In this document: positions 1 through 64,000 of the stretch, piece by piece | Layout of the letters: every line of letters starts with the position of its first letter | Numbering within the stretch: the first letter of the stretch is position 1 | Source: a virus | Lineage: Duplodnaviria; Heunggongvirae; Uroviricota; Caudoviricetes | Strand: one strand, 5' to 3' | DNA: 64,000 nucleotides | IMG/VR virus record: IMGVR_UViG_3300042992_000089 | Translations under genes and position numbers: made by a program | Notes under the pieces: model-generated | Databases searched by the model: none | What the model saw: only the letters and a program-made list of their open reading frames with translations | What the model was told of the DNA's origin: nothing

Positions 1-2
1 CA

Positions 3-1688
3 TCTGGTTCATCAGCTACATCTGGTTCATCAGGCACTGGAGGAACTAGTGGATCTAGTGGCACATCAGGTAGCTCTGGTCTTGCTGGTGATAGATATGC
101 TACCTTCTCAACTACACCTTTTACTTTAGGTAATGCAGGTACAATAACAGTAGGAACTGGCTTAGCATACACAGTGGGTCAATCTGTGCTCATAGCAAAT
201 AATCAATTTAATTATCAACATAGCGTAGTTATTTCATATATTTCTGGAACAGGAGCTTTACAATTTGCAGCACCTGATGTATTAGTAGGATCTGGAACAT
301 ATTCTATCTGGTCTGTTAACCTTGTAGGTGCAGCAGGTGGTGATGGTTCTAGTGGAACATCAGGCTCTTCTGGTACCTCTGCTACAAGTGGGTCTTCTGG
401 CTCAAGTGGTAGTTCAGGTACAAGTGCTACTAGTGGATCTAGTGGAACTAATGGAAGCTCAGGAACATCTGCATCTTCAGGTACTTCTGGCTCATCAGGT
501 ACTGATGGTAGTTCTGGAACTGCTGGTACTTCTGGTACCTCTGGCACAGCTGGTTCTAATGGAACATCAGGAACAAATGGTACTGATGGTAGCAATGGTA
601 CATCTGGTACCTCTGGAACAAATGGTTCATCTGGAACTGATGGTTCATCAGGTACTAATGGATCTTCTGGAACAAGTGGAACGTCTGCATCAAGTGGAAC
701 GAGTGGAACAAGTGGTACAAGTGGAACTAATGGAACATCTGGATCGTCTGGTAAAGATGGTAGTACAGGTGCAGCTATTGCTAACTGGTATGGAGAGTTC
801 TCTAGTACACAAACACAACCATTGCTTGGAGTGAATACTCCTACAATATGGACGTTTGACACTACAAGTTTATCTTATGGTATTTCTGTAGTGGCTAGCT
901 CAAGAGTAACAGTTTCACATCCTGGTCAATATGAATTCATCTTCTCAGCACAGGTTAGTAAAACAACATCTCCAATTGCTGAGGTACAGATATGGCCTAG
1001 AATCAATGGCTTTGATGTAGCTAATTCAAATTCATTTATAGAAATACAGCAAACAGAGGTGGAATACATTCCTACTATTGCTTATATATTTAATCTACAA
1101 GCTAATGATTATGTACAGTTTGTCTTTGCATCTGCTGATTCAACAGTTCAACTTGTTGCTAAACCTGCACAAGTTTCTCCTTATGCATCTCCAGCTGCTC
1201 CTTCAATAATATTAACTGCTAAGCAAGTGGGTGTTGCTGTTTCAGGTACATCTGGTACAAGTGGAACAACTGGCACATCTGGTACTTCTGCATCAAGTGG
1301 AACTTCTGGATCTTCTGGAACAAGTGCTAGCTCAGGTACATCAGGTACAGATGGTAGCTCAGGCACTGCAGGTACTAGTGGTAGCACAGGTACATCAGGT
1401 ACTGCAGGTACGTCAGGATCATCTGGAACTTCAGCTAGCTCTGGTAGTGATGGATCATCTGGCACTAGTGGCACTGATGGAAGTTCTGGTACGAGTGGAA
1501 CGAGTGGAACTAGTGGAACTGATGGGTCTTCTGGAACAGCAGGAACAACAGGTACAGCAGGAACAACAGGAACTAGTGGTACTGTAGGTACATCTGGAAC
1601 ATCAACAACAAGTCTTGGTACAAGTGGAGATTCAATCACTATACCTCCTTCAGAAGGAACTACAACTACAACAACCACTGCACCTTAA
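3..1688 (+). CDS. Collagen-like fiber protein, 5' partial. Gly-X-Y tracts (X,Y = S/T/D/A/N) flank a central C1q/BclA-like jelly-roll domain; poly-Thr C-terminal tail.
   Basis: The open frame is unbroken from window position 3; the GTG at 174 in the ORF track is internal. It reads [16 protein letters not shown]... with Gly at every third residue. The central segment IANWYGEF...PGQYEFIFSAQV...NDYVQFVF...QVG has a C1q/TNF-like pattern that also closes the 16891 ORF. The protein ends TTTTTTTAP. Confidence 0.75.
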   Translation, partial: SGSSATSGSSGTGGTSGSSGTSGSSGLAGDRYATFSTTPFTLGNAGTITVGTGLAYTVGQSVLIANNQFNYQHSVVISYISGTGALQFAAPDVLVGSGTYSIWSVNLVGAAGGDGSSGTSGSSGTSATSGSSGSSGSSGTSATSGSSGTNGSSGTSASSGTSGSSGTDGSSGTAGTSGTSGTAGSNGTSGTNGTDGSNGTSGTSGTNGSSGTDGSSGTNGSSGTSGTSASSGTSGTSGTSGTNGTSGSSGKDGSTGAAIANWYGEFSSTQTQPLLGVNTPTIWTFDTTSLSYGISVVASSRVTVSHPGQYEFIFSAQVSKTTSPIAEVQIWPRINGFDVANSNSFIEIQQTEVEYIPTIAYIFNLQANDYVQFVFASADSTVQLVAKPAQVSPYASPAAPSIILTAKQVGVAVSGTSGTSGTTGTSGTSASSGTSGSSGTSASSGTSGTDGSSGTAGTSGSTGTSGTAGTSGSSGTSASSGSDGSSGTSGTDGSSGTSGTSGTSGTDGSSGTAGTTGTAGTTGTSGTVGTSGTSTTSLGTSGDSITIPPSEGTTTTTTTAP

Positions 1689-1712
1689 TAATAAATAAAT
1701 AAAGAAATAAAA

Positions 1713-4547
1713 ATGCCTTATAGTAACATTACAATAACCATTCAGACAGGTCTTACGTTTATTCCTGGACAATATGTCCAAGTGATACATGATGAGAACA
1801 ACTATATGTTTGGTCAAGTTGTATCATATAATTCAGGAACAGGACAATTCATATTTGAACCAGTTAGTTATTTAGGAGCTGGTACATTTACTAGTTGGAC
1901 TGTTGTAACTTCAGCTGCTCCTGGTGAGGATGGAACAAGTGGTACGTCTGGAACTGCTGGATCTAGTGGTTCAACAGGAACCTCAGGTTCTAGTGGAACT
2001 GATGGTAGTTCAGGAACAAGTGGAAGTGCAGGTACTAGTGGCACTGATGGCTCTAGTGGTACATCAGCATCTTCAGGAACAAGTGGATCTTCAGGAACTG
2101 ATGGTTCATCTGGAACATCTGCTACGTCTGGATCTACTGGTACAAGTGGATCGAGTGGATCAAGTGGTTCATCTGGTAGCTCAGGTACTTCTGCTTCTAG
2201 TGGATCTTCTGGCACATCTGGAACAGATGGATCTAGTGGTACATCAGGAACAGATGGCTCAAGTGGAACTGCAGGAACTACTGGTACATCAGGTACGAGT
2301 GGTAGTGATGGTTCTTCTGGTACAAGTGCAACAAGTGGCTCATCTGGTACGTCAGCTTCTAGTGGTTCCTCTGGAACTTCTGGTTCAAGTGGTAGTGCAG
2401 GTACTGCAGGTCTTTCTGGAGACTTATATAAAACAACATCAACTACATCATTAGCAATAGGAACAGGTACAAAGAATCTTACTGTTGGTACAGGTTTATC
2501 TTACACAGTGGGACAGGTTGTAGTTCTTGCTTATGATCTAAGCAATAGCATGGGTGGTGATATTATATCTTATAATTCTGGATCAGGTGCAATGTCTGTA
2601 AACGTAACTGCTACTACTGGTAGTGGTACTTATGCAGCATGGGATGTAAACTTAGGTGGTGCTGCTGGAGGTGATGGATCTTCAGGTACTAGTGGTGCAG
2701 ATGGTATTGATGGTAATCTTGCTATATGGAGATTCTCTACAAACACAGATACAAGCACAGACCCAGGTAGTGGATATTTTAGATTAAACTCTGCAACATG
2801 GGGAGCAAGCGTAACAGCAATTGCTATTGACAATCAATCATACTCTCCAAGCGTAAACTTTGGTACATACCTAGATACATTACAGAACAACTCTATTATA
2901 AAACTTGTATATGTTAGTGATAAGAATACATTCAAGATTTTAAGAATAGATGCTCTTCTTCCTAATCAAACAGGATTTGAAGAATTCACTGTAACACAAT
3001 TAGGATCAGGTGGTACAGATCCTAATGATAATGATCAATTCTATTTTGAATTTAATGGTATAAGTGGATCTTCTGGTACTTCAGGTACGAGTGGAACATC
3101 TGGCACTACAGGTACTAATGGTTCGTCTGGTACTGATGGTTCTTCAGGAACGTCAGGATCAAGTGGAACTTCAGCATCTAGTGGTACGTCAGCTTCCTCT
3201 GGTACATCAGGTACATCAGGCACTGATGGGTCTAGTGGAACATCTGCTTCTAGTGGATCAAGTGGTACTGATGGATCGTCTGGTACTTCTGGTACTGATG
3301 GCTCATCTGGTACAAGTGGATCGTCTGGCACTGATGGATCAAGTGGTACTAGTGGTACTTCTGCTTCTTCTGGAACTAGTGGTTCAAGTGGAACAGATGG
3401 CTCTAGTGGAACAAGTGGAACAACAGGAACAAGTGGAACATCAGGTTCTTCAGGTACTAATGGAAGTTCTGGTACATCAGCTTCAAGTGGTTCTTCTGGT
3501 ACAGATGGTAGTTCTGGAAAGAATGGATCATCTGGAACTAGTGCATCTAGTGGTACAAGTGGTACGAGTGGATCAAGTGGAAGTTCAGGAAGTAGTGGAA
3601 GCTCTGGAACTTCAGGATCTTCTGGTTCTTCTGGTTCTTCAGGCTCTTCTGGAAAGGCTGGTTCATCAGGTACATCTGGAGCCAATGGAGCTACAGGTCC
3701 TCAAGGTCCAACAGGTGGACCTGGCCCAACTGGACCACAAGGAGCAACTGGACCACAAGGTGCAACAGGTGGACCAGGCCCTACTGGTCCTCAAGGTGCA
3801 CAAGGACCACAAGGTGCAACAGGACCACAAGGACCTCAAGGTCCAGGTGGGCCTCCAGGACCAACAGGACCAACAGGACCACAAGGACCTACAGGTGTTG
3901 TTGGTGGATTGAGTCAAGGTGTACAAACATATGGTTCTGTTGTAACAACAACAGCTAATAATGGATGGGCTGGTTATCAAACAACAACAGCTGGTGTATA
4001 TCATCAATTGATGTCAGCTGGTGGTGATTATGGATTGTATTCTAATAGTTATAGCTGGGGACATTATTATAGTGCTGGTAACAATGGTTGGGGTATTCGT
4101 GGAAGCACCACTGTAAACTGGGCTGCTTGTACTACGAATGGTACAATGTATTATACATCAGAGTCTTATGCTACATATAATATGTTTGCTGTATCCTTTG
4201 TACCTACTTCTGATGTTAGACTTAAAGAAAACTTTGCTCCATTAGAAAACTCTCTTGATAAACTTAAAGGCTTACAAGGTGTATCTTATAACAGAATTGA
4301 AGATATTACTAAGAGAAGAGAGATTGGTTTTGTAGCACAAGAGGTTGAGAAAACATTGCCAGAGTTTGTACATTATCATGAAGATACAGATGTATATGGT
4401 ATTGCTTATGATAAGATGACAGCTTTACTTACAGAAGGTTTGAAAGAAGAAGATCAGAAAGTAGATGCTATAGAGGCAAGAGTCTTAACTTTAGAAGCCA
4501 AGATTGCAACATTAGAAACACGTTTAGGTAACTTAGAAAATATATAA
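1713..4547 (+). CDS. Tail fiber / collagen-like protein with a C-terminal intramolecular chaperone (peptidase S74-like) domain
   Basis: It has long GSS/GTS Gly-X-Y tracts and a true GPQ/GPT collagen tract ([25 protein letters not shown]...) at about 3690-3900. The C-terminal 112 aa, [29 protein letters not shown]...[15 protein letters not shown]...[10 protein letters not shown]...[18 protein letters not shown], match the self-cleaving endosialidase/tail-fiber chaperone signature (DxRLKxN ... GxIAQEV ... PE ... LLxEAIKEL ... coiled coil). A repeated 70-aa globular cassette sits at the N-terminus and again around residues 240-330. Confidence 0.8.
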
Positions 4548-4549
4548 TT

Positions 4550-4945
4550 ATGTCAAAAGAATATAGATGGGGGATACAGGATTTAAAGATAGCTAAGTCT
4601 GCTGATGGATTAACAAATGTAATAAAGAAAGTTTATTACAGAAGAAGTCTTAAGCAAATTGTAAATGATATACAACATGATGTTCATTACTTTGGTGAGT
4701 TTAAATTAGCTCCTGCAAATCCTACAAGCTTTACAGAATATCAAAATCTCACTCAGGAACAAATATTTACATGGTTAGATGCTATTCTTCCTGTAGATTT
4801 TATAAACTCTAGGTTGGATGATTACATGGCTAAGAAGCTTGAGAAAGATGAACTTGAAGCATTCCAACTTCCTAATCGACTAGTCACTGAAGAAGTAGAT
4901 CCTACAAAACTTCCAAACTCACCAGGAGGTCAGATAGGAGAATAA
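4550..4945 (+). CDS. Hypothetical protein; position suggests a fiber-associated or assembly protein
   Basis: Its ATG overlaps the fiber gene stop (TAATTATG). I see no recognisable motifs. Confidence 0.5.
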   Translation: MSKEYRWGIQDLKIAKSADGLTNVIKKVYYRRSLKQIVNDIQHDVHYFGEFKLAPANPTSFTEYQNLTQEQIFTWLDAILPVDFINSRLDDYMAKKLEKDELEAFQLPNRLVTEEVDPTKLPNSPGGQIGE

Positions 4946-4952
4946 AACAATT

Positions 4953-4984
4953 TTTGGAAAGGGTGCAAGGATTAACTATCTTTG
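4953..4984 (+). promoter_or_regulatory. Candidate Bacteroidota-type promoter: TTTG -33-like element plus a TATCTTTG -7 box
   Basis: TATCTTTG at 4977-4984 lies 18 nt upstream of the ATG at 5003. TTTG at 4953-4956 lies about 21 nt further upstream. There is no SD. Confidence 0.35.
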
Positions 4985-5002
4985 TACCCTTAATTATTTA
5001 AT

Positions 5003-5605
5003 ATGAAAAACAAAACATTAGTCTTTCCTCAAAAAGAAATAGATGTTCAAAACTATTATTGGTTTAAACATGGATTTGATGATAATGCATTGAATCAAAT
5101 TTATCAAGATGTTGCCACTCTTCCTTTTATGGATGCTGGGACAGGAGATGATAATATTCAGGATAAGAAGGTAAGATCATCAAAGATAAAATGGATTCCC
5201 CAAGAAGATAAGTGGGAGTGGGTATATGCAAGATTAATGGGAATGATTGTCGAAGCAAATAAATCTTTATGGAACTTTGATTTACATAGTGTATTAGATA
5301 ATATTCAATATACAGAATATCATGCTGAGGATGGTGGACATTATGATTGGCATCAAGATCTTGGACCAGGTTGGTTATCAAGAAGAAAGATAAGCATCAC
5401 TGTACAATTATCTGATCCTAGTGAATATGAAGGAGGTGAATTAGAATATTGGAAAGGTGGTCCACCTGAAAATGCAGATAAAGCACCTAAAGGAAAAGGA
5501 GTTGTATTTATATTTCCTTCATACATGATGCACAGAGTGACACCAGTTACAAAGGGAGTGAGAAGATCATTGGTATTGTGGATAGGAGGAATTCCTTTTA
5601 AATAG
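5003..5605 (+). CDS. 2OG-Fe(II) oxygenase, prolyl 4-hydroxylase-like (P4Hc-like)
   Basis: It carries the HxD...H...RxS triad in canonical spacing: HYDWHQD, GGELEYW, PSYMMHRVTPVTKG, RRSLVLWI. Its size (200 aa) and layout resemble the small viral/bacterial P4H-like enzymes. Confidence 0.7.
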   Translation: MKNKTLVFPQKEIDVQNYYWFKHGFDDNALNQIYQDVATLPFMDAGTGDDNIQDKKVRSSKIKWIPQEDKWEWVYARLMGMIVEANKSLWNFDLHSVLDNIQYTEYHAEDGGHYDWHQDLGPGWLSRRKISITVQLSDPSEYEGGELEYWKGGPPENADKAPKGKGVVFIFPSYMMHRVTPVTKGVRRSLVLWIGGIPFK

Positions 5606-6689
5606 GAAGTTTAGACATAACATCATTTACTGAAATACTCTTATGACATTCAAAATGTCTAGGAGTATTTTCATTTTCAGGACACCACATCCAGTCTCCT
5701 TTGTTAAACTTGAACATAGGATTGTTCCAACATCCATTACATACATCCTTATTAGTTATGCGTATACAGTTGTTTTGAAACTCATGGTCTTCTGTTGTGA
5801 AGTTAGATATCATAACTCCTTGCTTACCTAATCCCCAATTGAGCCAACTGATTCCACTAGATAATCCTATGTATGTATCTGCATACCACAGATAGTTCAT
5901 TACATTCTCAAGAGATGTATCTTCTAACTTCTCTGCTCCATAGTCATCTGCTTCCTGAGATAGTTCAAACACTCTATATCCTTTAATCTTTAGTGTTTGT
6001 ATTAGTTCTGGCCAGTAATACCAGTGCTTACACTGAGCTGTAGATCTAGTGGAGATACAAATATATTCATTAACTGCAGGTCTTTCTTTAGGAGTGAATG
6101 CAATCCTAGGCTGTAACTCTTCATGCTCTAAGCACAAGATATTACTAGCTGCCTGTTGTAATGGTATAGTGGCAGGATGTACAGGTTCTTTTGATTCATC
6201 CCAATACCAGCCAATCTCCATCATTGCAATTATATTAGGAACAGACTGTCCTCTTCCTACAAACTCTAATTCAGGATATACATCTTTGAATAGTTCATTC
6301 CTGAACGTGGATACAATAACATGACAATCATACACTTCTTTAAACTTTAAACAATAGGGCATCCAGGCAATGCTATCTCCTAATGATTTACTTTCAAAAG
6401 ATATAAACACTCTCTTTCCTTTCACCTCATCTAATATGTTGATTTGCTTAACTGTACGTCCTTGGTATTTGACAAAGATGGCTATGTCAGATAGATACTT
6501 TCTATTAAGTCTAGCCCATGCTCCTGGCTTTAGTTTTGTTTCATAGATAGTTATGTGTTGATCTGTAAACATACCATCCACCTTACCTTTTCTATCTACA
6601 AACTGTATATCATACTCTCTATCTTTTCCTTCGTCTCCTGTTAGTTCAAAGTATAAACCATTAACATGGTGTAAGTTATATGTTATCAT
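5598..6689 (-). CDS. Glycosyltransferase, TibC/BAHT-like (autotransporter O-heptosyltransferase-like, GT9-related)
   Basis: It has the SLGDSIAWMPY...FKEVYDCHV motif typical of the TibC/AAH heptosyltransferase family, and a C-terminal Cys-rich CNGCWNNP...CPENE...CHK segment. Confidence 0.55.
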   Translation of the reverse strand: MITYNLHHVNGLYFELTGDEGKDREYDIQFVDRKGKVDGMFTDQHITIYETKLKPGAWARLNRKYLSDIAIFVKYQGRTVKQINILDEVKGKRVFISFESKSLGDSIAWMPYCLKFKEVYDCHVIVSTFRNELFKDVYPELEFVGRGQSVPNIIAMMEIGWYWDESKEPVHPATIPLQQAASNILCLEHEELQPRIAFTPKERPAVNEYICISTRSTAQCKHWYYWPELIQTLKIKGYRVFELSQEADDYGAEKLEDTSLENVMNYLWYADTYIGLSSGISWLNWGLGKQGVMISNFTTEDHEFQNNCIRITNKDVCNGCWNNPMFKFNKGDWMWCPENENTPRHFECHKSISVNDVMSKLPI

Positions 6690-7264
6690 TTCTCTGTATT
6701 AAAAAAGAATGTTTGAAATAGTCTACCATCTTGTAGATCTTTGCCAAAGTAATCCAAAGATACATGGAATAAGTCACCTCTATATAAAATAAGTCTGTTA
6801 TATACATTACCTATTCTATCTACCATCTCCCACTTTGTATAATCCATACCTTCAACATGTGGTGCTGCAGTTTTTGTTTCTTCTTCTGTATGTTCAGTAT
6901 ATATCCAATTCTTAAGACCTGTTTCTTTGTGTCTAAAGATACCTGTGCCTGAAGACAAAGGAGCATCAGGAGTAAGATAGCACACACCTGCCCAATTTGT
7001 AGTGCCATCACTGTGAATCCATGATCTATCTTGTGCTGTTGTGTATTGGAAAGCACCTGAATTATCATCTCCCCACCAAACTACATCACCTGCAAAGGGT
7101 CTAATATTATCTTGTATTATTTGTTTAATACTATCATTTAGAAAAGACTTAGTTCTTCTACCAGGATAGTTACCAGACTCACCAAATTCTTGACTCATAG
7201 CAAACGCTCTCACCTCATCTGGGTTATTGTAAAAGTCTGATATGGATAACATTTCTACTCTCAT
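6686..7264 (-). CDS. Hypothetical protein, possibly a cupin/2OG-oxygenase-like fold
   Basis: WIHSDG (HxD) and a later LFHVS His give a weak resemblance. Its start overlaps the neighbour in an ATGA arrangement. Confidence 0.3.
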   Translation of the reverse strand: MRVEMLSISDFYNNPDEVRAFAMSQEFGESGNYPGRRTKSFLNDSIKQIIQDNIRPFAGDVVWWGDDNSGAFQYTTAQDRSWIHSDGTTNWAGVCYLTPDAPLSSGTGIFRHKETGLKNWIYTEHTEEETKTAAPHVEGMDYTKWEMVDRIGNVYNRLILYRGDLFHVSLDYFGKDLQDGRLFQTFFFNTEK

Positions 7265-8283
7265 AAGTTGTTGTATGCGTTTATATATAATTGTCTTGTT
7301 CTGTCTGATGTATATCCTTCATTAATCTTCAGTATGTTATAATAATACTTAGCCAAGATTTTAGCTACATTGTCCCAGCTATATTCTTCACGTCTATCTA
7401 ATATAGCCTGTCTACGTTCTTCATAGTTGTGTATTACATTTACAATACCATCTACCACAGACTCTGTTGTAATTTTATTAATCACATGCATACCAGGGAT
7501 AGGTTTACTACCTCTATAAGTTCCCACAATAGGAACTCCACATGCTGTAGCTTCCATCAATGTTAGATTAGGATGTCCTGCTTCTAGCATAGATGGATGT
7601 ACAAAGATTGTACTAGATCTGTATAACTCTCTAGTCTCATCATCTGTAGGGTTTGTTAACTTTAAAGTTAACTTTGGATAATCCAATAGCTCAGAATGTA
7701 TCTCAAAGAACTTGTTGTTATCAGGATGCCCAGCTATTGTAATAGGTAGGTTTAATAACTTAGCTGCTTCTATACCAAATCTAAATCCTTTTCTATCATA
7801 TCCAGAATCACCTGCTAATCCATTGTTAGCTAACATTAATAAAGAGTGTGGTCTTGGTGCATAGTCAGGAGTAAAGAATTCTGTATTAGCCCCATGTGGT
7901 AGATAGAATAATTTATCTGTAGCATCAAAGTAATCTATAAGATATTCAGCATGCGTAAAAGATATAATGCTATGCTTCATAGCCTCTAGGTTTTGCTTAA
8001 ACACCCAGCTATCTTTACCATACCATTCTGTGTGGTGATCATGTAGAGAGTATACATAAGGTATACCTTTATCTCTACAATATAAAGCTTGATTAGCTAA
8101 ATGAGCATGAACAATTGTGTTAGGCCATTTCTCTAAGTCATTCATATATTTAACATCTACAACATGTCCTTGTTTCTCAAGGGCAACCTTATATTCCCAT
8201 GTAAGCCTTTCAACAGCTCCCCATCCATTTGGTGGTATGGTGATTAGTCCTGTTGCTACATGTACTGATTTTATTGGTTCCAT
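7261..8283 (-). CDS. Glycosyltransferase family 4 (GT-B fold)
   Basis: The C-terminal MEATACGVPIVGT matches the GT4 E-x7-E/ACG motif, and the N-terminal domain is typical of GT4. Confidence 0.7.
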   Translation of the reverse strand: MEPIKSVHVATGLITIPPNGWGAVERLTWEYKVALEKQGHVVDVKYMNDLEKWPNTIVHAHLANQALYCRDKGIPYVYSLHDHHTEWYGKDSWVFKQNLEAMKHSIISFTHAEYLIDYFDATDKLFYLPHGANTEFFTPDYAPRPHSLLMLANNGLAGDSGYDRKGFRFGIEAAKLLNLPITIAGHPDNNKFFEIHSELLDYPKLTLKLTNPTDDETRELYRSSTIFVHPSMLEAGHPNLTLMEATACGVPIVGTYRGSKPIPGMHVINKITTESVVDGIVNVIHNYEERRQAILDRREEYSWDNVAKILAKYYYNILKINEGYTSDRTRQLYINAYNNL

Positions 8284-8945
8284 TTGGTTCTAAATTTAAT
8301 TTCATCAATTCTAAACTTCCTTTCTTTCTCTTCACTCATACCTCCCACATTTAATGTTTCCATATGACAGACAATAGAATGTCTTACAAGAGCATGTTTA
8401 ATACCAGCCTGCTTTAGTCTTTCTGCATAGTCGTTGTCTTGATAGTACATATCAAACAACTCATCAAATGGTAAGATCTTATCTAGTGCAGACTTCTTAA
8501 TCACTGTACACCAACCTTGTAATGCTTCTGTCACAGCATAAGATTCATGATACTTACTATCAGTTCCTACAAAATGATTAGGGAACCATCTAGCATATAA
8601 CAATGGGTCTTTAGGAGAGAATGCTTCTATGTCTTCTCTGTAGTCATGTACCTTCATCATCTCTGAGAACCACCATCTTTCATAAGCTACATCATCATTA
8701 GATATAACCACCCAATCACCTTGGCAATATGTAAATGCTATGTTTAAAAACTTGTTGTAGTTAAAAGAATTCTCAGGATGTATATAGTTATGAATACGTG
8801 CATACCTATTTGGATCTTGTGTACCTGAGTCTACTAATTGCACACGAAACCTAAAGTCAATCTCACTATCATGCAATGTATCTATTGTACGTTGTGTCAG
8901 AGCCACATTAGTGCTATCTGTTAATATGATTACATCTATTGTCAT
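8271..8945 (-). CDS. Glycosyltransferase, GT-A fold (GT2-like)
   Basis: VVISNDDVAY is a DxD-like motif in a roughly 220-aa GT-A sized protein. Confidence 0.5.
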   Translation of the reverse strand: MTIDVIILTDSTNVALTQRTIDTLHDSEIDFRFRVQLVDSGTQDPNRYARIHNYIHPENSFNYNKFLNIAFTYCQGDWVVISNDDVAYERWWFSEMMKVHDYREDIEAFSPKDPLLYARWFPNHFVGTDSKYHESYAVTEALQGWCTVIKKSALDKILPFDELFDMYYQDNDYAERLKQAGIKHALVRHSIVCHMETLNVGGMSEEKERKFRIDEIKFRTKWNQ

Positions 8946-11605
8946 TTCTTTCTGAATGATTTATGTGTATTGTCTATTAAAGAAAATCCATCTGCTTGGG
9001 TAGTAAGTCTTTTCTTAACCATTCCCATTTGAGGCCCTGCAAAGATACTATTAAAATACATATCAGCAGCATCCCATTTGTGTGTTCTTAAGTTGTTCTT
9101 TAAAAACTTAGCTGCCTCTTTTGGAAACATAATAGATTGTAAACCAATGATATGATTGGTTACATACATTTCATTATTGATATCTTTAACAATAGGTGAT
9201 TGTGGCCAGCCATGTTCTAGTGTATCAGCATCTCCAAAAGACATATAGTTTATGTTGTTTGGTACCAATAAGTGTGCACATTCCTCAACTTTTCGTACGA
9301 AAAAGTGTATGTCTGTCTCAATGATACAATCTCCTTCACACACCATTAAGAAGTCACAATCATGAAACTCTGTTAAGATGGCATTCTTAAATGCTTCGTA
9401 GCATCCATAATGTGCTGGGGTAAGTGCAGTGCCATACTGTTGAATTTGTTGCTCATTGAAGAGTTCCATTGAAACACAATCTGGTCTGAGACAGTTATGC
9501 TTGGGTGGTAATGACTTATAGGGCTCGTTAAACTGTATGACATATTCCCAGCCATGGTCTTTGACTCTTTCAAGGGATGCTCTACTTTGTTGTTCTCTTT
9601 CATCATTTAATGTGGTTTGTATATGAACTAATTTAATCTTAGGTCTTTCGTTCTTCCATTCAAACTTTCCTGTGTGTTGGTACTTATGTAAGTTATCTTT
9701 GGTCAGCTTAAACTCTTCCAACTTATATTGAACATCTCCATCATAAAAATCCATTTTAATATCTATAGGATCTCCTTTGAATTCAAACTGATAAACAAGT
9801 TCATGGTTCTTAGCTGGTATTATTCTTTTCCACATGTAATCTTCAATAGATACATAGATGTTTCTATAGTCTCTGTTATATGTAAAGAAGTAGAACACAT
9901 AATTGTTTGGTTTTCCAACAACAGGGATGATAGAATAATACTCACTATTTGATGCTACACCTAATCCACTGTGAACTAACAAGGTATCCTTATCATTAGT
10001 AACTAACTGTATATCATTTGGGTTGAAGCTAAAGATAACCTTTGACAAATAGTCTTCTAGATAGTTCTCACATCTTCTTCTCTTACACACTTCGTTCCAT
10101 TCTTCTGGTGTACGCACATCATCAAACTCTTTCAAGAAGAAGTCTGTGTCAAACATAATACCATTGGTCTGAATTCCCTTACCCTGTGGAGTGGGTAGGG
10201 TAGCAGCATATAACTTTTTATCTGTTCTGAATGCATCATTTACTGCAGGGATATCTCTAGGATCTAATACAACATCATATGTAGTATAGAAGAACCTCTT
10301 AAACCCAAGCTCTTTAGCAACCTTAGCTGCATTAAATATATTAGTTAAGACAGTCAATGACTGGTTACTATTCTTCAATCCATTGATGTTGATCTCAGCA
10401 AAGTAGTCTGGTCTGTCATTGTAAAACCTGGTGTAATAACTGTGATGAGTCAAAGGATTATGCACATCGTATATATAACAATCCACCATGTTTTGAATGT
10501 CTATATCTACAGGATAGTGAGACACTAGTATAATCTTTCTACCCAATGGTTTAAGACTATTGATAGTATCCTTAGTCCATTGAATCCTATCCTTAATGTT
10601 TGGATAGGTGCCTAAGATGATACACTCTTCTTCCATTACATCTAAGTTTAATTTTTTGATAATATTGGTAGCATCACTACCAAGATCTCCAGTTAAATAA
10701 ACCATGTTCTCTTCATTGTTATATTTGTTACAGTATACATCTAGATTATACATCACTTTGATCAAGTCATCATATTCCATGGCTTCTTTAATAGCAATAG
10801 GATTTAACTCCTTGTTACCTCTATCTCCCTTTGATGGAAAGAAGAATACATCACATGCTTTTAAGAAGTCACTTACATCATCACGCTCTCCCCAGACAAC
10901 ACAGTTGTTTGGTTTATTAGCCATCAGTGGCTTCCAATAATTCTCAAAGTTACCTGCTTGGTTACCTAGGAAGTGAAACTTCACCTTATAGTTCTTAAGT
11001 CTTTCTGCTAGTTGAAATGCATAAGCTTGATTCTTTCTAGGTGTAAATAGTCCTACAGTTACAAAGTGTTTGTATTCAGGATCTAAGCCATAGTCTTTTT
11101 GTCTTTCTACTTTATTTCTAACCTTCTTATCAATAGGATATTCAATTACTTCTGTAGGTACATCTAAGTCTATGTATTGGAATGAGTTGTAAGAGCTAAC
11201 AAATATAAACTTGTCAGGCATCCATCTCTTGTGCTTAGGATTGAATGAGCTGTCATGCGTAGTCTCTGATATCTTCCAAGTTCTATTATCTGAATAGATG
11301 AATGCAGAAAGCTTGTCGTCCATGAACATCTCAGGAAACTCTTCCATCACTATAACATCTGGATTGAACTGTTCAATAATTCCAGACAGTTCACCATACT
11401 TATCTTCTCCTAAAGAATGGAAGTTAACTCCTTCTGTAAGCATTTGAATGATCTTGTTTCGCTGTACAACAAATGACCATGCTAGAAATGAATACTCTAC
11501 CACCTTAATTTCAAAGTAATCTTTTAACAGTTCCACTTTGTTTACTGTTACCTGAGGAGCCCCTCCTGTTGATAGGTGAGGAGTGATTATTAATAGCTTT
11601 TTCAT
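8942..11605 (-). CDS. Large multidomain glycosyltransferase: N-terminal GT4 module plus additional C-terminal transferase-like domains
   Basis: The N-terminus MKKLLIITPHLSTGGAPQ plus FFFPSKGDRGNKELNPIAIKEAMEY matches GT4 N- and C-motifs. The C-terminal 300 aa (GCYEAF...FLMVCEGDCII) look like a second nucleotide-sugar transferase domain, possibly GT25-like, but this is unverified. Confidence 0.6.
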   Translation of the reverse strand: MKKLLIITPHLSTGGAPQVTVNKVELLKDYFEIKVVEYSFLAWSFVVQRNKIIQMLTEGVNFHSLGEDKYGELSGIIEQFNPDVIVMEEFPEMFMDDKLSAFIYSDNRTWKISETTHDSSFNPKHKRWMPDKFIFVSSYNSFQYIDLDVPTEVIEYPIDKKVRNKVERQKDYGLDPEYKHFVTVGLFTPRKNQAYAFQLAERLKNYKVKFHFLGNQAGNFENYWKPLMANKPNNCVVWGERDDVSDFLKACDVFFFPSKGDRGNKELNPIAIKEAMEYDDLIKVMYNLDVYCNKYNNEENMVYLTGDLGSDATNIIKKLNLDVMEEECIILGTYPNIKDRIQWTKDTINSLKPLGRKIILVSHYPVDIDIQNMVDCYIYDVHNPLTHHSYYTRFYNDRPDYFAEININGLKNSNQSLTVLTNIFNAAKVAKELGFKRFFYTTYDVVLDPRDIPAVNDAFRTDKKLYAATLPTPQGKGIQTNGIMFDTDFFLKEFDDVRTPEEWNEVCKRRRCENYLEDYLSKVIFSFNPNDIQLVTNDKDTLLVHSGLGVASNSEYYSIIPVVGKPNNYVFYFFTYNRDYRNIYVSIEDYMWKRIIPAKNHELVYQFEFKGDPIDIKMDFYDGDVQYKLEEFKLTKDNLHKYQHTGKFEWKNERPKIKLVHIQTTLNDEREQQSRASLERVKDHGWEYVIQFNEPYKSLPPKHNCLRPDCVSMELFNEQQIQQYGTALTPAHYGCYEAFKNAILTEFHDCDFLMVCEGDCIIETDIHFFVRKVEECAHLLVPNNINYMSFGDADTLEHGWPQSPIVKDINNEMYVTNHIIGLQSIMFPKEAAKFLKNNLRTHKWDAADMYFNSIFAGPQMGMVKKRLTTQADGFSLIDNTHKSFRKK

Positions 11606-12301
11606 TTATGTAAATCTCTTTTTGTATGGATTATCAATTGTCTGATCTTCTACTGTAATATTTAAAAAGTTAAAACCTTGTAATGGACCACTAAGATACC
11701 CTATCTTGCCTGAAAAAAAAGTATTAAATGCAAGGCTTATTCTAGTTTTATCATCACTTGTTGTTGGAACACTATGTTCTGTAGTAGATGGGAATAGAAC
11801 AATATCTCCTTTATTTACAGGGAAATAAGCTTCAACACAAGTATACATGTTTTGTTCTTTTGCCTGTATTTGTAAATTATTAGGCAATGCTCTTCCAAAC
11901 ATTATCTTATCTGTATTCTTATCTGCATTGAAATATAAACATCCACTAATTATACTGTTTGGATGATGGTGCTGATGATGTGATTGTTCTTTCTTTGTGT
12001 AATTAAACCAAGACTGAGTTATAGATAATTTAAGTCCTTCTGGATTTATAGGATTATACACGTTTATCAAGTAATCATTAAGAATGGACTCAATGAATAG
12101 TTTTACATTACTAAGTTTAGGATTGTTTAAAACATACAAATTGTGTGTTGTAGAGTTTGATGAATTTCTAAATACATCACTTTCATACTCATATGCACAT
12201 TCTATTTCTTCATTAGTAAAGTCTCTATTGATGTTATTTAATAAAACAGGGATAGGGAAGATTGGTACTATTACTCCTCCTTGGTTTTGTTGTTCTGACA
12301 T
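11606..12301 (-). CDS. 2OG-Fe(II) oxygenase (TIGR02466-like family common in marine phages)
   Basis: The pattern HHQHHHPNSIISGCLYF ... GDIVLFPS ... H ... RISLAFN matches the conserved H..HPxS..SG.YY / FPS..xH / RISISFN signature of that family. Confidence 0.6.
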   Translation of the reverse strand: MSEQQNQGGVIVPIFPIPVLLNNINRDFTNEEIECAYEYESDVFRNSSNSTTHNLYVLNNPKLSNVKLFIESILNDYLINVYNPINPEGLKLSITQSWFNYTKKEQSHHQHHHPNSIISGCLYFNADKNTDKIMFGRALPNNLQIQAKEQNMYTCVEAYFPVNKGDIVLFPSTTEHSVPTTSDDKTRISLAFNTFFSGKIGYLSGPLQGFNFLNITVEDQTIDNPYKKRFT

Positions 12302-12302
12302 A

Positions 12303-13229
12303 TTATAAATTATTATTGATTGCGTGAATTACTTGTTCTACAGATGGATGACATTCAAAAGTTTCTTTCTTCTCTAAGCATCCTATTAATGGTTGTACAT
12401 AATCTATTGTTGGCCAATACTCAAGAGCATATTTCATATTAGAATTACAATGTAATCCACAACCTCCTCTTACATATATGTGCTTGCCTTCTTGTCTATG
12501 TGGTGTACGAAACTCTGGATTGATAGGAGATCCTAACTCAACAATGTCAGTTTTGGTTGTGCCTGCTAGATGTAGAATACCTGAGTCCATGGTGATAACA
12601 ACCTTAGCATTGTTAATGAGATGCCAAGTTTGAGCGATGGATGTCTTATTCATAAGGTTTATAACGTTATCGTCCATCTTATGTACAGGTTTGTTTACAT
12701 TAAAGAATCCTGTCTCAGAACTATCCTTACCAACTGCCACCACTTTGTAGCCCCATTTATTTAATTCATCAACTAGTTTAAGCCAGTTCTCTTGTGACCA
12801 AGTTCTATTGGGCCAGCTATTAACAGGATGTATCACAGCATATCTACCCTCTACAGAAACATTAGGTTCTTCTGTAGGCTGATAGAAACATTCTAATTCA
12901 TCTTTTCCAAGCATAAATCCTAGATGTATAGCATGGAACTGCCTAATATCCATCATGTTGTGCTTCATCTCTATACCACGCTCATCTTTCTTACCCACTA
13001 GATAGAATGAATTATGTATAATGTAATTACTTTGTATGTACGTCATGTCTATAGAGCTAGCTTTGTAGCTCTTTTCTACATAAGGGTTCATCTTAAACAA
13101 CTCAGGCATCTGAGAGATGACTATAATCTTTCTTTGATACGCATCATGAAGCTTTTTAATAGTGGGGGTGGCACAGATAAGATCACCCAATCCATTACAT
13201 TCTTCTAGATTTAAACAAACTGGTTTCAT
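12303..13229 (-). CDS. Glycosyltransferase family 9 (ADP-heptose:acceptor heptosyltransferase-like)
   Basis: GLGDLICATPTIKKL, WPNRTWSQENWLKLVDEL..GYKVVAVG and VITMDSGILHLAG are the classical RfaC/RfaF-type GT9 motifs. The track ORF begins at a TTG at 13391 with a junk N-terminus. I place the start at the ATG at 13227-13229 (MKPVCLNLEEC...). Confidence 0.75.
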   Translation of the reverse strand: MKPVCLNLEECNGLGDLICATPTIKKLHDAYQRKIIVISQMPELFKMNPYVEKSYKASSIDMTYIQSNYIIHNSFYLVGKKDERGIEMKHNMMDIRQFHAIHLGFMLGKDELECFYQPTEEPNVSVEGRYAVIHPVNSWPNRTWSQENWLKLVDELNKWGYKVVAVGKDSSETGFFNVNKPVHKMDDNVINLMNKTSIAQTWHLINNAKVVITMDSGILHLAGTTKTDIVELGSPINPEFRTPHRQEGKHIYVRGGCGLHCNSNMKYALEYWPTIDYVQPLIGCLEKKETFECHPSVEQVIHAINNNL

Positions 13230-13246
13230 CTGTTGGTTATTTAAAA

Positions 13247-13263
13247 CAAAGTTACTATATTTG
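13247..13263. promoter_or_regulatory. Divergent candidate promoter pair (TAnnTTTG boxes on both strands)
   Basis: TAACTTTG on the minus strand at 13254..13247 lies 17 nt upstream of the GT9 ATG. TATATTTG on the plus strand at 13256..13263 lies 24 nt upstream of the ATG at 13288. This is a strand-switch point. Confidence 0.4.
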
Positions 13264-13287
13264 TTGGAAATAAAAAACATTTTTACT

Positions 13288-13656
13288 ATGAAAATTGAAG
13301 TTTCTGTGGGGGAAGTTGTAGACAAATGGACTATACTTTCTATCAAAGCTCTGAACATTACAGACAAAGACAAACTAGTTAATGTTTTCAAAGAGAAAAC
13401 TTATCTAAATGATGCTGTACATCCTGAGATATTACATGATCCTTTGACAGACATGTTGCTTGAAGTTAATAAAGCTCTTTGGAAAGTGGAAGATCTTATA
13501 AGAGACTTTGAAAGAGCTAATAGTTTTGGAGAAGAGTTTATTGATTTAGCTAGATCTGTCTACAAGTTGAATGATAAAAGAGCACATATTAAAAAAGAAA
13601 TTAATATTAAGTATGGGTCTGACTTTGTAGAGGAGAAATCCTACCAGCCCTACTAA
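13288..13656 (+). CDS. Hypothetical protein
   Basis: This is an ATG-initiated ORF. The track version starts at a GTG at 13162 that overlaps the divergent promoter and is probably an over-extension. Confidence 0.5.
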   Translation: MKIEVSVGEVVDKWTILSIKALNITDKDKLVNVFKEKTYLNDAVHPEILHDPLTDMLLEVNKALWKVEDLIRDFERANSFGEEFIDLARSVYKLNDKRAHIKKEINIKYGSDFVEEKSYQPY

Positions 13657-13787
13657 AAAAATATTTGGTAGTTTCAACTTTTTTACTTAGTTTTGCCAGG
13701 AATTAGATAGCTTAACTTAAATAGGTCTTTCTGACCATATTATACACTCATGTCCTGGGTGTATTTTTATTTCTACAACTTACTATA

Positions 13788-14108
13788 ATGACGACAAAAC
13801 AACAGAGTTCTGTTATTGCAGAAATTAAAAACTGGCTATTTCCTGGTATTGTTACAATCATTGGGATATTTGCTGGTATGACGTTAAAAGACATCAAAGA
13901 TGACTTAGCTGAGGTAAAGTCAGATGTCAAAGCCCTAATGGCTCAATCTAATGTAGACAAGACACGTATAGACAACTTGGAAAGAGTAGTTTATAAAACA
14001 GCTACTTCTTTTCCTACTAGTATTCCTATAGAAACAAGAGTATTTAGAGAGATGGCTATGCTTCCTAACAATAAATTAATTATAAAAAATGAAAAAGTTC
14101 TTCTCTGA
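13788..14108 (+). CDS. Small membrane protein with one TM segment, holin or antiholin candidate
   Basis: WLFPGIVTIIGIFAGMTL is a TM segment followed by a charged coiled tail. It lies immediately upstream of the lysis genes. Confidence 0.4.
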   Translation: MTTKQQSSVIAEIKNWLFPGIVTIIGIFAGMTLKDIKDDLAEVKSDVKALMAQSNVDKTRIDNLERVVYKTATSFPTSIPIETRVFREMAMLPNNKLIIKNEKVLL

Positions 14109-14340
14109 TCTATTTGATGATAACAATTCTATTAATGAGAAGGCTGTAATTGGATTTGCAGCTTTTATTATGATGATTATATTTGCTGTAGCAGACATTG
14201 TTACAGGGGCTATGAACCAACCATTGTTAGTTAATGAGTTTATATTTGACTCATTCAAAATATTAACAATAGCTTGCTTTGGTATAGCATCTGTTGATAA
14301 GTGGATAAACAAAAAAAACCAAAATGAATCTGATGAATAA
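14089..14340 (+). CDS. Holin candidate (two TM segments, charged C-terminus)
   Basis: The two hydrophobic segments are AVIGFAAFIMMIIFAVADIV and ILTIACFGIASV, and the protein ends KKNQNESDE. It sits two genes upstream of the endolysin. Confidence 0.45.
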   Translation: MKKFFSDLFDDNNSINEKAVIGFAAFIMMIIFAVADIVTGAMNQPLLVNEFIFDSFKILTIACFGIASVDKWINKKNQNESDE

Positions 14341-14926
14341 AATACTAGGTGCTATCATAGTTATACTATTGATGATTTTGTCTTTTGAAAAGAGTGGATG
14401 TAACGCTCCTCAAATAAAAGCTGACACTGTAACATTACATGATACAACTTGGCAGATACATGACTCATTGATTATCAAGAAGTTAAAGATCAAAGAGGTG
14501 ATTCATGACACTCTTCCTCCTGAATACATAGCAGACACAAACTACCCTAAACTTAAAGCACAATATGATGCATTAGTTGTTTCCTATTTAGCAAAGAATA
14601 TCTATGCTGACACAGTGAAACTAGATACTTTGGGCTATGTAGCTGTAGCTGATACAGTGTATAAGAATGAGATACATAGTAGATCTTACAAATACAACTA
14701 CAAGATTCCTACAGTTACTGTGACAAACACCATTACTAAATATGCTCCTGCTAAGGGGGCTCTGTTTATGGGTGGTGGGATTGCAGGTAACAAAAATGGT
14801 GTAGAATTGTTACAGGGAGGATTCTTATACAAATCTAAAAAAGATAAAGTTTTTGGATTAAACCTTGGTATAAATGGCAATAGTCAAATTATATATGGTG
14901 TTCAATCTTATTGGAAAATTAAATAA
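14324..14926 (+). CDS. Secreted or envelope protein with an N-terminal signal anchor
   Basis: The N-terminus MNLMNKILGAIIVILLMILSF is a signal-like hydrophobic segment. It lies between the holin candidate and the endolysin. Confidence 0.45.
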   Translation: MNLMNKILGAIIVILLMILSFEKSGCNAPQIKADTVTLHDTTWQIHDSLIIKKLKIKEVIHDTLPPEYIADTNYPKLKAQYDALVVSYLAKNIYADTVKLDTLGYVAVADTVYKNEIHSRSYKYNYKIPTVTVTNTITKYAPAKGALFMGGGIAGNKNGVELLQGGFLYKSKKDKVFGLNLGINGNSQIIYGVQSYWKIK

Positions 14927-14928
14927 TT

Positions 14929-15534
14929 ATGAACTTAGATAAATTAAAAGGACACATTCCTGATGGAGTGATTGCTCAGATTCCTGCTGTGCAGGAGAAG
15001 TTTGAGATCAATACACCTTTACGTTTAGCTCATTTCCTAGCACAAACAGGACATGAGTCAGGTGGATTCAAAGCTGTTACAGAAAACTTAAACTATGGTG
15101 CTGCTGGTTTACAGAGCATATTTAAGAAATACTTTACTGCTGAGAGTGCTAAGGAGTTTGAACGCAAACCTGAAAAGATTGCTAACATTGTCTATGCTAA
15201 TCGTATGGGTAATGGACCTCAAGCAAGTGGAGAAGGATTTAAGTTTAGAGGACGTGGTTACATCCAGTTAACAGGAAAGGATAACTACACTGCTTTTGAT
15301 AAAGTGGTAGAGGATGACATCTTAGCTAACCCAGAACTTGTAGCTACAAAGTACCCACTTTTATCTGCTGCTTGGTTCTTCCATAAGAATGGATTACATA
15401 AGATTGCTGATGAGGGAGCTACAGATGCTGTGGTAACCAAGGTGACTAAGCGTGTTAATGGTGGTACAATTGGTCTTGCTGATCGTATCAAACATTTTAA
15501 TGAATACAACAACCTTTTAAATGGTAGTATATAA
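14929..15534 (+). CDS. Endolysin, glycoside hydrolase family 19 (chitinase-like lysozyme)
   Basis: AHFLAQTGHESGGF and FRGRGYIQLTGKDNY are hallmark GH19 endolysin motifs. There is no signal peptide. Confidence 0.8.
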   Translation: MNLDKLKGHIPDGVIAQIPAVQEKFEINTPLRLAHFLAQTGHESGGFKAVTENLNYGAAGLQSIFKKYFTAESAKEFERKPEKIANIVYANRMGNGPQASGEGFKFRGRGYIQLTGKDNYTAFDKVVEDDILANPELVATKYPLLSAAWFFHKNGLHKIADEGATDAVVTKVTKRVNGGTIGLADRIKHFNEYNNLLNGSI

Positions 15535-15680
15535 TGGCTAACGCTAAGAAAAAACCTAAAGCAATGCGTAGCAGACGCTCTGGAGTTAAAAAAGCAGAAC
15601 TATTAAAACATAACAGTGAGGTATTGTACAATGTATGGACAGCACTTAATGCTCAACAAGTTTTAAAAAACTATAAATAA
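15534..15680 (+). CDS. Small basic protein (48 aa)
   Basis: Its ATG overlaps the endolysin stop (TAATG), and its stop overlaps the next ATG. The N-terminus MANAKKKPKA resembles the lysine-rich family at 20568-23418. It is not in the ORF track because it is shorter than 60 aa. Confidence 0.4.
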   Translation: MANAKKKPKAMRSRRSGVKKAELLKHNSEVLYNVWTALNAQQVLKNYK

Positions 15681-15982
15681 TGGCAGCAAAAAAAGAAACA
15701 AACATTTCAGCAAACCCTTTACCTATATCGTTTAAGGAGTTTGCTAAAAACCCAATAGTGGGCACCCTTTTCTTGGTGCTCATTGCTATTTCATACCTGT
15801 ACATAGACGTTCGTACAACATTCAAAGAGCAGGCAACTTCTCAGAATGTACGTATTGATAAGGTGGAAACTAGATTGGATAGAGTGCAGGAAGCACTTAG
15901 AGTGAGTGATTCAGCCAAAGCTGTAACTAGTACTCAGTTACAGACATTACAACAATTAGGAGCAATTAAAAAGCTTAACTAA
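15680..15982 (+). CDS. i-spanin-like protein (N-terminal TM plus coiled coil)
   Basis: The TM segment is IVGTLFLVLIAISYLYI, followed by a helical region. It lies just after the endolysin. Confidence 0.4.
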   Translation: MAAKKETNISANPLPISFKEFAKNPIVGTLFLVLIAISYLYIDVRTTFKEQATSQNVRIDKVETRLDRVQEALRVSDSAKAVTSTQLQTLQQLGAIKKLN

Positions 15983-16323
15983 TGAAATACTTATTAATCA
16001 TATTAATACCATTCATCTATGGGTGCCAAAATACAACTGCTCAAAAAATTGATAGCTCTGTTGAAGAAGACAGGAAGTTTGAACAACTTCTTAACGAAGT
16101 TGAAACAAATACTAAAATAAGCCTACAGGTTCAAGCCAAGGCTAGTGAGACACAAAAGAAGATTGTAAAAGAAACAGTTCAAAATATAACCAACCTCAAA
16201 GAAGAGGTTACCACTCTCAAAACAGAATTAAATGAAGCTAAAGCAGCTCTTGATAGTGTTAGCATTGACACTGGTATCAGTTTCATCTTATTGCCAATAC
16301 CCAAAGACAAGAAGAATAGGTAA
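15982..16323 (+). CDS. Lipoprotein-like coiled-coil protein (o-spanin candidate)
   Basis: MKYLLIILIPFIYGCQ is a signal peptide ending in a Cys (a lipobox-like IYGC). Its 3' end overlaps the next ORF in another frame. Confidence 0.4.
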   Translation: MKYLLIILIPFIYGCQNTTAQKIDSSVEEDRKFEQLLNEVETNTKISLQVQAKASETQKKIVKETVQNITNLKEEVTTLKTELNEAKAALDSVSIDTGISFILLPIPKDKKNR

Positions 16324-16648
16324 AGATTCTGTAGTCATTATGACTGTAGAACAGGGAGATCAAATCAATACTTTGTATAAAAACTACAGAGCTCAGATAG
16401 ATCTCTTAAAGGTTGATACTCAATTAAATAGAGTAAAGATTGACTCCTTGCAAAGAAAATATGATAGTCTTGGAAGACTAATGTATGAAGCTATGCAATA
16501 CAAATGGAAGTATGAAGCAAACAGGGAGATATTCTTGAGTCAAGAGAAAGATCAACGTGGTAGAGATAGGTTACATGAAATATCTAAAGGACTATTAATA
16601 TTAATTGTTCTTATACAATTTGGTACAATTTCATCATTACATAAATAA
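16232..16648 (+). CDS. Protein with an N-terminal lipoprotein-like signal and a C-terminal TM segment (unimolecular-spanin-like topology)
   Basis: The N-terminus is MKLKQLLIVLALTLVSVSSYCQ, the middle is coiled coil, and the C-terminal TM is GLLILIVLIQFGTI. It overlaps the preceding ORF out of frame. Confidence 0.4.
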   Translation: MKLKQLLIVLALTLVSVSSYCQYPKTRRIGKDSVVIMTVEQGDQINTLYKNYRAQIDLLKVDTQLNRVKIDSLQRKYDSLGRLMYEAMQYKWKYEANREIFLSQEKDQRGRDRLHEISKGLLILIVLIQFGTISSLHK

Positions 16649-16653
16649 CCAAC

Positions 16654-16782
16654 ATGGCAAAAGCAAAAGGAGCATCAAATGCTAAGAAAATTACCTTTGG
16701 AAAACGCAAAGGAGGAAAGGCTACTAAGTTCAAAGGTCCTAAGGACAAAGCAACTAAGCCTTACAACAGACAGGGCAGATAA
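16654..16782 (+). CDS. Small basic protein (42 aa)
   Basis: MAKAKGASNAKKITFGKRKGGKATKFKGPKDKATKPYNRQGR begins at an ATG at 16654 and is absent from the ORF track. It belongs to the same K-rich family. Confidence 0.35.
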   Translation: MAKAKGASNAKKITFGKRKGGKATKFKGPKDKATKPYNRQGR

Positions 16783-16863
16783 TAACTAAAAAAGTTAAAA
16801 CACTTATAACTAAAATTGTTATTGTAAATTATTGACAGTCATTGTTAATAGTAAAAAGTAACA

Positions 16864-16871
16864 TACCTTTG
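16864..16871 (+). promoter_or_regulatory. Candidate -7 box TACCTTTG
   Basis: It lies 19 nt upstream of the ATG at 16891, with an AT-rich upstream stretch. Confidence 0.35.
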
Positions 16872-16890
16872 GGCATTAATTTTTTCAATC

Positions 16891-17859
16891 ATGGCTATAC
16901 CAAGCAGACAGATAGGATGGGGAACAGAAGAAAACCTTTTATGGCAAATTTCTAAGCAATTAGAAGCTATAAATGGTGTTGCATATAACGCAGGTGGTGG
17001 TGGTGGCACTGGTACCTCTGGTACAAGTGGTGCTGCTGGTTTATCAGGAACATCAGGAACTAGTGGTGTTGTAGGTACGTCTGGAACTTCAGGTCTTTCT
17101 GGTACATCTGGTATCAGTGGTACCAATGGTATCAGTGGTACTAATGGAGTTAGTGGAACAAGTGGTACTTCAGGAATTGATGGAACTTCTGGTATAGATG
17201 GTACTAGTGGAATAAATGGAACAGCTGGAACTTCAGGTGATAATGGTTCATCAGGAACAAGTGGCGAAACTGGTACTTCTGGTATAGATGGTACTTCAGG
17301 AACATCAGGTGAATCAGGTACTTCAGGAGTAAGTGGTACAGCTGGAACAGCTGGTATTGCAGGAACTGCAGGAACTAGTGGAGTTAATGGGGTTGTTGGT
17401 GGTTATTTAGGATCTTTCTATGATACTACAAGTCAAACAGGTCTTGCAGGAGCTGTTCTTACAATGGGTCTTACTAATTCAGATTCTTGGAATAATGGTG
17501 TTTCACTTGTTTCTGGTAATCAAATAACAATAGCTAATCCTGGTGTATATAATATACAATTTAGTGCACAGATGGTAAAAAATGCTGGTAACACTGCAAC
17601 GCATGCACACATTTGGCTATCACAAAATGGTACAAATGTACCTACTAGTGCTTCTCAATTAGGATTTCCTTCTAACTCTGTGTATGTTGTAGCAGCTTGG
17701 AATTTCTTTTTCAAGACAACAGTGGCTAATGAATATGTACAGCTTAAATGGGAAATAAATAGTAATGTAAACGATGCAATAGTTATCCAATCAGCTGCAG
17801 CTACAGGAAATGTTCCTGCTATCCCTGGTCTAATTGTAACAGTAAATCAAGTAGGATAA
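16891..17859 (+). CDS. Collagen-like protein with a C-terminal C1q/BclA-like jelly-roll domain
   Basis: The N-terminal module is [25 protein letters not shown], followed by [13 protein letters not shown]... Gly-X-Y repeats. The C-terminal domain, [12 protein letters not shown]...[13 protein letters not shown]...NEYVQLKW...QVG, is homologous to the central domain of the first fiber ORF and has a C1q-like pattern. Confidence 0.8.
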
Positions 17860-17871
17860 AATATATTAATA

Positions 17872-18009
17872 ATGGCAATACCTTCACAACAAATAGGCTG
17901 GAGTCAAAAATCTAAATTGCTTTGGCAAATATCTAAGCAATTGGAATACCTTACAGGTATATTATATAAAGGTGGGACGACTACTACAACCACTACAGCT
18001 ACTCCTTAA
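17872..18009 (+). CDS. Small paralog of the N-terminal module of the 16891 protein, with a poly-Thr tail
   Basis: [45 protein letters not shown] (45 aa) begins at an ATG at 17872 and is not in the ORF track. Confidence 0.45.
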   Translation: MAIPSQQIGWSQKSKLLWQISKQLEYLTGILYKGGTTTTTTTATP

Positions 18010-18035
18010 TAAAGAGAAACCAACAAACTACATAT

Positions 18036-19052
18036 ATGAAGGATCTTAAATTTATCTGTGCACAACCAGATGATGTCTACTACACATGGCAAGTACATCT
18101 ATGGTTGGAAAGCTTGAAGAAGCTTGGACACTCAGACAAGGCAATTGTTTTAGTGTATACACCTAGTTTTAGAGAATACAATGGCAAATGGGAGAAGATC
18201 ATGGAACTGTATCCTGAAGCAAAGTTTGCTTTCTACAAGGATTCAGGAGACGTAAGTCAGTATTTAGGAGTTTATATTCCTATTCTACGTCCTTACTGCT
18301 TAATGAGATATTTCCAGGATAATCCTGATATGGTTACCAAAGCAGTGTTTTACTGTGATTGTGACGTAATCTTTACAGATAAATTTGATGTTGACAAGTT
18401 TAAAGATGATGATATAAACTATCTATCTGATACAAACAGTTACATCAATGCTTCATATTTTGATAGTAAATTAAAAGATGTCTTATTTGATAAGGTGGAA
18501 GAGTACCAAACTAGAGATGTCTTAGCTGAGCTTACAAGCTTAGTGGGTATAACAAGAGAGATAGCTGAAGCTAACAATGATCACTCAGGAGGAGCTCAGT
18601 ATTTCTTAAAGAACATAGACTCTAACTTCTGGAAGAAGGTGATGAATGACTGTATATTAATACGTGTCTACCTTCAGAATATAAACAAAGAGTTCTTTAA
18701 AGATGAGAACACAGGGTTCCAAAGCTGGTGTGCAGATATGTGGGCTGTGTTATGGAACATTTGGCTTAGAGAACAAGAAGCAAAGAACATTCCTGAGATG
18801 GAATTCTGTTGGTCTTCAGATCCTATAGAGAAGCTTGATAGAACAACAATATTACATAACGCAGGTATTACAGGACAGAACACAATGGGATACCCTGCTT
18901 TCTATAAAGGAGCATATCACACTGGTAAAGATCCTTTTCTAGATACACACATACTAAAAGTGCTTAGTGATGAGACTACTAAAAAACATGCTAATCATTA
19001 CTACACTCAACAACTAATAGAAATAAAAAACAAATATAATATAAATTATTAA
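18036..19052 (+). CDS. Hypothetical protein (possible nucleotide-sugar transferase fold, weak)
   Basis: It is 338 aa with FYCDCDVIF, a DxD-like motif. I see no firm family match. Confidence 0.45.
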   Translation: MKDLKFICAQPDDVYYTWQVHLWLESLKKLGHSDKAIVLVYTPSFREYNGKWEKIMELYPEAKFAFYKDSGDVSQYLGVYIPILRPYCLMRYFQDNPDMVTKAVFYCDCDVIFTDKFDVDKFKDDDINYLSDTNSYINASYFDSKLKDVLFDKVEEYQTRDVLAELTSLVGITREIAEANNDHSGGAQYFLKNIDSNFWKKVMNDCILIRVYLQNINKEFFKDENTGFQSWCADMWAVLWNIWLREQEAKNIPEMEFCWSSDPIEKLDRTTILHNAGITGQNTMGYPAFYKGAYHTGKDPFLDTHILKVLSDETTKKHANHYYTQQLIEIKNKYNINY

Positions 19053-19054
19053 TT

Positions 19055-19294
19055 ATGGCCCAGAATACTAATCGCCCTCTCAAAGCCTATGTACGCTTTG
19101 ATGGTACTGGAAGAATCGTTCCAAGTAGCCTAATTCTAAGAAGAAAGAAACCAAAAGTGGGTAAGTGGGTAGAGATCCCAGCTTATGAATGCTGCAATTA
19201 CGTTCCTACCACTACCACTAGTACAAGTAGTACTACAACAACTACTACTACAGCTACTCCTACAACAACAACAACTACAACTGAACCTCGTTAA
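19055..19294 (+). CDS. Small protein with a conserved core and a poly-Thr/Ser tail (paralog A)
   Basis: It reads LKAYVRFDGTGRIVPSSLILRRKKPKVGKWVEIPAYECCN followed by TTTTSTSSTTTTTTTATPTTTTTTTEPR. Confidence 0.55.
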   Translation: MAQNTNRPLKAYVRFDGTGRIVPSSLILRRKKPKVGKWVEIPAYECCNYVPTTTTSTSSTTTTTTTATPTTTTTTTEPR

Positions 19295-19306
19295 AATTAA
19301 ATAAAC

Positions 19307-19552
19307 ATGGCAAATAGCAATAATAGATTAAAAGCATATGTACGTTACGATGGTACAGGACGTGTCATAGCAGGTAGTTTGATCTTACAAAGATTCAAAC
19401 CAAAGGTTGGTAACTGGCAAGAGATAGATGCAAATGAGTGTTGTAATCCTCCTACTACAACTACAACATCTACTAGTAGCACAAGTACAACTACTACTAC
19501 TACTAGCACTTCTACTAGCACAACTACCACAACAACAACTAGTCCTGGATAA
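19307..19552 (+). CDS. Small protein with a conserved core and a poly-Thr/Ser tail (paralog B)
   Basis: It reads LKAYVRYDGTGRVIAGSLILQRFKPKVGNWQEIDANECCN followed by a 40-aa T/S tail ending SPG. It is a tandem duplicate of the previous gene. Confidence 0.55.
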   Translation: MANSNNRLKAYVRYDGTGRVIAGSLILQRFKPKVGNWQEIDANECCNPPTTTTTSTSSTSTTTTTTSTSTSTTTTTTTSPG

Positions 19553-19566
19553 TAAAACCAAACAAC

Positions 19567-19971
19567 ATGGCAAAATCATTATTCCCTGAAGAGATGATGA
19601 AATCAGGGGAATTAAACTTGGAAACAATAGCTGGGAAGCTTACATATTTCCATGAGCAACTACACCTATTACATTGGCAGACAAAAAGTTATGCTGAGCA
19701 CCAAGCTTTAGGAGGATTGTATGATTATGTACATGACTTTAAAGATGGTGTGATAGAGAAGCTTATGGGTTATACAGGTAAACGTCCTGGTGTATATAAA
19801 ATAGAAGCATTGAGCGGTGCAGACTCTAATTCAGTTGTCACAGCACTAATGGACTTCTCTAGTAACTTAAAGAGATATGCTGAATCAAACAGCTATCACG
19901 ATATAGCCAATTTAGCTGATGCCCTAAGTGGTGAAGCAGCAAAAACTAAATACTTATTAACCTTGTCTTAA
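19567..19971 (+). CDS. Hypothetical protein
   Basis: This is an ATG ORF whose stop overlaps the next ATG (TAATG). Confidence 0.5.
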   Translation: MAKSLFPEEMMKSGELNLETIAGKLTYFHEQLHLLHWQTKSYAEHQALGGLYDYVHDFKDGVIEKLMGYTGKRPGVYKIEALSGADSNSVVTALMDFSSNLKRYAESNSYHDIANLADALSGEAAKTKYLLTLS

Positions 19972-20264
19972 TGCAAATTAACAAGAAATTTTTTCCTCAG
20001 GTGATGCAAGATAATGAACTTGCTTATTTTGCACACCTTGAGGGAATTATATCCTCAGTTGATGAACTATCTACGTTAGAGATTACTAAAAATCCTAATT
20101 CGTATCACTTTAGATTGGCACCTTCAGTACCCATGTACAATGAAATGTTGCTAGAAGAAATCTTAAAGTTTCATAACATGTTCAAGATTAGACTGAATCT
20201 GTCTAAGAGTATTAAAAGTTCAGCAACTATAACGTTTGAAATAAATTTGGAAGATACGCAATAA
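19971..20264 (+). CDS. Hypothetical protein
   Basis: This is an ORF in an operon-like arrangement. Confidence 0.45.
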   Translation: MQINKKFFPQVMQDNELAYFAHLEGIISSVDELSTLEITKNPNSYHFRLAPSVPMYNEMLLEEILKFHNMFKIRLNLSKSIKSSATITFEINLEDTQ

Positions 20265-20301
20265 ATGCATATCTTTGTGACTAAACCAAAAATATAATTA
20301 T

Positions 20302-20568
20302 ATGGCAGAGATTATTGATTTACAACAACAACAAGGTCCTAAGTTTGATCCAAACAAGAAGTATACGTGGAATATGGATGCAAAGTTTGTATTAGATGGT
20401 GGTGATTTTGGAATGTTATTAAACGCAATGCGTGCAGTTATTAATACAAAGGAAGCACAAACTATTTTATTAGCTAAACAAGCAGGAGATGTTCTTGAAG
20501 AGACATTGGCTGCTGGAGTTGAATCTGGTTTAGTAGTAGAGGTTCCAGAAAATAAATCTAGTTTATAA
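20302..20568 (+). CDS. Hypothetical protein
   Basis: This is an ORF immediately 5' of the K-rich array. Confidence 0.45.
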   Translation: MAEIIDLQQQQGPKFDPNKKYTWNMDAKFVLDGGDFGMLLNAMRAVINTKEAQTILLAKQAGDVLEETLAAGVESGLVVEVPENKSSL

Positions 20569-21038
20569 TGGCAACAATTAAGAAAGCTCAAGCTGGTATT
20601 AAGAAATCAGCTTCTAAAATGGTACCAGGTGAAATGACTGGTAAAATGTACAAGAAGTCTGAAATAGATGAGATTGGCAGAAAGCAAGCTAAAGAGCTAG
20701 ACAAATCTGGTGTGTTTGGTAAAGCTGCTATGGCTAAGAAGAAAGCTTCAGCTAAGACAAATAATCCTTTGAAAGAAATGATTTCTAACTTCTCAGAAGC
20801 TGAAATAAAGAAAGCAAAAGCAGCTACTAAAAAACCTAAATTAACTGCTGCAAAAGTTTCTAAAGCTATAGATGAAGTTGCAGGTATGAAAAATGGTGGT
20901 ATGCTAAAGCGTGCTGATGGTTCATATTCTAAAAGAGGACTATGGGATAACATTAGAGCTAACAAAGGGTCTGGAAAGAAGCCTACAGCTGCTATGTTAA
21001 AACAAGAAAAGAAAATTAAAGCTAAAACTAAAAAATAA
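20568..21038 (+). CDS. Lysine/alanine-rich disordered basic protein (H1-like), array member 1
   Basis: It begins MATIKKAQAGIKK and contains KKAKAATKKPKLTAAKVSKA, GMKNGGMLK and KKIKAKTKK. It has low complexity and its ATG overlaps the upstream stop. Confidence 0.6.
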   Translation: MATIKKAQAGIKKSASKMVPGEMTGKMYKKSEIDEIGRKQAKELDKSGVFGKAAMAKKKASAKTNNPLKEMISNFSEAEIKKAKAATKKPKLTAAKVSKAIDEVAGMKNGGMLKRADGSYSKRGLWDNIRANKGSGKKPTAAMLKQEKKIKAKTKK

Positions 21039-21373
21039 TGGCAAAGGTAAAAAAAGACAGAATGGGTAGTCTTTCAGGAATGAAAGCTTCTGATAAGCGT
21101 GTAGGTCCTGTAGATCCTAATGGTGCTTGGACTAAAGTTCAAGAGGCTACTCTAGCTGATGCTAGAATGAAACCTACATTAAAAAAAGATAAAGAACTTG
21201 GTGCTACTAGTATGGGACGTTCTGAAAAGTCTTATGGTCTTGATAAGAAGACTCCAGCTTACAAAGAAATGAATCCAGCTACATTCAGAAAAGCAGCGTT
21301 AAAGCGTGAATCTGAATTGATAGAAAAGCGTAGTGGTGAAATGGCTCCTAAGTTAAAATCTAAAAAGAAATAA
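21038..21373 (+). CDS. Lysine-rich basic protein, array member 2
   Basis: It begins MAKVKKDRMGS, ends KLKSKKK, and uses a TAATG junction. Confidence 0.6.
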   Translation: MAKVKKDRMGSLSGMKASDKRVGPVDPNGAWTKVQEATLADARMKPTLKKDKELGATSMGRSEKSYGLDKKTPAYKEMNPATFRKAALKRESELIEKRSGEMAPKLKSKKK

Positions 21374-21375
21374 TC

Positions 21376-21825
21376 ATGGCAACAGCTAAAAAGGTTAAAA
21401 AGGCTCAAACTGGAATGTCTGTAGGGACACGTACAACTATGGATAGTAAAACTGGTACCTATGATAAACTTGATAGATTTAAAACTTCTCAAGGAGATAG
21501 ATATTATAGATCTACTGGTAAAGATTTGTATAATTTAGAAAAACAGAATAGTAGAAAAGCTATGATGAATAGTGCTGATTCTGTTAGATATAACACTCTT
21601 ACACCAGAAGAAAAAAAATATATAGCTAGTCAAGAAAATCCTAAAGCTAAAGATGGCAAATGGATTCAAAAAGCTATTAAGAAGCCAGGAGCTTTACGTG
21701 CTCAACTTGGTGCTAAACCAGGTAAACCTATCCCTGCTGCTAAGCTTGCTAAGGCTGCCAAAGCAAAAGGTAAATTAGGTCAACGTGCTCGTTTAGCAAT
21801 GACATTAAAGAAGATGAAAAAATAA
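21376..21825 (+). CDS. Lysine/alanine-rich basic protein, array member 3
   Basis: It begins MATAKKVKKAQTG and its C-terminus KPGKPIPAAKLAKAAKAKGKLGQRARLAMTLKKMKK resembles a histone H1 tail. Confidence 0.6.
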   Translation: MATAKKVKKAQTGMSVGTRTTMDSKTGTYDKLDRFKTSQGDRYYRSTGKDLYNLEKQNSRKAMMNSADSVRYNTLTPEEKKYIASQENPKAKDGKWIQKAIKKPGALRAQLGAKPGKPIPAAKLAKAAKAKGKLGQRARLAMTLKKMKK

Positions 21826-22337
21826 TGGCTAGAATACCTAAGACAAAAGTTTATAACCCACAGAAAGCAGAAGCTTATGTAGGTAAAAGAGTTCTTAGAA
21901 ATGGAGATACACTTCCAGCTATCAAAGGTGCTATAACACCTGTTCCTAATGGTCATCTAATTAAAAAAGATGGTACATCATTAAAGAATGGTGGTAAGAT
22001 AAAATGTTGGACAGGGTATGTTAAGAAGGGTACAAAGAAAAAAGGTGGTAGAATAGTTAACAACTGTGTTAAAAAAACCATGGAAGATGGAGGGAAGGTA
22101 AAAGTAATGGCTGGTGGAGAGAAGCATTTAGTATATAAAAAGACTAGTCCTACAGGAGTTGGAAAAGGTAAGAAGGGTAACATTATGGTTAACCATCCTA
22201 CCAAAGACAAAGGCAAGTGGGATACAATAGATCTTACAAAGATTGGAAGAGCCAAAACTGTTAAACAGGGTGTAGCTTCTACAAAGAAATGGCACAAAGA
22301 TAATCCTGATTACAAATATAAAGGTAAAAAGAAATAG
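21825..22337 (+). CDS. Lysine/glycine-rich basic protein, array member 4
   Basis: It has repeated KNGGK / KKGG / EDGGK / AGGEK / KGKKG motifs and ends YKYKGKKK. Confidence 0.6.
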   Translation: MARIPKTKVYNPQKAEAYVGKRVLRNGDTLPAIKGAITPVPNGHLIKKDGTSLKNGGKIKCWTGYVKKGTKKKGGRIVNNCVKKTMEDGGKVKVMAGGEKHLVYKKTSPTGVGKGKKGNIMVNHPTKDKGKWDTIDLTKIGRAKTVKQGVASTKKWHKDNPDYKYKGKKK

Positions 22338-22339
22338 CT

Positions 22340-22729
22340 ATGGCTACAATTAAAAAAGCTTCTCTAAAACCAGTAGATAGTTCTAAGAAACCTGGTTTGG
22401 CTAAACTCCCTAAGGAAGTTAGAAATAAAATGGGCTACCAAAAAAGTGGTGGTTCTACACCAGCATGGCAACGCAAAGAAGGAAAGAATCCTGAAGGTGG
22501 ATTGAATGCTAAAGGTGTAGCTTCTTATAGAAGAGCTAACCCAGGCAGCAAACTAAAGACAGCTGTTACAACTAAACCATCAAAGCTTAAAGCTGGTTCT
22601 AAAGCAGCAAGTAGACGTAAGTCTTTCTGTTCTAGAATGTCAGGTATGAAAAAGAAACTTACATCTGCTAAGACAGCTAATGATCCTAATAGCAGAATTA
22701 ATAAATCACTTCGTAAATGGAATTGTTAA
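22340..22729 (+). CDS. Lysine-rich basic protein, array member 5
   Basis: It begins MATIKKASLKP and is K/S/A/G rich. Confidence 0.6.
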   Translation: MATIKKASLKPVDSSKKPGLAKLPKEVRNKMGYQKSGGSTPAWQRKEGKNPEGGLNAKGVASYRRANPGSKLKTAVTTKPSKLKAGSKAASRRKSFCSRMSGMKKKLTSAKTANDPNSRINKSLRKWNC

Positions 22730-22747
22730 AATATTAAATTATAAAAA

Positions 22748-23215
22748 ATGAAGAAAGCTCAAAATGGAATTGCAAAGATGAAAAAAGCTGAAAAAACAGC
22801 GTTTGGAATGTTATCAGTAAAAAAAGGTATAGATAATAATCCTAATCCTACATTTGCAGATAAGATTGCAGGTGCTAAGAAAAAAGCTATGTCTGGTATG
22901 GAAATGATGAAAATGGGTGGTAAAGCTGCTAAGCAAGCTGCAATAGCAATCGCTATGAAGAAAGCTGGTAAAACTCCTAAGAAGAAAATGCAATATGGTG
23001 GTGAAGCTGCTTCTATGGTACCTAAGAAGATGATGAAAAATGGTGGTATATTATCTGCTCCTAAGAAAGATGGCTTATCTATGCAATTAGGTTCTTACAA
23101 AGATATAATTGGTAAAAACTACAAAGGTAAAAATACAAAAGCTGTAGGTTTAACTAAAGCTAAGTATGGCAAATCTGTGATGAAGATGGGTGGTAAGTGT
23201 AAAAATGGTTGCTAA
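22748..23215 (+). CDS. Lysine/methionine-rich basic protein, array member 6
   Basis: It contains MKKAQNGIAKMKKAEK and three MK(M/N)GGK motifs (MMKMGGKAAK, MMKNGGIL, MKMGGKCKNGC). Confidence 0.6.
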   Translation: MKKAQNGIAKMKKAEKTAFGMLSVKKGIDNNPNPTFADKIAGAKKKAMSGMEMMKMGGKAAKQAAIAIAMKKAGKTPKKKMQYGGEAASMVPKKMMKNGGILSAPKKDGLSMQLGSYKDIIGKNYKGKNTKAVGLTKAKYGKSVMKMGGKCKNGC

Positions 23216-23418
23216 TGAAATCTAAAGTAAGCGTTAAACAAGCAAAGTCAGTAAAGCCAATGACTGCAGGTAAAGCTAAAGGATCAGGTAAACCAAGACC
23301 TGCACCTAAGGTGGCTCCTCCTAATCCAATTAATGGTAATTATATGAAGGAAGCTGATACAAAGCTTAGATTGAGAAGTAAAATGTGGCCTCTTAAACAA
23401 AAGAGACTATCAAAATAA
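23215..23418 (+). CDS. Small lysine/proline-rich basic protein, array member 7
   Basis: An ATG at 23215 (MKSKVSVKQAK...) overlaps the upstream TAA. The track start at 23209 is a TTG. Confidence 0.5.
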   Translation: MKSKVSVKQAKSVKPMTAGKAKGSGKPRPAPKVAPPNPINGNYMKEADTKLRLRSKMWPLKQKRLSK

Positions 23419-23423
23419 AAGAA

Positions 23424-23450
23424 AAGCCCCCAGAAATGGAGGCTTTTTTT
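23424..23450. terminator. Rho-independent terminator between convergent genes
   Basis: AAGCCCCCAGAAATGGAGGCTT forms a 7-bp GC-rich stem with one mismatch, followed by TTTTTTT. It lies 6 nt after the last K-rich gene and 2 nt before the stop of the convergent GT2 gene. Confidence 0.7.
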
Positions 23451-23451
23451 A

Positions 23452-24087
23452 TTAGTCTATTATATCATTTGTACCAAACATTGGTACATGCATAATTCTA
23501 TAAGATAAATTGGTACTTTTTGATTTTTCTCCTTTCCCTTCTTTTGACATACCATATATAAATTCCCAGTCGTGTCCATATATTGGTAAATGTTCTGGTA
23601 ATTTTTTGGCTAGTTCTGTTGTTAATATTATTTCACTATGACCTATTTCACAATTAGCAAATTTTGACACTCTAGCTTTATTAATAGGATCTATGAAGGA
23701 GTCAAAGAACATATAATCTAAATTGGTATTTTCTATTTCTAGGTAATTACTAAAATGACTACTAAGTATAATATCATCATTTGCATAGAATATAAAATAT
23801 TTACCTGTAGCATTTTGTATTGCATAGTTAATTAATTTATATCCACATCCTCCTCCATTTTCTTTAGCATTAAAGAAATGAATAATGTTTCCTTTTTTTT
23901 CTTGTTCCTCTTTAATAGATTGTAAATATCCACTATCAATAAGTTTTTGAAAATCTGGACAACAGTCTCCCATTATAAAGGCTTCCCAATTATTAGTATC
24001 TTGGTCTAATATACATTGTATAGATCGTTTGGTTCTCTCAGGTCTACCATAACAAGCCATACTAATTGTTATTCTTGGCTGCATCAT
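23452..24087 (-). CDS. Glycosyltransferase family 2 (GT-A)
   Basis: ISMACYGRPERTKRSIQCILDQD and FYANDDII are GT2-like N-terminal and DxD motifs. Confidence 0.6.
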   Translation of the reverse strand: MMQPRITISMACYGRPERTKRSIQCILDQDTNNWEAFIMGDCCPDFQKLIDSGYLQSIKEEQEKKGNIIHFFNAKENGGGCGYKLINYAIQNATGKYFIFYANDDIILSSHFSNYLEIENTNLDYMFFDSFIDPINKARVSKFANCEIGHSEIILTTELAKKLPEHLPIYGHDWEFIYGMSKEGKGEKSKSTNLSYRIMHVPMFGTNDIID

Positions 24088-24556
24088 TGTTTCCTATGTG
24101 TTTTACAGGCACTCCTGCATATTTTTGATAAGATTCGAGTTTACTTTTTTTAATAACTACACTATTCATGCCAATCATAATTCCTTCTGGTAAGGTTGTT
24201 TTTTGATGAATAGCTGCTCCCATACCAAGGTTCACTTTATTTCCTACAGTACAAAATCCAGCTAATTTAGAACCAGCACTCATAGTTACACTAGACCCAA
24301 GAATACAATCATGAGCTACATAAGCATGTTTCATAAGATAACAATTATTACCAATTACAGTTTGTCTTTCTGCTCCTGAATCAATAGTGACCATTCCAGT
24401 AAGTATAGTACCACTTTTAATTAAAACACCTTTATCTTCATTCTCTTTACCTTTCCATTCAGGTGGCATTCCTATAACACAATAAGGACCTATGTATACA
24501 TCGTCCTCTATTGTAACGTTATTGCCAATAACAGCTGTACTATGTATTGTTTTCAT
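24062..24556 (-). CDS. Hexapeptide-repeat (left-handed beta-helix) acyl/acetyltransferase
   Basis: It has tandem [LIV]-G-x-x-x-x hexapeptide repeats (VIGNNVTIEDDVYIGPYCVIG ... TVGNKVNLGMGAAI). Confidence 0.7.
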   Translation of the reverse strand: MKTIHSTAVIGNNVTIEDDVYIGPYCVIGMPPEWKGKENEDKGVLIKSGTILTGMVTIDSGAERQTVIGNNCYLMKHAYVAHDCILGSSVTMSAGSKLAGFCTVGNKVNLGMGAAIHQKTTLPEGIMIGMNSVVIKKSKLESYQKYAGVPVKHIGNNDAAKNNN

Positions 24557-25295
24557 TACAGAAGTCTTTTAACATTTTAATATAATCCTTTTCCCAATAA
24601 GGAATAAGGTGAATGTTTCCTGTAGGAACTCTTCCCATAGTTCTTTCTCTTTCAATATGAGCACTATGTCTTTGAATAGCATTAAGTTTCCCAGGTTGAT
24701 CATGGCCCTGTCCACTCATGTGATATCCTCTTCCTCCCCACATATAGAACCAGCTAGCTTCTTCTTTAGGTGGTTTGGCAAATAGTCTACCTCCATGGAT
24801 GTGTAGTCTTTCAATGAAAGTCATATCATATCCAGCATTTTCAAGAGGATGTCCTCCTATTGCTTTCCAAGCTGATTTTCTAAAGACAATACCAGAGTTA
24901 CCTATCCAACCAACATTCTCAATACCTGTGACATGACATAAGACTCCTGTCTCCCAATGAAGAATGTTAACTTCTTCTGTCATATACTTAGCTACGTTCT
25001 TTAAATGATTTGGTAGGGCTACATCATCATCGTCCCATTGACATATAATTTCTCCTTGACATAGTTCTGTAGCATAGTTTTCCTTCTCTCCTATAGTGAT
25101 AAATGTCTCAGACAAATTAACTATCTTAATTCGAGGATGCTCAAATATAAGAGTTTGTAAAGGGTAGTCATTAACTATGATGAGTTCACATTTATCTGCA
25201 GGATAGTCCTGCTTGAGGAAAGATTCAATGCTCTCCTCAAGCGTAGCCACCCTCCCATAAGTTATACATTTACATGATATAAATGGATATTCCAT
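24540..25295 (-). CDS. Glycosyltransferase family 2 (GT-A)
   Basis: ISCKCITYGRVATLEESIESFLKQDYP and QWDDDDV (a DxD) are GT2 motifs. Confidence 0.65.
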   Translation of the reverse strand: MEYPFISCKCITYGRVATLEESIESFLKQDYPADKCELIIVNDYPLQTLIFEHPRIKIVNLSETFITIGEKENYATELCQGEIICQWDDDDVALPNHLKNVAKYMTEEVNILHWETGVLCHVTGIENVGWIGNSGIVFRKSAWKAIGGHPLENAGYDMTFIERLHIHGGRLFAKPPKEEASWFYMWGGRGYHMSGQGHDQPGKLNAIQRHSAHIERERTMGRVPTGNIHLIPYWEKDYIKMLKDFCNENNT

Positions 25296-25296
25296 A

Positions 25297-25587
25297 TTAC
25301 CAGATTTGAATTACATCAAATGGAGATACCAATATTACACGTTCTTCACCATCGTCAGAGATAGGAACTAGTGTAGCTCTGTTTAAAGCTGCTGGATCTA
25401 CCAACACCCAATCTCCCACCTTAATTTCTGTAACAACAGTGCCCACTTGTAACACTTTTAATTTAGACATCTTATTAAGCAATTCTCTTTGTAATGCTTC
25501 TTTTGTGTTCTCGTCTACAATTAACTTACTTGATTCATCTTCCTTAGGCATTTCTAAGTAGATTCTGTTTCCTAATAACTTTGGCAT
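25297..25587 (-). CDS. GroES-like co-chaperonin (Cpn10 fold) candidate
   Basis: It is 96 aa. LLGNRIYLE, KVGDWVLV and ERVILVSPFDVIQI match the GroES layout (IxxL.DRVLV ... GDxVLF ... ILAI). Confidence 0.45.
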   Translation of the reverse strand: MPKLLGNRIYLEMPKEDESSKLIVDENTKEALQRELLNKMSKLKVLQVGTVVTEIKVGDWVLVDPAALNRATLVPISDDGEERVILVSPFDVIQIW

Positions 25588-25589
25588 GA

Positions 25590-25856
25590 TTATTTGTTTA
25601 AATTGTGAAATCTAGTTACATCTTCACCAGTCAGTGTAATTTCTGTTTGGTAAGTATTACGCTCTCTCTTTTGTCCCTTTACTGCTCTTGTTTTAGGATC
25701 AACATCAGGTACGTTTTCTGAACGCTCGTGTAAGTCATCTAATACAAGGATTACTTTGTTTTCATCTACTTGCATAGATCTAATTACCTTGTTTAAGTTA
25801 AAACTGTCTGTGTAGATCTTTCCATCTACTTCTCTTGTGTAAAAGAATAAACTCAT
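25590..25856 (-). CDS. Hypothetical protein
   Basis: This is an ORF with ATGA overlaps to its neighbours. Confidence 0.45.
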   Translation of the reverse strand: MSLFFYTREVDGKIYTDSFNLNKVIRSMQVDENKVILVLDDLHERSENVPDVDPKTRAVKGQKRERNTYQTEITLTGEDVTRFHNLNK

Positions 25857-26299
25857 TGTATTTTGTTTACTTGGTTATAAAATTGCGTTGTTAAATATTG
25901 TAATTCATATGCAAATGCTTCTTCTGTTTCAGAATGAAGTTCCATACCTGCCCAATACATTTTGTATAATGTAGCATGAAAGAATTCATGTGCTACTACA
26001 CCTTTATCTTCTGCATCAGACAACCATATGATAATAGGTTTGCCTTCCTGAGGACCAAATGTAACAGCTCTTGCATCAAAGTCTTTACCAGTCACAGTGG
26101 AGTCTAAATTATCACGTACATATTGTGCAGCATAAGCTGTATCTTCTGTAACTAAGACTATGACATCCATGTCAAAGGTAGACCCTGTTATAAAGACTGT
26201 TTTAGACTGTGAGAAAAAACCTGGCTTAGGTGTACAAGTTGAGTATAAAGTTACAACTACTATTAGTACAGCAAACATAGCCATTAATAATTTATACAT
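25853..26299 (-). CDS. Membrane-anchored putative zinc metalloprotease-like protein (HExxH)
   Basis: The N-terminal signal/TM is LLMAMFAVLIVVVTLY, and HEFFH is an HExxH motif. Confidence 0.4.
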   Translation of the reverse strand: MYKLLMAMFAVLIVVVTLYSTCTPKPGFFSQSKTVFITGSTFDMDVIVLVTEDTAYAAQYVRDNLDSTVTGKDFDARAVTFGPQEGKPIIIWLSDAEDKGVVAHEFFHATLYKMYWAGMELHSETEEAFAYELQYLTTQFYNQVNKIQ

Positions 26300-26690
26300 T
26301 GTATTTCTGTTTTAATTGTTCACGTCTTTTGTTCACCTCTTCATACCTAGTTGGGTCCATCTCTACTTGGTCATGTTCTTCCCATGTCAAAAGTATGATA
26401 TTTTCTTGATCCAGAGAAGCTTCTGGGTATTTACTTTTAGGTAAAATGTGATGAAAGTATGTTGACAGTGCTTCTGATCCTAGAGACGCTCCACTAACTT
26501 CTGATTTGTGAGGTCTTTTCTTCCAGATTTGTAAGAAGAATGTTTGCATTATAACAATGTTATGCATCTCTTCTTCATACTTCTTGATAGGAGTTTTAAA
26601 TCCTTTACTAGAAGGTAATGGTTTTCTAGGTTTGTGCATAAAACAATACTCATTATCACATTTCTTACCACAGGTTTTGCACGTACTCAT
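26292..26690 (-). CDS. Hypothetical protein with an N-terminal zinc-ribbon-like motif
   Basis: The N-terminus reads CKTCGKKCDNEYCFMH. Confidence 0.45.
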   Translation of the reverse strand: MSTCKTCGKKCDNEYCFMHKPRKPLPSSKGFKTPIKKYEEEMHNIVIMQTFFLQIWKKRPHKSEVSGASLGSEALSTYFHHILPKSKYPEASLDQENIILLTWEEHDQVEMDPTRYEEVNKRREQLKQKYNV

Positions 26691-27133
26691 TTGAGACCAG
26701 TTGATCCAAAGCCTCCCTCACCTCTTTCTGATTCTTCCAATTCAGGAACAACATCAAAAGATATAGACAAGACTTCTTCAAAATAAATTTGTGCCACTCT
26801 ATCTCCTACAGCATAAGGAAAGGCTTCATTCTTACGTGGAAATGTTTCATTCCCAATAGATGTAAAGATGGCCATCCATTCACCTCTGTAGTCTGAGTCA
26901 ATAACACCAAAAGAGTTGTTTAACACCCAGTTAAACTTAGTTAAGTTACTGCGTGGAACAATGATGCCTTTGTAGCCCTTAGGTATTTCTGTCTTGAATC
27001 CAAGACCCACTTTTACTTTACCTCCTGTTTCTGTTATGCTGTGAGCATATACATCATATGCAGCAGCGTGCTCGCTACCCTTGATGGGCATGCGAGCATC
27101 TTCTGTAACTTTTTGTAGTTTAATCTTCAACAT
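26687..27133 (-). CDS. dut: dUTP pyrophosphatase (dUTPase)
   Basis: AAAYDV (motif 1), GVIDSDYRGE (motif 3) and FGSTG at the C-terminus (motif 5). Confidence 0.85.
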   Translation of the reverse strand: MLKIKLQKVTEDARMPIKGSEHAAAYDVYAHSITETGGKVKVGLGFKTEIPKGYKGIIVPRSNLTKFNWVLNNSFGVIDSDYRGEWMAIFTSIGNETFPRKNEAFPYAVGDRVAQIYFEEVLSISFDVVPELEESERGEGGFGSTGLK

Positions 27134-28154
27134 CTGCTAATTCAATTTTAGGTTCAATTTGTTTAATCTTGTTTATGATACTTTGTTTGATTTCAGTATA
27201 AAACTCTTCATTGTCTAACAACATGCGTTTGAATTCTTCAAGGTTATACTTGATTTCATTGAACGTCATTGTCTGACCATACTTTCTACCAAGCTCATAC
27301 TCATTTAACAAGTCCATAATCTCTTTCACCTTATCAATACCTACACCATATACAATCTCAAAACTAGTCATTCTAAATGGAGGACTCATTCTGTTCTTAG
27401 CACACTTCACTTTAGTAATGTTACCATAAGTTACATCACCATCTTTAGCAGCTGACTTGCTGACTTCTATACGAGCATCTGATGCAAACTTCAATGCATG
27501 ACCACCTTGTGTAGTAGTAGGATTACCAAACATCACACCAATCTTCTCTCTGTATTGAGAAATGACAATAACGCATGTGTTATTGATAGACATGGCAGAC
27601 TTTAGTTTTGAATACACGCTGCTGTTTAATCTAGCCTTTAAGCCAATTGATGAATCACCCACTTCACCATCCAATACTTTCTTAGGAATTAATGATGAGT
27701 CTGAGTCAATAATCAAAAGATCAACTTCACCAGTCTTAATCATTTCTAATGCAACGTTAAATCCTTCTTCACCACATGATGGTTGAGAGATTAACATCTC
27801 TGATGTATCAACACCAATTGCTTCAAAATAGTTTTTATCAACAGCATGTTCGCCATCAATATAAACTACTTTACCTCCTGCCTTCTGACATTCAGCAACT
27901 GCGTGACCACAGATGGTAGACTTACCTGAGCCTTCCCATCCCATAAGTTCATACAACTTACCTTTTACAAATCCACCAGTACCTAACGTAATCCAATCAA
28001 ATCCAATTGAACCTGTACTGATTACATCATAATGACCATCTGTTTTGGAATCAAGTGCAAGAACTGTACCTGTACCATATGCTTTGTTTAATTTATCCAA
28101 AGCGTCTTGGAGTTTAGAGACACCACTGTCTGTTGGTTTTACTGCTTTCGCCAT
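27120..28154 (-). CDS. recA: RecA/UvsX-family recombinase
   Basis: [10 protein letters not shown] is the Walker A motif, LLIIDS is the Walker B motif, and [28 protein letters not shown] is nearly identical to E. coli RecA [28 protein letters not shown]. Confidence 0.9.
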   Translation of the reverse strand: [344 protein letters not shown]

Positions 28155-28213
28155 AATTGTTAATTTTGTGATACAAATTTAAAACTTTTTGTGCATATTT
28201 CCATCTTTTTTCA

Positions 28214-28252
28214 TTAAAAAAATTAGCCCCTAATGTAGAAACACCAGGGGCT
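28214..28252 (-). terminator. Rho-independent terminator (minus strand)
   Basis: Read on the minus strand, AGCCCCT..14 nt..AGGGGCT is a perfect 7-bp stem followed by AATTTTTTTAATG. It lies downstream of the small gene ending at 28318. Confidence 0.6.
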
Positions 28253-28317
28253 GACACAATTAACGAAAAACAGAGATGCAAACATACGTATATACACGCA
28301 TATAAACGCAAACTATT

Positions 28318-30355
<2,038 letters not shown>

Positions 30356-30375
30356 GTTAATTTGTGTTTTTTAGT

Positions 30376-30412
30376 TAAAAAATGAAGGGTCGCAAATTTA
30401 CTGCAACCCTTC
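30376..30412 (-). terminator. Rho-independent terminator (minus strand)
   Basis: On the minus strand, GAAGGGTTGCAG...CTGCGACCCTTC (an 11-bp stem with one mismatch) is followed by ATTTTTTAA. It sits between the 83-aa gene and the RNR gene. Confidence 0.6.
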
Positions 30413-30438
30413 TTATAAACCAAGAGAATTACAAAATT

Positions 30439-30690
30439 CTATCTAACTAAATTTCTTATTTTGTAACCAAGTTCTGCATCATTTGAATAATCTTTAACTA
30501 ATTTAGTTATTTCTTTATTCTGAGAAATAAGCTTTTGGATGTATAGTGTTGCATCCATCAATTCTTCCTGTAGATGCTTTAGATAGTTATCATGATTGTT
30601 CTGTTCAAGTGTAGTTCCATACTTATTGATTCCTATCTCACTACGCTGAGCATACTTCTCTATAACCTCTAATACTATTTGGTCACTCAT
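30439..30690 (-). CDS. Hypothetical protein
   Basis: ORF. Confidence 0.45.
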   Translation of the reverse strand: MSDQIVLEVIEKYAQRSEIGINKYGTTLEQNNHDNYLKHLQEELMDATLYIQKLISQNKEITKLVKDYSNDAELGYKIRNLVR

Positions 30691-31052
30691 AACTTATCAT
30701 TTAAGATTTGGAATGCTGCTTCAATAGCTGCTTTCTCAGCCAATATTCTTAGTTCATAGTCATTGCTTTCTACATGACCACCATCAAAAGAATATCTAAA
30801 GCATTCATTTTCAAGATCTACACTTATTTGAATATAAATGTCATTTGAATCAAATACATCAAATAATATTCTAGGATTTCCATCTATGAATTTTGCAATG
30901 TATTCATTATCAAACTCTTGTTGTTTTACCAACTCTTTAAACTCTTCTGGAATATCTTCTGTACTTAATGATTCTATCATTTTACTATGATAGAATTCGT
31001 TAACAGTTTCAGCTGCTCGAGGATAAGTTTCTAATAACTCAATTGCTTTCAT
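30687..31052 (-). CDS. Hypothetical protein
   Basis: ORF with ATGA overlap to its neighbour. Confidence 0.45.
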   Translation of the reverse strand: MKAIELLETYPRAAETVNEFYHSKMIESLSTEDIPEEFKELVKQQEFDNEYIAKFIDGNPRILFDVFDSNDIYIQISVDLENECFRYSFDGGHVESNDYELRILAEKAAIEAAFQILNDKL

Positions 31053-31255
31053 ATTCTTTGTTTTAATTGTTTACCACTCTCAGCCCACCAGTCTCTTTCA
31101 AATCTCCATTCGTTAGGTTCTGGGTAGTGCTGCTTGTCTTCATCTACTGAGTCTGCTAAGAGAGCGTTCTTTTCACGCTCCATATCACAGAATTTAATTA
31201 CATCATCTATACCATATTTGGTAATTAGATGGTTTAAGATATCACTGTTATACAT
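31049..31255 (-). CDS. Hypothetical protein
   Basis: ORF. Confidence 0.4.
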   Translation of the reverse strand: MYNSDILNHLITKYGIDDVIKFCDMEREKNALLADSVDEDKQHYPEPNEWRFERDWWAESGKQLKQRI

Positions 31256-31799
31256 GCTCTTTAATTTTATTAAGGTCTAACGTTTCAAATTCCTCAAAGA
31301 AACCATGCCAAACTTCTAGGTCTTCTGGAAGTTGCATTCCTAGTTTATCTTCCCAAAACTGTACAAGATCATCTGTCTTATTAAAGACTCTATATTGCAA
31401 AGATATCTCATCTCTACGCAATCCCTTCTTCTTAATCTGTACAACTTTAGGAAATATTCCTTGAAAAGCAGGAGAAGTTTTAGAATATTTGCCCTGTTTT
31501 ATCAATTCTATATCATTTTTTAATTTAGGATTGATCTCATAAACAACCACTACATAACCATCTTCATAGTCATAGTCATCTATAATGGACTTTGTTCTCT
31601 CATACTCTCCATCTAGAAAAACTCTAAATTTGTCTAGGTTCTCTGGTTTAAAGAGAATATACACAGCATTTTCATACTGTGTATCTCTCATACCATCTTT
31701 TATATATCCATTTACAAATCCATTGTCTATCAACTTTTCTTTGCCAATGCTAAGAGTTGGGACAATGAAAATGCTAGTGATTGTGTGTTTTCTCTCCAT
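31248..31799 (-). CDS. Hypothetical protein
   Basis: ORF. Confidence 0.45.
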   Translation of the reverse strand: MERKHTITSIFIVPTLSIGKEKLIDNGFVNGYIKDGMRDTQYENAVYILFKPENLDKFRVFLDGEYERTKSIIDDYDYEDGYVVVVYEINPKLKNDIELIKQGKYSKTSPAFQGIFPKVVQIKKKGLRRDEISLQYRVFNKTDDLVQFWEDKLGMQLPEDLEVWHGFFEEFETLDLNKIKEHV

Positions 31800-32882
31800 T
31801 TAGTCTAGGTTTACAATGCCATTGTTAATATGATTCTCTCTTGAAATGTTCCACACATCATTCTCTAAAGTCCATTTAAGGTTTTTGATTAGATCTGCAA
31901 CACCTGGATATTCTCTTCCTTTGTATTCAAATCCAAACTCAGCAGCTTCATCAGCTTCTTCGCTCATATTATAGATCAATGGACTCATATAGTTTGTACT
32001 GTCACATACAATAAACTTCATATTTAAAACTTTATAACCTTGATTATCAACAAGATCTTTAAAGTGATAAAGCACTGCACACATGTACAAATAACCCTGA
32101 ATATATGCTCTTCTATATAAATAATACTCTTCATAAAAGTTTTCTACAGACCATGTACATTTTAAATCATATGGCTGAATAGTCTTTCTTTTATGATTTA
32201 CAATCACCTTATCTAACATAGACTTAAATTGATGTCCTAGCACCTCGTAGCCTTCAATTTGTAACTGATTGTATACAGTATAGTCAACATCAGATACAGT
32301 GTTTACAATATCTGCTGTAATAGGATTAGTTTTTAATTCTAGAACAATCTTCTCAGCGTTTTCTATTTCTTTAGTAGTTACCACTGTAAGCTTCTTAGAT
32401 CTAACTTCTCTAATCTCTTTGTAATATATCTCAGCTTCAGATCCTATAAACTTATTTAATACAGCATCTAATTTAATCTTAAATCCTGAATCTGTATATG
32501 CATCTTGTACAAGATCTTCAAAGTTTCTAGTCACTGTACCATCTTCAGCTGTAGCCTCCACTGTGTGTTTATATAATGCTTCTACAAAATCTAACATCAA
32601 ACCAGTTGGTGTAGATATACATGTAGATATATGAAACTTCTCATCAAATAGATGGGGCTCCATTAGTAATGTTTCTACAAGTCTACCTGTAGTGGCTGCT
32701 TTACTTTCTTCGTCCTCAACCACTTGGTTAAGTATATATTTCTTATGGTACTTTTTCCTATCCATGGAAAAGTCCTTTAAACTAGAACTGCTGTCTAGAT
32801 AAATTGCTCTATATTGAGCTTCTGTTTTCGTTTCCCCTTGTATCATTCTTCTTATATTTATACTGTTGTAAAATTTGGTCAT
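31800..32882 (-). CDS. Hypothetical protein; a weak PD-(D/E)xK-like nuclease signature is possible
   Basis: MLDKVIV...IQPYDLK could be a D...(D/E)xK pattern. The start is uncertain because the track start overlaps the next ORF. Confidence 0.4.
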   Translation of the reverse strand: MTKFYNSINIRRMIQGETKTEAQYRAIYLDSSSSLKDFSMDRKKYHKKYILNQVVEDEESKAATTGRLVETLLMEPHLFDEKFHISTCISTPTGLMLDFVEALYKHTVEATAEDGTVTRNFEDLVQDAYTDSGFKIKLDAVLNKFIGSEAEIYYKEIREVRSKKLTVVTTKEIENAEKIVLELKTNPITADIVNTVSDVDYTVYNQLQIEGYEVLGHQFKSMLDKVIVNHKRKTIQPYDLKCTWSVENFYEEYYLYRRAYIQGYLYMCAVLYHFKDLVDNQGYKVLNMKFIVCDSTNYMSPLIYNMSEEADEAAEFGFEYKGREYPGVADLIKNLKWTLENDVWNISRENHINNGIVNLD

Positions 32883-33159
32883 GAGCTGCTCTAATCTTAG
32901 CAGGGACGTTCTTAAAGAACCACCTCACCTCCATTTCATACTCATTACCATACTGGTCTTCGCCCTGAGGATCAATTAACCAAAACTGGTGCTTGATGTC
33001 TCCTTCTTCTATGTAGCCTTCATACCACACTTCTGTAAATGCAGGCTTTCCACTTACAAATACGTTAGTCAGTTCCTTTCTCATCTTTTGTAGTTTTAGT
33101 AGGTTCCCATAAATAAGATAGTAAGTGATATGGCTCTTCACCATACTTTGGTTTCTCAA
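32809..33159 (-). CDS. Hypothetical protein
   Basis: This ORF overlaps both neighbours, so the true start probably lies further downstream. Confidence 0.3.
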   Translation of the reverse strand: MRNQSMVKSHITYYLIYGNLLKLQKMRKELTNVFVSGKPAFTEVWYEGYIEEGDIKHQFWLIDPQGEDQYGNEYEMEVRWFFKNVPAKIRAAHDQILQQYKYKKNDTRGNENRSSI

Positions 33160-33367
33160 TGTACTGTCTGCTTAGACACTTTGTTTTGAGATCTTCTGGT
33201 GTGAGTGTCATCACTTTACCTCTGTACTCAACTTCAAAGTTTTCATTCTTTTGAATGCATTCTCTTACCTTGTGATCAATTAGATCAGCGTACTTCTTGT
33301 CATGAAGCTTTAGAATTGTTCTTTTCATATTTGTCTGTTTTTGTTTTCTTGTCATGGCATTTCTCAC
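33065..33367 (-). CDS. Hypothetical protein
   Basis: ORF. Confidence 0.35.
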   Translation of the reverse strand: MRNAMTRKQKQTNMKRTILKLHDKKYADLIDHKVRECIQKNENFEVEYRGKVMTLTPEDLKTKCLSRQYIEKPKYGEEPYHLLSYLWEPTKTTKDEKGTD

Positions 33368-33725
33368 ACAACACCTGTAATCCAGTCACCTCACAAAACA
33401 ATCTATCTACAAATCCTGGTAGATCTTTTGAAGAGTTTAGACTTCCTGCAGGGACAATGTGATCAACGTTTATCTTTCTCTCTATGAACCAGTTTTTACA
33501 TACATTGCATTGATACTCATACTTTTGTCTCTTATTTGTTCCCTTGTACAATCTGCGTGCCTGAAGCTTAGCTTCTGTAATAGGTTTCCAAAATCTAGAC
33601 TTTTGTCTAAGAGCACTACGTATAAAGCTCCAGAATGCTGATTCTGTCATAGTTCCATGACATCTTGGTTTAACAGCCACTTTTCTAGGTATCTTAGAGA
33701 TTCTTTTTGTTGCGTTCTTTTTCAT
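33300..33725 (-). CDS. HNH homing-type endonuclease
   Basis: CNVCKNWF...VDHIVPAGS...LQVLCEKCHDKKT has the HNH motif with paired Cys zinc ligands. Confidence 0.7.
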   Translation of the reverse strand: MKKNATKRISKIPRKVAVKPRCHGTMTESAFWSFIRSALRQKSRFWKPITEAKLQARRLYKGTNKRQKYEYQCNVCKNWFIERKINVDHIVPAGSLNSSKDLPGFVDRLFCEVTGLQVLCEKCHDKKTKTDKYEKNNSKAS

Positions 33726-33770
33726 AATGTTAAATTAAGTCCAGGAGCATTACACCCCTGGACTACAAAT

Positions 33771-35243
33771 TTAATCAATTTTTACAATTCTCTTAGATAT
33801 TTCTTGTTTAATTTCATCAAGACTCTTAACAATTGTATAAACTTCTACAGCAGACAAAGCAGGTAAGTTGAAATCATACTTCTTAGCTTCTGCAGTGAAT
33901 CCTTGCTTAGCCTTCTCAGCTAAGTTATCTAGCTCACGCACAGCATAAGACTCATCCAACTCAAGAGTGTCAAAGTCTAAGTCATGTAAGATTTCTGTTG
34001 CTTCTTCACGTGGCACAGTCATAATTGGTAAATACTCATAGCATCTACCCTTAGACTGACCAATACCTACCACCTTCATAGGATTGATAAGTACAAGCAC
34101 GCTTGTGTCACCACAACCTACATAATGAATCTCATCACTAGTGAAGTGTAATCCTTCAGCACCACAGTCGTCAGTATTCCAACGACATGATTCCATAGGC
34201 ATATCTACTGGTCTACCAATTCTGATGTCAAATGTTCTTGTGTGAGCATCTGTATATCTATTCTCTGCTCTATTAGGCAAATCGAGATATAGCTCAGTTA
34301 AGTTACCAATCTCTTCACCATGATCTACACGAACAAGGTCTTTGTATATTCCTTGTTCATCACACTCATAACACTGACCACTATCATCATATTCTTCATC
34401 ATATTCAGGAGTTGTTCCTGAACCATCACAATAAGAACATGTAACCATTTCTTCTCTAAACATTGCGTCCATGTGAACCATTTTGTACTCACCATTTTGC
34501 AAGAAGACACTATAGTCATCTGGTTTCTTCTTCCATACAGCTTTCACTTTATTATATGCATTGGACACAAAGTCTACAAGTTCTGTACCTCCATGTAATG
34601 TCACTACGTTTCTCAAAGCTACAAAGAAGCCCTGTTTAGTGATACTAAAGCTATTCTTCTTCAAGAAGTTAAATAACTTATCTGCCACTTCAGCTCTAGG
34701 GTTCAAGCAACACCACATGAAGAATCTATGCAAAGCATTGAATTCATCATTGTCTGTGCCACCATGTCTACCTACCACTTCTAAGAACTCTTCCACTAGT
34801 AATGGAGGTAAGCTTCTGTTGATGCCTTTTAGATACAAAGCATTGTTTTTCATTTCAAATTGCTCAAGGGTAGCTAAATACTCAGCACCTCTTTGAATAG
34901 CTTTAGCTTTCTCATACTCAGCTTCAGCTTTTCTTTTCTCATCTCTAATCTCCTGTGTGCTAACAAGATTAATTAGACAAGCTTCTGTTCTACAGTCTCT
35001 AGCAGCATTGAAATCATCTGCTGTTGCTGGAGATTTAGTAATGATATTACCATCATTCATTACAATAGTCAATGTATCATTAACCATTTTAATGTTTAGA
35101 TAGGGCTTTCCTGAAGGATGATAAGAAGGGGCTACTTGCCCCTCCTCATTATCCAATTCATTAAAAGCCTGCTCAATTTTGTTTTCTACTACCTTTTCAA
35201 TTGTGCGTTCAATAGCACTCTTAAACCATTTTAAGCTTAACAT
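33771..35243 (-). CDS. Hypothetical protein (490 aa) with a Cys cluster (CSYCDGSG...CYECDEQG)
   Basis: This is a long ORF with no recognisable catalytic motifs. Confidence 0.5.
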   Translation of the reverse strand: MLSLKWFKSAIERTIEKVVENKIEQAFNELDNEEGQVAPSYHPSGKPYLNIKMVNDTLTIVMNDGNIITKSPATADDFNAARDCRTEACLINLVSTQEIRDEKRKAEAEYEKAKAIQRGAEYLATLEQFEMKNNALYLKGINRSLPPLLVEEFLEVVGRHGGTDNDEFNALHRFFMWCCLNPRAEVADKLFNFLKKNSFSITKQGFFVALRNVVTLHGGTELVDFVSNAYNKVKAVWKKKPDDYSVFLQNGEYKMVHMDAMFREEMVTCSYCDGSGTTPEYDEEYDDSGQCYECDEQGIYKDLVRVDHGEEIGNLTELYLDLPNRAENRYTDAHTRTFDIRIGRPVDMPMESCRWNTDDCGAEGLHFTSDEIHYVGCGDTSVLVLINPMKVVGIGQSKGRCYEYLPIMTVPREEATEILHDLDFDTLELDESYAVRELDNLAEKAKQGFTAEAKKYDFNLPALSAVEVYTIVKSLDEIKQEISKRIVKID

Positions 35244-35254
35244 GTTTTGCTTTT

Positions 35255-37603
35255 TTAAATTGTTTGTAATTCTTCAATTGTGTCTTGTGTCAATGTCTCC
35301 TCTAAAGGAGCATCTTCTGTTAATATGAGCTTGTAATGCTCTAGGTTTACCTTTTGCTTGTGATACTTAAATAGATCAACAATAGCTGTAATAAAAGGAC
35401 TATCACTATTTCCACTTCTGTATCCCATTCTATCTAATAGTACATTTAAGAATGGTAGCTTAGTAAACACTTCATTAACCTGATTGTAAACTATATATAC
35501 AGGTTGGTCAAACAGGTTATTTTCTTTTGCATGTTCTACAATAAGATTTTTGGTTGTACCATCAGCATAATACATACTGTTATCTCTATGATACTTGTTT
35601 AGTAGTTCTAACTTATCTGCTAGATCATTAGAAATCTCTCTAACAATTTCAATTCTGTTGAATGTTGCTTTCTTATCTTCAAAAAGTCGTTCAATCAAGA
35701 ACTCTGTAGCCATGGTTTTAAATGGTCTGTTTTTACCTTCCATAAATTTATCTATTGTTATCCAGTTATGTAAATCAGCTTTCTGTAAGTTATCTATTGT
35801 AGCTTGGGCAACAATAACAAAGTTTGCTTGTCCATTAAATACTGACCATAGTCTATCTAATTCTTTCTTATCAGACTCTTTACCATAAATGTGTAACTTA
35901 GATGACCTATGGATGTCTTCCATCTTAAATGTTGTAGGAACAAACTTACAATATTGATCAGACATATGTATTTCCATTTTTGTACCCACCTTACCAGAGA
36001 ACTCACCTTTCATTCTTATCTTCTTAGGACCCTTTATAGCTGCAACTGATATCTTCATTCTCTTAGCCTTCTGAGCATCCTTAAATGATTGTGGAATCTC
36101 AATAGCATCTACATCTATAAAGTCTTTAGCATACAGCCCCACTACATATTGAAACTCTTGAATAACTTCTCTCCATTGAGATTTTGGATACATATTAAGT
36201 CCTAATACAGAGTCATAATACTTAGCATAATCTACTTGACCAGTTTTACTTCTAAGTTTAAATGGTGATTTCTTAACAAAATATATGTGTTTATTATCTG
36301 GTAGAATAGTTCTTAGATAGTCTTGTTTACCTTTAGAAAGCTCATTTTCATAAATATATACACCACCAAAGTTATAAGCTGTAAAGTCTGACATTCTTAG
36401 ATACTCGTGATAATAATTTTTCATAGTTTGAAACTTACCAGTAAATCTGTATTTAAACTTGTATTCAGCCAAGATATACTCCTTTGATTTTACAGCAAGT
36501 CTTTCTAAATTCAGCAACTTTATGTTATCTAGTTTAGGCTGTGCTACAGGTGTAGAAGAATGAATTACAAGATCATCTATACAAACTTCATCGTCTGTAC
36601 CCTTGTACCAAGACTTAATATACTTGTTGTTTTTGCTATAGAATTGCATAATAGCTTTGATATCACTTTGTGTAGTGATGGCTTCATTAAACTTTTCCAT
36701 AAATACATTAGCCACTGTAGCTATCTTGTTAAGAATAGTTTCTTTAGCTTCTTGTGTATATCTAATAGCTTCTCTGTTTGGTGTAGGGAATAATCCATCA
36801 CTAAGACTGAATCTCAAAGCCATTTTGATACCTATTCTGCTTATGCCAAGCTTATCCCAATCAATAGGATAACTAACATTGTCTAAACAAAGATGCATGT
36901 CACTATTAGTAGCTAAGCTAGAATATTGGAAATGTTCAGCTCTGTGTATTGTGAAGTCATTGGTAACAGAATAACTACCCATTGGTTCTACATCAAAATA
37001 GACATTCTCAAAATAAGCCAATTGCTCTTTGATTTTATTAACAAAATTGTATCTATCATAGTAGGTTACAGGTACAATCACCTTTACACCATTTGGTTCG
37101 TCTGTTGCCCTTTCGTACAACAAGTCAATACTATTTGTATCTTCTCCTTCGTACATCATGTACTTACGTTCCATACCATCTTTTCTAGCTATAAAGTAGA
37201 AGCTAGAACTGTATGCCAATGGAGCCTTGAAACCAAGACCCATCATACCTAGTTCTGTGTTGCTGTTACGCTTAGTTGACTTACCATACTTACTGATGAT
37301 ATTTACTACATCATCTGCATCTAAGCCAATACCAAAGTCTTCAACAGCAAATTCATATGTATCTGCCTGATTGTTTCTCTTAAATGAAACAATGATAGGC
37401 TTGTCACTTCCAGCTCTTCTGTGACTATCTAGTGCATTGGATGCACATTCTCTGATAGTAGAGCCTATTGAATCTGAATAAAGATTCTTACTTAACATCT
37501 GCATCAGAACCTGAGCAGAATCTAAGTCTAGTGACATTTTCACAGTTTCCTGTGTGGTTCCTTCTTGAAGGATGTGTGATTCTGTTTGTTTTTCGAGTAT
37601 CAT
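35255..37603 (-). CDS. GHKL-family ATPase with an Hsp90-like N-terminal ATP-binding domain
   Basis: RECASNALDSH (N-box, compare Hsp90 ELISNASDALDK), EDFGIGLD (G1, compare DTGIGMT) and GMMGLGFKAPLAYS (G2, compare GQFGVGFYSAFLVA). The protein is 782 aa. Confidence 0.65.
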   Translation of the reverse strand: MILEKQTESHILQEGTTQETVKMSLDLDSAQVLMQMLSKNLYSDSIGSTIRECASNALDSHRRAGSDKPIIVSFKRNNQADTYEFAVEDFGIGLDADDVVNIISKYGKSTKRNSNTELGMMGLGFKAPLAYSSSFYFIARKDGMERKYMMYEGEDTNSIDLLYERATDEPNGVKVIVPVTYYDRYNFVNKIKEQLAYFENVYFDVEPMGSYSVTNDFTIHRAEHFQYSSLATNSDMHLCLDNVSYPIDWDKLGISRIGIKMALRFSLSDGLFPTPNREAIRYTQEAKETILNKIATVANVFMEKFNEAITTQSDIKAIMQFYSKNNKYIKSWYKGTDDEVCIDDLVIHSSTPVAQPKLDNIKLLNLERLAVKSKEYILAEYKFKYRFTGKFQTMKNYYHEYLRMSDFTAYNFGGVYIYENELSKGKQDYLRTILPDNKHIYFVKKSPFKLRSKTGQVDYAKYYDSVLGLNMYPKSQWREVIQEFQYVVGLYAKDFIDVDAIEIPQSFKDAQKAKRMKISVAAIKGPKKIRMKGEFSGKVGTKMEIHMSDQYCKFVPTTFKMEDIHRSSKLHIYGKESDKKELDRLWSVFNGQANFVIVAQATIDNLQKADLHNWITIDKFMEGKNRPFKTMATEFLIERLFEDKKATFNRIEIVREISNDLADKLELLNKYHRDNSMYYADGTTKNLIVEHAKENNLFDQPVYIVYNQVNEVFTKLPFLNVLLDRMGYRSGNSDSPFITAIVDLFKYHKQKVNLEHYKLILTEDAPLEETLTQDTIEELQTI

Positions 37604-37607
37604 GTGT

Positions 37608-37964
37608 CTAGTAGTTTACTGTAATGTTGAATTCTTTGAATATTTCTTTTGCTTCTAGTATTGTTTCTATTGTCTTTTGATCTGTAATGTTATCTCTGTT
37701 TAGTTTAAGAATTCTAGTATCTCTTGGTGTATTTAGAAAGTCTTTCCAAAGATGTTTAATTGTAAACTGTCCTGCTGCTTCACCAAGTTTCTTTACTCTT
37801 TCTTCATGACGTTGTTTACAATATGTAGGAGTAGTATATCTATAATACTGAACTGTACCACCTGCTCCTCTACCAAAATAAATACCAACAGTGAAGTCAT
37901 TACCATTGCTTACTGCTATTAAATCTCCTTTGTGGATGTCTCCACCATGTAATACTGTATACAT
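37608..37964 (-). CDS. Hypothetical protein
   Basis: ORF. Confidence 0.45.
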   Translation of the reverse strand: MYTVLHGGDIHKGDLIAVSNGNDFTVGIYFGRGAGGTVQYYRYTTPTYCKQRHEERVKKLGEAAGQFTIKHLWKDFLNTPRDTRILKLNRDNITDQKTIETILEAKEIFKEFNITVNY

Positions 37965-37974
37965 AATTGTGTTT

Positions 37975-38691
37975 TTAAAATGGTGTGTCTAATAACCAAT
38001 CTATTGATAGATTGTTGTTGTCTTTTAATATTGTATTTACCTTTGTAAATACTCCTTCTGTGTCCCAATCAGTCTGCTTGTAAGAAGCACTGGCTGGATG
38101 ACTTAGTGTAAAACTCCATGTGAATGGAGCAATATACTTTTGATATTTAGCTGCGTCCTTACCTAGGAAGATTACAGGTGCTCCTGTTGTTGCTAAGACT
38201 TCTTCTAACAAATACTTAGTAAAGGGTTCCCACAGATCAATGTGAGAGCCTGCTTTATTAATTTCTGTAGTCAAAGCTGCGTTATACATTAACACACCCT
38301 GCTTAGCTAGGAATGACATATCTGGTGATCTTTCACATGTTACACACAAACCACTATAAAATTCTTTCTCTATAGCATCATAGAATTTTATTAGAGATGG
38401 TTGTAATATACCTGTTGTAGAGCAACTCATTAGAAGACCATCTGCCACATATTCTCCATTCTTTATAGAGTGATAAGGACACATACCTATCATAATCACC
38501 TTCAGCTCATCATATGGTGTCTCATAGAAACACCTATAAACATTCTGAGAGAGAGGAGCAATCTTCTTGCCCCTCTGACTTTCAGATTTGAGATATTTAT
38601 AGATGTTATCACACGCTTCACTTTCAATGAAAGGTTGCATAAACCTATGCCAAGAAGGATGAAACTGATCTTTAAATTTCTCCCAATTCAT
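37975..38691 (-). CDS. Uracil-DNA glycosylase family 1 (UNG)-like protein with a Cys in place of the catalytic Asp
   Basis: VIMIGMCPYH corresponds to UNG VVILGQDPYH, GVLMYNAALT to GVLLLNTVLT, and HPASASY to HPSPLSA. I place the start at the ATG at 38691 (MNWEKF...), which abuts the upstream gene. The track start at 38766 adds 25 aa and overlaps the neighbour. Confidence 0.65.
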   Translation of the reverse strand: MNWEKFKDQFHPSWHRFMQPFIESEACDNIYKYLKSESQRGKKIAPLSQNVYRCFYETPYDELKVIMIGMCPYHSIKNGEYVADGLLMSCSTTGILQPSLIKFYDAIEKEFYSGLCVTCERSPDMSFLAKQGVLMYNAALTTEINKAGSHIDLWEPFTKYLLEEVLATTGAPVIFLGKDAAKYQKYIAPFTWSFTLSHPASASYKQTDWDTEGVFTKVNTILKDNNNLSIDWLLDTPF

Positions 38692-38692
38692 G

Positions 38693-39454
38693 TTAAAATA
38701 TTGATAATTGATTAAATGTTGCTTCTTGAGCTTCCCATGGTGCTGTTGCAATCTCTGAGTATTCATTAAAGAACTTATGTGCTTTGATGTGACTCTCCAT
38801 CCATTGAGCTGGATGTGTTTCTTTCATAGCAAATGTTGTATAGTTGTACAACTCCCATAAGCTATCTTTAGCACCATAATCATGTGTAGGAGCTTTTAAC
38901 TCTCTACTGATGATGTTTAACTGTGTAGATGTAATGAACTGCTCTTCTAGCATCATTCTACCAACTAACTCAGCTTTGGTACGCTTGGTGATTTCTATTT
39001 GCTTCATAGACTCTCTTTGCTTTTGCATAATTGTAAATGCTTCACCTGCTTGTGCAATATATTCTACAATAGCACCTGGTGTAAATGATTGAATCTCACC
39101 TACATGCTTTCTTTTAAACGCACCAAAGTCACCTGATACACAACCATTAGAACAAACTAATATACGTGTACCAATAGCAAACTTTAATGTAAGCTGTTTG
39201 TTGTAGCTATTCTGCCAGCCAATCTGTAATTGCATCTCGCTGTCTGCTACATTGCTGATAGAGAATCTACCATTAGCAACCTGACCATCCACTGCAGAAG
39301 AATAAGTTTCTTTGTCTAACTTGAATCCTGCTTTCTCAATACTGTTTAATGTAAGATCAATCAATTGTGAATGACTCACTGGTTTATATGTACGTGTTTG
39401 TACAGGAACTGGTGTATTCATTATCAGTTCCTTTGTGGTGTTAAATGTATCCAT
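38693..39454 (-). CDS. Hypothetical protein (DUF932-like phage/plasmid replication-associated protein, weak)
   Basis: ORF immediately downstream of the primase-like gene. Confidence 0.4.
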   Translation of the reverse strand: MDTFNTTKELIMNTPVPVQTRTYKPVSHSQLIDLTLNSIEKAGFKLDKETYSSAVDGQVANGRFSISNVADSEMQLQIGWQNSYNKQLTLKFAIGTRILVCSNGCVSGDFGAFKRKHVGEIQSFTPGAIVEYIAQAGEAFTIMQKQRESMKQIEITKRTKAELVGRMMLEEQFITSTQLNIISRELKAPTHDYGAKDSLWELYNYTTFAMKETHPAQWMESHIKAHKFFNEYSEIATAPWEAQEATFNQLSIF

Positions 39455-40458
39455 TATAACAGGTTTTTACTTTTTAAATATGTTTCTATTGCTTGTAATC
39501 CATGGGCTTTTGCAAGGTCAGCCCAATCTTTAATCCCTTCTGCTAGATACTGACGTGGGACGTTAGTATATTCAAAGTCAAACATCTTTGTAATCTGTAC
39601 AGAATTCTGTACACCTACGTCATCTGCATCAAAAGATAGGATTTGTCTGTCAGAGTTAGCTTTTAGATATTCTACATTCTCATGTGAGAAACATCCAAGA
39701 CCTTCGTTCTGGACAGCACAGCTGCAGGGGAATAACTTCTTCATCACCATATAGTCTTTCTTACTCTTGTTGATGAATGCTACGCTGCAGTTCTTTATGT
39801 TCTCTTTACCATCCATTGCTGTGATAGGTACATTGTTAGGCATCCATTTGTGTTTCTTATCTGCAAATGGTCTATATATCTTCCAATACTGTCCCTCATA
39901 GAGATAGCCAAACCTGAGTTCGTTCTCTCCTAGTGGAAATCTTTGCCTATTAAGATATAGTTCTTTGATAGAATAGATATTGTTATCTCTAAGGTCTTGT
40001 ATGTCCTGGTGATACTGGGCCCAATAGTCTAGCTCATCTTGTGTAAACTTTCTAGTCTTTACTTGGATGAGAGAGTATCTCTTCTCTATCTCAGGTTGTT
40101 TATACTCAGATATAATCTTCTTATATTCTCCTGTCATCACACCTGTAGAGAAACCAAGACCAAAGTCTCTATCTATCATCTTCAAAGTATCACTGACGCT
40201 AGGAAGATTATGTAGCATTTGTACAAAGTTGAAACAATCACCACGTTTACTAGTGTCTGTATAGTCTATAAACATAAGATAGCCCAACTTGTTACCAATC
40301 ATGAATGATGGATTGTTCTCATGTCTGAATGGAGAATAGGTCACCCTATTAATCTTCCAGTCTTGGTGAGGCATATAATATCTAAATATATCATACTCTG
40401 ATATCCTGCTTAGAATAGCATCTATGGATATCTTTACTTTTCTTTCTCCACTAATCAT
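39454..40458 (-). CDS. Primase-like protein with a degenerate DnaG-type zinc-ribbon motif
   Basis: YSPFRHENNPSFMI corresponds to DnaG CPFHxExTPSFxV, but Cys and His are replaced. It sits upstream of the helicase cluster. Confidence 0.35.
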   Translation of the reverse strand: MISGERKVKISIDAILSRISEYDIFRYYMPHQDWKINRVTYSPFRHENNPSFMIGNKLGYLMFIDYTDTSKRGDCFNFVQMLHNLPSVSDTLKMIDRDFGLGFSTGVMTGEYKKIISEYKQPEIEKRYSLIQVKTRKFTQDELDYWAQYHQDIQDLRDNNIYSIKELYLNRQRFPLGENELRFGYLYEGQYWKIYRPFADKKHKWMPNNVPITAMDGKENIKNCSVAFINKSKKDYMVMKKLFPCSCAVQNEGLGCFSHENVEYLKANSDRQILSFDADDVGVQNSVQITKMFDFEYTNVPRQYLAEGIKDWADLAKAHGLQAIETYLKSKNLL

Positions 40459-40472
40459 AATGTAAGGTTAAT

Positions 40473-40497
40473 GAAAAGGCCCCACAAGTGTGAGGCC
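40473..40497 (-). terminator. Candidate terminator (minus strand)
   Basis: On the minus strand, GGCCTCACACTTGTGGGGCC is followed by TTTTCATT. It lies downstream of the 291-aa gene. Confidence 0.35.
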
Positions 40498-40519
40498 AAT
40501 TCTTATTTAGAGGGGCACA

Positions 40520-41395
40520 CTAAAAGTCAGAATCATCATCTGCAATCACCTTGTCAGATGCTACTAAATTGTCTCCAGAACTATATTCTTTCAACTCTTT
40601 AAATGTGAAATAGTCTTTACAACCATACTCACCTACTACGTTCAATACAAAACGCTCGTGAGGTTTTAAGTCTTTAGAAGACTTCTGACGTAAAGCACTA
40701 ACTGAGTCAGCTCTATTATAGTCTACCAATCTGAAAGCTTTGATGCTATATGGAGGTAAGAATGCTTTGTTATATACATTCTGATACTCTTTTACACCAT
40801 CTTCTGTTTCTTTACTACTGATAGTCGCTAAAGCTACAACGTTGTTAGCCCATTCACCAATTATTTGTTCTTTAAGTTCTTTAACATTACCCTTAATTAG
40901 TTTGTTAAACTCTAATTGTAATGTAGATTTCTTACTACTGAAGTCAATGTTACTTAACCAAGAGCGTAAGAAGTTATATAAATCTTCTTCACCAACAAAT
41001 GCTACACGATTCTCTCTTTCTTTGAACCATGTTGGTAAGTTGTTTGGACTATCTGCCCAAGTACAACGTCCTACATTATTGATGTATTGTTTCTTTGTTC
41101 CATCTTTATTCTCTTTCTCTTTGTTCTCAATAAAGAAAGTCAATTTGTATTTCTCTTCTGTCTTAACTTCTGCTAACCAAAAGTCAATACGCAATCTAGC
41201 ATTGCCATCTTTGCTTGTACCTAAGTAGTCAGTAGCTTTGCTTTCTTCTTTTAGCTCTCTGCCTAAGACATCAGCATACTCTTCTCTTGTTGGGTTTACT
41301 GCAATCACTTTTGCTTCAAATAGACCAACCTTTTTAGGAAAGTCTTTTTCTTCAAATACTGGGTTTTCTCTTTTTTCTCCTCCAATGTTACTCAT
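40520..41395 (-). CDS. Hypothetical protein (possible ssDNA-binding partner of the adjacent ATPase)
   Basis: This is an ORF adjacent to the Sak4-like ATPase. Position alone is my basis for the SSB suggestion. Confidence 0.35.
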   Translation of the reverse strand: MSNIGGEKRENPVFEEKDFPKKVGLFEAKVIAVNPTREEYADVLGRELKEESKATDYLGTSKDGNARLRIDFWLAEVKTEEKYKLTFFIENKEKENKDGTKKQYINNVGRCTWADSPNNLPTWFKERENRVAFVGEEDLYNFLRSWLSNIDFSSKKSTLQLEFNKLIKGNVKELKEQIIGEWANNVVALATISSKETEDGVKEYQNVYNKAFLPPYSIKAFRLVDYNRADSVSALRQKSSKDLKPHERFVLNVVGEYGCKDYFTFKELKEYSSGDNLVASDKVIADDDSDF

Positions 41396-41416
41396 TTTTT
41401 CTGATTTTAATGTTTA

Positions 41417-42088
41417 TTAATTGTAATATTCGTCAATTGAATCGACTACTTGTTGTAAGTTATTAGGTATCTTGATATCTGCAAACATTCCATCAGGACT
41501 CTTTGCTGGATACTTCTTAAATCTATTAGTTACAAAATTATATGTGGCTGAGCCATCTTTGCTCTCTTCCACGTGTGTGTATAAACACACTGTAAGTAAA
41601 CCTTCTAACACAATTTGGTTATCAATTAACTTACCTGCTGTTTTGATTTTGTATCCTACAATCTCACCACCATCTTCAATAGTTTCAGGGTGTGTAAAAT
41701 AGAACACTTTTAAATCATCACGTAATCTTCTAGCTTCTCTAAATAGTTCCACCATATCTTTAGCCATAATGGTAAACTTGGTGAATCCTACTTCTGTAGC
41801 TCTTGCCAACATATTGAATCCCATAATGTAATTAGAGTCTTCAATAATGATGTTCTTGATGTGTGGTGCTTTCTCTGAGATGGTCTTTAACAGACGTGTA
41901 ATCTCATTTGCATCATCCACTTCTTTGTAGTTTTTACTCTCTGAATTGTACAACTTCTCTGCTCCTTTGAAAGGTAATTCTTTCTTAGCAACATTGATGA
42001 TGTAAGTCTCTTTGGGATCTAAATGTTTCACTGATGTTGACTTGCCAGTGCCTGTAGCACCAACAATTCCAATTAATTTGCTTGCCAT
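41417..42088 (-). CDS. P-loop ATPase, Sak4/AAA_24-like (recombination or replication mediator)
   Basis: The N-terminal Walker A is GIVGATGTGKST, NIIIEDSNY is Walker B-like, and the size (223 aa) is typical of phage Sak4. Confidence 0.5.
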   Translation of the reverse strand: MASKLIGIVGATGTGKSTSVKHLDPKETYIINVAKKELPFKGAEKLYNSESKNYKEVDDANEITRLLKTISEKAPHIKNIIIEDSNYIMGFNMLARATEVGFTKFTIMAKDMVELFREARRLRDDLKVFYFTHPETIEDGGEIVGYKIKTAGKLIDNQIVLEGLLTVCLYTHVEESKDGSATYNFVTNRFKKYPAKSPDGMFADIKIPNNLQQVVDSIDEYYN

Positions 42089-42092
42089 GTTT

Positions 42093-42305
42093 TTACTGAT
42101 TTGTTTCCTCCAAAGGTAACGTAATTTCTTGAGATTTCAAAATATTTTTTTGATGTTTTAACAAATCTGGATTAGCAACAATCTCATTATAAAACGTCTC
42201 TGCAGACTCTCTGTGGGCAAACCATTTGATTGTATAATCATCTGCTTTCACTGCATACATTGTGCCATTTCCTGGATTGATTTCTTCTATTAACTCTAGT
42301 TTCAT
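42093..42305 (-). CDS. Hypothetical small protein
   Basis: This ORF shares its MKLELI N-terminus with the ORF at 52223. Confidence 0.4.
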   Translation of the reverse strand: MKLELIEEINPGNGTMYAVKADDYTIKWFAHRESAETFYNEIVANPDLLKHQKNILKSQEITLPLEETNQ

Positions 42306-43399
42306 AAATATGTTATTTTTTTACTGTCAAAAAACTCTAATGCTTTTCTAAGCCATTTCTTCTCTACATCTTCTGTAGAACAGATGATGTAAATGTGTGC
42401 CTTTTTATCAGGTGTGTTATACTCCATAGCCATGCATCTGTTAATCTTTTGTGCAAGATTCTCAGCGTTGCTATCAAAGTAGTTGATTATCACTCTATTA
42501 AGAGGCTTATATGTAACTCCTGTATTACCTATCTTTACAACAGCCAGGTGATTACCTTTACCAGATGCAAAGTCTTCAAACACTTGTTTGTCACCTGCTT
42601 TGCTATGATATACAGGAATGCCTAATGCATCTGCAATCTTTGTGACACCACAGAATACTAGAATACGCTCGTCTTTATGTTTTGCTAGAAGTTCTTTAGT
42701 CTTGTTAAGTTTTGCAAGACTGTTCTGAACAATTCTCATCCTAGCAAGACGTAAAAACATTGTACTCTTTCTCTGTTTCTCCATCTGATCTATAACCCAA
42801 CCATAAGCATCAAATTGCTTCTTTTCAGTTTTCCATTTGCCTTTATAGTTGTTGTCCACTTTGTTATCTAATGCTACAGAAATCACTTTGATCTCGTAGT
42901 CTGTAATAACACCTTCTTTAATTGCTTGTTCTATGGGATATGTAGCTAAAACTGGTAGCTTTAACTCTAGTCCTAATGTTTCTTCTGTATTTGATGTTAA
43001 AGTTCCTGTAAGACCTAACACTCTTTTGCAACATAATTCCTTTACAGCCTCTATTTGTGCTTCTGAGAGTAAATGTATCTCATCAAGTACAACTAGGTCA
43101 TAAAAGCATTCTGTGTGCTTTTTAATAGATAAATGTGTAGTATAAGTTATATTACTATTCTTATACTTTCTAGTTAAGAAGTCTTGTTCCCATGCTGATT
43201 TAATCTTTAGATCAGGGTAGGCGATCAATATACTAATATCCTTGGGTAATTGCTCCAATATATTGATAGTTGTATATATTTTTCCAAACCTAGGACATAG
43301 ATTAAGAATACCAGACTCTTCATGATCTAAAAATATCTTAGCAAACTGTTGCTGCCTCTTATCTCGTAATGTAAGGGTGTGGGGCTTTTGGTTTGCCAT
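42302..43399 (-). CDS. SF2 DEAD/DExH-box helicase
   Basis: LCPRFGKIYT is motif I (a variant Walker A), LVVLDEIHLL is the DEIH box, and LTGTLTSN is a motif III-like element. Confidence 0.65.
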   Translation of the reverse strand: MANQKPHTLTLRDKRQQQFAKIFLDHEESGILNLCPRFGKIYTTINILEQLPKDISILIAYPDLKIKSAWEQDFLTRKYKNSNITYTTHLSIKKHTECFYDLVVLDEIHLLSEAQIEAVKELCCKRVLGLTGTLTSNTEETLGLELKLPVLATYPIEQAIKEGVITDYEIKVISVALDNKVDNNYKGKWKTEKKQFDAYGWVIDQMEKQRKSTMFLRLARMRIVQNSLAKLNKTKELLAKHKDERILVFCGVTKIADALGIPVYHSKAGDKQVFEDFASGKGNHLAVVKIGNTGVTYKPLNRVIINYFDSNAENLAQKINRCMAMEYNTPDKKAHIYIICSTEDVEKKWLRKALEFFDSKKITYL

Positions 43400-43568
43400 A
43401 GCTTATAATTGTTGTAAATGACCAAAATAAATACTCAGCATTCACAGCTACGTATGGGTCATGTTTTTGTATGTTGTTCATCAAACTGACTGTAGGGAAC
43501 AACACCACTTGCCACCAATGGCTCTTTTTAGTGGGTAATGTATTATACATTTTGAAGTTTAATTTCAT
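43359..43568 (-). CDS. Hypothetical small protein
   Basis: ORF overlapping the helicase start. Confidence 0.3.
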   Translation of the reverse strand: MKLNFKMYNTLPTKKSHWWQVVLFPTVSLMNNIQKHDPYVAVNAEYLFWSFTTIISYGKPKAPHPYITR

Positions 43569-43569
43569 G

Positions 43570-44631
43570 TTACTTGTTTAAAAAGAAAGTTTTATTAATA
43601 ATCTCATTGTATACGTTTTCATTCATATACTTTACTTTTGGTAGCTCTTTGAACATACCAATCTGACCTAGGAAACCTAGACCAATTCTTACATCATCCT
43701 CACCATATGAATTCTTAATGAGTCTTAATGATCTAAAGTACTTTGCACCATACTCATCTCTAAGTTTGTTCAGGTCATATCCTGATGGGTCTTGTACTTT
43801 ATATCTCATAGGGTCAAACAATGCTAGGACAACGTCAGCATCGTTCTGGGTTTGTGAACTGTCAGCAAAGTCTTCCAACTGTGGTTCTACATCACCATTC
43901 TTTAGTCTCATTGGACTAGAAATGTCTCTGTTGAACTGACTGACAATCACAGGACTATAACCATACATATCTCTAGCATATCTAAGCTCATCTGACATTT
44001 TATCTATCAGTTGCTTCTTAGTAGGATAGTCTTTTGTTGGTTTCAATAAACCTATATGATCAATAACAACAATAGTTAGTTCACTCTCATTATTAGGAAT
44101 GTATCTTTTGTTATACTGATCTACATCTTCTATTACACCATTTTGTAATGCATGTTCTTTTAGATGTTTAGATATGCCTATTGGGTTATCTGGTCCATCA
44201 ATGATTGTAATGACATCTTTCATGTTCTCTAAGTAATCTTCATACATCAAGAATAGATCGTGCTCATCACTCGTCATCTTCTCTGTCCAACCTAATAGCT
44301 TTGGCACAGGAATAATTACTCCTTGGTCTAGAAATATCTTTCTACTGACCCACTTGGCATACTTGTACGTTCTACTACGCTCCATTGAGCGATATATGAT
44401 GCGTAACTTCAGTTCTGGAGGTTTGTTATCAATGTACCAATCAAATGGATTTAAAACATAAGCGTCATCAATGAAGCTAGTTTTACCTGATCCAGTGAGA
44501 CCACCCACAAGTGTGTACATAGACTTCCTAATGCCAATGTATCTGTTCAATCTATCAAAGCCCATAGGTATACCATTGTTTCTACCATCTAGGCCAGCTT
44601 GAACTTCTCGTTTTAAATCTTCAAAACTCAT
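43570..44631 (-). CDS. dnaB: DnaB-like replicative helicase (RecA-fold C-terminal domain)
   Basis: LVGGLTGSGKTSF is the Walker A motif, VVIDHIGLL is Walker B, and the layout is DnaB/T7 gp4-like. Confidence 0.75.
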   Translation of the reverse strand: MSFEDLKREVQAGLDGRNNGIPMGFDRLNRYIGIRKSMYTLVGGLTGSGKTSFIDDAYVLNPFDWYIDNKPPELKLRIIYRSMERSRTYKYAKWVSRKIFLDQGVIIPVPKLLGWTEKMTSDEHDLFLMYEDYLENMKDVITIIDGPDNPIGISKHLKEHALQNGVIEDVDQYNKRYIPNNESELTIVVIDHIGLLKPTKDYPTKKQLIDKMSDELRYARDMYGYSPVIVSQFNRDISSPMRLKNGDVEPQLEDFADSSQTQNDADVVLALFDPMRYKVQDPSGYDLNKLRDEYGAKYFRSLRLIKNSYGEDDVRIGLGFLGQIGMFKELPKVKYMNENVYNEIINKTFFLNK

Positions 44632-45254
44632 ATGTCCATTCCTTTAATTGGTTCGTCAGCCTCTTTAATTACCACACCCTGATTGATAAGCTCTATATAG
44701 TTTTGAAATGAGCGTTGATTCAAATAAGTAAGACTGCCTTGCATGTAACTTAATCTATTTGTACCTGTCTTGAAAGAATTCTCTTTCTTTTGCGTCACTT
44801 CATATTCTAATGCTGCTATGAGCTGATCAACTGTGTATTCTCCTTCAGCAAGGATAGCATCTAGTTTTAGTTGGCAGTCATCTTTGTAAACACGCAGTGT
44901 TCTACCACCTGAGAAGCTTTTACCTTTATGTGTAAAGATATCAGTTCCTGGATATGCAGCCCACCATCTCTCAAACTCAGCAAAGGTTTGTGTTTTCTTT
45001 ACAATCTTACTAGTCTTAGCACGTGTGTTCATGAATTCCAATAGATTCCTACCAAGGACTGTAATCTTAAATTGCTCAGACACTAATCCTTTTCTACGCA
45101 ATGTCTGACATAGCATATCTGTCTTTGCTCCTCCTTCAGCTAATGTCTTGATGTCAAATTCTTCATCTATCAGCTTGAGAAGAAATACCATGTCTAATGT
45201 ATATCCATCTTTGAGTAGTTGCTCAAAATGGTAAGGGGTTACTTTGATGTTCAT
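44628..45254 (-). CDS. Hypothetical protein
   Basis: ORF. Confidence 0.45.
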   Translation of the reverse strand: MNIKVTPYHFEQLLKDGYTLDMVFLLKLIDEEFDIKTLAEGGAKTDMLCQTLRRKGLVSEQFKITVLGRNLLEFMNTRAKTSKIVKKTQTFAEFERWWAAYPGTDIFTHKGKSFSGGRTLRVYKDDCQLKLDAILAEGEYTVDQLIAALEYEVTQKKENSFKTGTNRLSYMQGSLTYLNQRSFQNYIELINQGVVIKEADEPIKGMDI

Positions 45255-45468
45255 GTTCTCTGTTTAGTATTTTGTCTTTATCAATTACTACTATCTGAGC
45301 AGGCAGTTTTATTCTTCTAAACTCCTCTTCAAGTATCTGTTGTGTCTCTTGCAAATATACTAAATCTTTGAGAGATTCTCTCTCCCAATCTTCATTAATT
45401 TGTAGATTTTTCATCTTTTTTATATTGTGCGTTGTTCCAAAAGAATGGACATGCCACTGTAATAACAC
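45223..45468 (-). CDS. Hypothetical small protein
   Basis: ORF. Confidence 0.3.
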   Translation of the reverse strand: MLLQWHVHSFGTTHNIKKMKNLQINEDWERESLKDLVYLQETQQILEEEFRRIKLPAQIVVIDKDKILNREHEHQSNPLPF

Positions 45469-45622
45469 CTAGTGTTACATCATGTTCATCTAACATCATG
45501 TTCACTTTATATGGGGGATCTGAAAAATATGATTGTCCCAACTCATCAGGAATTGCTGTATATCTATGACAATTTAGTCTTAACATACAACTACCACCTT
45601 TACAACATGAAATATCTGGCAT
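45395..45622 (-). CDS. Small Cys-rich protein
   Basis: It contains CCKGGSC...C..C..ACPFFW. Confidence 0.35.
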   Translation of the reverse strand: MPDISCCKGGSCMLRLNCHRYTAIPDELGQSYFSDPPYKVNMMLDEHDVTLGVITVACPFFWNNAQYKKDEKSTN

Positions 45623-45623
45623 C

Positions 45624-45899
45624 TTATTTGTTTTTATGATTAATGTATATACGTAGTGTCTTATGTGTATCTTCTATCAAAGCTATCACTTTGGCATTCT
45701 TATCCCAATTGTAATACTTAACTACACCATCTTCTACAACTTCAATTTGTGTAACTAGTGTAGTGTTTAATATATTTTTACTAGGTAGAGGTAGTTTGTT
45801 TAGGGATATGTCCCTTGTACTCATTGGTCTGTGATAAGGATATTTTCCTGACATATGTTTAGTTTTAATTATTCTGCTGCATAACCAAAGAATATCCAC
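45624..45899 (-). CDS. Hypothetical small protein
   Basis: ORF. Confidence 0.35.
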   Translation of the reverse strand: MDILWLCSRIIKTKHMSGKYPYHRPMSTRDISLNKLPLPSKNILNTTLVTQIEVVEDGVVKYYNWDKNAKVIALIEDTHKTLRIYINHKNK

Positions 45900-46426
45900 T
45901 CACCATCTCTTTCTGTTGGTGATTTTTTGTATGTTATCTTAGCTACTAAGTTGTCACCTTTCTCTAAGAACTTCTTGATTACTATTGATGTAGTTACTTG
46001 ATACTTTTCTGTATATTTACGAGCGTCTTTTACAGCATCCCCTTTTGTATCCCATGAACCAATAACATGATCACCACGTTGAACAACATATTTAAGTACC
46101 CACTTCTTCGTACCTGGTGTAACTATGTGCTCCACTTGAGATTGAGTCTTGTTCTTATTACCTACAGGTTGTACAACACATATAGCTGAACAATCACGTT
46201 TGTTCATAGCATGACTATCAAATCTGTCACGTATGTAAGCAGATACATCATTAAACTTACTTTTCTTATATGCTTCTGTTTCATCTCTAAATCCATGGGT
46301 AGTACTAATTGTACCATTGTAGCCATCTTGATGACCATACTCAAGTTCAGCTTCTTCACAAGCTCTGTTATATGCTTCTTCTGCTGTTTTACCACCATAT
46401 CTTGCTTTAAATTGACATGCTCCCAT
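45869..46426 (-). CDS. Hypothetical protein
   Basis: ORF. Confidence 0.45.
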   Translation of the reverse strand: MGACQFKARYGGKTAEEAYNRACEEAELEYGHQDGYNGTISTTHGFRDETEAYKKSKFNDVSAYIRDRFDSHAMNKRDCSAICVVQPVGNKNKTQSQVEHIVTPGTKKWVLKYVVQRGDHVIGSWDTKGDAVKDARKYTEKYQVTTSIVIKKFLEKGDNLVAKITYKKSPTERDGEWIFFGYAAE

Positions 46427-46437
46427 AATTATTTATT

Positions 46438-46623
46438 TTATCTGCCATTCCAGGCAGGTGATGTAAATGAAATTCCTCCTTCTGTTCTATGATTGTTATT
46501 AATCTGATTGTCAGATGGTTCATCGTCTTCTTCATCTTCCCAATCGCAATGATCCCTACATTCAGGACAAATGTCTATCTCAGGCATACGAGAGTATGCC
46601 CCACAACATGTTGAATAAGCCAT
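46438..46623 (-). CDS. Small zinc-ribbon-like acidic protein
   Basis: It contains CCGAYS...CPECRDHCDWEDEEDDE. Confidence 0.4.
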   Translation of the reverse strand: MAYSTCCGAYSRMPEIDICPECRDHCDWEDEEDDEPSDNQINNNHRTEGGISFTSPAWNGR

Positions 46624-46634
46624 AAATTTTAGTT

Positions 46635-47036
46635 TTATTTTACTTCAATGTGATTCCTACCATCATTCCAATAACTTATGTCACCATACCATACAAAGAT
46701 TTCTTCGTCTGGTTGTATGAGCTTTGTAGCAACAAACTCAAATGTGTTGCGTTCTATGTTGGATCTCCAAGCAGCGTTGGCTGTGTCTGAATGATTATAG
46801 AATGAACCAAACCCACCAGCTACCACTTGTTTCTCCCATCCTGATCCACCACCCTGTGGCCAATTGAATCTGTAATCTATGACACAAGGAGAAACTTCTC
46901 CATTCTTCATACCTACATCAAAAAAGGGACACTCTTCTATGATGTCCCCTTCAAATATTACCTTGTCTGCAAATACTCCCCAGCCATGTATGCTGCTTGG
47001 AGCCATGTAGACTTTTGTTGATTGATAGATACGCAT
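46635..47036 (-). CDS. SET-domain protein (putative protein lysine methyltransferase)
   Basis: HGWGVFADKVIFEGDIIEECPF is the N-SET/GxG region, FYNHSDTANAAW matches NHSCxPN, and EEIFVWYGD matches ELxFDY. At 133 aa it is the size of minimal viral SET proteins. Confidence 0.6.
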   Translation of the reverse strand: MRIYQSTKVYMAPSSIHGWGVFADKVIFEGDIIEECPFFDVGMKNGEVSPCVIDYRFNWPQGGGSGWEKQVVAGGFGSFYNHSDTANAAWRSNIERNTFEFVATKLIQPDEEIFVWYGDISYWNDGRNHIEVK

Positions 47037-47038
47037 AA

Positions 47039-47311
47039 TTAATCTTTTATTCTCAAACCAAACTGTAAGTCAAACCATTGAAAGTTTGCCTCAGCTCTTG
47101 ATTTGTTTATTTTAAATACTTTCTTCATTAATGGAATAGCGTAAGCTTTAAACTGATCATGTTGTTCTTGTGTCATAGTCCATTTGCTATACCATTCTTT
47201 AGTCATAAATGCTTCTTGTGTAGACTTACCAATCATTCCTAATTGATAGTCTACTAAATGATCACCTATGTTCTCTCTATTTATCTTTGCCATGCTTTTT
47301 GATTTCTTCAA
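47039..47311 (-). CDS. Hypothetical protein
   Basis: ORF. Confidence 0.4.
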   Translation of the reverse strand: MKKSKSMAKINRENIGDHLVDYQLGMIGKSTQEAFMTKEWYSKWTMTQEQHDQFKAYAIPLMKKVFKINKSRAEANFQWFDLQFGLRIKD

Positions 47312-47501
47312 TTACTTCATCCCAGTATTGTGGATCATTATCTAGTCCAGAACCCATCCACATATCTTTGGCTTTTGTATCCATTATTTCATGTGCTGTT
47401 AGCGATGCACAGTCTGCTGCTTTATATATATCTCCAACTATGGATAAATGATTGAGTACGAGATATGCTGCTTTTACTTTTGCTTCCATTGTGTGTCTCA
47501 T
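47277..47501 (-). CDS. Hypothetical protein
   Basis: ORF. Confidence 0.4.
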   Translation of the reverse strand: MRHTMEAKVKAAYLVLNHLSIVGDIYKAADCASLTAHEIMDTKAKDMWMGSGLDNDPQYWDEVIEEIKKHGKDK

Positions 47502-49453
47502 TAGAATAAACTCATTTGATTAGGATTAACAATAACTTTACGTTTCTTACCTTCTAGTTGTATCTTGTGTATTATGCGTTCAGCACGCTCAATATAATAT
47601 GCATGATTGATGTTGTCCAGAGGATGATCTGATGTTAGATGATTACATACATGCATCACCCAATCACCTGCTTCCACTTGTGATACATCAACAGCTGTGC
47701 TATCTGAATTCTCGTTCTTCACCTTCAGTAGCTTCTCTCCTGTATTAGATACATAATATCTAATCAGCTTGTTATAGACTGTCTTCGTCTCTTTGCTGTG
47801 ACCTTCGTAATGAAAGTCTTTACTAGCTTTCTGTCTGAGACAAAAGTCATATATATTTGTATGATTGCGAATGGTATCAGCCACAGGCACGTCATTAACA
47901 AAAAAATGCTCAAGTGCAATAGGGACAACCCTAGCACTCTTATTTTTGTGTAGTTCAAAGTCTGTAAGGAAGTCACCCTTCTTTTTGATTTCGCCATCTG
48001 TTTTGATTGCTAGATAGTCATTTACTGTCGAGAATATAATCTTAGCATAGTCTGTACGTTCTAACTCATAACTGGTTAGATCCATCCACCACTTGTTAAT
48101 CTCATGCATCTTCTCAACTTTGTCTTTGTGCACCTTGATTGTCACACCATCTGTATTTGCAGATATAATGTTTATACCAGCTAATTCATATGCTTCGATG
48201 AGCATCAGAAGACTTAGTTCTCCTGTGATGGTTGTGAACATTGTGAGCTGTCTGTCATAGATCCAAGACTGCATGTCAGAAGACTTACCATAAACTGAAT
48301 TGACTGCGAGTTTGAGTGCTCCAACAATACCTTTAATCTTTTTATCCTTTTTAGCAAGAGGCTTGAGCTCCAATCTTTTATCAAACATGGTTTTGTATCC
48401 TCTAAGGAACTCAGGGCCCAAATGATGAGGATATTTACCATTATTAATAATGATAGCAGGGTAATAACTGGATACATCCCAATCCACAATAATATAATCA
48501 GCATCAGCTTCAAATATCTTAGGCTTGTTCTCTGTATGTAAGCCACCCTTTGCAAAAGTGTATATGTTGTCATAAAACTCTAATGATTCTTTAAATTCAT
48601 CTTTGATAGTTAGTTTCTCTTTGCTAATTGCTTTTAAGAACTGTTGTAGTTTTGGTGTCTGGAATGTAATGTAATCAGCAATACAATGTCTCACCTTTAC
48701 TTCAGTTCTAAACAAGCCTTTCTTTGGTAAATCAGAATATAATATGTTCTTTTCTTGACAATAGAACTTCTTAATCATCTCATCACCAATCTTACTATCA
48801 GAATAGTTTAAACATGGTATGCCAAACTCTTCTTCAATATCTTGTCTGAGCTCTATCTGATTATTGCCCTTATACAATGGATGCTCAGTTTGACCTATTG
48901 TTACCTTGTAGAACTCATAGGTAGCCATAACATCATTCTTACAATAGTCTTTAGTCAGTTGAATCTCTTCATCTGTCATGTTAATCTTTGTATGATGTAT
49001 AGGCATCTCTTCAATGTTCTCTAGATCCATCTCAAACTCTAGTCGTTTCAGTGAGACCATTCTATTCTTGTTATCATAGTGGTTCACTCTGAATACATCT
49101 ATCTGCTTAAGTGTAAGCCATTCTTCTCTGTACTCAGGAAATACATCATAGTTAGCATCATGGATAATATCAGCAGCCTTTTGTGCTATCTTAGCAGCTG
49201 TCTCAAGAGCTGTGAGCTCATGCCAGTTTTCATAGTTACGCAAGATCCACTCAATCACTTGAGAGTCAAAGCGTAAGTTATTATAACCAACCCAATAGTA
49301 TTCAGGATGTTGTTCAATAAATCTCATATACCCATCTAGTTGGTTCTTATCCTTACTCACTTCAAACTCTGTATAAGTTTTGCTCCCAGGATTATATATG
49401 CCAATGAGGAATAACTCCTGCATTGTCTCAATATCATAGATGAGTATATTCAT
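47501..49453 (-). CDS. Family B DNA polymerase with an N-terminal 3'-5' exonuclease
   Basis: YDIET is Exo I, DWDVSSYYPAII is motif A, KLAVNSVYGKSS is motif B (KxxxNSxYG) and ISANTDGVTI is motif C. The protein is 650 aa. Confidence 0.85.
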   Translation of the reverse strand: MNILIYDIETMQELFLIGIYNPGSKTYTEFEVSKDKNQLDGYMRFIEQHPEYYWVGYNNLRFDSQVIEWILRNYENWHELTALETAAKIAQKAADIIHDANYDVFPEYREEWLTLKQIDVFRVNHYDNKNRMVSLKRLEFEMDLENIEEMPIHHTKINMTDEEIQLTKDYCKNDVMATYEFYKVTIGQTEHPLYKGNNQIELRQDIEEEFGIPCLNYSDSKIGDEMIKKFYCQEKNILYSDLPKKGLFRTEVKVRHCIADYITFQTPKLQQFLKAISKEKLTIKDEFKESLEFYDNIYTFAKGGLHTENKPKIFEADADYIIVDWDVSSYYPAIIINNGKYPHHLGPEFLRGYKTMFDKRLELKPLAKKDKKIKGIVGALKLAVNSVYGKSSDMQSWIYDRQLTMFTTITGELSLLMLIEAYELAGINIISANTDGVTIKVHKDKVEKMHEINKWWMDLTSYELERTDYAKIIFSTVNDYLAIKTDGEIKKKGDFLTDFELHKNKSARVVPIALEHFFVNDVPVADTIRNHTNIYDFCLRQKASKDFHYEGHSKETKTVYNKLIRYYVSNTGEKLLKVKNENSDSTAVDVSQVEAGDWVMHVCNHLTSDHPLDNINHAYYIERAERIIHKIQLEGKKRKVIVNPNQMSLF

Positions 49454-49719
49454 AATTGTTTATTTTTGTTAGTCCATCCATTTGCCATGTGTTCTTAAAT
49501 GCCAAAATCTATGGCTTAACACTGCAACTATTATACCCCAAAATGTATCAGCTTCATATGAGCCTTCTTTAACTATTAGTTTCATATTATCTTTTATATG
49601 TTTTAATGTATTCTTTAATACACCATTTAATCATGTCCCATAGATAATATCTTTGTTTTGATTTAGAAAGCTTGTGTAAGCTTTCATAATAACTAAAATA
49701 TTCATTCATAATTAGAAGT

Positions 49720-49986
49720 TTATTTCTCTTTTACTGATTTCTTAGCTGTTTTCACAGACTTTTTACTCTTATTAGAAATATAGTTCTCTTTACTATCTAA
49801 TAATGTAAGAAACGCTGCACTAATAACATCATATAAATATTTATCTTCAAGCATAGCTGATGCAAATGATGCAGCTAATATTGTTTTATCACCATCGTCA
49901 TCATATAATGTATGTACAGTGCCATCACCTATAGACATAAAGAAATGAGCTTTGAGCTTTGCTATTTGTGCTTTACTTTTTGCCAT
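49720..49986 (-). CDS. Hypothetical protein
   Basis: ORF with MAKSKAQIAKLK N-terminus. Confidence 0.4.
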   Translation of the reverse strand: MAKSKAQIAKLKAHFFMSIGDGTVHTLYDDDGDKTILAASFASAMLEDKYLYDVISAAFLTLLDSKENYISNKSKKSVKTAKKSVKEK

Positions 49987-50070
49987 ATTTATCTTTTAAA
50001 CGTTGATAAACATAAGTTACCATATATGCCCAGCATATCACTGCTAAGACTATTTGAATGTAGAATAAAA

Positions 50071-50280
50071 TCATAAATTTATATTATATCTTTCTAATGA
50101 GATGTTCTTACAGAATCTAATCTCTTTGTTTGTTAATGTCCATATTTGTCCATCATCCATAGCACATGTAAATAAAAGGTTATGCTCCTGGCTATAATCT
50201 ATAACCAAAAAAGCATAACCTTCCATTTTATCAGATACCCTTACTATTGGTATCATTGGATTTAATTGCAGAATCATCAT
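50071..50280 (-). CDS. Hypothetical small protein
   Basis: ORF. Confidence 0.35.
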   Translation of the reverse strand: MMILQLNPMIPIVRVSDKMEGYAFLVIDYSQEHNLLFTCAMDDGQIWTLTNKEIRFCKNISLERYNINL

Positions 50281-50375
50281 CTTTATTTGTATTATCGTCT
50301 ATAAATGGGGCATTTATCCATTCAACTATGATCCATACCCAAACAAGTAATACAAAGATAATAAAATAAATCATG

Positions 50376-50615
50376 TCAATAGTTTTTAAATCTAATAAGT
50401 TTATACTCATCAGAGCTGATATACATATATCTGCGTCCTTTGATGTGTAATCTCTTAGATGGTTTATAATTTGCTTTCACAGCAAATATACTATCTATTA
50501 GTTTAGAACAAGAATTAATTGTTCTTCTATAAGAAGAATCTTGTTGGTCTGGTTCGTACACTGTAATTGTATGTGTGCAATGTGGTTTTGCACTAAAGAT
50601 TAGGCTGTAAGACAT
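50376..50615 (-). CDS. Hypothetical small protein
   Basis: ORF. Confidence 0.35.
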   Translation of the reverse strand: MSYSLIFSAKPHCTHTITVYEPDQQDSSYRRTINSCSKLIDSIFAVKANYKPSKRLHIKGRRYMYISSDEYKLIRFKNY

Positions 50616-50633
50616 GTGTGTTGGTATTAGTGG

Positions 50634-50942
50634 TTAAAAGAAGAATGTCATACCTGTTTCAGATATCTCTATCTTTGTAGGCTTTCTAAACGTAACAGAT
50701 CTTTTAAGAGGCATCTTTGTAGATACTGTCTTTGTCATAACTGGTTGACGTCTAGTGCGTTGTGGTGCCATGTCTAACATTTTAATGTAAACACCATTAA
50801 CTGGTCTGTTAAGACTGTTAGCTACAAACTTTGATAACTTAGCCATGGACATAGGCTTTGCAGTCTTTTTGTTGTCCATCATCATTGTCTTGATTGTTCT
50901 TAATTCCTTCTTGGAATAGTTGTTTGATCCTTTCTTTCTCAT
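50634..50942 (-). CDS. Hypothetical basic protein
   Basis: This ORF overlaps the next ORF in a different frame, so its real start is probably at an internal Met. Confidence 0.35.
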   Translation of the reverse strand: MRKKGSNNYSKKELRTIKTMMMDNKKTAKPMSMAKLSKFVANSLNRPVNGVYIKMLDMAPQRTRRQPVMTKTVSTKMPLKRSVTFRKPTKIEISETGMTFFF

Positions 50943-51240
50943 TTTGCTTTATTTTTTTGTTTAGTAAATACTGTTTTCTTTTAATTCTAGCTTCCTTTCT
51001 TTTCTTATTATGTTTCTTATTAATAGGTCCAGCTTGTTGCTGTCTCAATATTTGTTTTGGTGTTGTATCAAGACTAGTTAGCGTTTCACCTATTTTAGCT
51101 GATAAAGCTGTTCTAGGTTTTAATGGTAAAGGTATATTATGATGACTCATATGACCAGTATCAACACTTAAATCAATCTCTTTCACCAAACGTGGAGGGT
51201 TTTTAATCCTTCTCTTTCTTGTATTTCCTTTTAATATCAT
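50839..51240 (-). CDS. Hypothetical basic protein (K/R-rich)
   Basis: ORF preceded by a terminator. Confidence 0.4.
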   Translation of the reverse strand: MILKGNTRKRRIKNPPRLVKEIDLSVDTGHMSHHNIPLPLKPRTALSAKIGETLTSLDTTPKQILRQQQAGPINKKHNKKRKEARIKRKQYLLNKKIKQNEKERIKQLFQEGIKNNQDNDDGQQKDCKAYVHG

Positions 51241-51262
51241 ACGCTCTTCTATTTTATGTGTA

Positions 51263-51292
51263 ATAAAAAAGCCCTACATTTCTGCAGGGCTC
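51263..51292 (-). terminator. Rho-independent terminator (minus strand)
   Basis: On the minus strand, AGCCCTGCAGAAATGTAGGGCT is followed by TTTTTTATTAC. Confidence 0.6.
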
Positions 51293-51310
51293 TCGCTTAC
51301 TAACCACACA

Positions 51311-51571
51311 TTAACCTAACCTTAATTTATTATCGTCCCATAATGCACTGACATTTAACTCTTTACACCATTGGTTGAACTTTTCACGCTCTGTAGGTGT
51401 AAATGGTTTGTTAATCTTTACAGTGATTTTGGGTCTGTCTTCTGTCTTTTGCTTGTTTTTAAATAATTCTAAGATATTTCTCATAGCTATTTCGTTTTGA
51501 ATGTTAATATTATTCTGTTTCATGGTCTGCATCATTTGGTTCAGGATCATATTCAGTGAGGTCATCTTCAT
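51311..51571 (-). CDS. Hypothetical protein
   Basis: ORF whose start overlaps the upstream ORF. Confidence 0.35.
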   Translation of the reverse strand: MKMTSLNMILNQMMQTMKQNNINIQNEIAMRNILELFKNKQKTEDRPKITVKINKPFTPTEREKFNQWCKELNVSALWDDNKLRLG

Positions 51572-52079
51572 CTAAATCATCCTCCCAATCCTCATCATCA
51601 TCATCATCGTATTCATGCTCATCCACAAAACTTACATGTCTAATAGTCACCTTATCATGAAAAAAGACTACATTTCTATGTATACCTTCTTCATCTTCAG
51701 AGTCAAATACTTCCAATGCTATATCACCATTCTCACCATCTTCACCATAAACATAGGCATTAATGATTTGAACTGTGAGGTCTTCCAAGTCATCAGAACT
51801 ATCACCTTGGTCCCACCAACCTATTTGGTCAGGTGTTGCAAGGATTTCTTCTTTATCATCCTTATTCTGTGTTGGCATAACAATGTATGGCTCAACTGGT
51901 GCACCATTGAAAGCAATGTAGCTTTCCATATCTTGTGGTATGTGTGTTAGTTCATGGAGTTGTAGGTATTCATATACCTGTCCATAAACCACATCCTTTT
52001 GCTTTGATGCAAACCACATGCCTTTCTCTAGTTGTCTAGGCATATATGATTTGAATACAAGTTTAGCTAGTGTAAACAT
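51510..52079 (-). CDS. Hypothetical protein with a highly acidic C-terminal tail
   Basis: It ends DEHEYDDDDDEDWEDDLDEDDLTEYDPEPNDADHETE. It is the first gene after a 140-nt non-coding stretch. Confidence 0.45.
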   Translation of the reverse strand: MFTLAKLVFKSYMPRQLEKGMWFASKQKDVVYGQVYEYLQLHELTHIPQDMESYIAFNGAPVEPYIVMPTQNKDDKEEILATPDQIGWWDQGDSSDDLEDLTVQIINAYVYGEDGENGDIALEVFDSEDEEGIHRNVVFFHDKVTIRHVSFVDEHEYDDDDDEDWEDDLDEDDLTEYDPEPNDADHETE

Positions 52080-52222
52080 ATCGTGTGTTTTTAGTGTATG
52101 TTAGCAAATATAGGTTAATTAGTTAATATAAGGACCCAGCTAGGGGAAGCTGAGCCCTATATATCTCACACAAACTAACCACTAATATTGTATTGTTATA
52201 AAGTCAGGTAATTCGTTCATGG

Positions 52223-52501
52223 CTAAAGTGTGTTAGTTAATTTCTCTTGTTTATATTCTTCCACTGCTATTTTAAGCTTCTCTCTTTGTTGATGAGCATA
52301 ATCTTCAGTGACAAAACTAAGCTCCATCGTGTTATCTGTTCCTGGTTCAGAACAGCGTCCACCATACTTAAGCTTACCTAAATGTCCCCAAAAGTACATA
52401 TCTCTAACCATCTCAATGGCTTCGAGTTCGTCTTCTGTCTCTCTAATAATCTTATAACCACTCAAGTTGTTGTTGTCATCCCTAATTAGTTCTAGTTTCA
52501 T
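52223..52501 (-). CDS. Hypothetical small protein
   Basis: ORF with MKLELI N-terminus, flanked by non-coding DNA. Confidence 0.4.
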   Translation of the reverse strand: MKLELIRDDNNNLSGYKIIRETEDELEAIEMVRDMYFWGHLGKLKYGGRCSEPGTDNTMELSFVTEDYAHQQREKLKIAVEEYKQEKLTNTL

Positions 52502-52852
52502 AATCGTGTGTTTAGAATGTGTGTGTAAAAAGCGAATATATAGCCTAATGTTGCCTCAGCTGTATATTCTTATGTGTATGTCATAACGCAACAAATAAAA
52601 TCCCTCTGTACTCAAATGTATAATCTGTGGTTCAGGCTCATACGTCCTTTATGATAGTCCACCCTACCTCTATGTCTAGACCATAGATTAATTGATTATA
52701 CATTTGTCTATCCTTGGGAAATAGAAATGGTACATTAAATGATTAAATAGCTGTATTACAATTCAATTACCTCCAAGCAAATAAGCTTGATAGGACGTAA
52801 TAGGTCATGCATAACCTTTTACAACTATTTAATCAATATAATAAAGAGCAGA

Positions 52853-53092
52853 CTAATTGCCTGCTCCAATATCCTGAACAAAATAGAACTCACCACCATG
52901 AATGAGTCTAATACCACCATATAATATACCATCTATATGAACAAACTTATCCAACACACCTTGTATTGGCAATTCCATAGACTTAATACTATCAATAGAG
53001 ACTTGTTCACTCTCTATAAAGAAATCATCCTTACTAATAGGACTAATGTTATTGCCAAATAATGTATAGGCAAGTTGTTGTGCGTTATTCAT
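52853..53092 (-). CDS. Hypothetical small protein
   Basis: ORF. Confidence 0.35.
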   Translation of the reverse strand: MNNAQQLAYTLFGNNISPISKDDFFIESEQVSIDSIKSMELPIQGVLDKFVHIDGILYGGIRLIHGGEFYFVQDIGAGN

Positions 53093-53254
53093 ATAAATGC
53101 TATTTAATGCTATATATATTGTATTGTATAGCGTGAATTAATGTATCTTGAAAAGATAGCTAAAAGGGCCTATTAAGCACACACCTCTTCAAACATTCAC
53201 ACGAAATATATTGATTATCAGTGTGTTATATTGTCTGAAGTCTTGATGTTGTAT

Positions 53255-53277
53255 AAAAAAGGGGGCACGAGGCCCCC
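53255..53277 (-). terminator. Rho-independent terminator (minus strand)
   Basis: On the minus strand, GGGGGCCTCGTGCCCCC (a 6-bp GC stem) is followed by TTTTTTATAC. It lies 7 nt after the stop of the 53284 gene. Confidence 0.65.
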
Positions 53278-53283
53278 TTAATG

Positions 53284-53691
53284 CTAGTAAGCAGCTAGTT
53301 CTTCGTAACTAACAGCTTGCTTAGCAGTGCTATCAATTACAAATTCTTCTTCTTCACCACCTTTACCAACTGGTGCACAGATTGTAGTGATCTTACCATC
53401 AAGGCTTTCACAAATGTTAAGCTTCAAAATGGCAGCAATCACGTCTCTTTTAGGTGCCCCATTATCAAGAGCGTTCTTCACAGTCAAGCTAACTCTCTTA
53501 CTTAATGGACAAGTGGTGCTTGTACCATCTTTTAGTGTTAATACCATTGACATTGCTTTGATGACACCATCATTGAACCTGCTGATAGTACCTGGACAAA
53601 ACTTAACGCTTCCACCTGCGTGAAGACTTGCAACTGTTCCCAATTCAGTTAGCTTAGGAGTGCTAACAAACTCTTTGTACATTAGTGCCAT
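53284..53691 (-). CDS. Hypothetical protein (first gene of the minus-strand early block)
   Basis: The ATG at 53689-53691 gives MALMYKEFVSTPK.... The track extension to 53793 runs into the G-rich repeat region and looks spurious. The gene is followed by a strong terminator. Confidence 0.5.
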   Translation of the reverse strand: MALMYKEFVSTPKLTELGTVASLHAGGSVKFCPGTISRFNDGVIKAMSMVLTLKDGTSTTCPLSKRVSLTVKNALDNGAPKRDVIAAILKLNICESLDGKITTICAPVGKGGEEEEFVIDSTAKQAVSYEELAAY

Positions 53692-53717
53692 TGTTTTTCG
53701 TTTTAGGCTGTTAATTA

Positions 53718-54160
53718 ATAGGGGGGATGTGTCGATCCCCCAATTGTAGGAGGGGTGGCAAGCTGGAAGTACCCTCTCCTCCCATGGACACAATAGGGGT
53801 AGGGGGTATGTAAAATTTTTGGTAGGGGGTTGTTAATTGTTCCATGTGGAACATTCTGTCTAAGCAATTGAAGACTAGGGGGTTAGCTGGCCCAAGTGTT
53901 AAATGTTGTGTCACACTTTTTCAAATATTTGTGACAGATTTGGCAAGTTATAACAAGTCTATATTCTGCCAAAAGTCAAGCTATAGCTTTACCCTAGGGG
54001 ATGTTTAGTCAAGGGATAGCTTTACATAATGTGTCTTATTATACCCATAAGCATATAGTTTGGTCTTTATAAGGGACATTATATCTTAGGGCATATAAAA
54101 ATAAATTTGGTGGGTATAAATATTTACCTGTATCTTTGGGGGGGATTTAGGGGGGGCCCC
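53718..54160. repeat. Array of six to seven same-orientation TAGGGG(G) motifs plus palindromes in a 500-nt divergent intergenic region
   Basis: The motifs are AATAGGGGGGATG (53718), AATAGGGGTAGGGGGTATG (53793), GGTAGGGGGTTG (53821), GACTAGGGGGTTAG (53873), CCCTAGGGGATG (53996) and TTTGGGGGGGATTTAGGGGGGGCCCC (54135). A perfect palindrome GGGGGAT-gtgtcg-ATCCCCC lies at 53722-53741. The genome background is about 35% GC. Confidence 0.6.
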
Positions 54161-54195
54161 ATCTAATACCTCTCTATTAATTAAAGCTTTGATAT

Positions 54196-54438
54196 ATGGT
54201 AGTATTATTACTTGGTTGTATTGTTGGTCTCTTGAGTGTGATTGTAGTGGTATGGGGGTTTGTACACTTTGAGGAGTGGGAGATAGGGATAGAGTTTCTA
54301 CCTAAACATTATAACAACTTTGAGCTAGGAATATCGAATAGAAACTACGAGCTGACAGATGGAGGACTAGAGCAAGAGCTTAGAATAGGTCTGTTATTAT
54401 TCACCTTTTTAATCATGTTTAGGAGATTTGATGCATAA
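54196..54438 (+). CDS. Small membrane protein
   Basis: It has two hydrophobic segments (VVLLLGCIVGLLSVIVVVWGFV and LLLFTFLIMF) and is the first gene of the plus-strand block. Confidence 0.4.
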   Translation: MVVLLLGCIVGLLSVIVVVWGFVHFEEWEIGIEFLPKHYNNFELGISNRNYELTDGGLEQELRIGLLLFTFLIMFRRFDA

Positions 54439-54496
54439 TATAGCATTAACTTTTATAATAACTAAAATAGTTATTTGTAGATCGTCCAGATATACA

Positions 54497-54504
54497 TACC
54501 TTTG
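54497..54504 (+). promoter_or_regulatory. Candidate -7 box TACCTTTG
   Basis: It lies 12 nt upstream of the ATG at 54517. Confidence 0.3.
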
Positions 54505-54516
54505 TATCAACTAATT

Positions 54517-54867
54517 ATGGAAGCAAAACCAATTGTACAACGACTAAAGACTTCAGTCAATGACAGTATTGTCATGGCTGAGAAGTATTATAGAATCTTG
54601 TCAGCTGTCAATGACCTGAAGCTTACAAAGAGGGAGATACAATTGATAGCCTTTGCTGCTATAAAAGGGAACATCTCTTATGCTAATATACGTAAGGAGT
54701 TTTGTGAAAGATACGACAGTACGTCCCCAGCCATAAATAACATTATCTCCAAACTAAAGAAGATGGGGATATTTGTAAAGGATGGGACAAAGGTGAAGGT
54801 TAATCCCATCATCTTGCTCAACTTTGAGAAAGATCTTGTATTGCAAATAACTCTAGCACATGGATAA
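54517..54867 (+). CDS. Hypothetical protein (possible DNA-binding regulator)
   Basis: An ATG at 54517 gives MEAKPIVQR.... The track start at 54502 is a TTG. Confidence 0.45.
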   Translation: MEAKPIVQRLKTSVNDSIVMAEKYYRILSAVNDLKLTKREIQLIAFAAIKGNISYANIRKEFCERYDSTSPAINNIISKLKKMGIFVKDGTKVKVNPIILLNFEKDLVLQITLAHG

Positions 54868-55246
54868 GCCTATAAGTATGTCTGTCAAGGACTACCTTGT
54901 TAGGACCCTTGCTGTGAAGATGATGATTTCTGAGAAGACAATTGAGACAGTGATAAACCACCAGTTTCAATCTGCCAACGAGGCGATGGACACAAATAAC
55001 AGTATTGAAATCTCTGGGTTTGGGAAGTTTTATTTCAATGAGAAGAAAGCCAAGAAACGTCTAGAAGACTTGACTAGGAAGAAAAACCTAATGCTTGAGT
55101 TCCTAGCCAGTGCTGAAACCTCAGAACAAAAGAAACGTTCCTCTCAGGTGACACTAGAAAAAACAGAAGCTCTGATCAATTTACTAAAAAGTAAAATTAT
55201 ATATGAAGATCAACTTCTCTCAGATTTACGAGGGCTGGAAGAATAA
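54860..55246 (+). CDS. HU/IHF-like (DNABII family) DNA-binding protein
   Basis: The N-terminal helix MSVKDYLVRTLAVKMMISEKTIETV...ANEAM is followed by IEISGFGKFYF, the DNABII GFGxF signature. Confidence 0.5.
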   Translation: MDKPISMSVKDYLVRTLAVKMMISEKTIETVINHQFQSANEAMDTNNSIEISGFGKFYFNEKKAKKRLEDLTRKKNLMLEFLASAETSEQKKRSSQVTLEKTEALINLLKSKIIYEDQLLSDLRGLEE

Positions 55247-55550
55247 CCTGTTCCCAGCTGATGACATGAAAGAACGCATTAGGGAAATTAGCCAACAACG
55301 TATGGCTATTTGTGATACCTGTGAATGGTGTTCTGAAAACAGACCTAAGAAACCTCGAAGGTTTGATAAGCATTGTACACATTGTGGGTGTGTTCTATCA
55401 GCTAAGACTAGGTGTCTATCTTGTAGCTGTCCTATAGAAAAGTGGGGAGCAGAGATGGAATCACGAGAGGAAGAAGAACAATTAATACAAACAGTATATG
55501 GAAAACAGGGAAGTGAAAATTCAGAAGATTCCACTGGACAGACTAATTGA
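55203..55550 (+). CDS. Cys-rich zinc-binding protein
   Basis: It contains CDTCEWC...CTHCGC...CLSCSC. An alternative non-overlapping start lies at the ATG at 55266. Confidence 0.4.
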   Translation: MKINFSQIYEGWKNNLFPADDMKERIREISQQRMAICDTCEWCSENRPKKPRRFDKHCTHCGCVLSAKTRCLSCSCPIEKWGAEMESREEEEQLIQTVYGKQGSENSEDSTGQTN

Positions 55551-55755
55551 GACTTTAGTTAACCTTTATAACCAGGGAATAGACTATATTGATATATCTG
55601 GAGTACCAGGTGTTGAGTTTGATAGAATGGCTATTGTCTTTACAAAAGACTATATGACAGAAGAAGGAAAGAAAAACTTTGGAGAAGACAGTGAGTTAGA
55701 CTTGGAGATTGGTCCAAGCAAACTAACAGATGACGATATAAACCAGTTAATATAA
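55498..55755 (+). CDS. Hypothetical protein
   Basis: ORF. Confidence 0.4.
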   Translation: MENREVKIQKIPLDRLIETLVNLYNQGIDYIDISGVPGVEFDRMAIVFTKDYMTEEGKKNFGEDSELDLEIGPSKLTDDDINQLI

Positions 55756-55759
55756 TACA

Positions 55760-56044
55760 ATGAGTAAAAAGACTCACTATACAGAAGTGATATCTATATT
55801 ACAAGAACTAAATAAAGACTTCCCTACATACAATTTGGGCAGACACTTAGCTACAGCTCTTGCAGACTATGGTGACATTTGGGGTATAACAGATAAAGAA
55901 CTTGCATTTGCTCTAAGTAAGTATAAGAGTGAGATAGAGATGGATGTACCTCACACAGATGAATCTGAGTTAGAAAAGATTATAAAAGAAGGTATGGACC
56001 TTGATAACATCCTGAAGGAGGAGGAAGAAGATGGCGACTATTAA
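55760..56044 (+). CDS. Hypothetical protein
   Basis: ORF. Confidence 0.4.
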   Translation: MSKKTHYTEVISILQELNKDFPTYNLGRHLATALADYGDIWGITDKELAFALSKYKSEIEMDVPHTDESELEKIIKEGMDLDNILKEEEEDGDY

Positions 56045-56363
56045 GAAAACTACATACGTAAATACAGAGCTTGAATGGGCAGAAGTACAGCTAAAGTCTT
56101 GGAAAGCATACGTTGATGCTAATCCACTACATGAATTGAAAGATAGGATTGAGTGGAAACCTACAGCTAAAGGAGGAATGTTACCTATGGTCATAGCCTC
56201 TATTGAAGCTCAAGGTAAGTTTGTCCAAGAGACAATGAAAAACTACCTAGCATTGGTAGAAGTGGTAGATAAGTTAAGAAACATGGAAGAAGCTAAGGTG
56301 GAAGTGAGAGGAAAAGGTGAATTATCAGGAGCTGCTGCTGAGTTCTTAGCAAATAGAAAATGA
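56031..56363 (+). CDS. Hypothetical protein immediately upstream of terL (small terminase candidate by position only)
   Basis: The N-terminus is MATIKKTTYV, and its stop overlaps the terL ATG (ATGA). Confidence 0.35.
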   Translation: MATIKKTTYVNTELEWAEVQLKSWKAYVDANPLHELKDRIEWKPTAKGGMLPMVIASIEAQGKFVQETMKNYLALVEVVDKLRNMEEAKVEVRGKGELSGAAAEFLANRK

Positions 56364-58402
56364 TAGAACTACAAAATATAGATTACAAAGACTGGTTTAT
56401 AAATCAGAAGCGTATTCCTGATAAAGACTCTCAGGAGTGTAAGCCATTCTTTGACTTTCACAGAGAGCTATGTTTAAATGGAGCCATGATGGGGGGTGTT
56501 TATATCAACCCCTTTTTGTATTGGCACCTAAACATATGGCATACAGAGGTAGATGTAATAGATGAAAGAGGAAGGATTGCACAGAAATATGCCAATCCTT
56601 TTTTAAGAGATAATGAATGGCTTGTGACAAATGAAATTGACAGAGCTCAACAAGAAAAGAGGGGCTTAGTCATTCTAGGTATTAGACGTTTTGCCAAGTC
56701 AGTTTTAGAAGCATCCTATATTGCATGGGGTGCAACCTTTGATGAAAACAGTCAGAATATCATAGCAGGCTTAAATGCCCCAGATATAAAACTGATTACT
56801 GATAAGATTGACAAAGGATTGAATTTCATTCCTGAGTATTGGAGATGGCAGAGAATTGAGGACAACTGGAAGAACCAAGTGACTCTAGGTATAAAGACCA
56901 AGTCTGGTGAACGTATCCCATTCTCTTCCATTCTAATACGTAACCTTGATGAAGGTAATAATGAAGAGGCCATTGCAGGTACAAAACCACGTAAATTAAT
57001 TATAGATGAAATTGGTAAAGGAAACTTTCTTAGAGGCTTACAGGCTGCTATTCCAGGTTTCACTACACCCTATGGCTGGGGATGTAGCCCCATACTTACT
57101 GGGACTGGTGGGGACATGAAGAAATTCATGGATGCAAAGAGCTTAATGTTTGACGTAGACAACTTTAACTTCCTTACATATAATAATAGTAAAGATGACA
57201 AACGTATACATGGATTGTTCATCTCTCATAAATATAGAATGGAGGCAAAGGATGATTCTACACTAGGAGCATATTTGAATGAACCATCCACCTCAGACTT
57301 ACACAATGTAAAAATGCTTGTAAGTGATGAAGAAAAGGCAACACAGATTACTAATGATAATTTAGAAAGACTTAAGAAAGCTGGAGATAGAATAGCCTAT
57401 CTAAAAGAAAAGATGTACTATCCTCAGGAAGTGGATGACATTTTCTTAAATGAGGATACTAATATATTTGATATTGACAGTGCTAAGAGACAGAAGTTTA
57501 GATTGTTGCAACAAGAAAGAACAGGAACTCCTGTTATCTTGTTTAATGATGGAGAGAAGATAGCTCATGAGTTTACAGATAAATTACCCATCTCTAACTT
57601 CCCTCTAAAAAACTCAGACCTAAAAGAAGCACCTGTTGTTATATATGAATTCCCTGTGGATAATCCTCCTTATGGATTGTATGTAGCAGGAGTCGATCCA
57701 TATAGACAAGGTAAGTCTGCATATTCAAGTTCACTTGGATCTGTATACATATATAAAAGGATGCATGAAATTTCAGGTGAGAAGTATCAAGATATGTTCG
57801 TAGCTTCGTATTGTGCAAGACCTGATAAGAAAGAAACTTGGGAAGAACAAGCTAGACTTCTTATTAAATACTATAACGCTAGAACTTTGTGTGAGAATGA
57901 TGATATATCATTTATTGAATATATGAAGAGTAAAGGAGATGCACACTACTTAGAGAAACAACCTGAATGGCTTAAAGAGATTGTTCCTAATACCACTGTA
58001 AAAAGAGATTATGGAATTCATCGTTCAAGTCAGAAGATAATTGACTATCTTCACACCTGTTTAAAGAAGTATATGGAAGCTCCAATCTTTGTAGAGAAGA
58101 ATGACGCAGGTGAAGTGATTAGAGAAGTCTTGGGTGTGAGTAAGATATTTGATCCTGTATTGCTTGAAGAGATTATTCAATACAATGATCAAGGTAACTT
58201 TGATAGAATTATTGCTGCAGAGTTAGCAATAGCACAAGCATTAAAGATGGACCCAATAATGGGTAAGATAGGTGGTACATCAGATGAGAGAGTAGCTTCT
58301 ATGTTCAATAAGAAAAGAGGCAATATACTTTTCACTGAAGCTAGGAACAACATGTTTGGACAATCAAGAAATAAATATAAACGAAATAAATTGTTTTCAT
58401 AA
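56360..58402 (+). CDS. terL: Terminase large subunit
   Basis: GLVILGIRRFAKS is a deviant Walker A, PRKLIIDEIG is Walker B, and the C-terminal half has the terminase nuclease layout. Its size (680 aa) and position before the portal also fit. Confidence 0.8.
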   Translation: MIELQNIDYKDWFINQKRIPDKDSQECKPFFDFHRELCLNGAMMGGVYINPFLYWHLNIWHTEVDVIDERGRIAQKYANPFLRDNEWLVTNEIDRAQQEKRGLVILGIRRFAKSVLEASYIAWGATFDENSQNIIAGLNAPDIKLITDKIDKGLNFIPEYWRWQRIEDNWKNQVTLGIKTKSGERIPFSSILIRNLDEGNNEEAIAGTKPRKLIIDEIGKGNFLRGLQAAIPGFTTPYGWGCSPILTGTGGDMKKFMDAKSLMFDVDNFNFLTYNNSKDDKRIHGLFISHKYRMEAKDDSTLGAYLNEPSTSDLHNVKMLVSDEEKATQITNDNLERLKKAGDRIAYLKEKMYYPQEVDDIFLNEDTNIFDIDSAKRQKFRLLQQERTGTPVILFNDGEKIAHEFTDKLPISNFPLKNSDLKEAPVVIYEFPVDNPPYGLYVAGVDPYRQGKSAYSSSLGSVYIYKRMHEISGEKYQDMFVASYCARPDKKETWEEQARLLIKYYNARTLCENDDISFIEYMKSKGDAHYLEKQPEWLKEIVPNTTVKRDYGIHRSSQKIIDYLHTCLKKYMEAPIFVEKNDAGEVIREVLGVSKIFDPVLLEEIIQYNDQGNFDRIIAAELAIAQALKMDPIMGKIGGTSDERVASMFNKKRGNILFTEARNNMFGQSRNKYKRNKLFS

Positions 58403-60990
58403 TGGCAATTATAAGATACACGAAAGACGCAACAATTAGGTATGCCTACCTTAATATCTTCCCTGATCAGTTCAAGACTGAGAGAGAAAAGATGGATGAG
58501 AGTTGGATTAAAAACACAATGGACTATTTTGCTAACAAGGCATATGCTGAGTATGTTAAGAGCAGAGATACATTTGTTAAAAACTATGACTTAGTAAAAG
58601 GTATTCTAAGAAGAGAAGATTTTTATCAAGAACCAGAAGTAAGAAGTTTTACAGATGTGCTCACAGCAGATTTAGCTCTTCCTGCCTATGTAAAACATTA
58701 TTCTATAATGACCACTCCTATTAACGAGTTAGTAGGAGAAATCTCTAAGAGACCTGACGCATTTCGTGTCAAAGCATTTGATGATGATAGTAAAGCTGAA
58801 GAGCTTGAGTTTAAAACTCAAATGTTAAATGATTATGTAGTTAATACAGCCAAGAGAAAGATATTAGAAAAGGCTGCTATGAATGGAGAAGAGATTGAAG
58901 AGGAAGAATTAAATCAAATGACTTTAGATCAAGTTAAAGATGAATTAGACTCTTATACATCTACAGCAGAAAAGTGGGCAAACCATATTCTTACAGCTCA
59001 GAAGGCTGAGTTTAATTTAAAGGAGAAAGGAGAAGACTCTTTTAGAGATCTTTTAATTTCTGCTAGAGAGTTCTTTCACATATATGAAGATAACTCTAAG
59101 CTTGGATTTAACGTTGAGGTGGCTAATCCTAAGAACACTTGGTTCTTAACTACTCCTGATAGAAAATGGATATCTGATCCTACAGGTCGTGCACAAGGTG
59201 CATATGCTGCTGGTATTGTACAAGTTATGGAATTGTCTGAGATTATTGAATCTATCCCAGACTTAACTAAAGATGAGATTGATCACTTACGTAGTTCATT
59301 ACAAGACTATGGATTGATCAATGTACGTGAATCTAACTTGGGCAATCCTAATGCTATTCCTGGTAATGAATCTATTCAATACGATACATTTGACCCATTA
59401 GTCTTACAGACTAGAATGATTATTGAGTCTGAGATGAAACAGAATGATGATGGTCTTCAGGACTTCTTAGGACTTACATCTAATGTAAGCTCTTTTGGTT
59501 ATAAGTATGTTGTAGTAAGATCTTATTGGATTTCTAAAAAGAAGATAGGTAAAGTTATTTACTTAGATGAGATGGGTAATGAACAGTCTCAACTTGTAGA
59601 TGAAAACTATAAATCTGGAATGCTTCCTACACAACAGTCTTTAGAGTGGGGTTGGATTAACCAATGGTATCAAGGTGTTAAAATTGGTCCAGATATCTAT
59701 CATGTCAAACCTTATAACTTATTACCTTATTGTCCTATCATAGGTCAAACGTTTGAAGTGAAGAACACAGAGGCTAAGAGTCTTGTAGATATGATGAAGC
59801 CTTTCCAAGTTTTATATAATGTGTGTATGAACCAGTTATATAAATTACTTGAGAAGGAAGTAGGTAAGGTTCAGTTAATGTCTATTAGACATATTCCTAT
59901 TCCTAAAGATGGAGATGCTCAAGATGCTCTTGACATTTGGGAAATGGAAGCTCGTAACAGAGGTGTAGTATTTGTGGATGATAGTCCAGAAAACTTAAAG
60001 AGCCCAAGCTCATTTAATCAATACACTAGCTTAGACCTTACACGTACGCAGGAGATCCAAGCAAGATACACTCTAGCACAACAACTTAAGAATGAGTGTT
60101 GGGAATTAATAGGTATGTCAAGACAAAGACTTGGTGCTATACAAGCTAGTGAATCAGCTACAGCAACCAATGCAGCCATTACACAATCTTATGCTCAGAC
60201 AGAACCTTTATTTGTAGCTCATGAATATATCATGGGTCAATTATATCAATCTATTATTGATGCTGCTTTATATGTAGAAAGTTCTAAACCACAATCTACT
60301 ATTTCTTATGTAAATTCTGAAGGAGAATCTGCATTTGTTTCTGTAAATGGTTCAGACTTACGTTTTAGAGATTTAAAAATATTCTTGACTAACAGACCTG
60401 AAGATAAGCAAATGTTTAATGAAATTAGAGGTTTGTCTCAAGCTGTTCTACAAAATGGTGGTTCATTACATGACATCATTGAGCTTTATAGCACTAACTC
60501 TATTCGTCAGATGAAGAAGGTGTTCAAAACTCTTAAGAGCAGACAAGAAGAATTGGAAGTTACTAAGTTACAACAACAACAACAACAATTAGACCAACAA
60601 CAGCAACAAGCTGAAGCTCAACTGCAATTACTTCAACAACAACAAGCTGAGAAGATTGCTAATGATAATTATCAAGCTGAGCTTGATAGAATCAATAAAA
60701 AAGAAATTGCTCTTATTGCAGCAGAGGCTAAGAACATGGGACCATTGAGTGATGAAGATGCTTCTGGTGTTCCTGATGTATTGGAAATCAATAAGTTAGC
60801 TACAGAGGAATCAAAAGCTATAAAAGATTATCAAAGCAAGATGGCTGATATTCAATCTAAGAATAGGATGGCTTCACAAAAACTTGAAGTTGAAAGAGAA
60901 AAATTACAAGTGGCTAGAGAAAACCAAGCAAATGATTTAGCTATTGCTAAGGAAAATGCCAAGGGTAGAGCTGCTAAAAAACCTAAATAA
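58402..60990 (+). CDS. Portal protein candidate (862 aa) with a poly-Gln coiled-coil C-terminal region
   Basis: It lies directly after terL with a TAATG overlap. The C-terminus contains QQQQQQLDQQQQQAEAQLQLLQQQQAEK. Confidence 0.5.
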   Translation: MAIIRYTKDATIRYAYLNIFPDQFKTEREKMDESWIKNTMDYFANKAYAEYVKSRDTFVKNYDLVKGILRREDFYQEPEVRSFTDVLTADLALPAYVKHYSIMTTPINELVGEISKRPDAFRVKAFDDDSKAEELEFKTQMLNDYVVNTAKRKILEKAAMNGEEIEEEELNQMTLDQVKDELDSYTSTAEKWANHILTAQKAEFNLKEKGEDSFRDLLISAREFFHIYEDNSKLGFNVEVANPKNTWFLTTPDRKWISDPTGRAQGAYAAGIVQVMELSEIIESIPDLTKDEIDHLRSSLQDYGLINVRESNLGNPNAIPGNESIQYDTFDPLVLQTRMIIESEMKQNDDGLQDFLGLTSNVSSFGYKYVVVRSYWISKKKIGKVIYLDEMGNEQSQLVDENYKSGMLPTQQSLEWGWINQWYQGVKIGPDIYHVKPYNLLPYCPIIGQTFEVKNTEAKSLVDMMKPFQVLYNVCMNQLYKLLEKEVGKVQLMSIRHIPIPKDGDAQDALDIWEMEARNRGVVFVDDSPENLKSPSSFNQYTSLDLTRTQEIQARYTLAQQLKNECWELIGMSRQRLGAIQASESATATNAAITQSYAQTEPLFVAHEYIMGQLYQSIIDAALYVESSKPQSTISYVNSEGESAFVSVNGSDLRFRDLKIFLTNRPEDKQMFNEIRGLSQAVLQNGGSLHDIIELYSTNSIRQMKKVFKTLKSRQEELEVTKLQQQQQQLDQQQQQAEAQLQLLQQQQAEKIANDNYQAELDRINKKEIALIAAEAKNMGPLSDEDASGVPDVLEINKLATEESKAIKDYQSKMADIQSKNRMASQKLEVEREKLQVARENQANDLAIAKENAKGRAAKKPK

Positions 60991-61520
60991 TGTTTGATAA
61001 ACTGATTGAGATAATAACTAACTGGTGGTTACAACTAACTCCAGTTATTATTGTCAGAGACTATGAAGGAGCTGTATTACTAAGGTGTGGAAAATTCTAC
61101 AGTGTTCTTGAACCTGGACTACATTTTAAGATTCCTTTGTTTGATGAGGTGATAGATCACCATGTAGTAACAACTACCCTTAGTCTTGATGCTCAATCTT
61201 TATACACCTTGGACAAACAAAACATTGTTGTCAAGGGAGTTGTAAAATACAAGATAGCTGATGTAAAGATATTCCTACTTGAGGTATTTGATGCACAAGA
61301 TGCATTGTCAGACATGTCTCAAAGTATAATAAAAAACGTTATTATGTCAATGACCATGGAGGAATGTACAGATCAGGAACTTGACAACACTTTGACAAAG
61401 AAAGTTAGAGTGGAAGCTAGGAAATGGGGAGTTGAGGTTCAACAAGTTACACTTACAGACCTTGCCCCAATCAGAAGTTATAGGTTTATAAATGACAACT
61501 TTCTTAACAAATTAGATTAG
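60990..61520 (+). CDS. SPFH/band-7 (stomatin/prohibitin/HflK-like) domain protein with an N-terminal TM
   Basis: IIVRDYEGAVLLRCGKFYSVLEPGLHFKIPLFDEVIDHHVVTTTLSLDAQSLYTLDKQNIVVKGVVKYKIADVK...KWGVEVQQVTLTDLAP matches the SPFH consensus (GE.GVV.RFGK...PGLHFK.PFID.V....R...L....Q.V.TKDNV.V.VD.VV.YRI.D.........WGIEV..V.I.DI.P). Confidence 0.65.
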   Translation: MFDKLIEIITNWWLQLTPVIIVRDYEGAVLLRCGKFYSVLEPGLHFKIPLFDEVIDHHVVTTTLSLDAQSLYTLDKQNIVVKGVVKYKIADVKIFLLEVFDAQDALSDMSQSIIKNVIMSMTMEECTDQELDNTLTKKVRVEARKWGVEVQQVTLTDLAPIRSYRFINDNFLNKLD

Positions 61521-61639
61521 AGTAAAAAATATTAATGCTATATTATATTGAATAATGGTCAATATAAAGGCTCCTCTCTTTGCTATTAACTTAAGTTACT
61601 TTACTTTTACATACAAAACCAATTAAAACTCAACTACAT

Positions 61640-62923
61640 ATGGCTGAAAATCTAGATATGCCCCAAATGGGTAATTTTAGTATTCAAGATACTATGGATA
61701 TGGGAATGGGAAGTCAAGAGTTATTAAATGACTTGTTATCTCCTGATAGTGCTACATCTAACCCTGATGACATTCAGGATATTAAAGATGAACCTACACC
61801 TGCATCCACAAAGAAAACTACTTCTAAACAACCAGCTACATCAGCTCCTGCTCCAGAAGATGATAAGAAAGAAGAAGCTCCTGTAAAGGACATTCAAAGT
61901 TTCTTATATGGAGATGAAGATGATGAAGATGCTGAAGAAGATGATGACGCTCCTGCAACAGATAAAAAACCAGTTGCAAAAGGTGCTGATAATCAAGAAG
62001 ATAGTAATGAAGATGGTGAAGATGGTGAAGAAGCAGTTCCTAACCAATTCGAAGCTTTATCAAAAGATCTTTTAAAACTAGGTGTCTTTTCACAAGACGA
62101 AGATGAAGAAGAAACAGTTATTGATAGCCCTGAAGCTTTCTTGGAAAAGTTCCAAGCAGAGAAGAAAAAGGGAGCTATTGAAATAGTAAACAACTTCATT
62201 GGTCAGTTTGGAGAAGATTATCAAGAAGCATTTGATGCCATATTTGTAAAAGGAGTTAGTCCAAAAGACTACTTTAGTGCATATAATCAAATCCAATCTT
62301 TCTCTGATATGGATTTAAGCGATGAGAGTAATCAAGTTGCTGTTATTAAACAAGCATTGACAGATCAAGGATTTGAGCCTGAAGATGTTACAACAGAGAT
62401 TGAAAGACTTAAAAATTATGGTGACTTAGAAACTGTTGCTGCTAAACACCACAAAGTCTTGATAAAAAAGGAAGCGTCAAAGCTTCAACAATTAGAGCAA
62501 GATAAACAAGCTCAATTACAACAGCAACAAGCCATCAAGCAACAATACTTACAGAATGTAAACAATGTTTTACAAGAGAAGATTAAAGCTAAAGAATTTG
62601 ATGGCATACCAATTAACCCTAAATTAGCTGGTGAACTACAAGATTTCCTAGTAACAGACAAGTACAAGACAGCATCTGGAGAAACTCTCACAGACTTTGA
62701 TCGTACTATACTGGAGCTGAAACGTCCTGAGAATCATGAGAAGAAGGTCAAACTTGCTCTATTGATGAAAATCATTGAGAAAGATCCTACACTATCTACT
62801 ATTCAAAAGACAGGTATCACCAAAAAGTCTAATGAATTATTTGGTGAGGTTGCCAGACAAGCCCAGAAGAGTTCAGTGAAATCTAAACAGTCAGCTAGAC
62901 CTACTTCTTCTTGGTTTCAATAA
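61640..62923 (+). CDS. Acidic coiled-coil protein (scaffolding-protein-like)
   Basis: It has an Asp/Glu-rich N-terminal half (EDDEDAEEDDDAP...EDGEDGEE), Q-rich coiled coils, and a position between the portal and a capsid candidate. Confidence 0.4.
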   Translation: MAENLDMPQMGNFSIQDTMDMGMGSQELLNDLLSPDSATSNPDDIQDIKDEPTPASTKKTTSKQPATSAPAPEDDKKEEAPVKDIQSFLYGDEDDEDAEEDDDAPATDKKPVAKGADNQEDSNEDGEDGEEAVPNQFEALSKDLLKLGVFSQDEDEEETVIDSPEAFLEKFQAEKKKGAIEIVNNFIGQFGEDYQEAFDAIFVKGVSPKDYFSAYNQIQSFSDMDLSDESNQVAVIKQALTDQGFEPEDVTTEIERLKNYGDLETVAAKHHKVLIKKEASKLQQLEQDKQAQLQQQQAIKQQYLQNVNNVLQEKIKAKEFDGIPINPKLAGELQDFLVTDKYKTASGETLTDFDRTILELKRPENHEKKVKLALLMKIIEKDPTLSTIQKTGITKKSNELFGEVARQAQKSSVKSKQSARPTSSWFQ

Positions 62924-62958
62924 CAAATTTATATAACAAAAATTAAAAAAGTATAACA

Positions 62959-64000
62959 ATGGCAATTCAAACAATTCCAGGTTTAACTGGATTTACTTAT
63001 GCTCGTGTCGCTTCTATGGATAAGCGTGCAGTAGGTAAGTTAACTGATGCAAACCATTTAGAGAGCTTTCACTCTACAGAGCCTGCAGACTATGATAAGA
63101 AGATTATCAGTTTGTACACTCAGAGTTCTCTTTATAGTAATGACTTCTTAGACATGATCAACAAGTCTACTCCTTACTATATTGATAACAACAGTGATGC
63201 TTGGAAATGGCAAGTACAAGTTCCTTACAAATTCCCAAAAATCATTGATGTTCCTACAAGCACATTAGAATTAAACAAACCTGGTATTGATGGTCAAGAA
63301 TTCCAATTGATTATTGATACTAATGAGTTCTCTAAGAATGCAATTATTTCTGTAGGTACTCGTCAGTATGGTCCTCGTTTCTACGTAGTAAAAGATCCTG
63401 TTCCTTGGAACGTAGGTTTCTTATACACTTTCACTTTGGTGAGTGACAATCCTACAGTAGATTTCGTAAGTGCTACATTCTTACAAGTGGGTATCGAACT
63501 AGAATTAGTTGATGCTGCAATTGGTGAATTCGATCAAGACTTATTAGGTCTTCCTCGTTTAGGTGAGCAAATCACAATGTTTGAATCTTTAGGTTCTGCA
63601 TATGGTTATGAGCACAAAATCACTGAGTGGGCTGATGATAAGATGATGAGAGATACAAAAGGTAATCCATTGGATATCTTAGTATACGCTCCTCAAAGAC
63701 GTAACCAATTACCTTTAACTCGTAATGATGTTAAGTGGGAACCATTTATTGAGTTCTGGATGCGTAAGTCTATGTTAGAATTAAAAGTTAAGCGTATGAT
63801 CTGGGCTCGTCCTGGAACTGTGAAGACTAATGGTTCTAAGCAAGAATTAAAGCGTACTTCTGCTGGTGTATATCACAGAATGCGTAACAATGGTAACTTA
63901 GTACAGTACAACAGAGGTGAGTTCACTGCGAACTTAATTCGTTCTGTATTTGGTGACTTATTCTACAGACGTGTGGATGTTAAAGACAGACGTGTTAAAA
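62959..64000 (+). CDS. Structural protein, candidate major capsid protein (3' partial)
   Basis: The ATG at 62959 (MAIQTIPGLTGFTYARV...) opens a frame that stays open to the window end. I call it from position in the head module only. Confidence 0.3.
   Translation, partial: MAIQTIPGLTGFTYARVASMDKRAVGKLTDANHLESFHSTEPADYDKKIISLYTQSSLYSNDFLDMINKSTPYYIDNNSDAWKWQVQVPYKFPKIIDVPTSTLELNKPGIDGQEFQLIIDTNEFSKNAIISVGTRQYGPRFYVVKDPVPWNVGFLYTFTLVSDNPTVDFVSATFLQVGIELELVDAAIGEFDQDLLGLPRLGEQITMFESLGSAYGYEHKITEWADDKMMRDTKGNPLDILVYAPQRRNQLPLTRNDVKWEPFIEFWMRKSMLELKVKRMIWARPGTVKTNGSKQELKRTSAGVYHRMRNNGNLVQYNRGEFTANLIRSVFGDLFYRRVDVKDRRVK

Follow-up and report, generated by a model that had tools for sequence, protein, structure and literature searches.

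Two basic cis-signals of crAss-like phages, which rank with the most abundant of all known phages, are the early promoter and the signal that defines the genome ends. In crAss001 and phi14:2 the early genes lie at the genome end and have been attributed to a virion polymerase (PMC8375218; bioRxiv 10.1101/2020.03.07.982082); in the phi14:2 study, the sequences upstream of the early transcripts yielded no shared motif (bioRxiv 10.1101/2020.03.07.982082). The middle promoters of phi14:2 are read by the host RNA polymerase and consist of an A-rich tract, TTTG(G) and, 18-22 nt later, TAnnTTTG, placed before middle and late genes (Drobysheva et al., bioRxiv 10.1101/2020.03.07.982082). The Bacteroides crAss-like phages DAC15 and 'tikkala'/crAss001 have a divergent early/late junction of ~200-230 nt whose parts follow one another in a common order. 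A G4-6/loop/C4-5 hairpin stands 45-65 nt upstream of the first early gene; a G-run comes 10-14 nt beyond it, then an A-rich tract and a TTTG-N19-TAnnTTTG promoter. The rightward operon served by this promoter encodes HU and transcription factors ahead of TerL.

The right genome end of DAC15 and of Kehishuvirus 'tikkala' is 12-45 bases from this hairpin and G-run, which mark the direct-terminal-repeat boundary and lie upstream of the first early gene. The end is annotated for DAC15 (MT074136): an exact direct terminal repeat covers 1-1842, the boundary and genome end fall 12 nt past a G6, the genome closes with ...CAGGGGGTATAACCCCAAACTCAAAACCAAGGGGGGACCATGAGTTAAT, and 111 nt separate the first early ATG from this end. 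For 'tikkala' the end is deduced from a tandem 740-bp duplication, the junction of the two copies lying inside the G-run 14 nt after the hairpin. G4-loop-C4 hairpins are otherwise rare outside tRNA genes: 13.7 kb of crAss001 gave one, and 59 kb of phi14:2 gave two. An inverted repeat beside a terminal-repeat boundary is also found at the concatemer junctions of T7/T3, podoviruses whose terminal repeats are short and exact and are duplicated with the help of a hairpin. These are unrelated to the crAss-like element in sequence and in terminase, and a like mechanism in crAss-like phages would be hypothetical.

The DNA analysed here is a single 64,000-nt stretch (the window). The source, of roughly 112 kb, appears from its genes to be a crAss-like phage (Crass-capsid, Crassvirales-type), and its host to be Bacteroidota-like. 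Among isolates the best TerL matches come from crAss-like phages or phages of Bacteroidota, and TerL also matches phrog_6681. The capsid has a match to PF23898 (Crass_capsid), and a P22-like portal is present. TerL is only ~26-28% identical to that of gut Crassvirales, and blastn of positions 53000-57000 against 50,697 phage records gave no match. An earlier note on this DNA had singled out a G-rich non-coding region at 53692-54195. This is exactly the interval between the ATG codons of two divergent genes, so both proposed boundaries coincide with start codons. Its placement at the junction of the early/replication and packaging blocks also holds, with replication genes to the left and TerL starting at 56360, ~2.2 kb downstream. 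GC content rises to 0.47 at 53600-53899 against a background of ~0.35, and the GC skew becomes positive there. The 135-aa product of the first early gene is called identically in the JGI/ENA/NCBI assemblies and has no Pfam or PHROG match. ARAGORN gave no relevant tRNA match over the window, and a sigma-70 scan returned sites without excess.

We estimate a probability of about 60% that the region is a genome-end-proximal early control element joined to a middle/late promoter with a G-tract start, in a crAss-like phage. The assignment relies on the observed clustering of G-runs, the conservation and order of the modules, the match to a known promoter class and the homology of the architecture. 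The resemblance of the hairpin and G-run to the genome-end element, and the fusion of the last G-runs to a host-type promoter, argue against an array of replication iterons. The coordinates of the individual features are collected in Table 1.

Table 1 Features of the divergent junction and its flanks (positions in the window)
Feature	Position	Strand	Description
Intrinsic terminator of first early gene	53259-53279		terminator scan
First early gene	53284-53691	-	135 aa; ORF scan
Hairpin 1	53719-53741		TA-GGGGGAT / gtgtcg / ATCCCCC; arms 53722-53728 / 53735-53741; left edge of conserved non-coding block
Hairpin 2	53748-53780		G-box B AGGAGGGGT (G-run 53752-53755) and C/T-rich arm ACCCTCTCCT; arms 53748-53756 / 53771-53780; fold; conserved
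M2	53781-53829	+	CCCATGGACACAA, G4-TA-G5, TATGTAAAATTTTTGG, TAGGGGG; duplicated in some relatives
M3 palindrome	53839-53852		GTTCC-N4-GGAAC; unique in window; fold z-score -2.2
Variable segment	53853-53973		optional inverted-repeat modules; TAGGGGG 53876; TGTCACA-N14-TGTGACA 53909-53936; TTTGGCA...TGCCAAA 53939-53973; absent from natural 312-nt variant
M5 (two copies)	53975-54025		GTCAAGCTATAGCTTTAC twice (palindromic core AAGCTATAGCTT), 33 bp apart; TAGGGG 53995 between
M6 inverted repeat	54026-54082		ATAATGTGTCTTAT / ATAAGGGACATTAT
M7 Bacteroidota-type promoter	54097-54138	+	-33 box TTTG 54106-54109; 21-nt spacer; -7 box TATCTTTG 54131-54138
G-tract	54138-54160	+	G7-ATTTA-G7 then CCCC; starts at last base of -7 box
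First gene of rightward operon	54196-54438	+	80 aa, hydrophobic N-terminus; ORF scan
Weak HTH-like protein	54517-54867		116 aa; directly upstream of HU-like gene
HU/IHF-like DNA-binding protein	54860-55246	+	PF00216 38.2 bits (cut-off 22.4); phrog_379

Comparison with more than 80 related contigs revealed a fixed-order mosaic of distinct conserved elements, and the order is unchanged in relatives whose flanking genes have diverged to ~70% nucleotide identity. A natural 312-nt variant from the same phage keeps hairpins 1 and 2, M2, M3, both copies of M5, and M7 with its G-tract; it has only three TAGGGG. The window shares with DAC15 and 'tikkala'/crAss001 the divergent junction, the order of its parts and the placement of HU-like and regulatory genes before TerL. 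It differs from them in length (504 nt) and in M2, M3, M5, M6 and the G-tract after the promoter, which it carries in addition. The AAATTTTG core of M2 is also present in the phi14:2 junction, and CCATAGGGGG is common to crAss001 and the relative L003 (a local identity). Part of M2 (M2b, AAAATTTTTGG) was considered as a promoter box; manual inspection found no partner box at the right spacing for either role.

Hairpin 1 and G-box B appear by homology to be the counterpart of the genome-end element in cultured Crassvirales. Counterparts of the pair are found in crAss001, 'tikkala', DAC15 and phi14:2. The window fits the arrangement expected of a Crassvirales terminal element, with a G/C-run hairpin within ~30-90 nt upstream of the first early gene and a G-run within 5-15 nt after it; the distance to the early-gene ATG is 27 nt (TAGGGGGG) to 30 nt (stem). 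A G4-6 / 3-10-nt loop / C4-5 hairpin occupies the position of hairpin 1 in most of 21 distinct relatives and is degenerate in three. The GGGGGAT-n6-ATCCCCC palindrome reported in the earlier note is indeed perfect, and the second hairpin described there folds as claimed. In folding energy the hairpins are no better than shuffles of matched composition (z about -1), thus their support comes from conservation and not from energy. RNAalifold on the relatives returned two G/C stems only, with no covariation because the stems are invariant G/C runs. The junctions of the more distant relatives phi17:2 and Lbo-JY46 are without the G/C hairpin; Lbo-JY46 has a different one. The comparison with DAC15 and 'tikkala' predicts that the right genome terminus and terminal-repeat boundary lie in the neighbourhood of 53748-53780. 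The genome-end or pac-like role that had been suggested for the region is thus supported indirectly, by counterparts in position and sequence.

The ends of the related contigs were also considered. Around 6 of 21 contigs longer than 100 kb stop within ~3.5 kb of the junction, an enrichment. The ends are scattered over several G-runs and over 52303-53691, a scatter that hypervariability or loss of coverage at G-runs would also explain, and since they fall at different G-runs and gene positions, they do not distinguish true ends from breaks due to hypervariability or G-runs. Exact-pattern scans of IMG/VR with the G7 doublet, with hairpin 1 and with the first 40 nt of a contig starting in G-box B each found one copy per contig. 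The G7-doublet scan is uninformative here, as the doublet would fall outside a repeat ending at G-box B. Self-BLAST of all related loci gave no tandem or terminal repeat of at least 120 bp. A conserved island at 52699-52739 was rejected as evidence of a left terminus: its flanks differ everywhere and it is duplicated around an insertion in some relatives, which makes contig breaks there ambiguous.

No host-type promoter with both boxes was found on the early strand between 50 and 53.7 kb, whereas seven such promoters are present elsewhere in the window. By homology, hairpin 1 and G-box B would mark the boundary of the terminal repeat as well as the point where early transcription starts, and the early promoter would also have to lie here, beside the first early gene. 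The enzyme responsible for early transcription is probably an RNA polymerase delivered with the virion, which would act on the first-entering DNA end. We note a bolder possibility, tentative and rather improbable as a whole. The hairpin and G-run at the extreme right end may be the site that the crAss-like virion RNA polymerase recognises or loads onto, and possibly also a terminase cutting signal, conserved from phages of gut Bacteroides to a freshwater family. The G-rich strand would run 5′ to 3′ toward the end, much as in a telomere, and the same G-tract logic would extend to the start site of the first host-dependent promoter. The arrangement is reminiscent of the hairpin promoters of coliphage N4, with a small GC stem-loop near the first-entering end, upstream of early genes, in a phage with giant virion proteins; the resemblance would be one of analogy. 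The N4 polymerase is a single-subunit enzyme whereas that of crAss-like phages is of the two-barrel type, and no N4-like polymerase was found in the window. Hairpin 1 does not conform to the N4 type of virion-RNA-polymerase promoter: N4 has three hairpins with 5-7-bp stems, 3-nt loops and conserved flanks, and the window has a single copy with a 6-nt loop (3-10 nt in relatives). Two giant ORFs (4146 and 1744 aa) are located on the late strand. They have no PHROG match, and the DFDxD polymerase catalytic motif was not seen in the 2.6k residues read from them. Located at the terminal-repeat boundary of two cultured genera, and present again in phi14:2 and a distant environmental family, this short element is a concrete, oligonucleotide-sized candidate for in vitro work. 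In practical terms, it predicts where assemblies of this phage family should be oriented and cut.

The right part of the junction is occupied by promoter M7, which has an A-rich tract (AAAAATAAA) upstream of its -33 box and fits the middle-promoter type of phi14:2 (a TAnnTTTG -7 box with TTTG 18-22 nt upstream and an A-rich tract). The TTTG-N21-TATCTTTG spacing and the spacing to the G-tract are invariant in relatives. Intergenic matches to this promoter class occur in the window at 4953, 13664, 20246, 54106 and 54474 (+) and at 42141 and 28312 (-). The same regular expression finds promoters in phi14:2 upstream of g110, g108 and g092, in sense orientation, and phi14:2 middle promoters have been mapped upstream of such genes (bioRxiv 10.1101/2020.03.07.982082). 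P110 of phi14:2 differs from M7 in that it leads straight into the ATG without a G-tract. M7 is predicted to drive an operon for the small membrane protein, the HTH-like and HU-like proteins, TerL and the portal.

The G-tract begins at the last base of the -7 box, hence it covers the expected start and the first ~20 transcribed bases. G7-ATTTA-G7 would accordingly serve as the discriminator and supply the bases with which the middle/late transcript begins, from a promoter read by the host RNA polymerase. Within it, 54138-54156 (G3N1G3N5G3N1G3) is the only canonical G-quadruplex (G4) motif in 64 kb (four tracts of at least 3 G, loops of 1-7 nt), with a G4Hunter score of 2.2. All 37 distinct junction variants keep a G-rich +1 to +26 segment (median G4Hunter 1.73), among them variants of the GGGGTGGAGGGTGGG type. 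Across the 39 promoter variants scanned, 37 of which are junction variants, 33% contain a canonical G4 and 85% the relaxed pattern (at least 2 G per tract); the two other promoters of M7 type in the same scan, at 13664 and 20246, score ~0. This pattern appears to be under selection, either through a G4 or GC-rich start that tunes promoter opening or as the 5′ end of the RNA. Promoter-proximal G4s, GC-rich discriminators and reiterative transcription at G-runs (B. subtilis pyrG) offer parallels, insofar as a G-run with a canonical G4 sits at the end of the -7 box over the expected start. A literature search found nothing linking G-quadruplexes to crAss-like phages and, to our knowledge, a promoter-fused G-tract of this kind has not been described for Bacteroidota or phage promoters. 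A promoter in which a G4-type tract is joined to a Bacteroidota -7 box and persists across many sequence variants would be of unusual design, and it would give a handle on the timing of the early-to-middle switch.

The same-strand cluster of TAGGGG that first drew attention to the region is real. Seven copies start at 53719, 53794, 53800, 53823, 53876, 53995 and 54148, all on the plus strand. These are seven of the nine in the 64-kb window (53719-54153); the remaining two are at 52141 (+) and 28227 (-). The motif is thus not found at similar density elsewhere in the window, where the total of nine lies below the shuffle mean of 14; a crude scan statistic gives an upper bound of 6e-11 for seven of nine falling inside 504 nt. 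The further CTAGGGGAAG listed in the earlier note is present, at 52140-52149; the coordinate given there was that of its end. G-runs of at least four are similarly concentrated: the region has 9 of the window's 43, whereas the mean is 0.27 per 504 nt and no more than 4 occur together elsewhere. The longest include G6 at 53721 and G7 at 54138 and 54150. The TAGGGG copies are the G-runs of at least four distinct conserved elements and not one repeated unit.

This last point bears on the proposal that the region is a replication origin, with TAGGGG(G) as iterons bound by a phage initiator, which we consider very improbable. Iterons are expected as at least three direct repeats of 17-22 bp with regular helical spacing, whereas the unit shared here is 6-9 nt with different flanks, the longest repeat family is 12 nt at 83-92% identity, and the spacings (75, 6, 23, 53, 119 and 153 nt) are irregular. 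Copy number is unstable, at 3-7 within the same phage and, for most relatives, 0-5 at or close to the junction, and the adjacent genes have no Rep-like or initiator match; the iteron origin of the earlier note is not upheld. The region is non-coding, strand-asymmetric and palindrome-rich, as an origin might be, and lies at the minimum of the cumulative GC skew, but the skew follows gene orientation at all four strand switches and is therefore uninformative. Software-predicted origins of the prototypic crAssphage do lie near a strand switch (PMC10983915), and an origin built on other elements, such as the M5 pair, is compatible with the tests made. Hairpins 1 and 2 might instead be only a 5′-leader structure or an insulator/terminator, with headful packaging from a pac site elsewhere. 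We regard this as unlikely, given that the same element lies at a mapped or deduced terminal-repeat boundary in two genera. A pac/headful mode has been reported for crAss002 (PMC8042965), thus the packaging mode varies among crAss-like phages. Many large contigs span the junction; the collapse of terminal repeats during assembly would have the same effect. A terminator scan picked out hairpin 1 on the minus strand as terminator-like, but it has no T-tail in the window or in relatives, and the terminator reading of the scan hits at hairpin 1 and M3 was rejected since both are without T-tails.

A further interpretation is that the G-runs act mainly as plus-strand G-quadruplex DNA or RNA, a structural switch for transcription, replication or packaging that is independent of the terminus. 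All TAGGGG runs of the region lie on one strand, and divergent relatives retain three or four G-tracts at the same place as the canonical site. The G-quadruplex suggestion of the earlier note is, however, plausible only at this promoter-linked site, as the other runs are not canonical, being too far apart or paired with C-runs in the hairpins. Several clades are predicted to form a Watson-Crick stem with a CU-rich partner instead; in the window-like clades the G-tract RNA can pair with a downstream CCUCUCU tract, a plain stem-loop alternative to the G4. A transcription start inside the tract would leave the RNA with too few tracts for a G4. As an account of the whole region, this interpretation therefore seems to us improbable. 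phi14:2 makes abundant early non-coding RNAs and strongly transcribes long intergenic regions (bioRxiv 10.1101/2020.03.07.982082), and ~53830-54100 might analogously encode a small non-coding RNA. Several stem-loops and short islands of 88-100% identity across relatives with ~72% identical genes would fit such an RNA. Rfam (15) returned nothing relevant, either at a permissive threshold for the region or at the gathering score across the entire window. The segment is not flanked by a promoter and terminator pair, it is missing in part from the 312-nt variant and so partly dispensable, and its modules are operator-type palindromes with variable loops. We accordingly give this idea little credence.

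Returning to an early control element joined to a middle/late promoter, the palindromes between the two (M3, both copies of M5, M6 and the optional inverted-repeat modules) are probably protein-binding sites. In relatives the stem of M3 is invariant and its 4-nt loop variable. M5 is found in about half of the relatives, always paired and at a spacing of 32-33 bp, and is unique in the window except for one weak match with four mismatches at 35333; its two copies are candidate protein-binding sites. The HU-like and HTH-like proteins are candidate binders of the junction palindromes; a zinc-ribbon-like protein is encoded nearby at 55203-55550. The regulatory switch proposed in the earlier note is thus supported in part, by the conserved Bacteroidota-type promoter and by the HU-like and HTH-like genes downstream of it. 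The gene order around the HU-like gene is also found in Kehishuvirus.

The non-coding stretch 53692-54195 (the junction) is bounded by two ATGs, those of a minus-strand gene (53284-53691) and a plus-strand gene (54196-54438). We read it as the early/late control region of the phage, containing the M7 promoter (probability about 0.85). A regulatory switch at this divergent junction was among the candidate roles in the earlier note, and the presence of a full Bacteroidota-type promoter, M7, inside it supports this in part. M7 is a member of a known promoter class; promoters of the same design lie upstream of g110, g108 and g092 in the cultured Crassvirales phage phi14:2, whose middle promoters are used by host RNA polymerase and were mapped by primer extension (bioRxiv 10.1101/2020.03.07.982082).

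The description of the junction as G-rich with iterated TAGGGG also holds. The whole-window count of TAGGGG is nine, below the shuffle mean of 14, and seven of these copies fall in the junction, all on one strand; a crude upper bound on the chance of such clustering is 6 × 10−11. Runs of at least four G number nine in the junction; elsewhere in the window, stretches of 504 nt average 0.27 such runs and never exceed four. With two of the nine TAGGGG copies outside the junction, the motif search revealed no similar density elsewhere. The perfect palindrome GGGGGAT-n6-ATCCCCC and the second, imperfect hairpin are both present and fold as described, with folding no better than that of composition-matched shuffles (z about −1). 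The suggested iteron origin is not supported. The seven TAGGGG copies are G-runs of distinct, differently flanked elements rather than one repeated binding site, and their spacing is irregular; the two findings together remove the iteron reading. In a natural variant of the same phage with a 312-nt junction the core modules are all kept and TAGGGG occurs only three times. GC skew was rejected as an origin signal: it changes sign wherever gene orientation does and is therefore uninformative.

Features of the junction and of the surrounding genome (window coordinates unless stated)
Feature	Position	Description
TAGGGG starts in junction	53719, 53794, 53800, 53823, 53876, 53995, 54148	all plus strand
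Module 1, hairpin 1	53719-53741	G4-6, 3-10-nt loop, C4-5
Module 2, G-box B	53748-53780	with C/T-rich partner forms hairpin 2
Module 3		CCCATGGACACAA, then G-runs, then (R)AAAATTTTG(G)
Module 4		GTTCC-N4-GGAAC
Module 5		inverted-repeat modules, optional
Module 6		GTCAAGCTATAGCTTTAC twice, spacing 32-33 bp
Module 7		ATGTGTCTTATAAGGGACAT
Module 8		AAAAATAAATTTGG-N21-TAnCTTTG
Module 9		G-tract
M7 promoter	54097-54138	part of module 8; TTTG 54106-54109, 21-nt spacer, TATCTTTG 54131-54138, A-tract upstream; full Bacteroidota consensus
Contig ends	52303, 53289, 53555, 53691	further ends within G-box B and hairpin 1 and at M7
TerL gene	56360-58402	match to phrog_6681
Left minus-strand block		DnaB-like helicase, further helicase, gyrase-B/HSP90-class ATPase, RecA; weak ribonucleotide-reductase-like match
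Giant ORFs (4146 and 1744 aa)	just before window start (1-7746 of contig L135)	end of late-strand block

Using TerL as anchor, 80 related loci were retrieved (TerL identity 84-98%). Their junction DNA is a mosaic, with short islands 88-100% identical where the adjoining genes are ~72% identical; these conserved islands follow a fixed order of nine modules. To the left of hairpin 1 the relatives carry different early genes and so differ completely in sequence, which makes hairpin 1 the left boundary of the conserved block. Apart from a weak, four-mismatch match at 35333 to module 6 (M5, 53975-54025), the palindromes lying between the two G-rich ends recur nowhere else in the window. They are plausible binding sites for the HU-like and HTH-like proteins, whose genes follow directly downstream; Kehishuvirus has the same gene order. 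Another complete promoter of host type, TTTG-N-TACCTTTG, occupies 54474-54516 and directly precedes the HTH-like gene (start 54517); the first, small membrane-protein gene thus has its own promoter, M7, apart from the regulator genes.

G7-ATTTA-G7-CCCC begins with the G that closes the −7 box of M7. Transcription from Bacteroidota promoters starts a few bases past the −7 box; by analogy, the G-tract would be expected to cover the discriminator and the start site as well as ~20 bases at the 5' end of the transcript. A G-rich tract follows the −7 box in all 37 distinct junction variants of relatives (for example GGGGTGGAGGGTGGG, GGGGAGTGTGGGTGGGG and GGGGTAGGTTGGGTGGGG), with a median G4Hunter score of 1.73; promoters of M7 type at 13664 and 20246, captured by the same scan, score about 0. 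No such tract accompanies the promoter in the cultured phages phi14:2, crAss001 and DAC15; it is an innovation of the family to which the window belongs. The idea of G-quadruplex DNA can be kept for a single canonical motif, 54138-54156, the only one in 64 kb, and not for the other G-runs of the junction, which are not canonical motifs. A G4 function for this promoter-linked tract is rather unlikely; a GC-rich discriminator effect, G-run slippage and protein binding are equally plausible. In window-like clades the G-tract RNA is predicted to pair alternatively with a downstream CU-rich tract (−14 to −20 kcal/mol) that changes in step with it. This partner is missing in more distant clades, thus the G-tract itself is the constant feature.

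Hairpin 1 and G-box B have counterparts in cultured Crassvirales. Outward from the first early gene, the phi14:2 g110/g111 junction reads TTGGGGATACTCCCCAATT then AGAGTGGGGGAT; in crAss001 the order is CCATAGGGGGTAGGACCCCACTGG, GTGATGGGGGAGGTGGGG, A-tracts and promoter. The linear record of DAC15, its ends set with PhageTerm (bioRxiv 10.1101/2020.03.04.977157), has an annotated exact direct terminal repeat (1-1842) with five small leftward genes. Terminal repeats at the early/late junction are already known for DAC15. The repeat boundary falls within the divergent junction; the genome ends ...CAGGGGGTATAACCCCAAACTCAAAACCAAGGGGGGACCATGAGTTAAT, with the first early ATG 111 nt from the end. The Kehishuvirus 'tikkala' record (OQ198717), labelled circular, contains a perfect tandem duplication of ~740 bp (7626-9104) that takes in the first early genes. 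The most likely cause is that circularisation retained both copies of a direct terminal repeat, and the duplication thereby locates the ends of a crAss001-like genome. The copy junction, ...CCATAGGGGGTATGACCCCACTGGCTAAGTGATGGG|TTCC, lies inside the G-run, 14 nt past the hairpin. G4-loop-C4 hairpins are rare in the AT-rich Crassvirales genomes compared, and their occurrence in the same 100-nt slot of four lineages is unlikely to be due to chance. The hairpin plus G-run element is not universal; it is absent in phi17:2, and the junction of phage Lbo-JY46 has a different hairpin.

By homology of architecture only, there is perhaps an even chance that hairpin 1 and G-box B mark a terminal-repeat boundary in this phage. 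The earlier proposal of a pac-like site thus gains indirect support from the match to the terminal element of DAC15 and 'tikkala'; against it, pattern scans for a terminal repeat found single copies, and no long repeat was present in any related locus. Large contigs of this phage and its family do end preferentially near the junction. Because the end positions differ, strain hypervariability or coverage loss at G-runs would explain them equally well. A promoter function for the element is a more tentative proposal. In phi14:2 the virion RNA polymerase transcribes the early genes, and no motif shared by the sequences ahead of early transcripts was found (bioRxiv 10.1101/2020.03.07.982082, PMC8375218). 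The right-end copy must have its early promoter inside the last 76-111 bp in DAC15 and 'tikkala', a stretch that is largely hairpin and G-run. In the window, the sequence ahead of the early genes contains no full host-type promoter. That hairpin 1 and G-box B form a virion-polymerase promoter is possible, if doubtful. Above all, the element offers a concrete candidate, open to testing, for a crAss-like early promoter and end signal. Neither a conserved hairpin and G-run at a terminal-repeat boundary nor a G-tract fused to the −7 box has been described before to our knowledge or in the literature searched.

The best isolate matches of TerL are Leptolyngbya phage Lbo-JY46 (40%) and Cellulophaga phages phi17:2 and phi4:1 (32%), followed by many gut crAss-like phages. 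Assemblies with an identical early protein include the phage as a 111,968-bp contig and show a PF23898 Crass_capsid match in the capsid gene. The two giant ORFs, which match no family, may encode the virion RNA polymerase and ejection proteins; no polymerase catalytic motif was found in the part examined (2.6k residues). The host is most likely a member of the Bacteroidota, because promoters of this type (TTTG, 18-22 nt, TAnnTTTG) precede several operons of the window. On the minus strand at 5598-13391, a group of genes for glycosyltransferases and 2OG-Fe(II) oxygenases separates the tail-fibre genes from the plus-strand block that comes next, and may have a role in DNA or surface modification; collagen repeats and an S74 chaperone domain are present in the adjoining tail fibre of 944 aa.

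Several observations concern the relatives. Lbo-JY46 (PP438436), which has the nearest TerL among cultured phages, is entered as a phage of cyanobacteria, yet it has a textbook Bacteroidota-type promoter (TTTGG-N19-TATCTTTG, 850-905) at its early/late junction, which calls its true host into question. Gp2 of crAss001 (MH675552, 279-680) is annotated on the minus strand, its 'tikkala' homologue on the plus strand, and a full TTTG-N19-TTATCTTTG promoter is directed rightward into an ATG at ~286; the crAss001 strand is possibly mis-annotated. At 4031-4500 of phi14:2 (NC_021806) ARAGORN predicts a tmRNA (tag GSSVQKLAMVA, tRNA-like T-arm GGGGGTTCGAATCCCCCC) that Rfam does not confirm at gathering score; the prediction falls within a long intergenic region reported as an abundant non-coding RNA (bioRxiv 10.1101/2020.03.07.982082). 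A bona fide tmRNA gene (RF00023, 85.6 bits) is found at 27-412 of the related locus L050, ~7 kb into the leftward gene block, and none in the window.

Two further islands lie left of the junction. The first (52699-52739, ~40 nt, TACATCTGTCTATCCTTGGGAAATAGAAATGGTACATTA) is 95-97% identical in many relatives, with both flanks unrelated, and contigs L041 and L064 terminate at it. In loci L004, L005 and L006 it is split by a ~185-bp insertion that is flanked by duplicated TTGGGAAATAGAAAT and carries a tRNA-like T-arm; ARAGORN called no tRNA there. The second (52128-52162, 35 nt) holds the ninth TAGGGG and is 97-100% identical in L017, L018, L024, L025 and L027, whose genes are ~72% identical. On the early-sense strand it forms a hairpin, CTCAGCT-TCCCCT-AGCTGGG, closely followed downstream by a TATATTTG box (52112-52105) ahead of the gene at 51510-52079.

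Follow-up and report, generated by a model that had tools for sequence, protein, structure and literature searches.

Proteins of the SPFH superfamily build large membrane cages, amongst them HflK/C, which modulate FtsH, a protease that the lambda protein CIII inhibits via an amphipathic helix. The SPFH domains of HflK/C face the periplasm in E. coli. Bandyopadhyay et al., as cited in PMC10269572, are said to have reported in 2010 that HflK or HflC alone inhibits FtsH proteolysis of CII in vitro. SPFH (Band 7) proteins are also encoded by phages, as in the case of the 'lipoprotein' family phrog_200, ORFs of the T4-like phages 44RR, Aeh1 and RB43, gp200 of Vi01-like phages, OLIVR1 gp51c, B1VFA_024 and CSP3 orf75. 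Most of these are full-length proteins of 280-390 aa with anchors or lipoprotein signals, encoded in early or metabolic regions, and for phage SPFH proteins in general a literature search returned no data on interaction partners, localisation or phenotypes. Here we describe a much shorter protein of a freshwater crAss-like phage, termed mini-SPFH, whose gene lies in a stretch of 64,000 nucleotides (the window). Like the other phage SPFH genes it is a sporadic accessory Band_7 gene that varies between close relatives, and we consider it very probable that its product is an accessory, anchorless SPFH core encoded in a swap slot.

The gene is an ATG-started ORF of 176 aa occupying exactly positions 60990-61520 (+), as given in the initial annotation. 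Its product matches the Pfam Band_7 family (PF01145) over residues 21-160 with an E-value of 1.4e-25 and 90.8 bits, well above the gathering cut-off of 23.6 bits, and covers profile positions 2-147 of 176, which bears out the assignment to the SPFH proteins made from the sequence. The AF2 model (mean pLDDT 93.9) adopts the alpha/beta SPFH fold, with a Foldseek probability of 1.00 to stomatin, HflK/C, QmcA, prohibitin, erlin and flotillin; the best matches are human stomatin, HflK, HflC, QmcA and prohibitin, with E-values down to 3.7e-15. These targets comprise 250-420 aa, and the TM-score of about 0.77 on the query as opposed to about 0.5 on the target indicates that mini-SPFH represents the core alone of the canonical proteins. 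This core, made up of the membrane-proximal beta region and the alpha/beta SPFH domain, extends over residues 19-160 (61044-61469, +; TM-score 0.77) and aligns with residues 30-178 of stomatin and 24-165 of QmcA. The description as a near-textbook SPFH domain is thus apt for the core and does not extend to the rest, since the protein stops 14-16 residues past it.

The best core matches belong to the stomatin/QmcA (YbbK) type (human 9oh9, E. coli 8z5g, P. horikoshii PH1511; phmmer E-value 4.5e-12, Foldseek E-value 3.7e-15), with which mini-SPFH shares the canonical motifs R-x-G-K, P-G-L-H and T-x-D. However, proteins of this type measure 250-310 aa and feature a hydrophobic hairpin or TM anchor, the CC1/CC2 coiled coil and a C-terminal cap, all of which are missing from mini-SPFH. 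An NfeD partner gene, as accompanies stomatin/QmcA, does not adjoin it either: the genes flanking the examined loci gave no NfeD-family Pfam match, the adjoining genes being those for the portal and the protein preceding the major capsid protein (pre-MCP). HflK/HflC belong to the same superfamily, and members of the mini-SPFH family carry the JGI label 'regulator of protease activity HflC'. Amongst the NCBIfam models, HflK (TIGR01933) is the best match with 72.3 bits against an equivalog cut-off of 159.4, followed by HflC (TIGR01932) with 48.1 bits against 134.4; with both scores far below the cut-offs, mini-SPFH does not score as an equivalog of either protein. Unlike HflK/HflC, it has no TM segment or periplasmic topology signal, is not encoded in a paired K/C arrangement and lacks the wall and cap by which FtsH is enclosed.

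The N-terminus had been taken for a TM segment in the initial annotation, a prediction that fails on inspection of the hydrophobicity. Over 19 residues the Kyte-Doolittle mean peaks at 1.22, short of the usual 1.6, and the summed Hessa insertion cost of the segment amounts to approximately +8 kcal/mol. DSSP analysis of the AF2 model instead assigns a helix of about 15-16 residues to aa 2-16 (60993-61037, +), which is followed by the conserved Pro18. In 64 diverse family members the first 20 residues contain a median of four charged residues, residues 3, 7 and 14 are conserved as acidic, the helical hydrophobic moment of the segment is 0.56, and a Kyte-Doolittle mean of 1.6 is attained by only 11 of the 64. 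The resulting family pattern, M-phi-D/E-K/R-phi-phi-D/E..W..P, describes an amphipathic rather than a membrane-spanning helix. No conserved Cys or lipobox was found in the family, so that neither a TM helix nor a hydrophobic hairpin nor a lipid modification is present as an N-terminal anchor, and the label 'membrane-anchored' is not supported. Peripheral membrane association is possible; the polar face of the helix is net acidic, which is unusual for helices binding anionic bacterial membranes and renders membrane proximity uncertain. At the other end of the protein, the alignments terminate at query residue 160-162, while QmcA, stomatin and HflK run on for another 80-170 residues of coiled coil and cap. 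The AF2 confidence likewise holds to residue 160 and drops to a pLDDT of 70 and then 55 in the last two blocks. In place of coiled coil and cap there is a short, low-confidence tail of aa 161-176 (61470-61517, +), in which R165 is near-invariant across the family. Without CC1/CC2 and cap, the known route to a 16- to 26-mer cage is closed to mini-SPFH.

Short SPFH proteins of this kind are widespread. The mini-SPFH family comprises 763 clusters at E<=1e-10, nearly all of 168-187 aa, and in BFVD the nearest structure is that of a 173-aa 'HflK' from an uncultured Caudovirales phage (TM-score 0.86). The protein belongs to a distinct, core-only family of about 175 aa that stands apart from most other phage SPFH proteins. 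A profile search with a diverse alignment (A2) returned the same abundant clade and nothing further, and IMG/VR locus searches from two distant single members gave almost no matches. Divergent members of about 175 aa are found in other phages at unrelated, non-head places. Several members do lie in or next to late or structural modules, next to the portal gene as described here or to virion-structural PHROGs (L084), and further contexts include TerL (MW202733) and tail fibre and endolysin genes (L087); the protein may therefore have a virion-linked role. The length of the type found here (type A) is constant at 175-176 aa over 73 unique sequences, and with a dN/dS of 0.076, compared to 0.089 for TerL and 0.097 for the portal, the gene is under strong purifying selection.

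The unit to which the mini-SPFH gene belongs begins, as far as large genes are concerned, with the large terminase subunit TerL (56360-58402, +; phrog_6681, E-value 1.4e-85), which is syntenic across all related loci. It is followed by the gene for the 862-aa portal protein with a Q-rich C-terminal extension (58402-60990, +; PF16510 P22_portal, E-value 5.9e-17; phrog_6547, E-value 1.8e-97), the best relatives of which are found in crAss-like phages and in the Leptolyngbya phage Lbo-JY46. A search at the DNA level gave no similarity to isolate phages. The portal stop codon and the SPFH start codon overlap in the sequence TAATG (60988-60992, +), an arrangement that, read off the sequence, is typical of translational coupling, and in the relatives the gap between the two genes measures 0-12 nt. 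Downstream lies the gene for an acidic, Q-rich, putatively scaffold-like protein of 427 aa (61640-62923, +; phrog_16294), homologous to the crAss-like pre-MCP protein, with a BLASTP match to cr10_1 gp_19789 (E-value 6e-7) and a weaker one to the Lbo-JY46 counterpart. Its homologue sits directly upstream of the MCP gene in crAss-like phages, and in the relatives of our phage the Crass_capsid MCP gene is likewise next; position, composition and homology together suggest that the protein may be the scaffold. A search for PDB relatives found none, and the literature on the scaffold protein of crAss-phages provided nothing usable. Identity with the cr10_1 'peptidase' was considered and rejected, as that match falls on the next cr10_1 gene. 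The placement of the SPFH gene between portal and scaffold-like genes was thus correctly recognised at the outset, with the scaffold part a presumption, and it is kept in most relatives.

Upstream of the scaffold-like and MCP genes we located a promoter-like site of the Bacteroidota type, TTTG-N19-TACTTTTA (61579-61609, +), which is positioned 28-33 nt before the ATG in 69 of 71 unique upstream regions; the motif occurs 13 times in the window where 6.4 +- 2.3 occurrences are expected. A sigma-70 promoter scan was uninformative, the host being a probable member of the Bacteroidota, and no RNA structure was detected in the intergenic region between the SPFH gene and that of the 427-aa protein (z -0.23). 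Since the TerL-portal unit ends with the mini-SPFH gene as its last cistron, which overlaps the portal gene and is separated from the downstream genes by their own promoter, the protein is probably made late and at portal-like levels.

Comparison of 154 related loci reveals that the slot between portal and pre-MCP genes is exchangeable. In 133 of them it contains a type A mini-SPFH, in 11 a second type (type B) that is about 28% identical to type A and also matches Band_7 (E-value 2e-14), in nine two unrelated small ORFs, and in one (L167) it is empty. On the portal tree the four states intermingle, and in close relatives whose portal is approximately 80% and whose MCP is 95% identical the slot is empty or taken up by unrelated small genes. 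The mini-SPFH gene is also absent from the crAss-like phages Lbo-JY46 and cr10_1, so that, in contrast to what is expected of a core head-morphogenesis protein, it is not present wherever its cognate portal and MCP are. Neither the ORFs of the alternative cassette nor the cr10_1 'peptidase' had an informative Pfam or PHROG match, and an HExxH sequence in an 84-aa ORF is for this reason regarded as a motif only. The arrangement resembles the internal-protein gene cassettes of T4-like phages, where an exchangeable gene likewise occupies a fixed site in the head cluster, with conserved flanks and unrelated alternative contents; unlike the T4-like internal proteins, mini-SPFH yielded neither a prohead-protease cleavage motif nor a capsid-targeting sequence. 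An N-terminal capsid-targeting signal common to the different cassette proteins was also considered and was not supported on inspection.

A gene in an exchangeable slot that is dispensable for virion building, yet strongly constrained, is best understood as encoding an accessory rather than a morphogenetic protein, and together with the missing membrane-spanning anchor the slot makes mini-SPFH look like an optional, host-directed factor and not a part used in building the capsid. The suggestions in the initial annotation that the protein may manipulate a host protease or act in superinfection or lysis timing suit such a cassette better than capsid assembly does. As to the mechanism, the leading candidate is that mini-SPFH mimics host SPFH scaffolds or competes with them, a proposal we regard as doubtful on present evidence; accessory status and mechanism taken together form the explanation we tentatively favour, at somewhat less than even odds. 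According to this proposal, mini-SPFH would reside in the cytoplasm or at the cytoplasmic face of the membrane and would either bind the partners of host SPFH proteins (an FtsH-type protease, proteins of the NfeD type or membrane proteins that are clients) or become a lateral member of host SPFH rings without being able to extend the cage wall. Either route would alter membrane proteolysis or membrane organisation of the host late in infection. HflK/C, facing the periplasm, would be out of reach of a cytoplasmic mini-SPFH, which could access only cytoplasm-facing SPFH proteins of the QmcA/stomatin or flotillin type in the host. The core-only phage family could in that event be a natural dominant-negative or decoy, which would provide a tool to probe SPFH assemblies and add a new class to the phage proteins of host takeover or counter-defence; should the role be a minor housekeeping one, the finding would amount to a refinement of the annotation. 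A bolder generalisation, which we consider unlikely, would make the mini-SPFHs of about 175 aa a large phage-specific class of host-directed effectors, traded as cassettes in an arms race. They would cap host SPFH cages, disrupt them, or imitate them and so tie up FtsH- or NfeD-type partners; the wiring to the portal gene seen here might then reflect additional loading into the capsid and delivery along with the DNA.

Other readings of the locus have to be weighed against this one. The membrane-associated capsid assembly proposed initially would cast mini-SPFH as a platform close to the membrane on which the portal ring and the procapsid are nucleated or chaperoned, analogous to the gp40-gp20 initiator of T4 on the inner membrane. 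The overlap of the gene with the portal stop codon, by which the two would probably be co-expressed, and the retention of this order in most of the clade are in line with such a role, as are the neighbouring structural or packaging genes in L084 and MW202733 and the very divergent type B allele at the same position, which suggests that an SPFH function is selected at this location. However, a platform of this kind is difficult to reconcile with the lack of an anchor and of the region required for ring or cage formation, with close relatives and other crAss-like phages that do without the gene, and with family members in non-structural regions, which together weaken the idea to the point where we judge it very unlikely. 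The same location between portal and scaffold-like genes, and the variability of the cassette, would also fit a cargo protein that is packed into the procapsid with its N-terminal helix as the targeting signal, and whose early action after ejection into the following host might be directed against a membrane-linked defence. T4-like phages have variable internal-protein genes, and crAss-like phages such as crAss001 are known to package cargo proteins. The short helix is indeed conserved; its conservation, however, is family-wide and includes phages with unrelated gene contexts, so that it would seem to belong to the family fold rather than to serve as a phage-specific capsid-targeting signal, and it bears no clear N-terminal similarity to the alternative cassette proteins. 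The sole mention of a phage SPFH in virion mass spectrometry concerns a different, lipoprotein-type protein that was retrieved three times (PMC10892097). Packaging as cargo appears quite improbable.

A further reading dispenses with host SPFH and FtsH altogether and sees in mini-SPFH a protective or counter-defence factor at the membrane, either a late stabiliser of the inner membrane or a blocker of a trigger that depolarises the membrane in abortive infection, superinfection or premature lysis. Counter-defence and exclusion genes typically show such a pattern, with presence, absence and allele exchange interleaved at a hot spot, and expression is probably late. RIIA- and RIIB-like genes are present in the same genome, and RIIA/RIIB of T4 are membrane-linked anti-abortive-infection factors. 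In bacteria, a link has been drawn between SPFH proteins and the tolerance of membrane stress (PMC10434171). On the other hand, mini-SPFH has no anchor to place it in the membrane, a phage SPFH in such a role is without experimental precedent, and PADLOC, the models of which cover defence and not anti-defence, gave no meaningful match apart from a marginal one to CARF (E-value 0.0099); we consider this reading a minor possibility. That the gene might be a functionless remnant of a host SPFH gene, captured and now decaying, as its shortness relative to cellular SPFH proteins could suggest, is extremely improbable and was rejected on the low dN/dS and the breadth of the family, whose hundreds of diverse clusters share a uniform architecture of about 175 aa; the constant length of type A and the confident fold prediction argue in the same direction.

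Mini-SPFH as an accessory cassette gene draws attention to the site itself, a precisely bounded, hot-swappable position within a head operon that is otherwise rigid, in an abundant crAss-like lineage of fresh water, which informs how accessory genes move in Crassvirales-like genomes. Across the related loci, the right boundary of the cassette is clean and coincides with a nearly invariant element, TTAGAGTAAAAAATATTAATGCTATATTAT (61517-61546, +), which spans the stop codon of the slot occupant. The element is kept after type A and type B SPFH genes, after the alternative cassette and after the portal gene of the empty-slot locus. Related copies of it occur at 52.9-54.5 kb, with four matches as compared to 0.41 expected.

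The open reading frame at 60990-61520 (+) encodes, from an ATG start, a 176-aa protein, here termed mini-SPFH type A, which matches the Pfam Band_7 model over aa 21-160 with 90.8 bits (cut-off 23.6; E 1.4e-25). The NCBIfam HflK and HflC models also match, far under their equivalog cut-offs; among solved structures, stomatin (E 4.5e-12), QmcA and HflK are nearest in sequence. An AF2 model built from a diverse 64-sequence alignment is confident (mean pLDDT 93.9, pTM 0.83), and a Foldseek search against the PDB returned human stomatin, HflK, HflC, QmcA, prohibitin, erlin, flotillin and vault protein, all with probability 1.00. Together, the Band_7 match, the model and the structural matches bear out the SPFH assignment of the initial annotation: mini-SPFH carries a true SPFH domain. 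The description of this domain as near-textbook holds for the core but not beyond it, as the chain ends 14-16 residues past the SPFH domain, while those of stomatin, QmcA and HflK run 80-170 residues further into a coiled coil and cap, the region that closes known SPFH cages.

The N-terminus was proposed to be a transmembrane anchor, a claim contradicted by several properties of the segment. The Kyte-Doolittle mean of its most hydrophobic 19-mer is 1.22, the Hessa costs sum to about +8 kcal/mol, and the helix in the AF2 model spans only 15 residues (aa 2-16) before the conserved Pro18. The segments of 64 family members, 40% identical on average, conform to M-phi-D/E-K/R-phi-phi-D/E-phi-phi-x-x-phi-W-D/E-x-phi-x-P; the first twenty residues include a median of four that are charged, the helical hydrophobic moment is 0.56, and a Kyte-Doolittle value of 1.6 is reached by just 11 of the 64. 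We found no conserved cysteine or lipobox in mini-SPFH. The N-terminus is thus an amphipathic helix whose polar face is net acidic and which does not span the bilayer; it could serve in membrane-surface location or protein binding.

At TAATG (60988-60992), mini-SPFH starts within the stop codon of the gene before it, an 862-aa ORF encoding the portal protein (PF16510, E 5.9e-17; phrog_6547, E 1.8e-97), itself preceded by the large terminase (phrog_6681). Downstream lies p427 (61640-62923), an acidic, Q-rich 427-aa protein homologous to the protein directly upstream of the major capsid protein (MCP) in crAss-like phage cr10_1 (E 6e-7) and, more weakly, to the corresponding protein of Leptolyngbya phage Lbo-JY46; in close relatives it is followed by a Crass_capsid (PF23898) MCP. 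The gene order of the initial annotation was therefore right, with p427 as a putative scaffold protein. The portal carries a long, Q-rich, charged C-terminal extension (aa ~720-862; 60550-60990; QQQQQQLDQQQQQAEAQLQLLQQQQ...), possibly a P22-like barrel, and p427 likewise carries a Q-rich coiled segment. All 81 loci retrieved with the SPFH protein share the order TerL-portal-SPFH-p427-MCP, and SPFH identity (70-92%) follows portal identity (78-89%). Pairwise Nei-Gojobori dN/dS values, approximate because dS is near saturation, are 0.058 for MCP, 0.076 for SPFH, 0.089 for TerL, 0.097 for the portal and 0.154 for p427, a clear sign of purifying selection. What is kept under constraint is an SPFH core lacking both a transmembrane anchor and the cage region.

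To survey the gap between portal and p427 genes independently of SPFH, we sampled the clade through p427 and obtained 154 loci with both flanks. This slot holds type A mini-SPFH in 133 loci, a 175-aa type B in 11 and two unrelated small ORFs in nine; in one (L167) it is empty, with a gap of 146 nt. Type B (L132:4336-4863, L130:4355-4885, also in L133, L134, L161, L164, L165, L169 and L170) shares ~28% identity with type A, matches Band_7 with E 2e-14 and occurs in genomes whose portal is ~80% identical to that of the window; it is a distant homologue of the same family that replaces type A. The alternative cassette (L137:4403-4639 and L137:4617-4871, also in L142, L143, L145, L146, L147, L149, L153 and L160) comprises two overlapping ORFs, one acidic (78-83 aa) and the other (84 aa) with a zinc-peptidase-like HEHFH (HExxH) motif; neither matched Pfam or PHROG. 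The slot states are interleaved on a neighbour-joining tree of the portal, which indicates repeated cassette exchange; genomes carrying SPFH nest amid 'other' ones, and type B turns up at no fewer than three places. At the same position, the distant crAss-like phages Lbo-JY46 and cr10_1 carry nothing and other genes, respectively. The clade can exchange mini-SPFH or do without it; in architecture the protein represents a new form within a known superfamily, and its gene resides in a swap slot.

The right boundary of the slot is sharply marked in all states by a near-invariant 30-nt element, TTAGAGTAAAAAATATTAATGCTATATTAT (61517-61546), which comes after whichever gene is last, even if that gene is the portal, as in the empty-slot genome. 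Related copies with 2-3 mismatches to its 18-nt core lie at 52921-52938 (-), 53091-53108 (+) and 54435-54452 (-), clustering in the divergent early/late switch region (4 matches to the core versus 0.41 expected). The element gave no RNA structure signal and may serve as a site for regulator binding or recombination. It is followed by a promoter-like site (61579-61609), which 69 of 71 unique upstream regions retain, and then by a conserved 5' leader. Mini-SPFH overlaps the portal gene start to stop, and the scaffold-like and MCP genes downstream of it have a conserved promoter-like site of their own; we infer that mini-SPFH is expressed late, at portal level.

An exhaustive HMMER search over 1.84 billion cluster representatives gave 4211 matches at E<=1e-3, of which 763 reach E<=1e-10. 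The best 150 are nearly all 168-187 aa long and align end to end; mini-SPFH forms a distinct family. The viral protein structurally closest to it, from an uncultured phage, has 173 aa (TM-score 0.86). Divergent members sit on phage-like contigs at varied locations: among virion-structural PHROGs (L084), after tail fibre and endolysin genes (L087), directly after TerL (MW202733), among small accessory genes with NUDIX, methylase or glycosyltransferase neighbours (L180), flanked by Prim-Pol on one side and GroEL/ES on the other, close to an integrase and a sigma-factor-like gene (L181), or in regions without annotation. Scanning genome contigs with type A alignment patterns gave a phage-like contig in a Sediminibacterium MAG as the sole close match. 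In one divergent phage, a conserved 59-aa ORF (L087:9526-9705, L088:540-719) starts one nucleotide past the mini-SPFH stop codon and could encode a partner protein.

SPFH genes have been described in T4-like phages (PMC1524935), Vi01-like phages (PMC10892097), Burkholderia phage CSP3 (PMC10269572), Bruynoghevirus and PAK_P3-like phages (PMC8540360), a T5-like phage (PMC12752171) and one gut Crassvirales genus (bioRxiv 10.64898/2026.08.21.746148), in each case as annotations or as 'morons' varying between relatives; we found an experimental test for none of them.

Mini-SPFH retains the SPFH core, the part that packs laterally and contacts partners, without the regions for anchoring and cage closure. 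On these grounds the most economical mechanism, put forward tentatively, is that it would mimic or compete with host SPFH scaffolds or their partners, such as FtsH- or NfeD-type proteins. That it acts as a membrane-protective or counter-defence factor appears unlikely, and packaging as a cargo protein somewhat less likely again. Membrane-associated capsid assembly, suggested in the initial annotation from the gene's position, would make the protein a platform for portal or procapsid assembly; this rival is the most weakened and seems improbable, since the gene is dispensable in the clade and its family occurs in varied genomic contexts.

Relatives of the portal, at 23-28% identity, belong to crAss-like phages (Crassvirales), to phages of Flavobacterium and Cellulophaga, and to Lbo-JY46; the window has no DNA-level match to isolate phages, and metagenomic relatives reach ~115 kb. 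The window has a GC content of 35.5% and encodes DNA polymerase, RNR, RIIA- and RIIB-like proteins and collagen-like tail fibres. Matches to the Bacteroidota promoter motif TTTG-N17-21-TAnnTTTR number 13 versus 6.4 ± 2.3 expected, a count reached in none of 100 shuffles. Many of these sites, which include 4953-4984, 13664-13695, 14155-14185, 42111-42141 (-), 54474-54504 and 61579-61609, stand just 5' of ORF starts, pointing to a Bacteroidota host. L175 (JBBAJX010000014.1), a 59-kb, 35%-GC contig binned in a Sediminibacterium sp. MAG, holds the whole TerL-portal-SPFH-p427-MCP module at 80-97% identity (mini-SPFH 80%); it is probably a co-binned phage contig and gives a weak host hint. Motif enrichment, portal relatives and L175 weakly suggest that the host is probably a freshwater Bacteroidota. 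A near-consensus sigma-70 promoter-like site inside the mini-SPFH ORF (61350-61323 (-), TTGACA-16-TATACT, 11/12) is, given this likely host, probably due to chance.

RIIA- and RIIB-like genes lie at 35255-37603 (-) (phrog_612, E 4.8e-56) and 33771-35243 (-) (phrog_609); they are unusual for a crAss-like genome, and their T4 namesakes are membrane-linked anti-abortive-infection or lysis-inhibition factors. The Gly-rich repeats of the two collagen-like tail fibre genes (174-1688 and 1713-4547 (+)) push GC to 42-45% and yield many spurious overlapping GTG ORFs. An 886-aa protein (8942-11605 (-)), whose N-terminal region resembles glycosyltransferases (phrog_2170, E 3.3e-8), is encoded in a leftward operon of unannotated genes.
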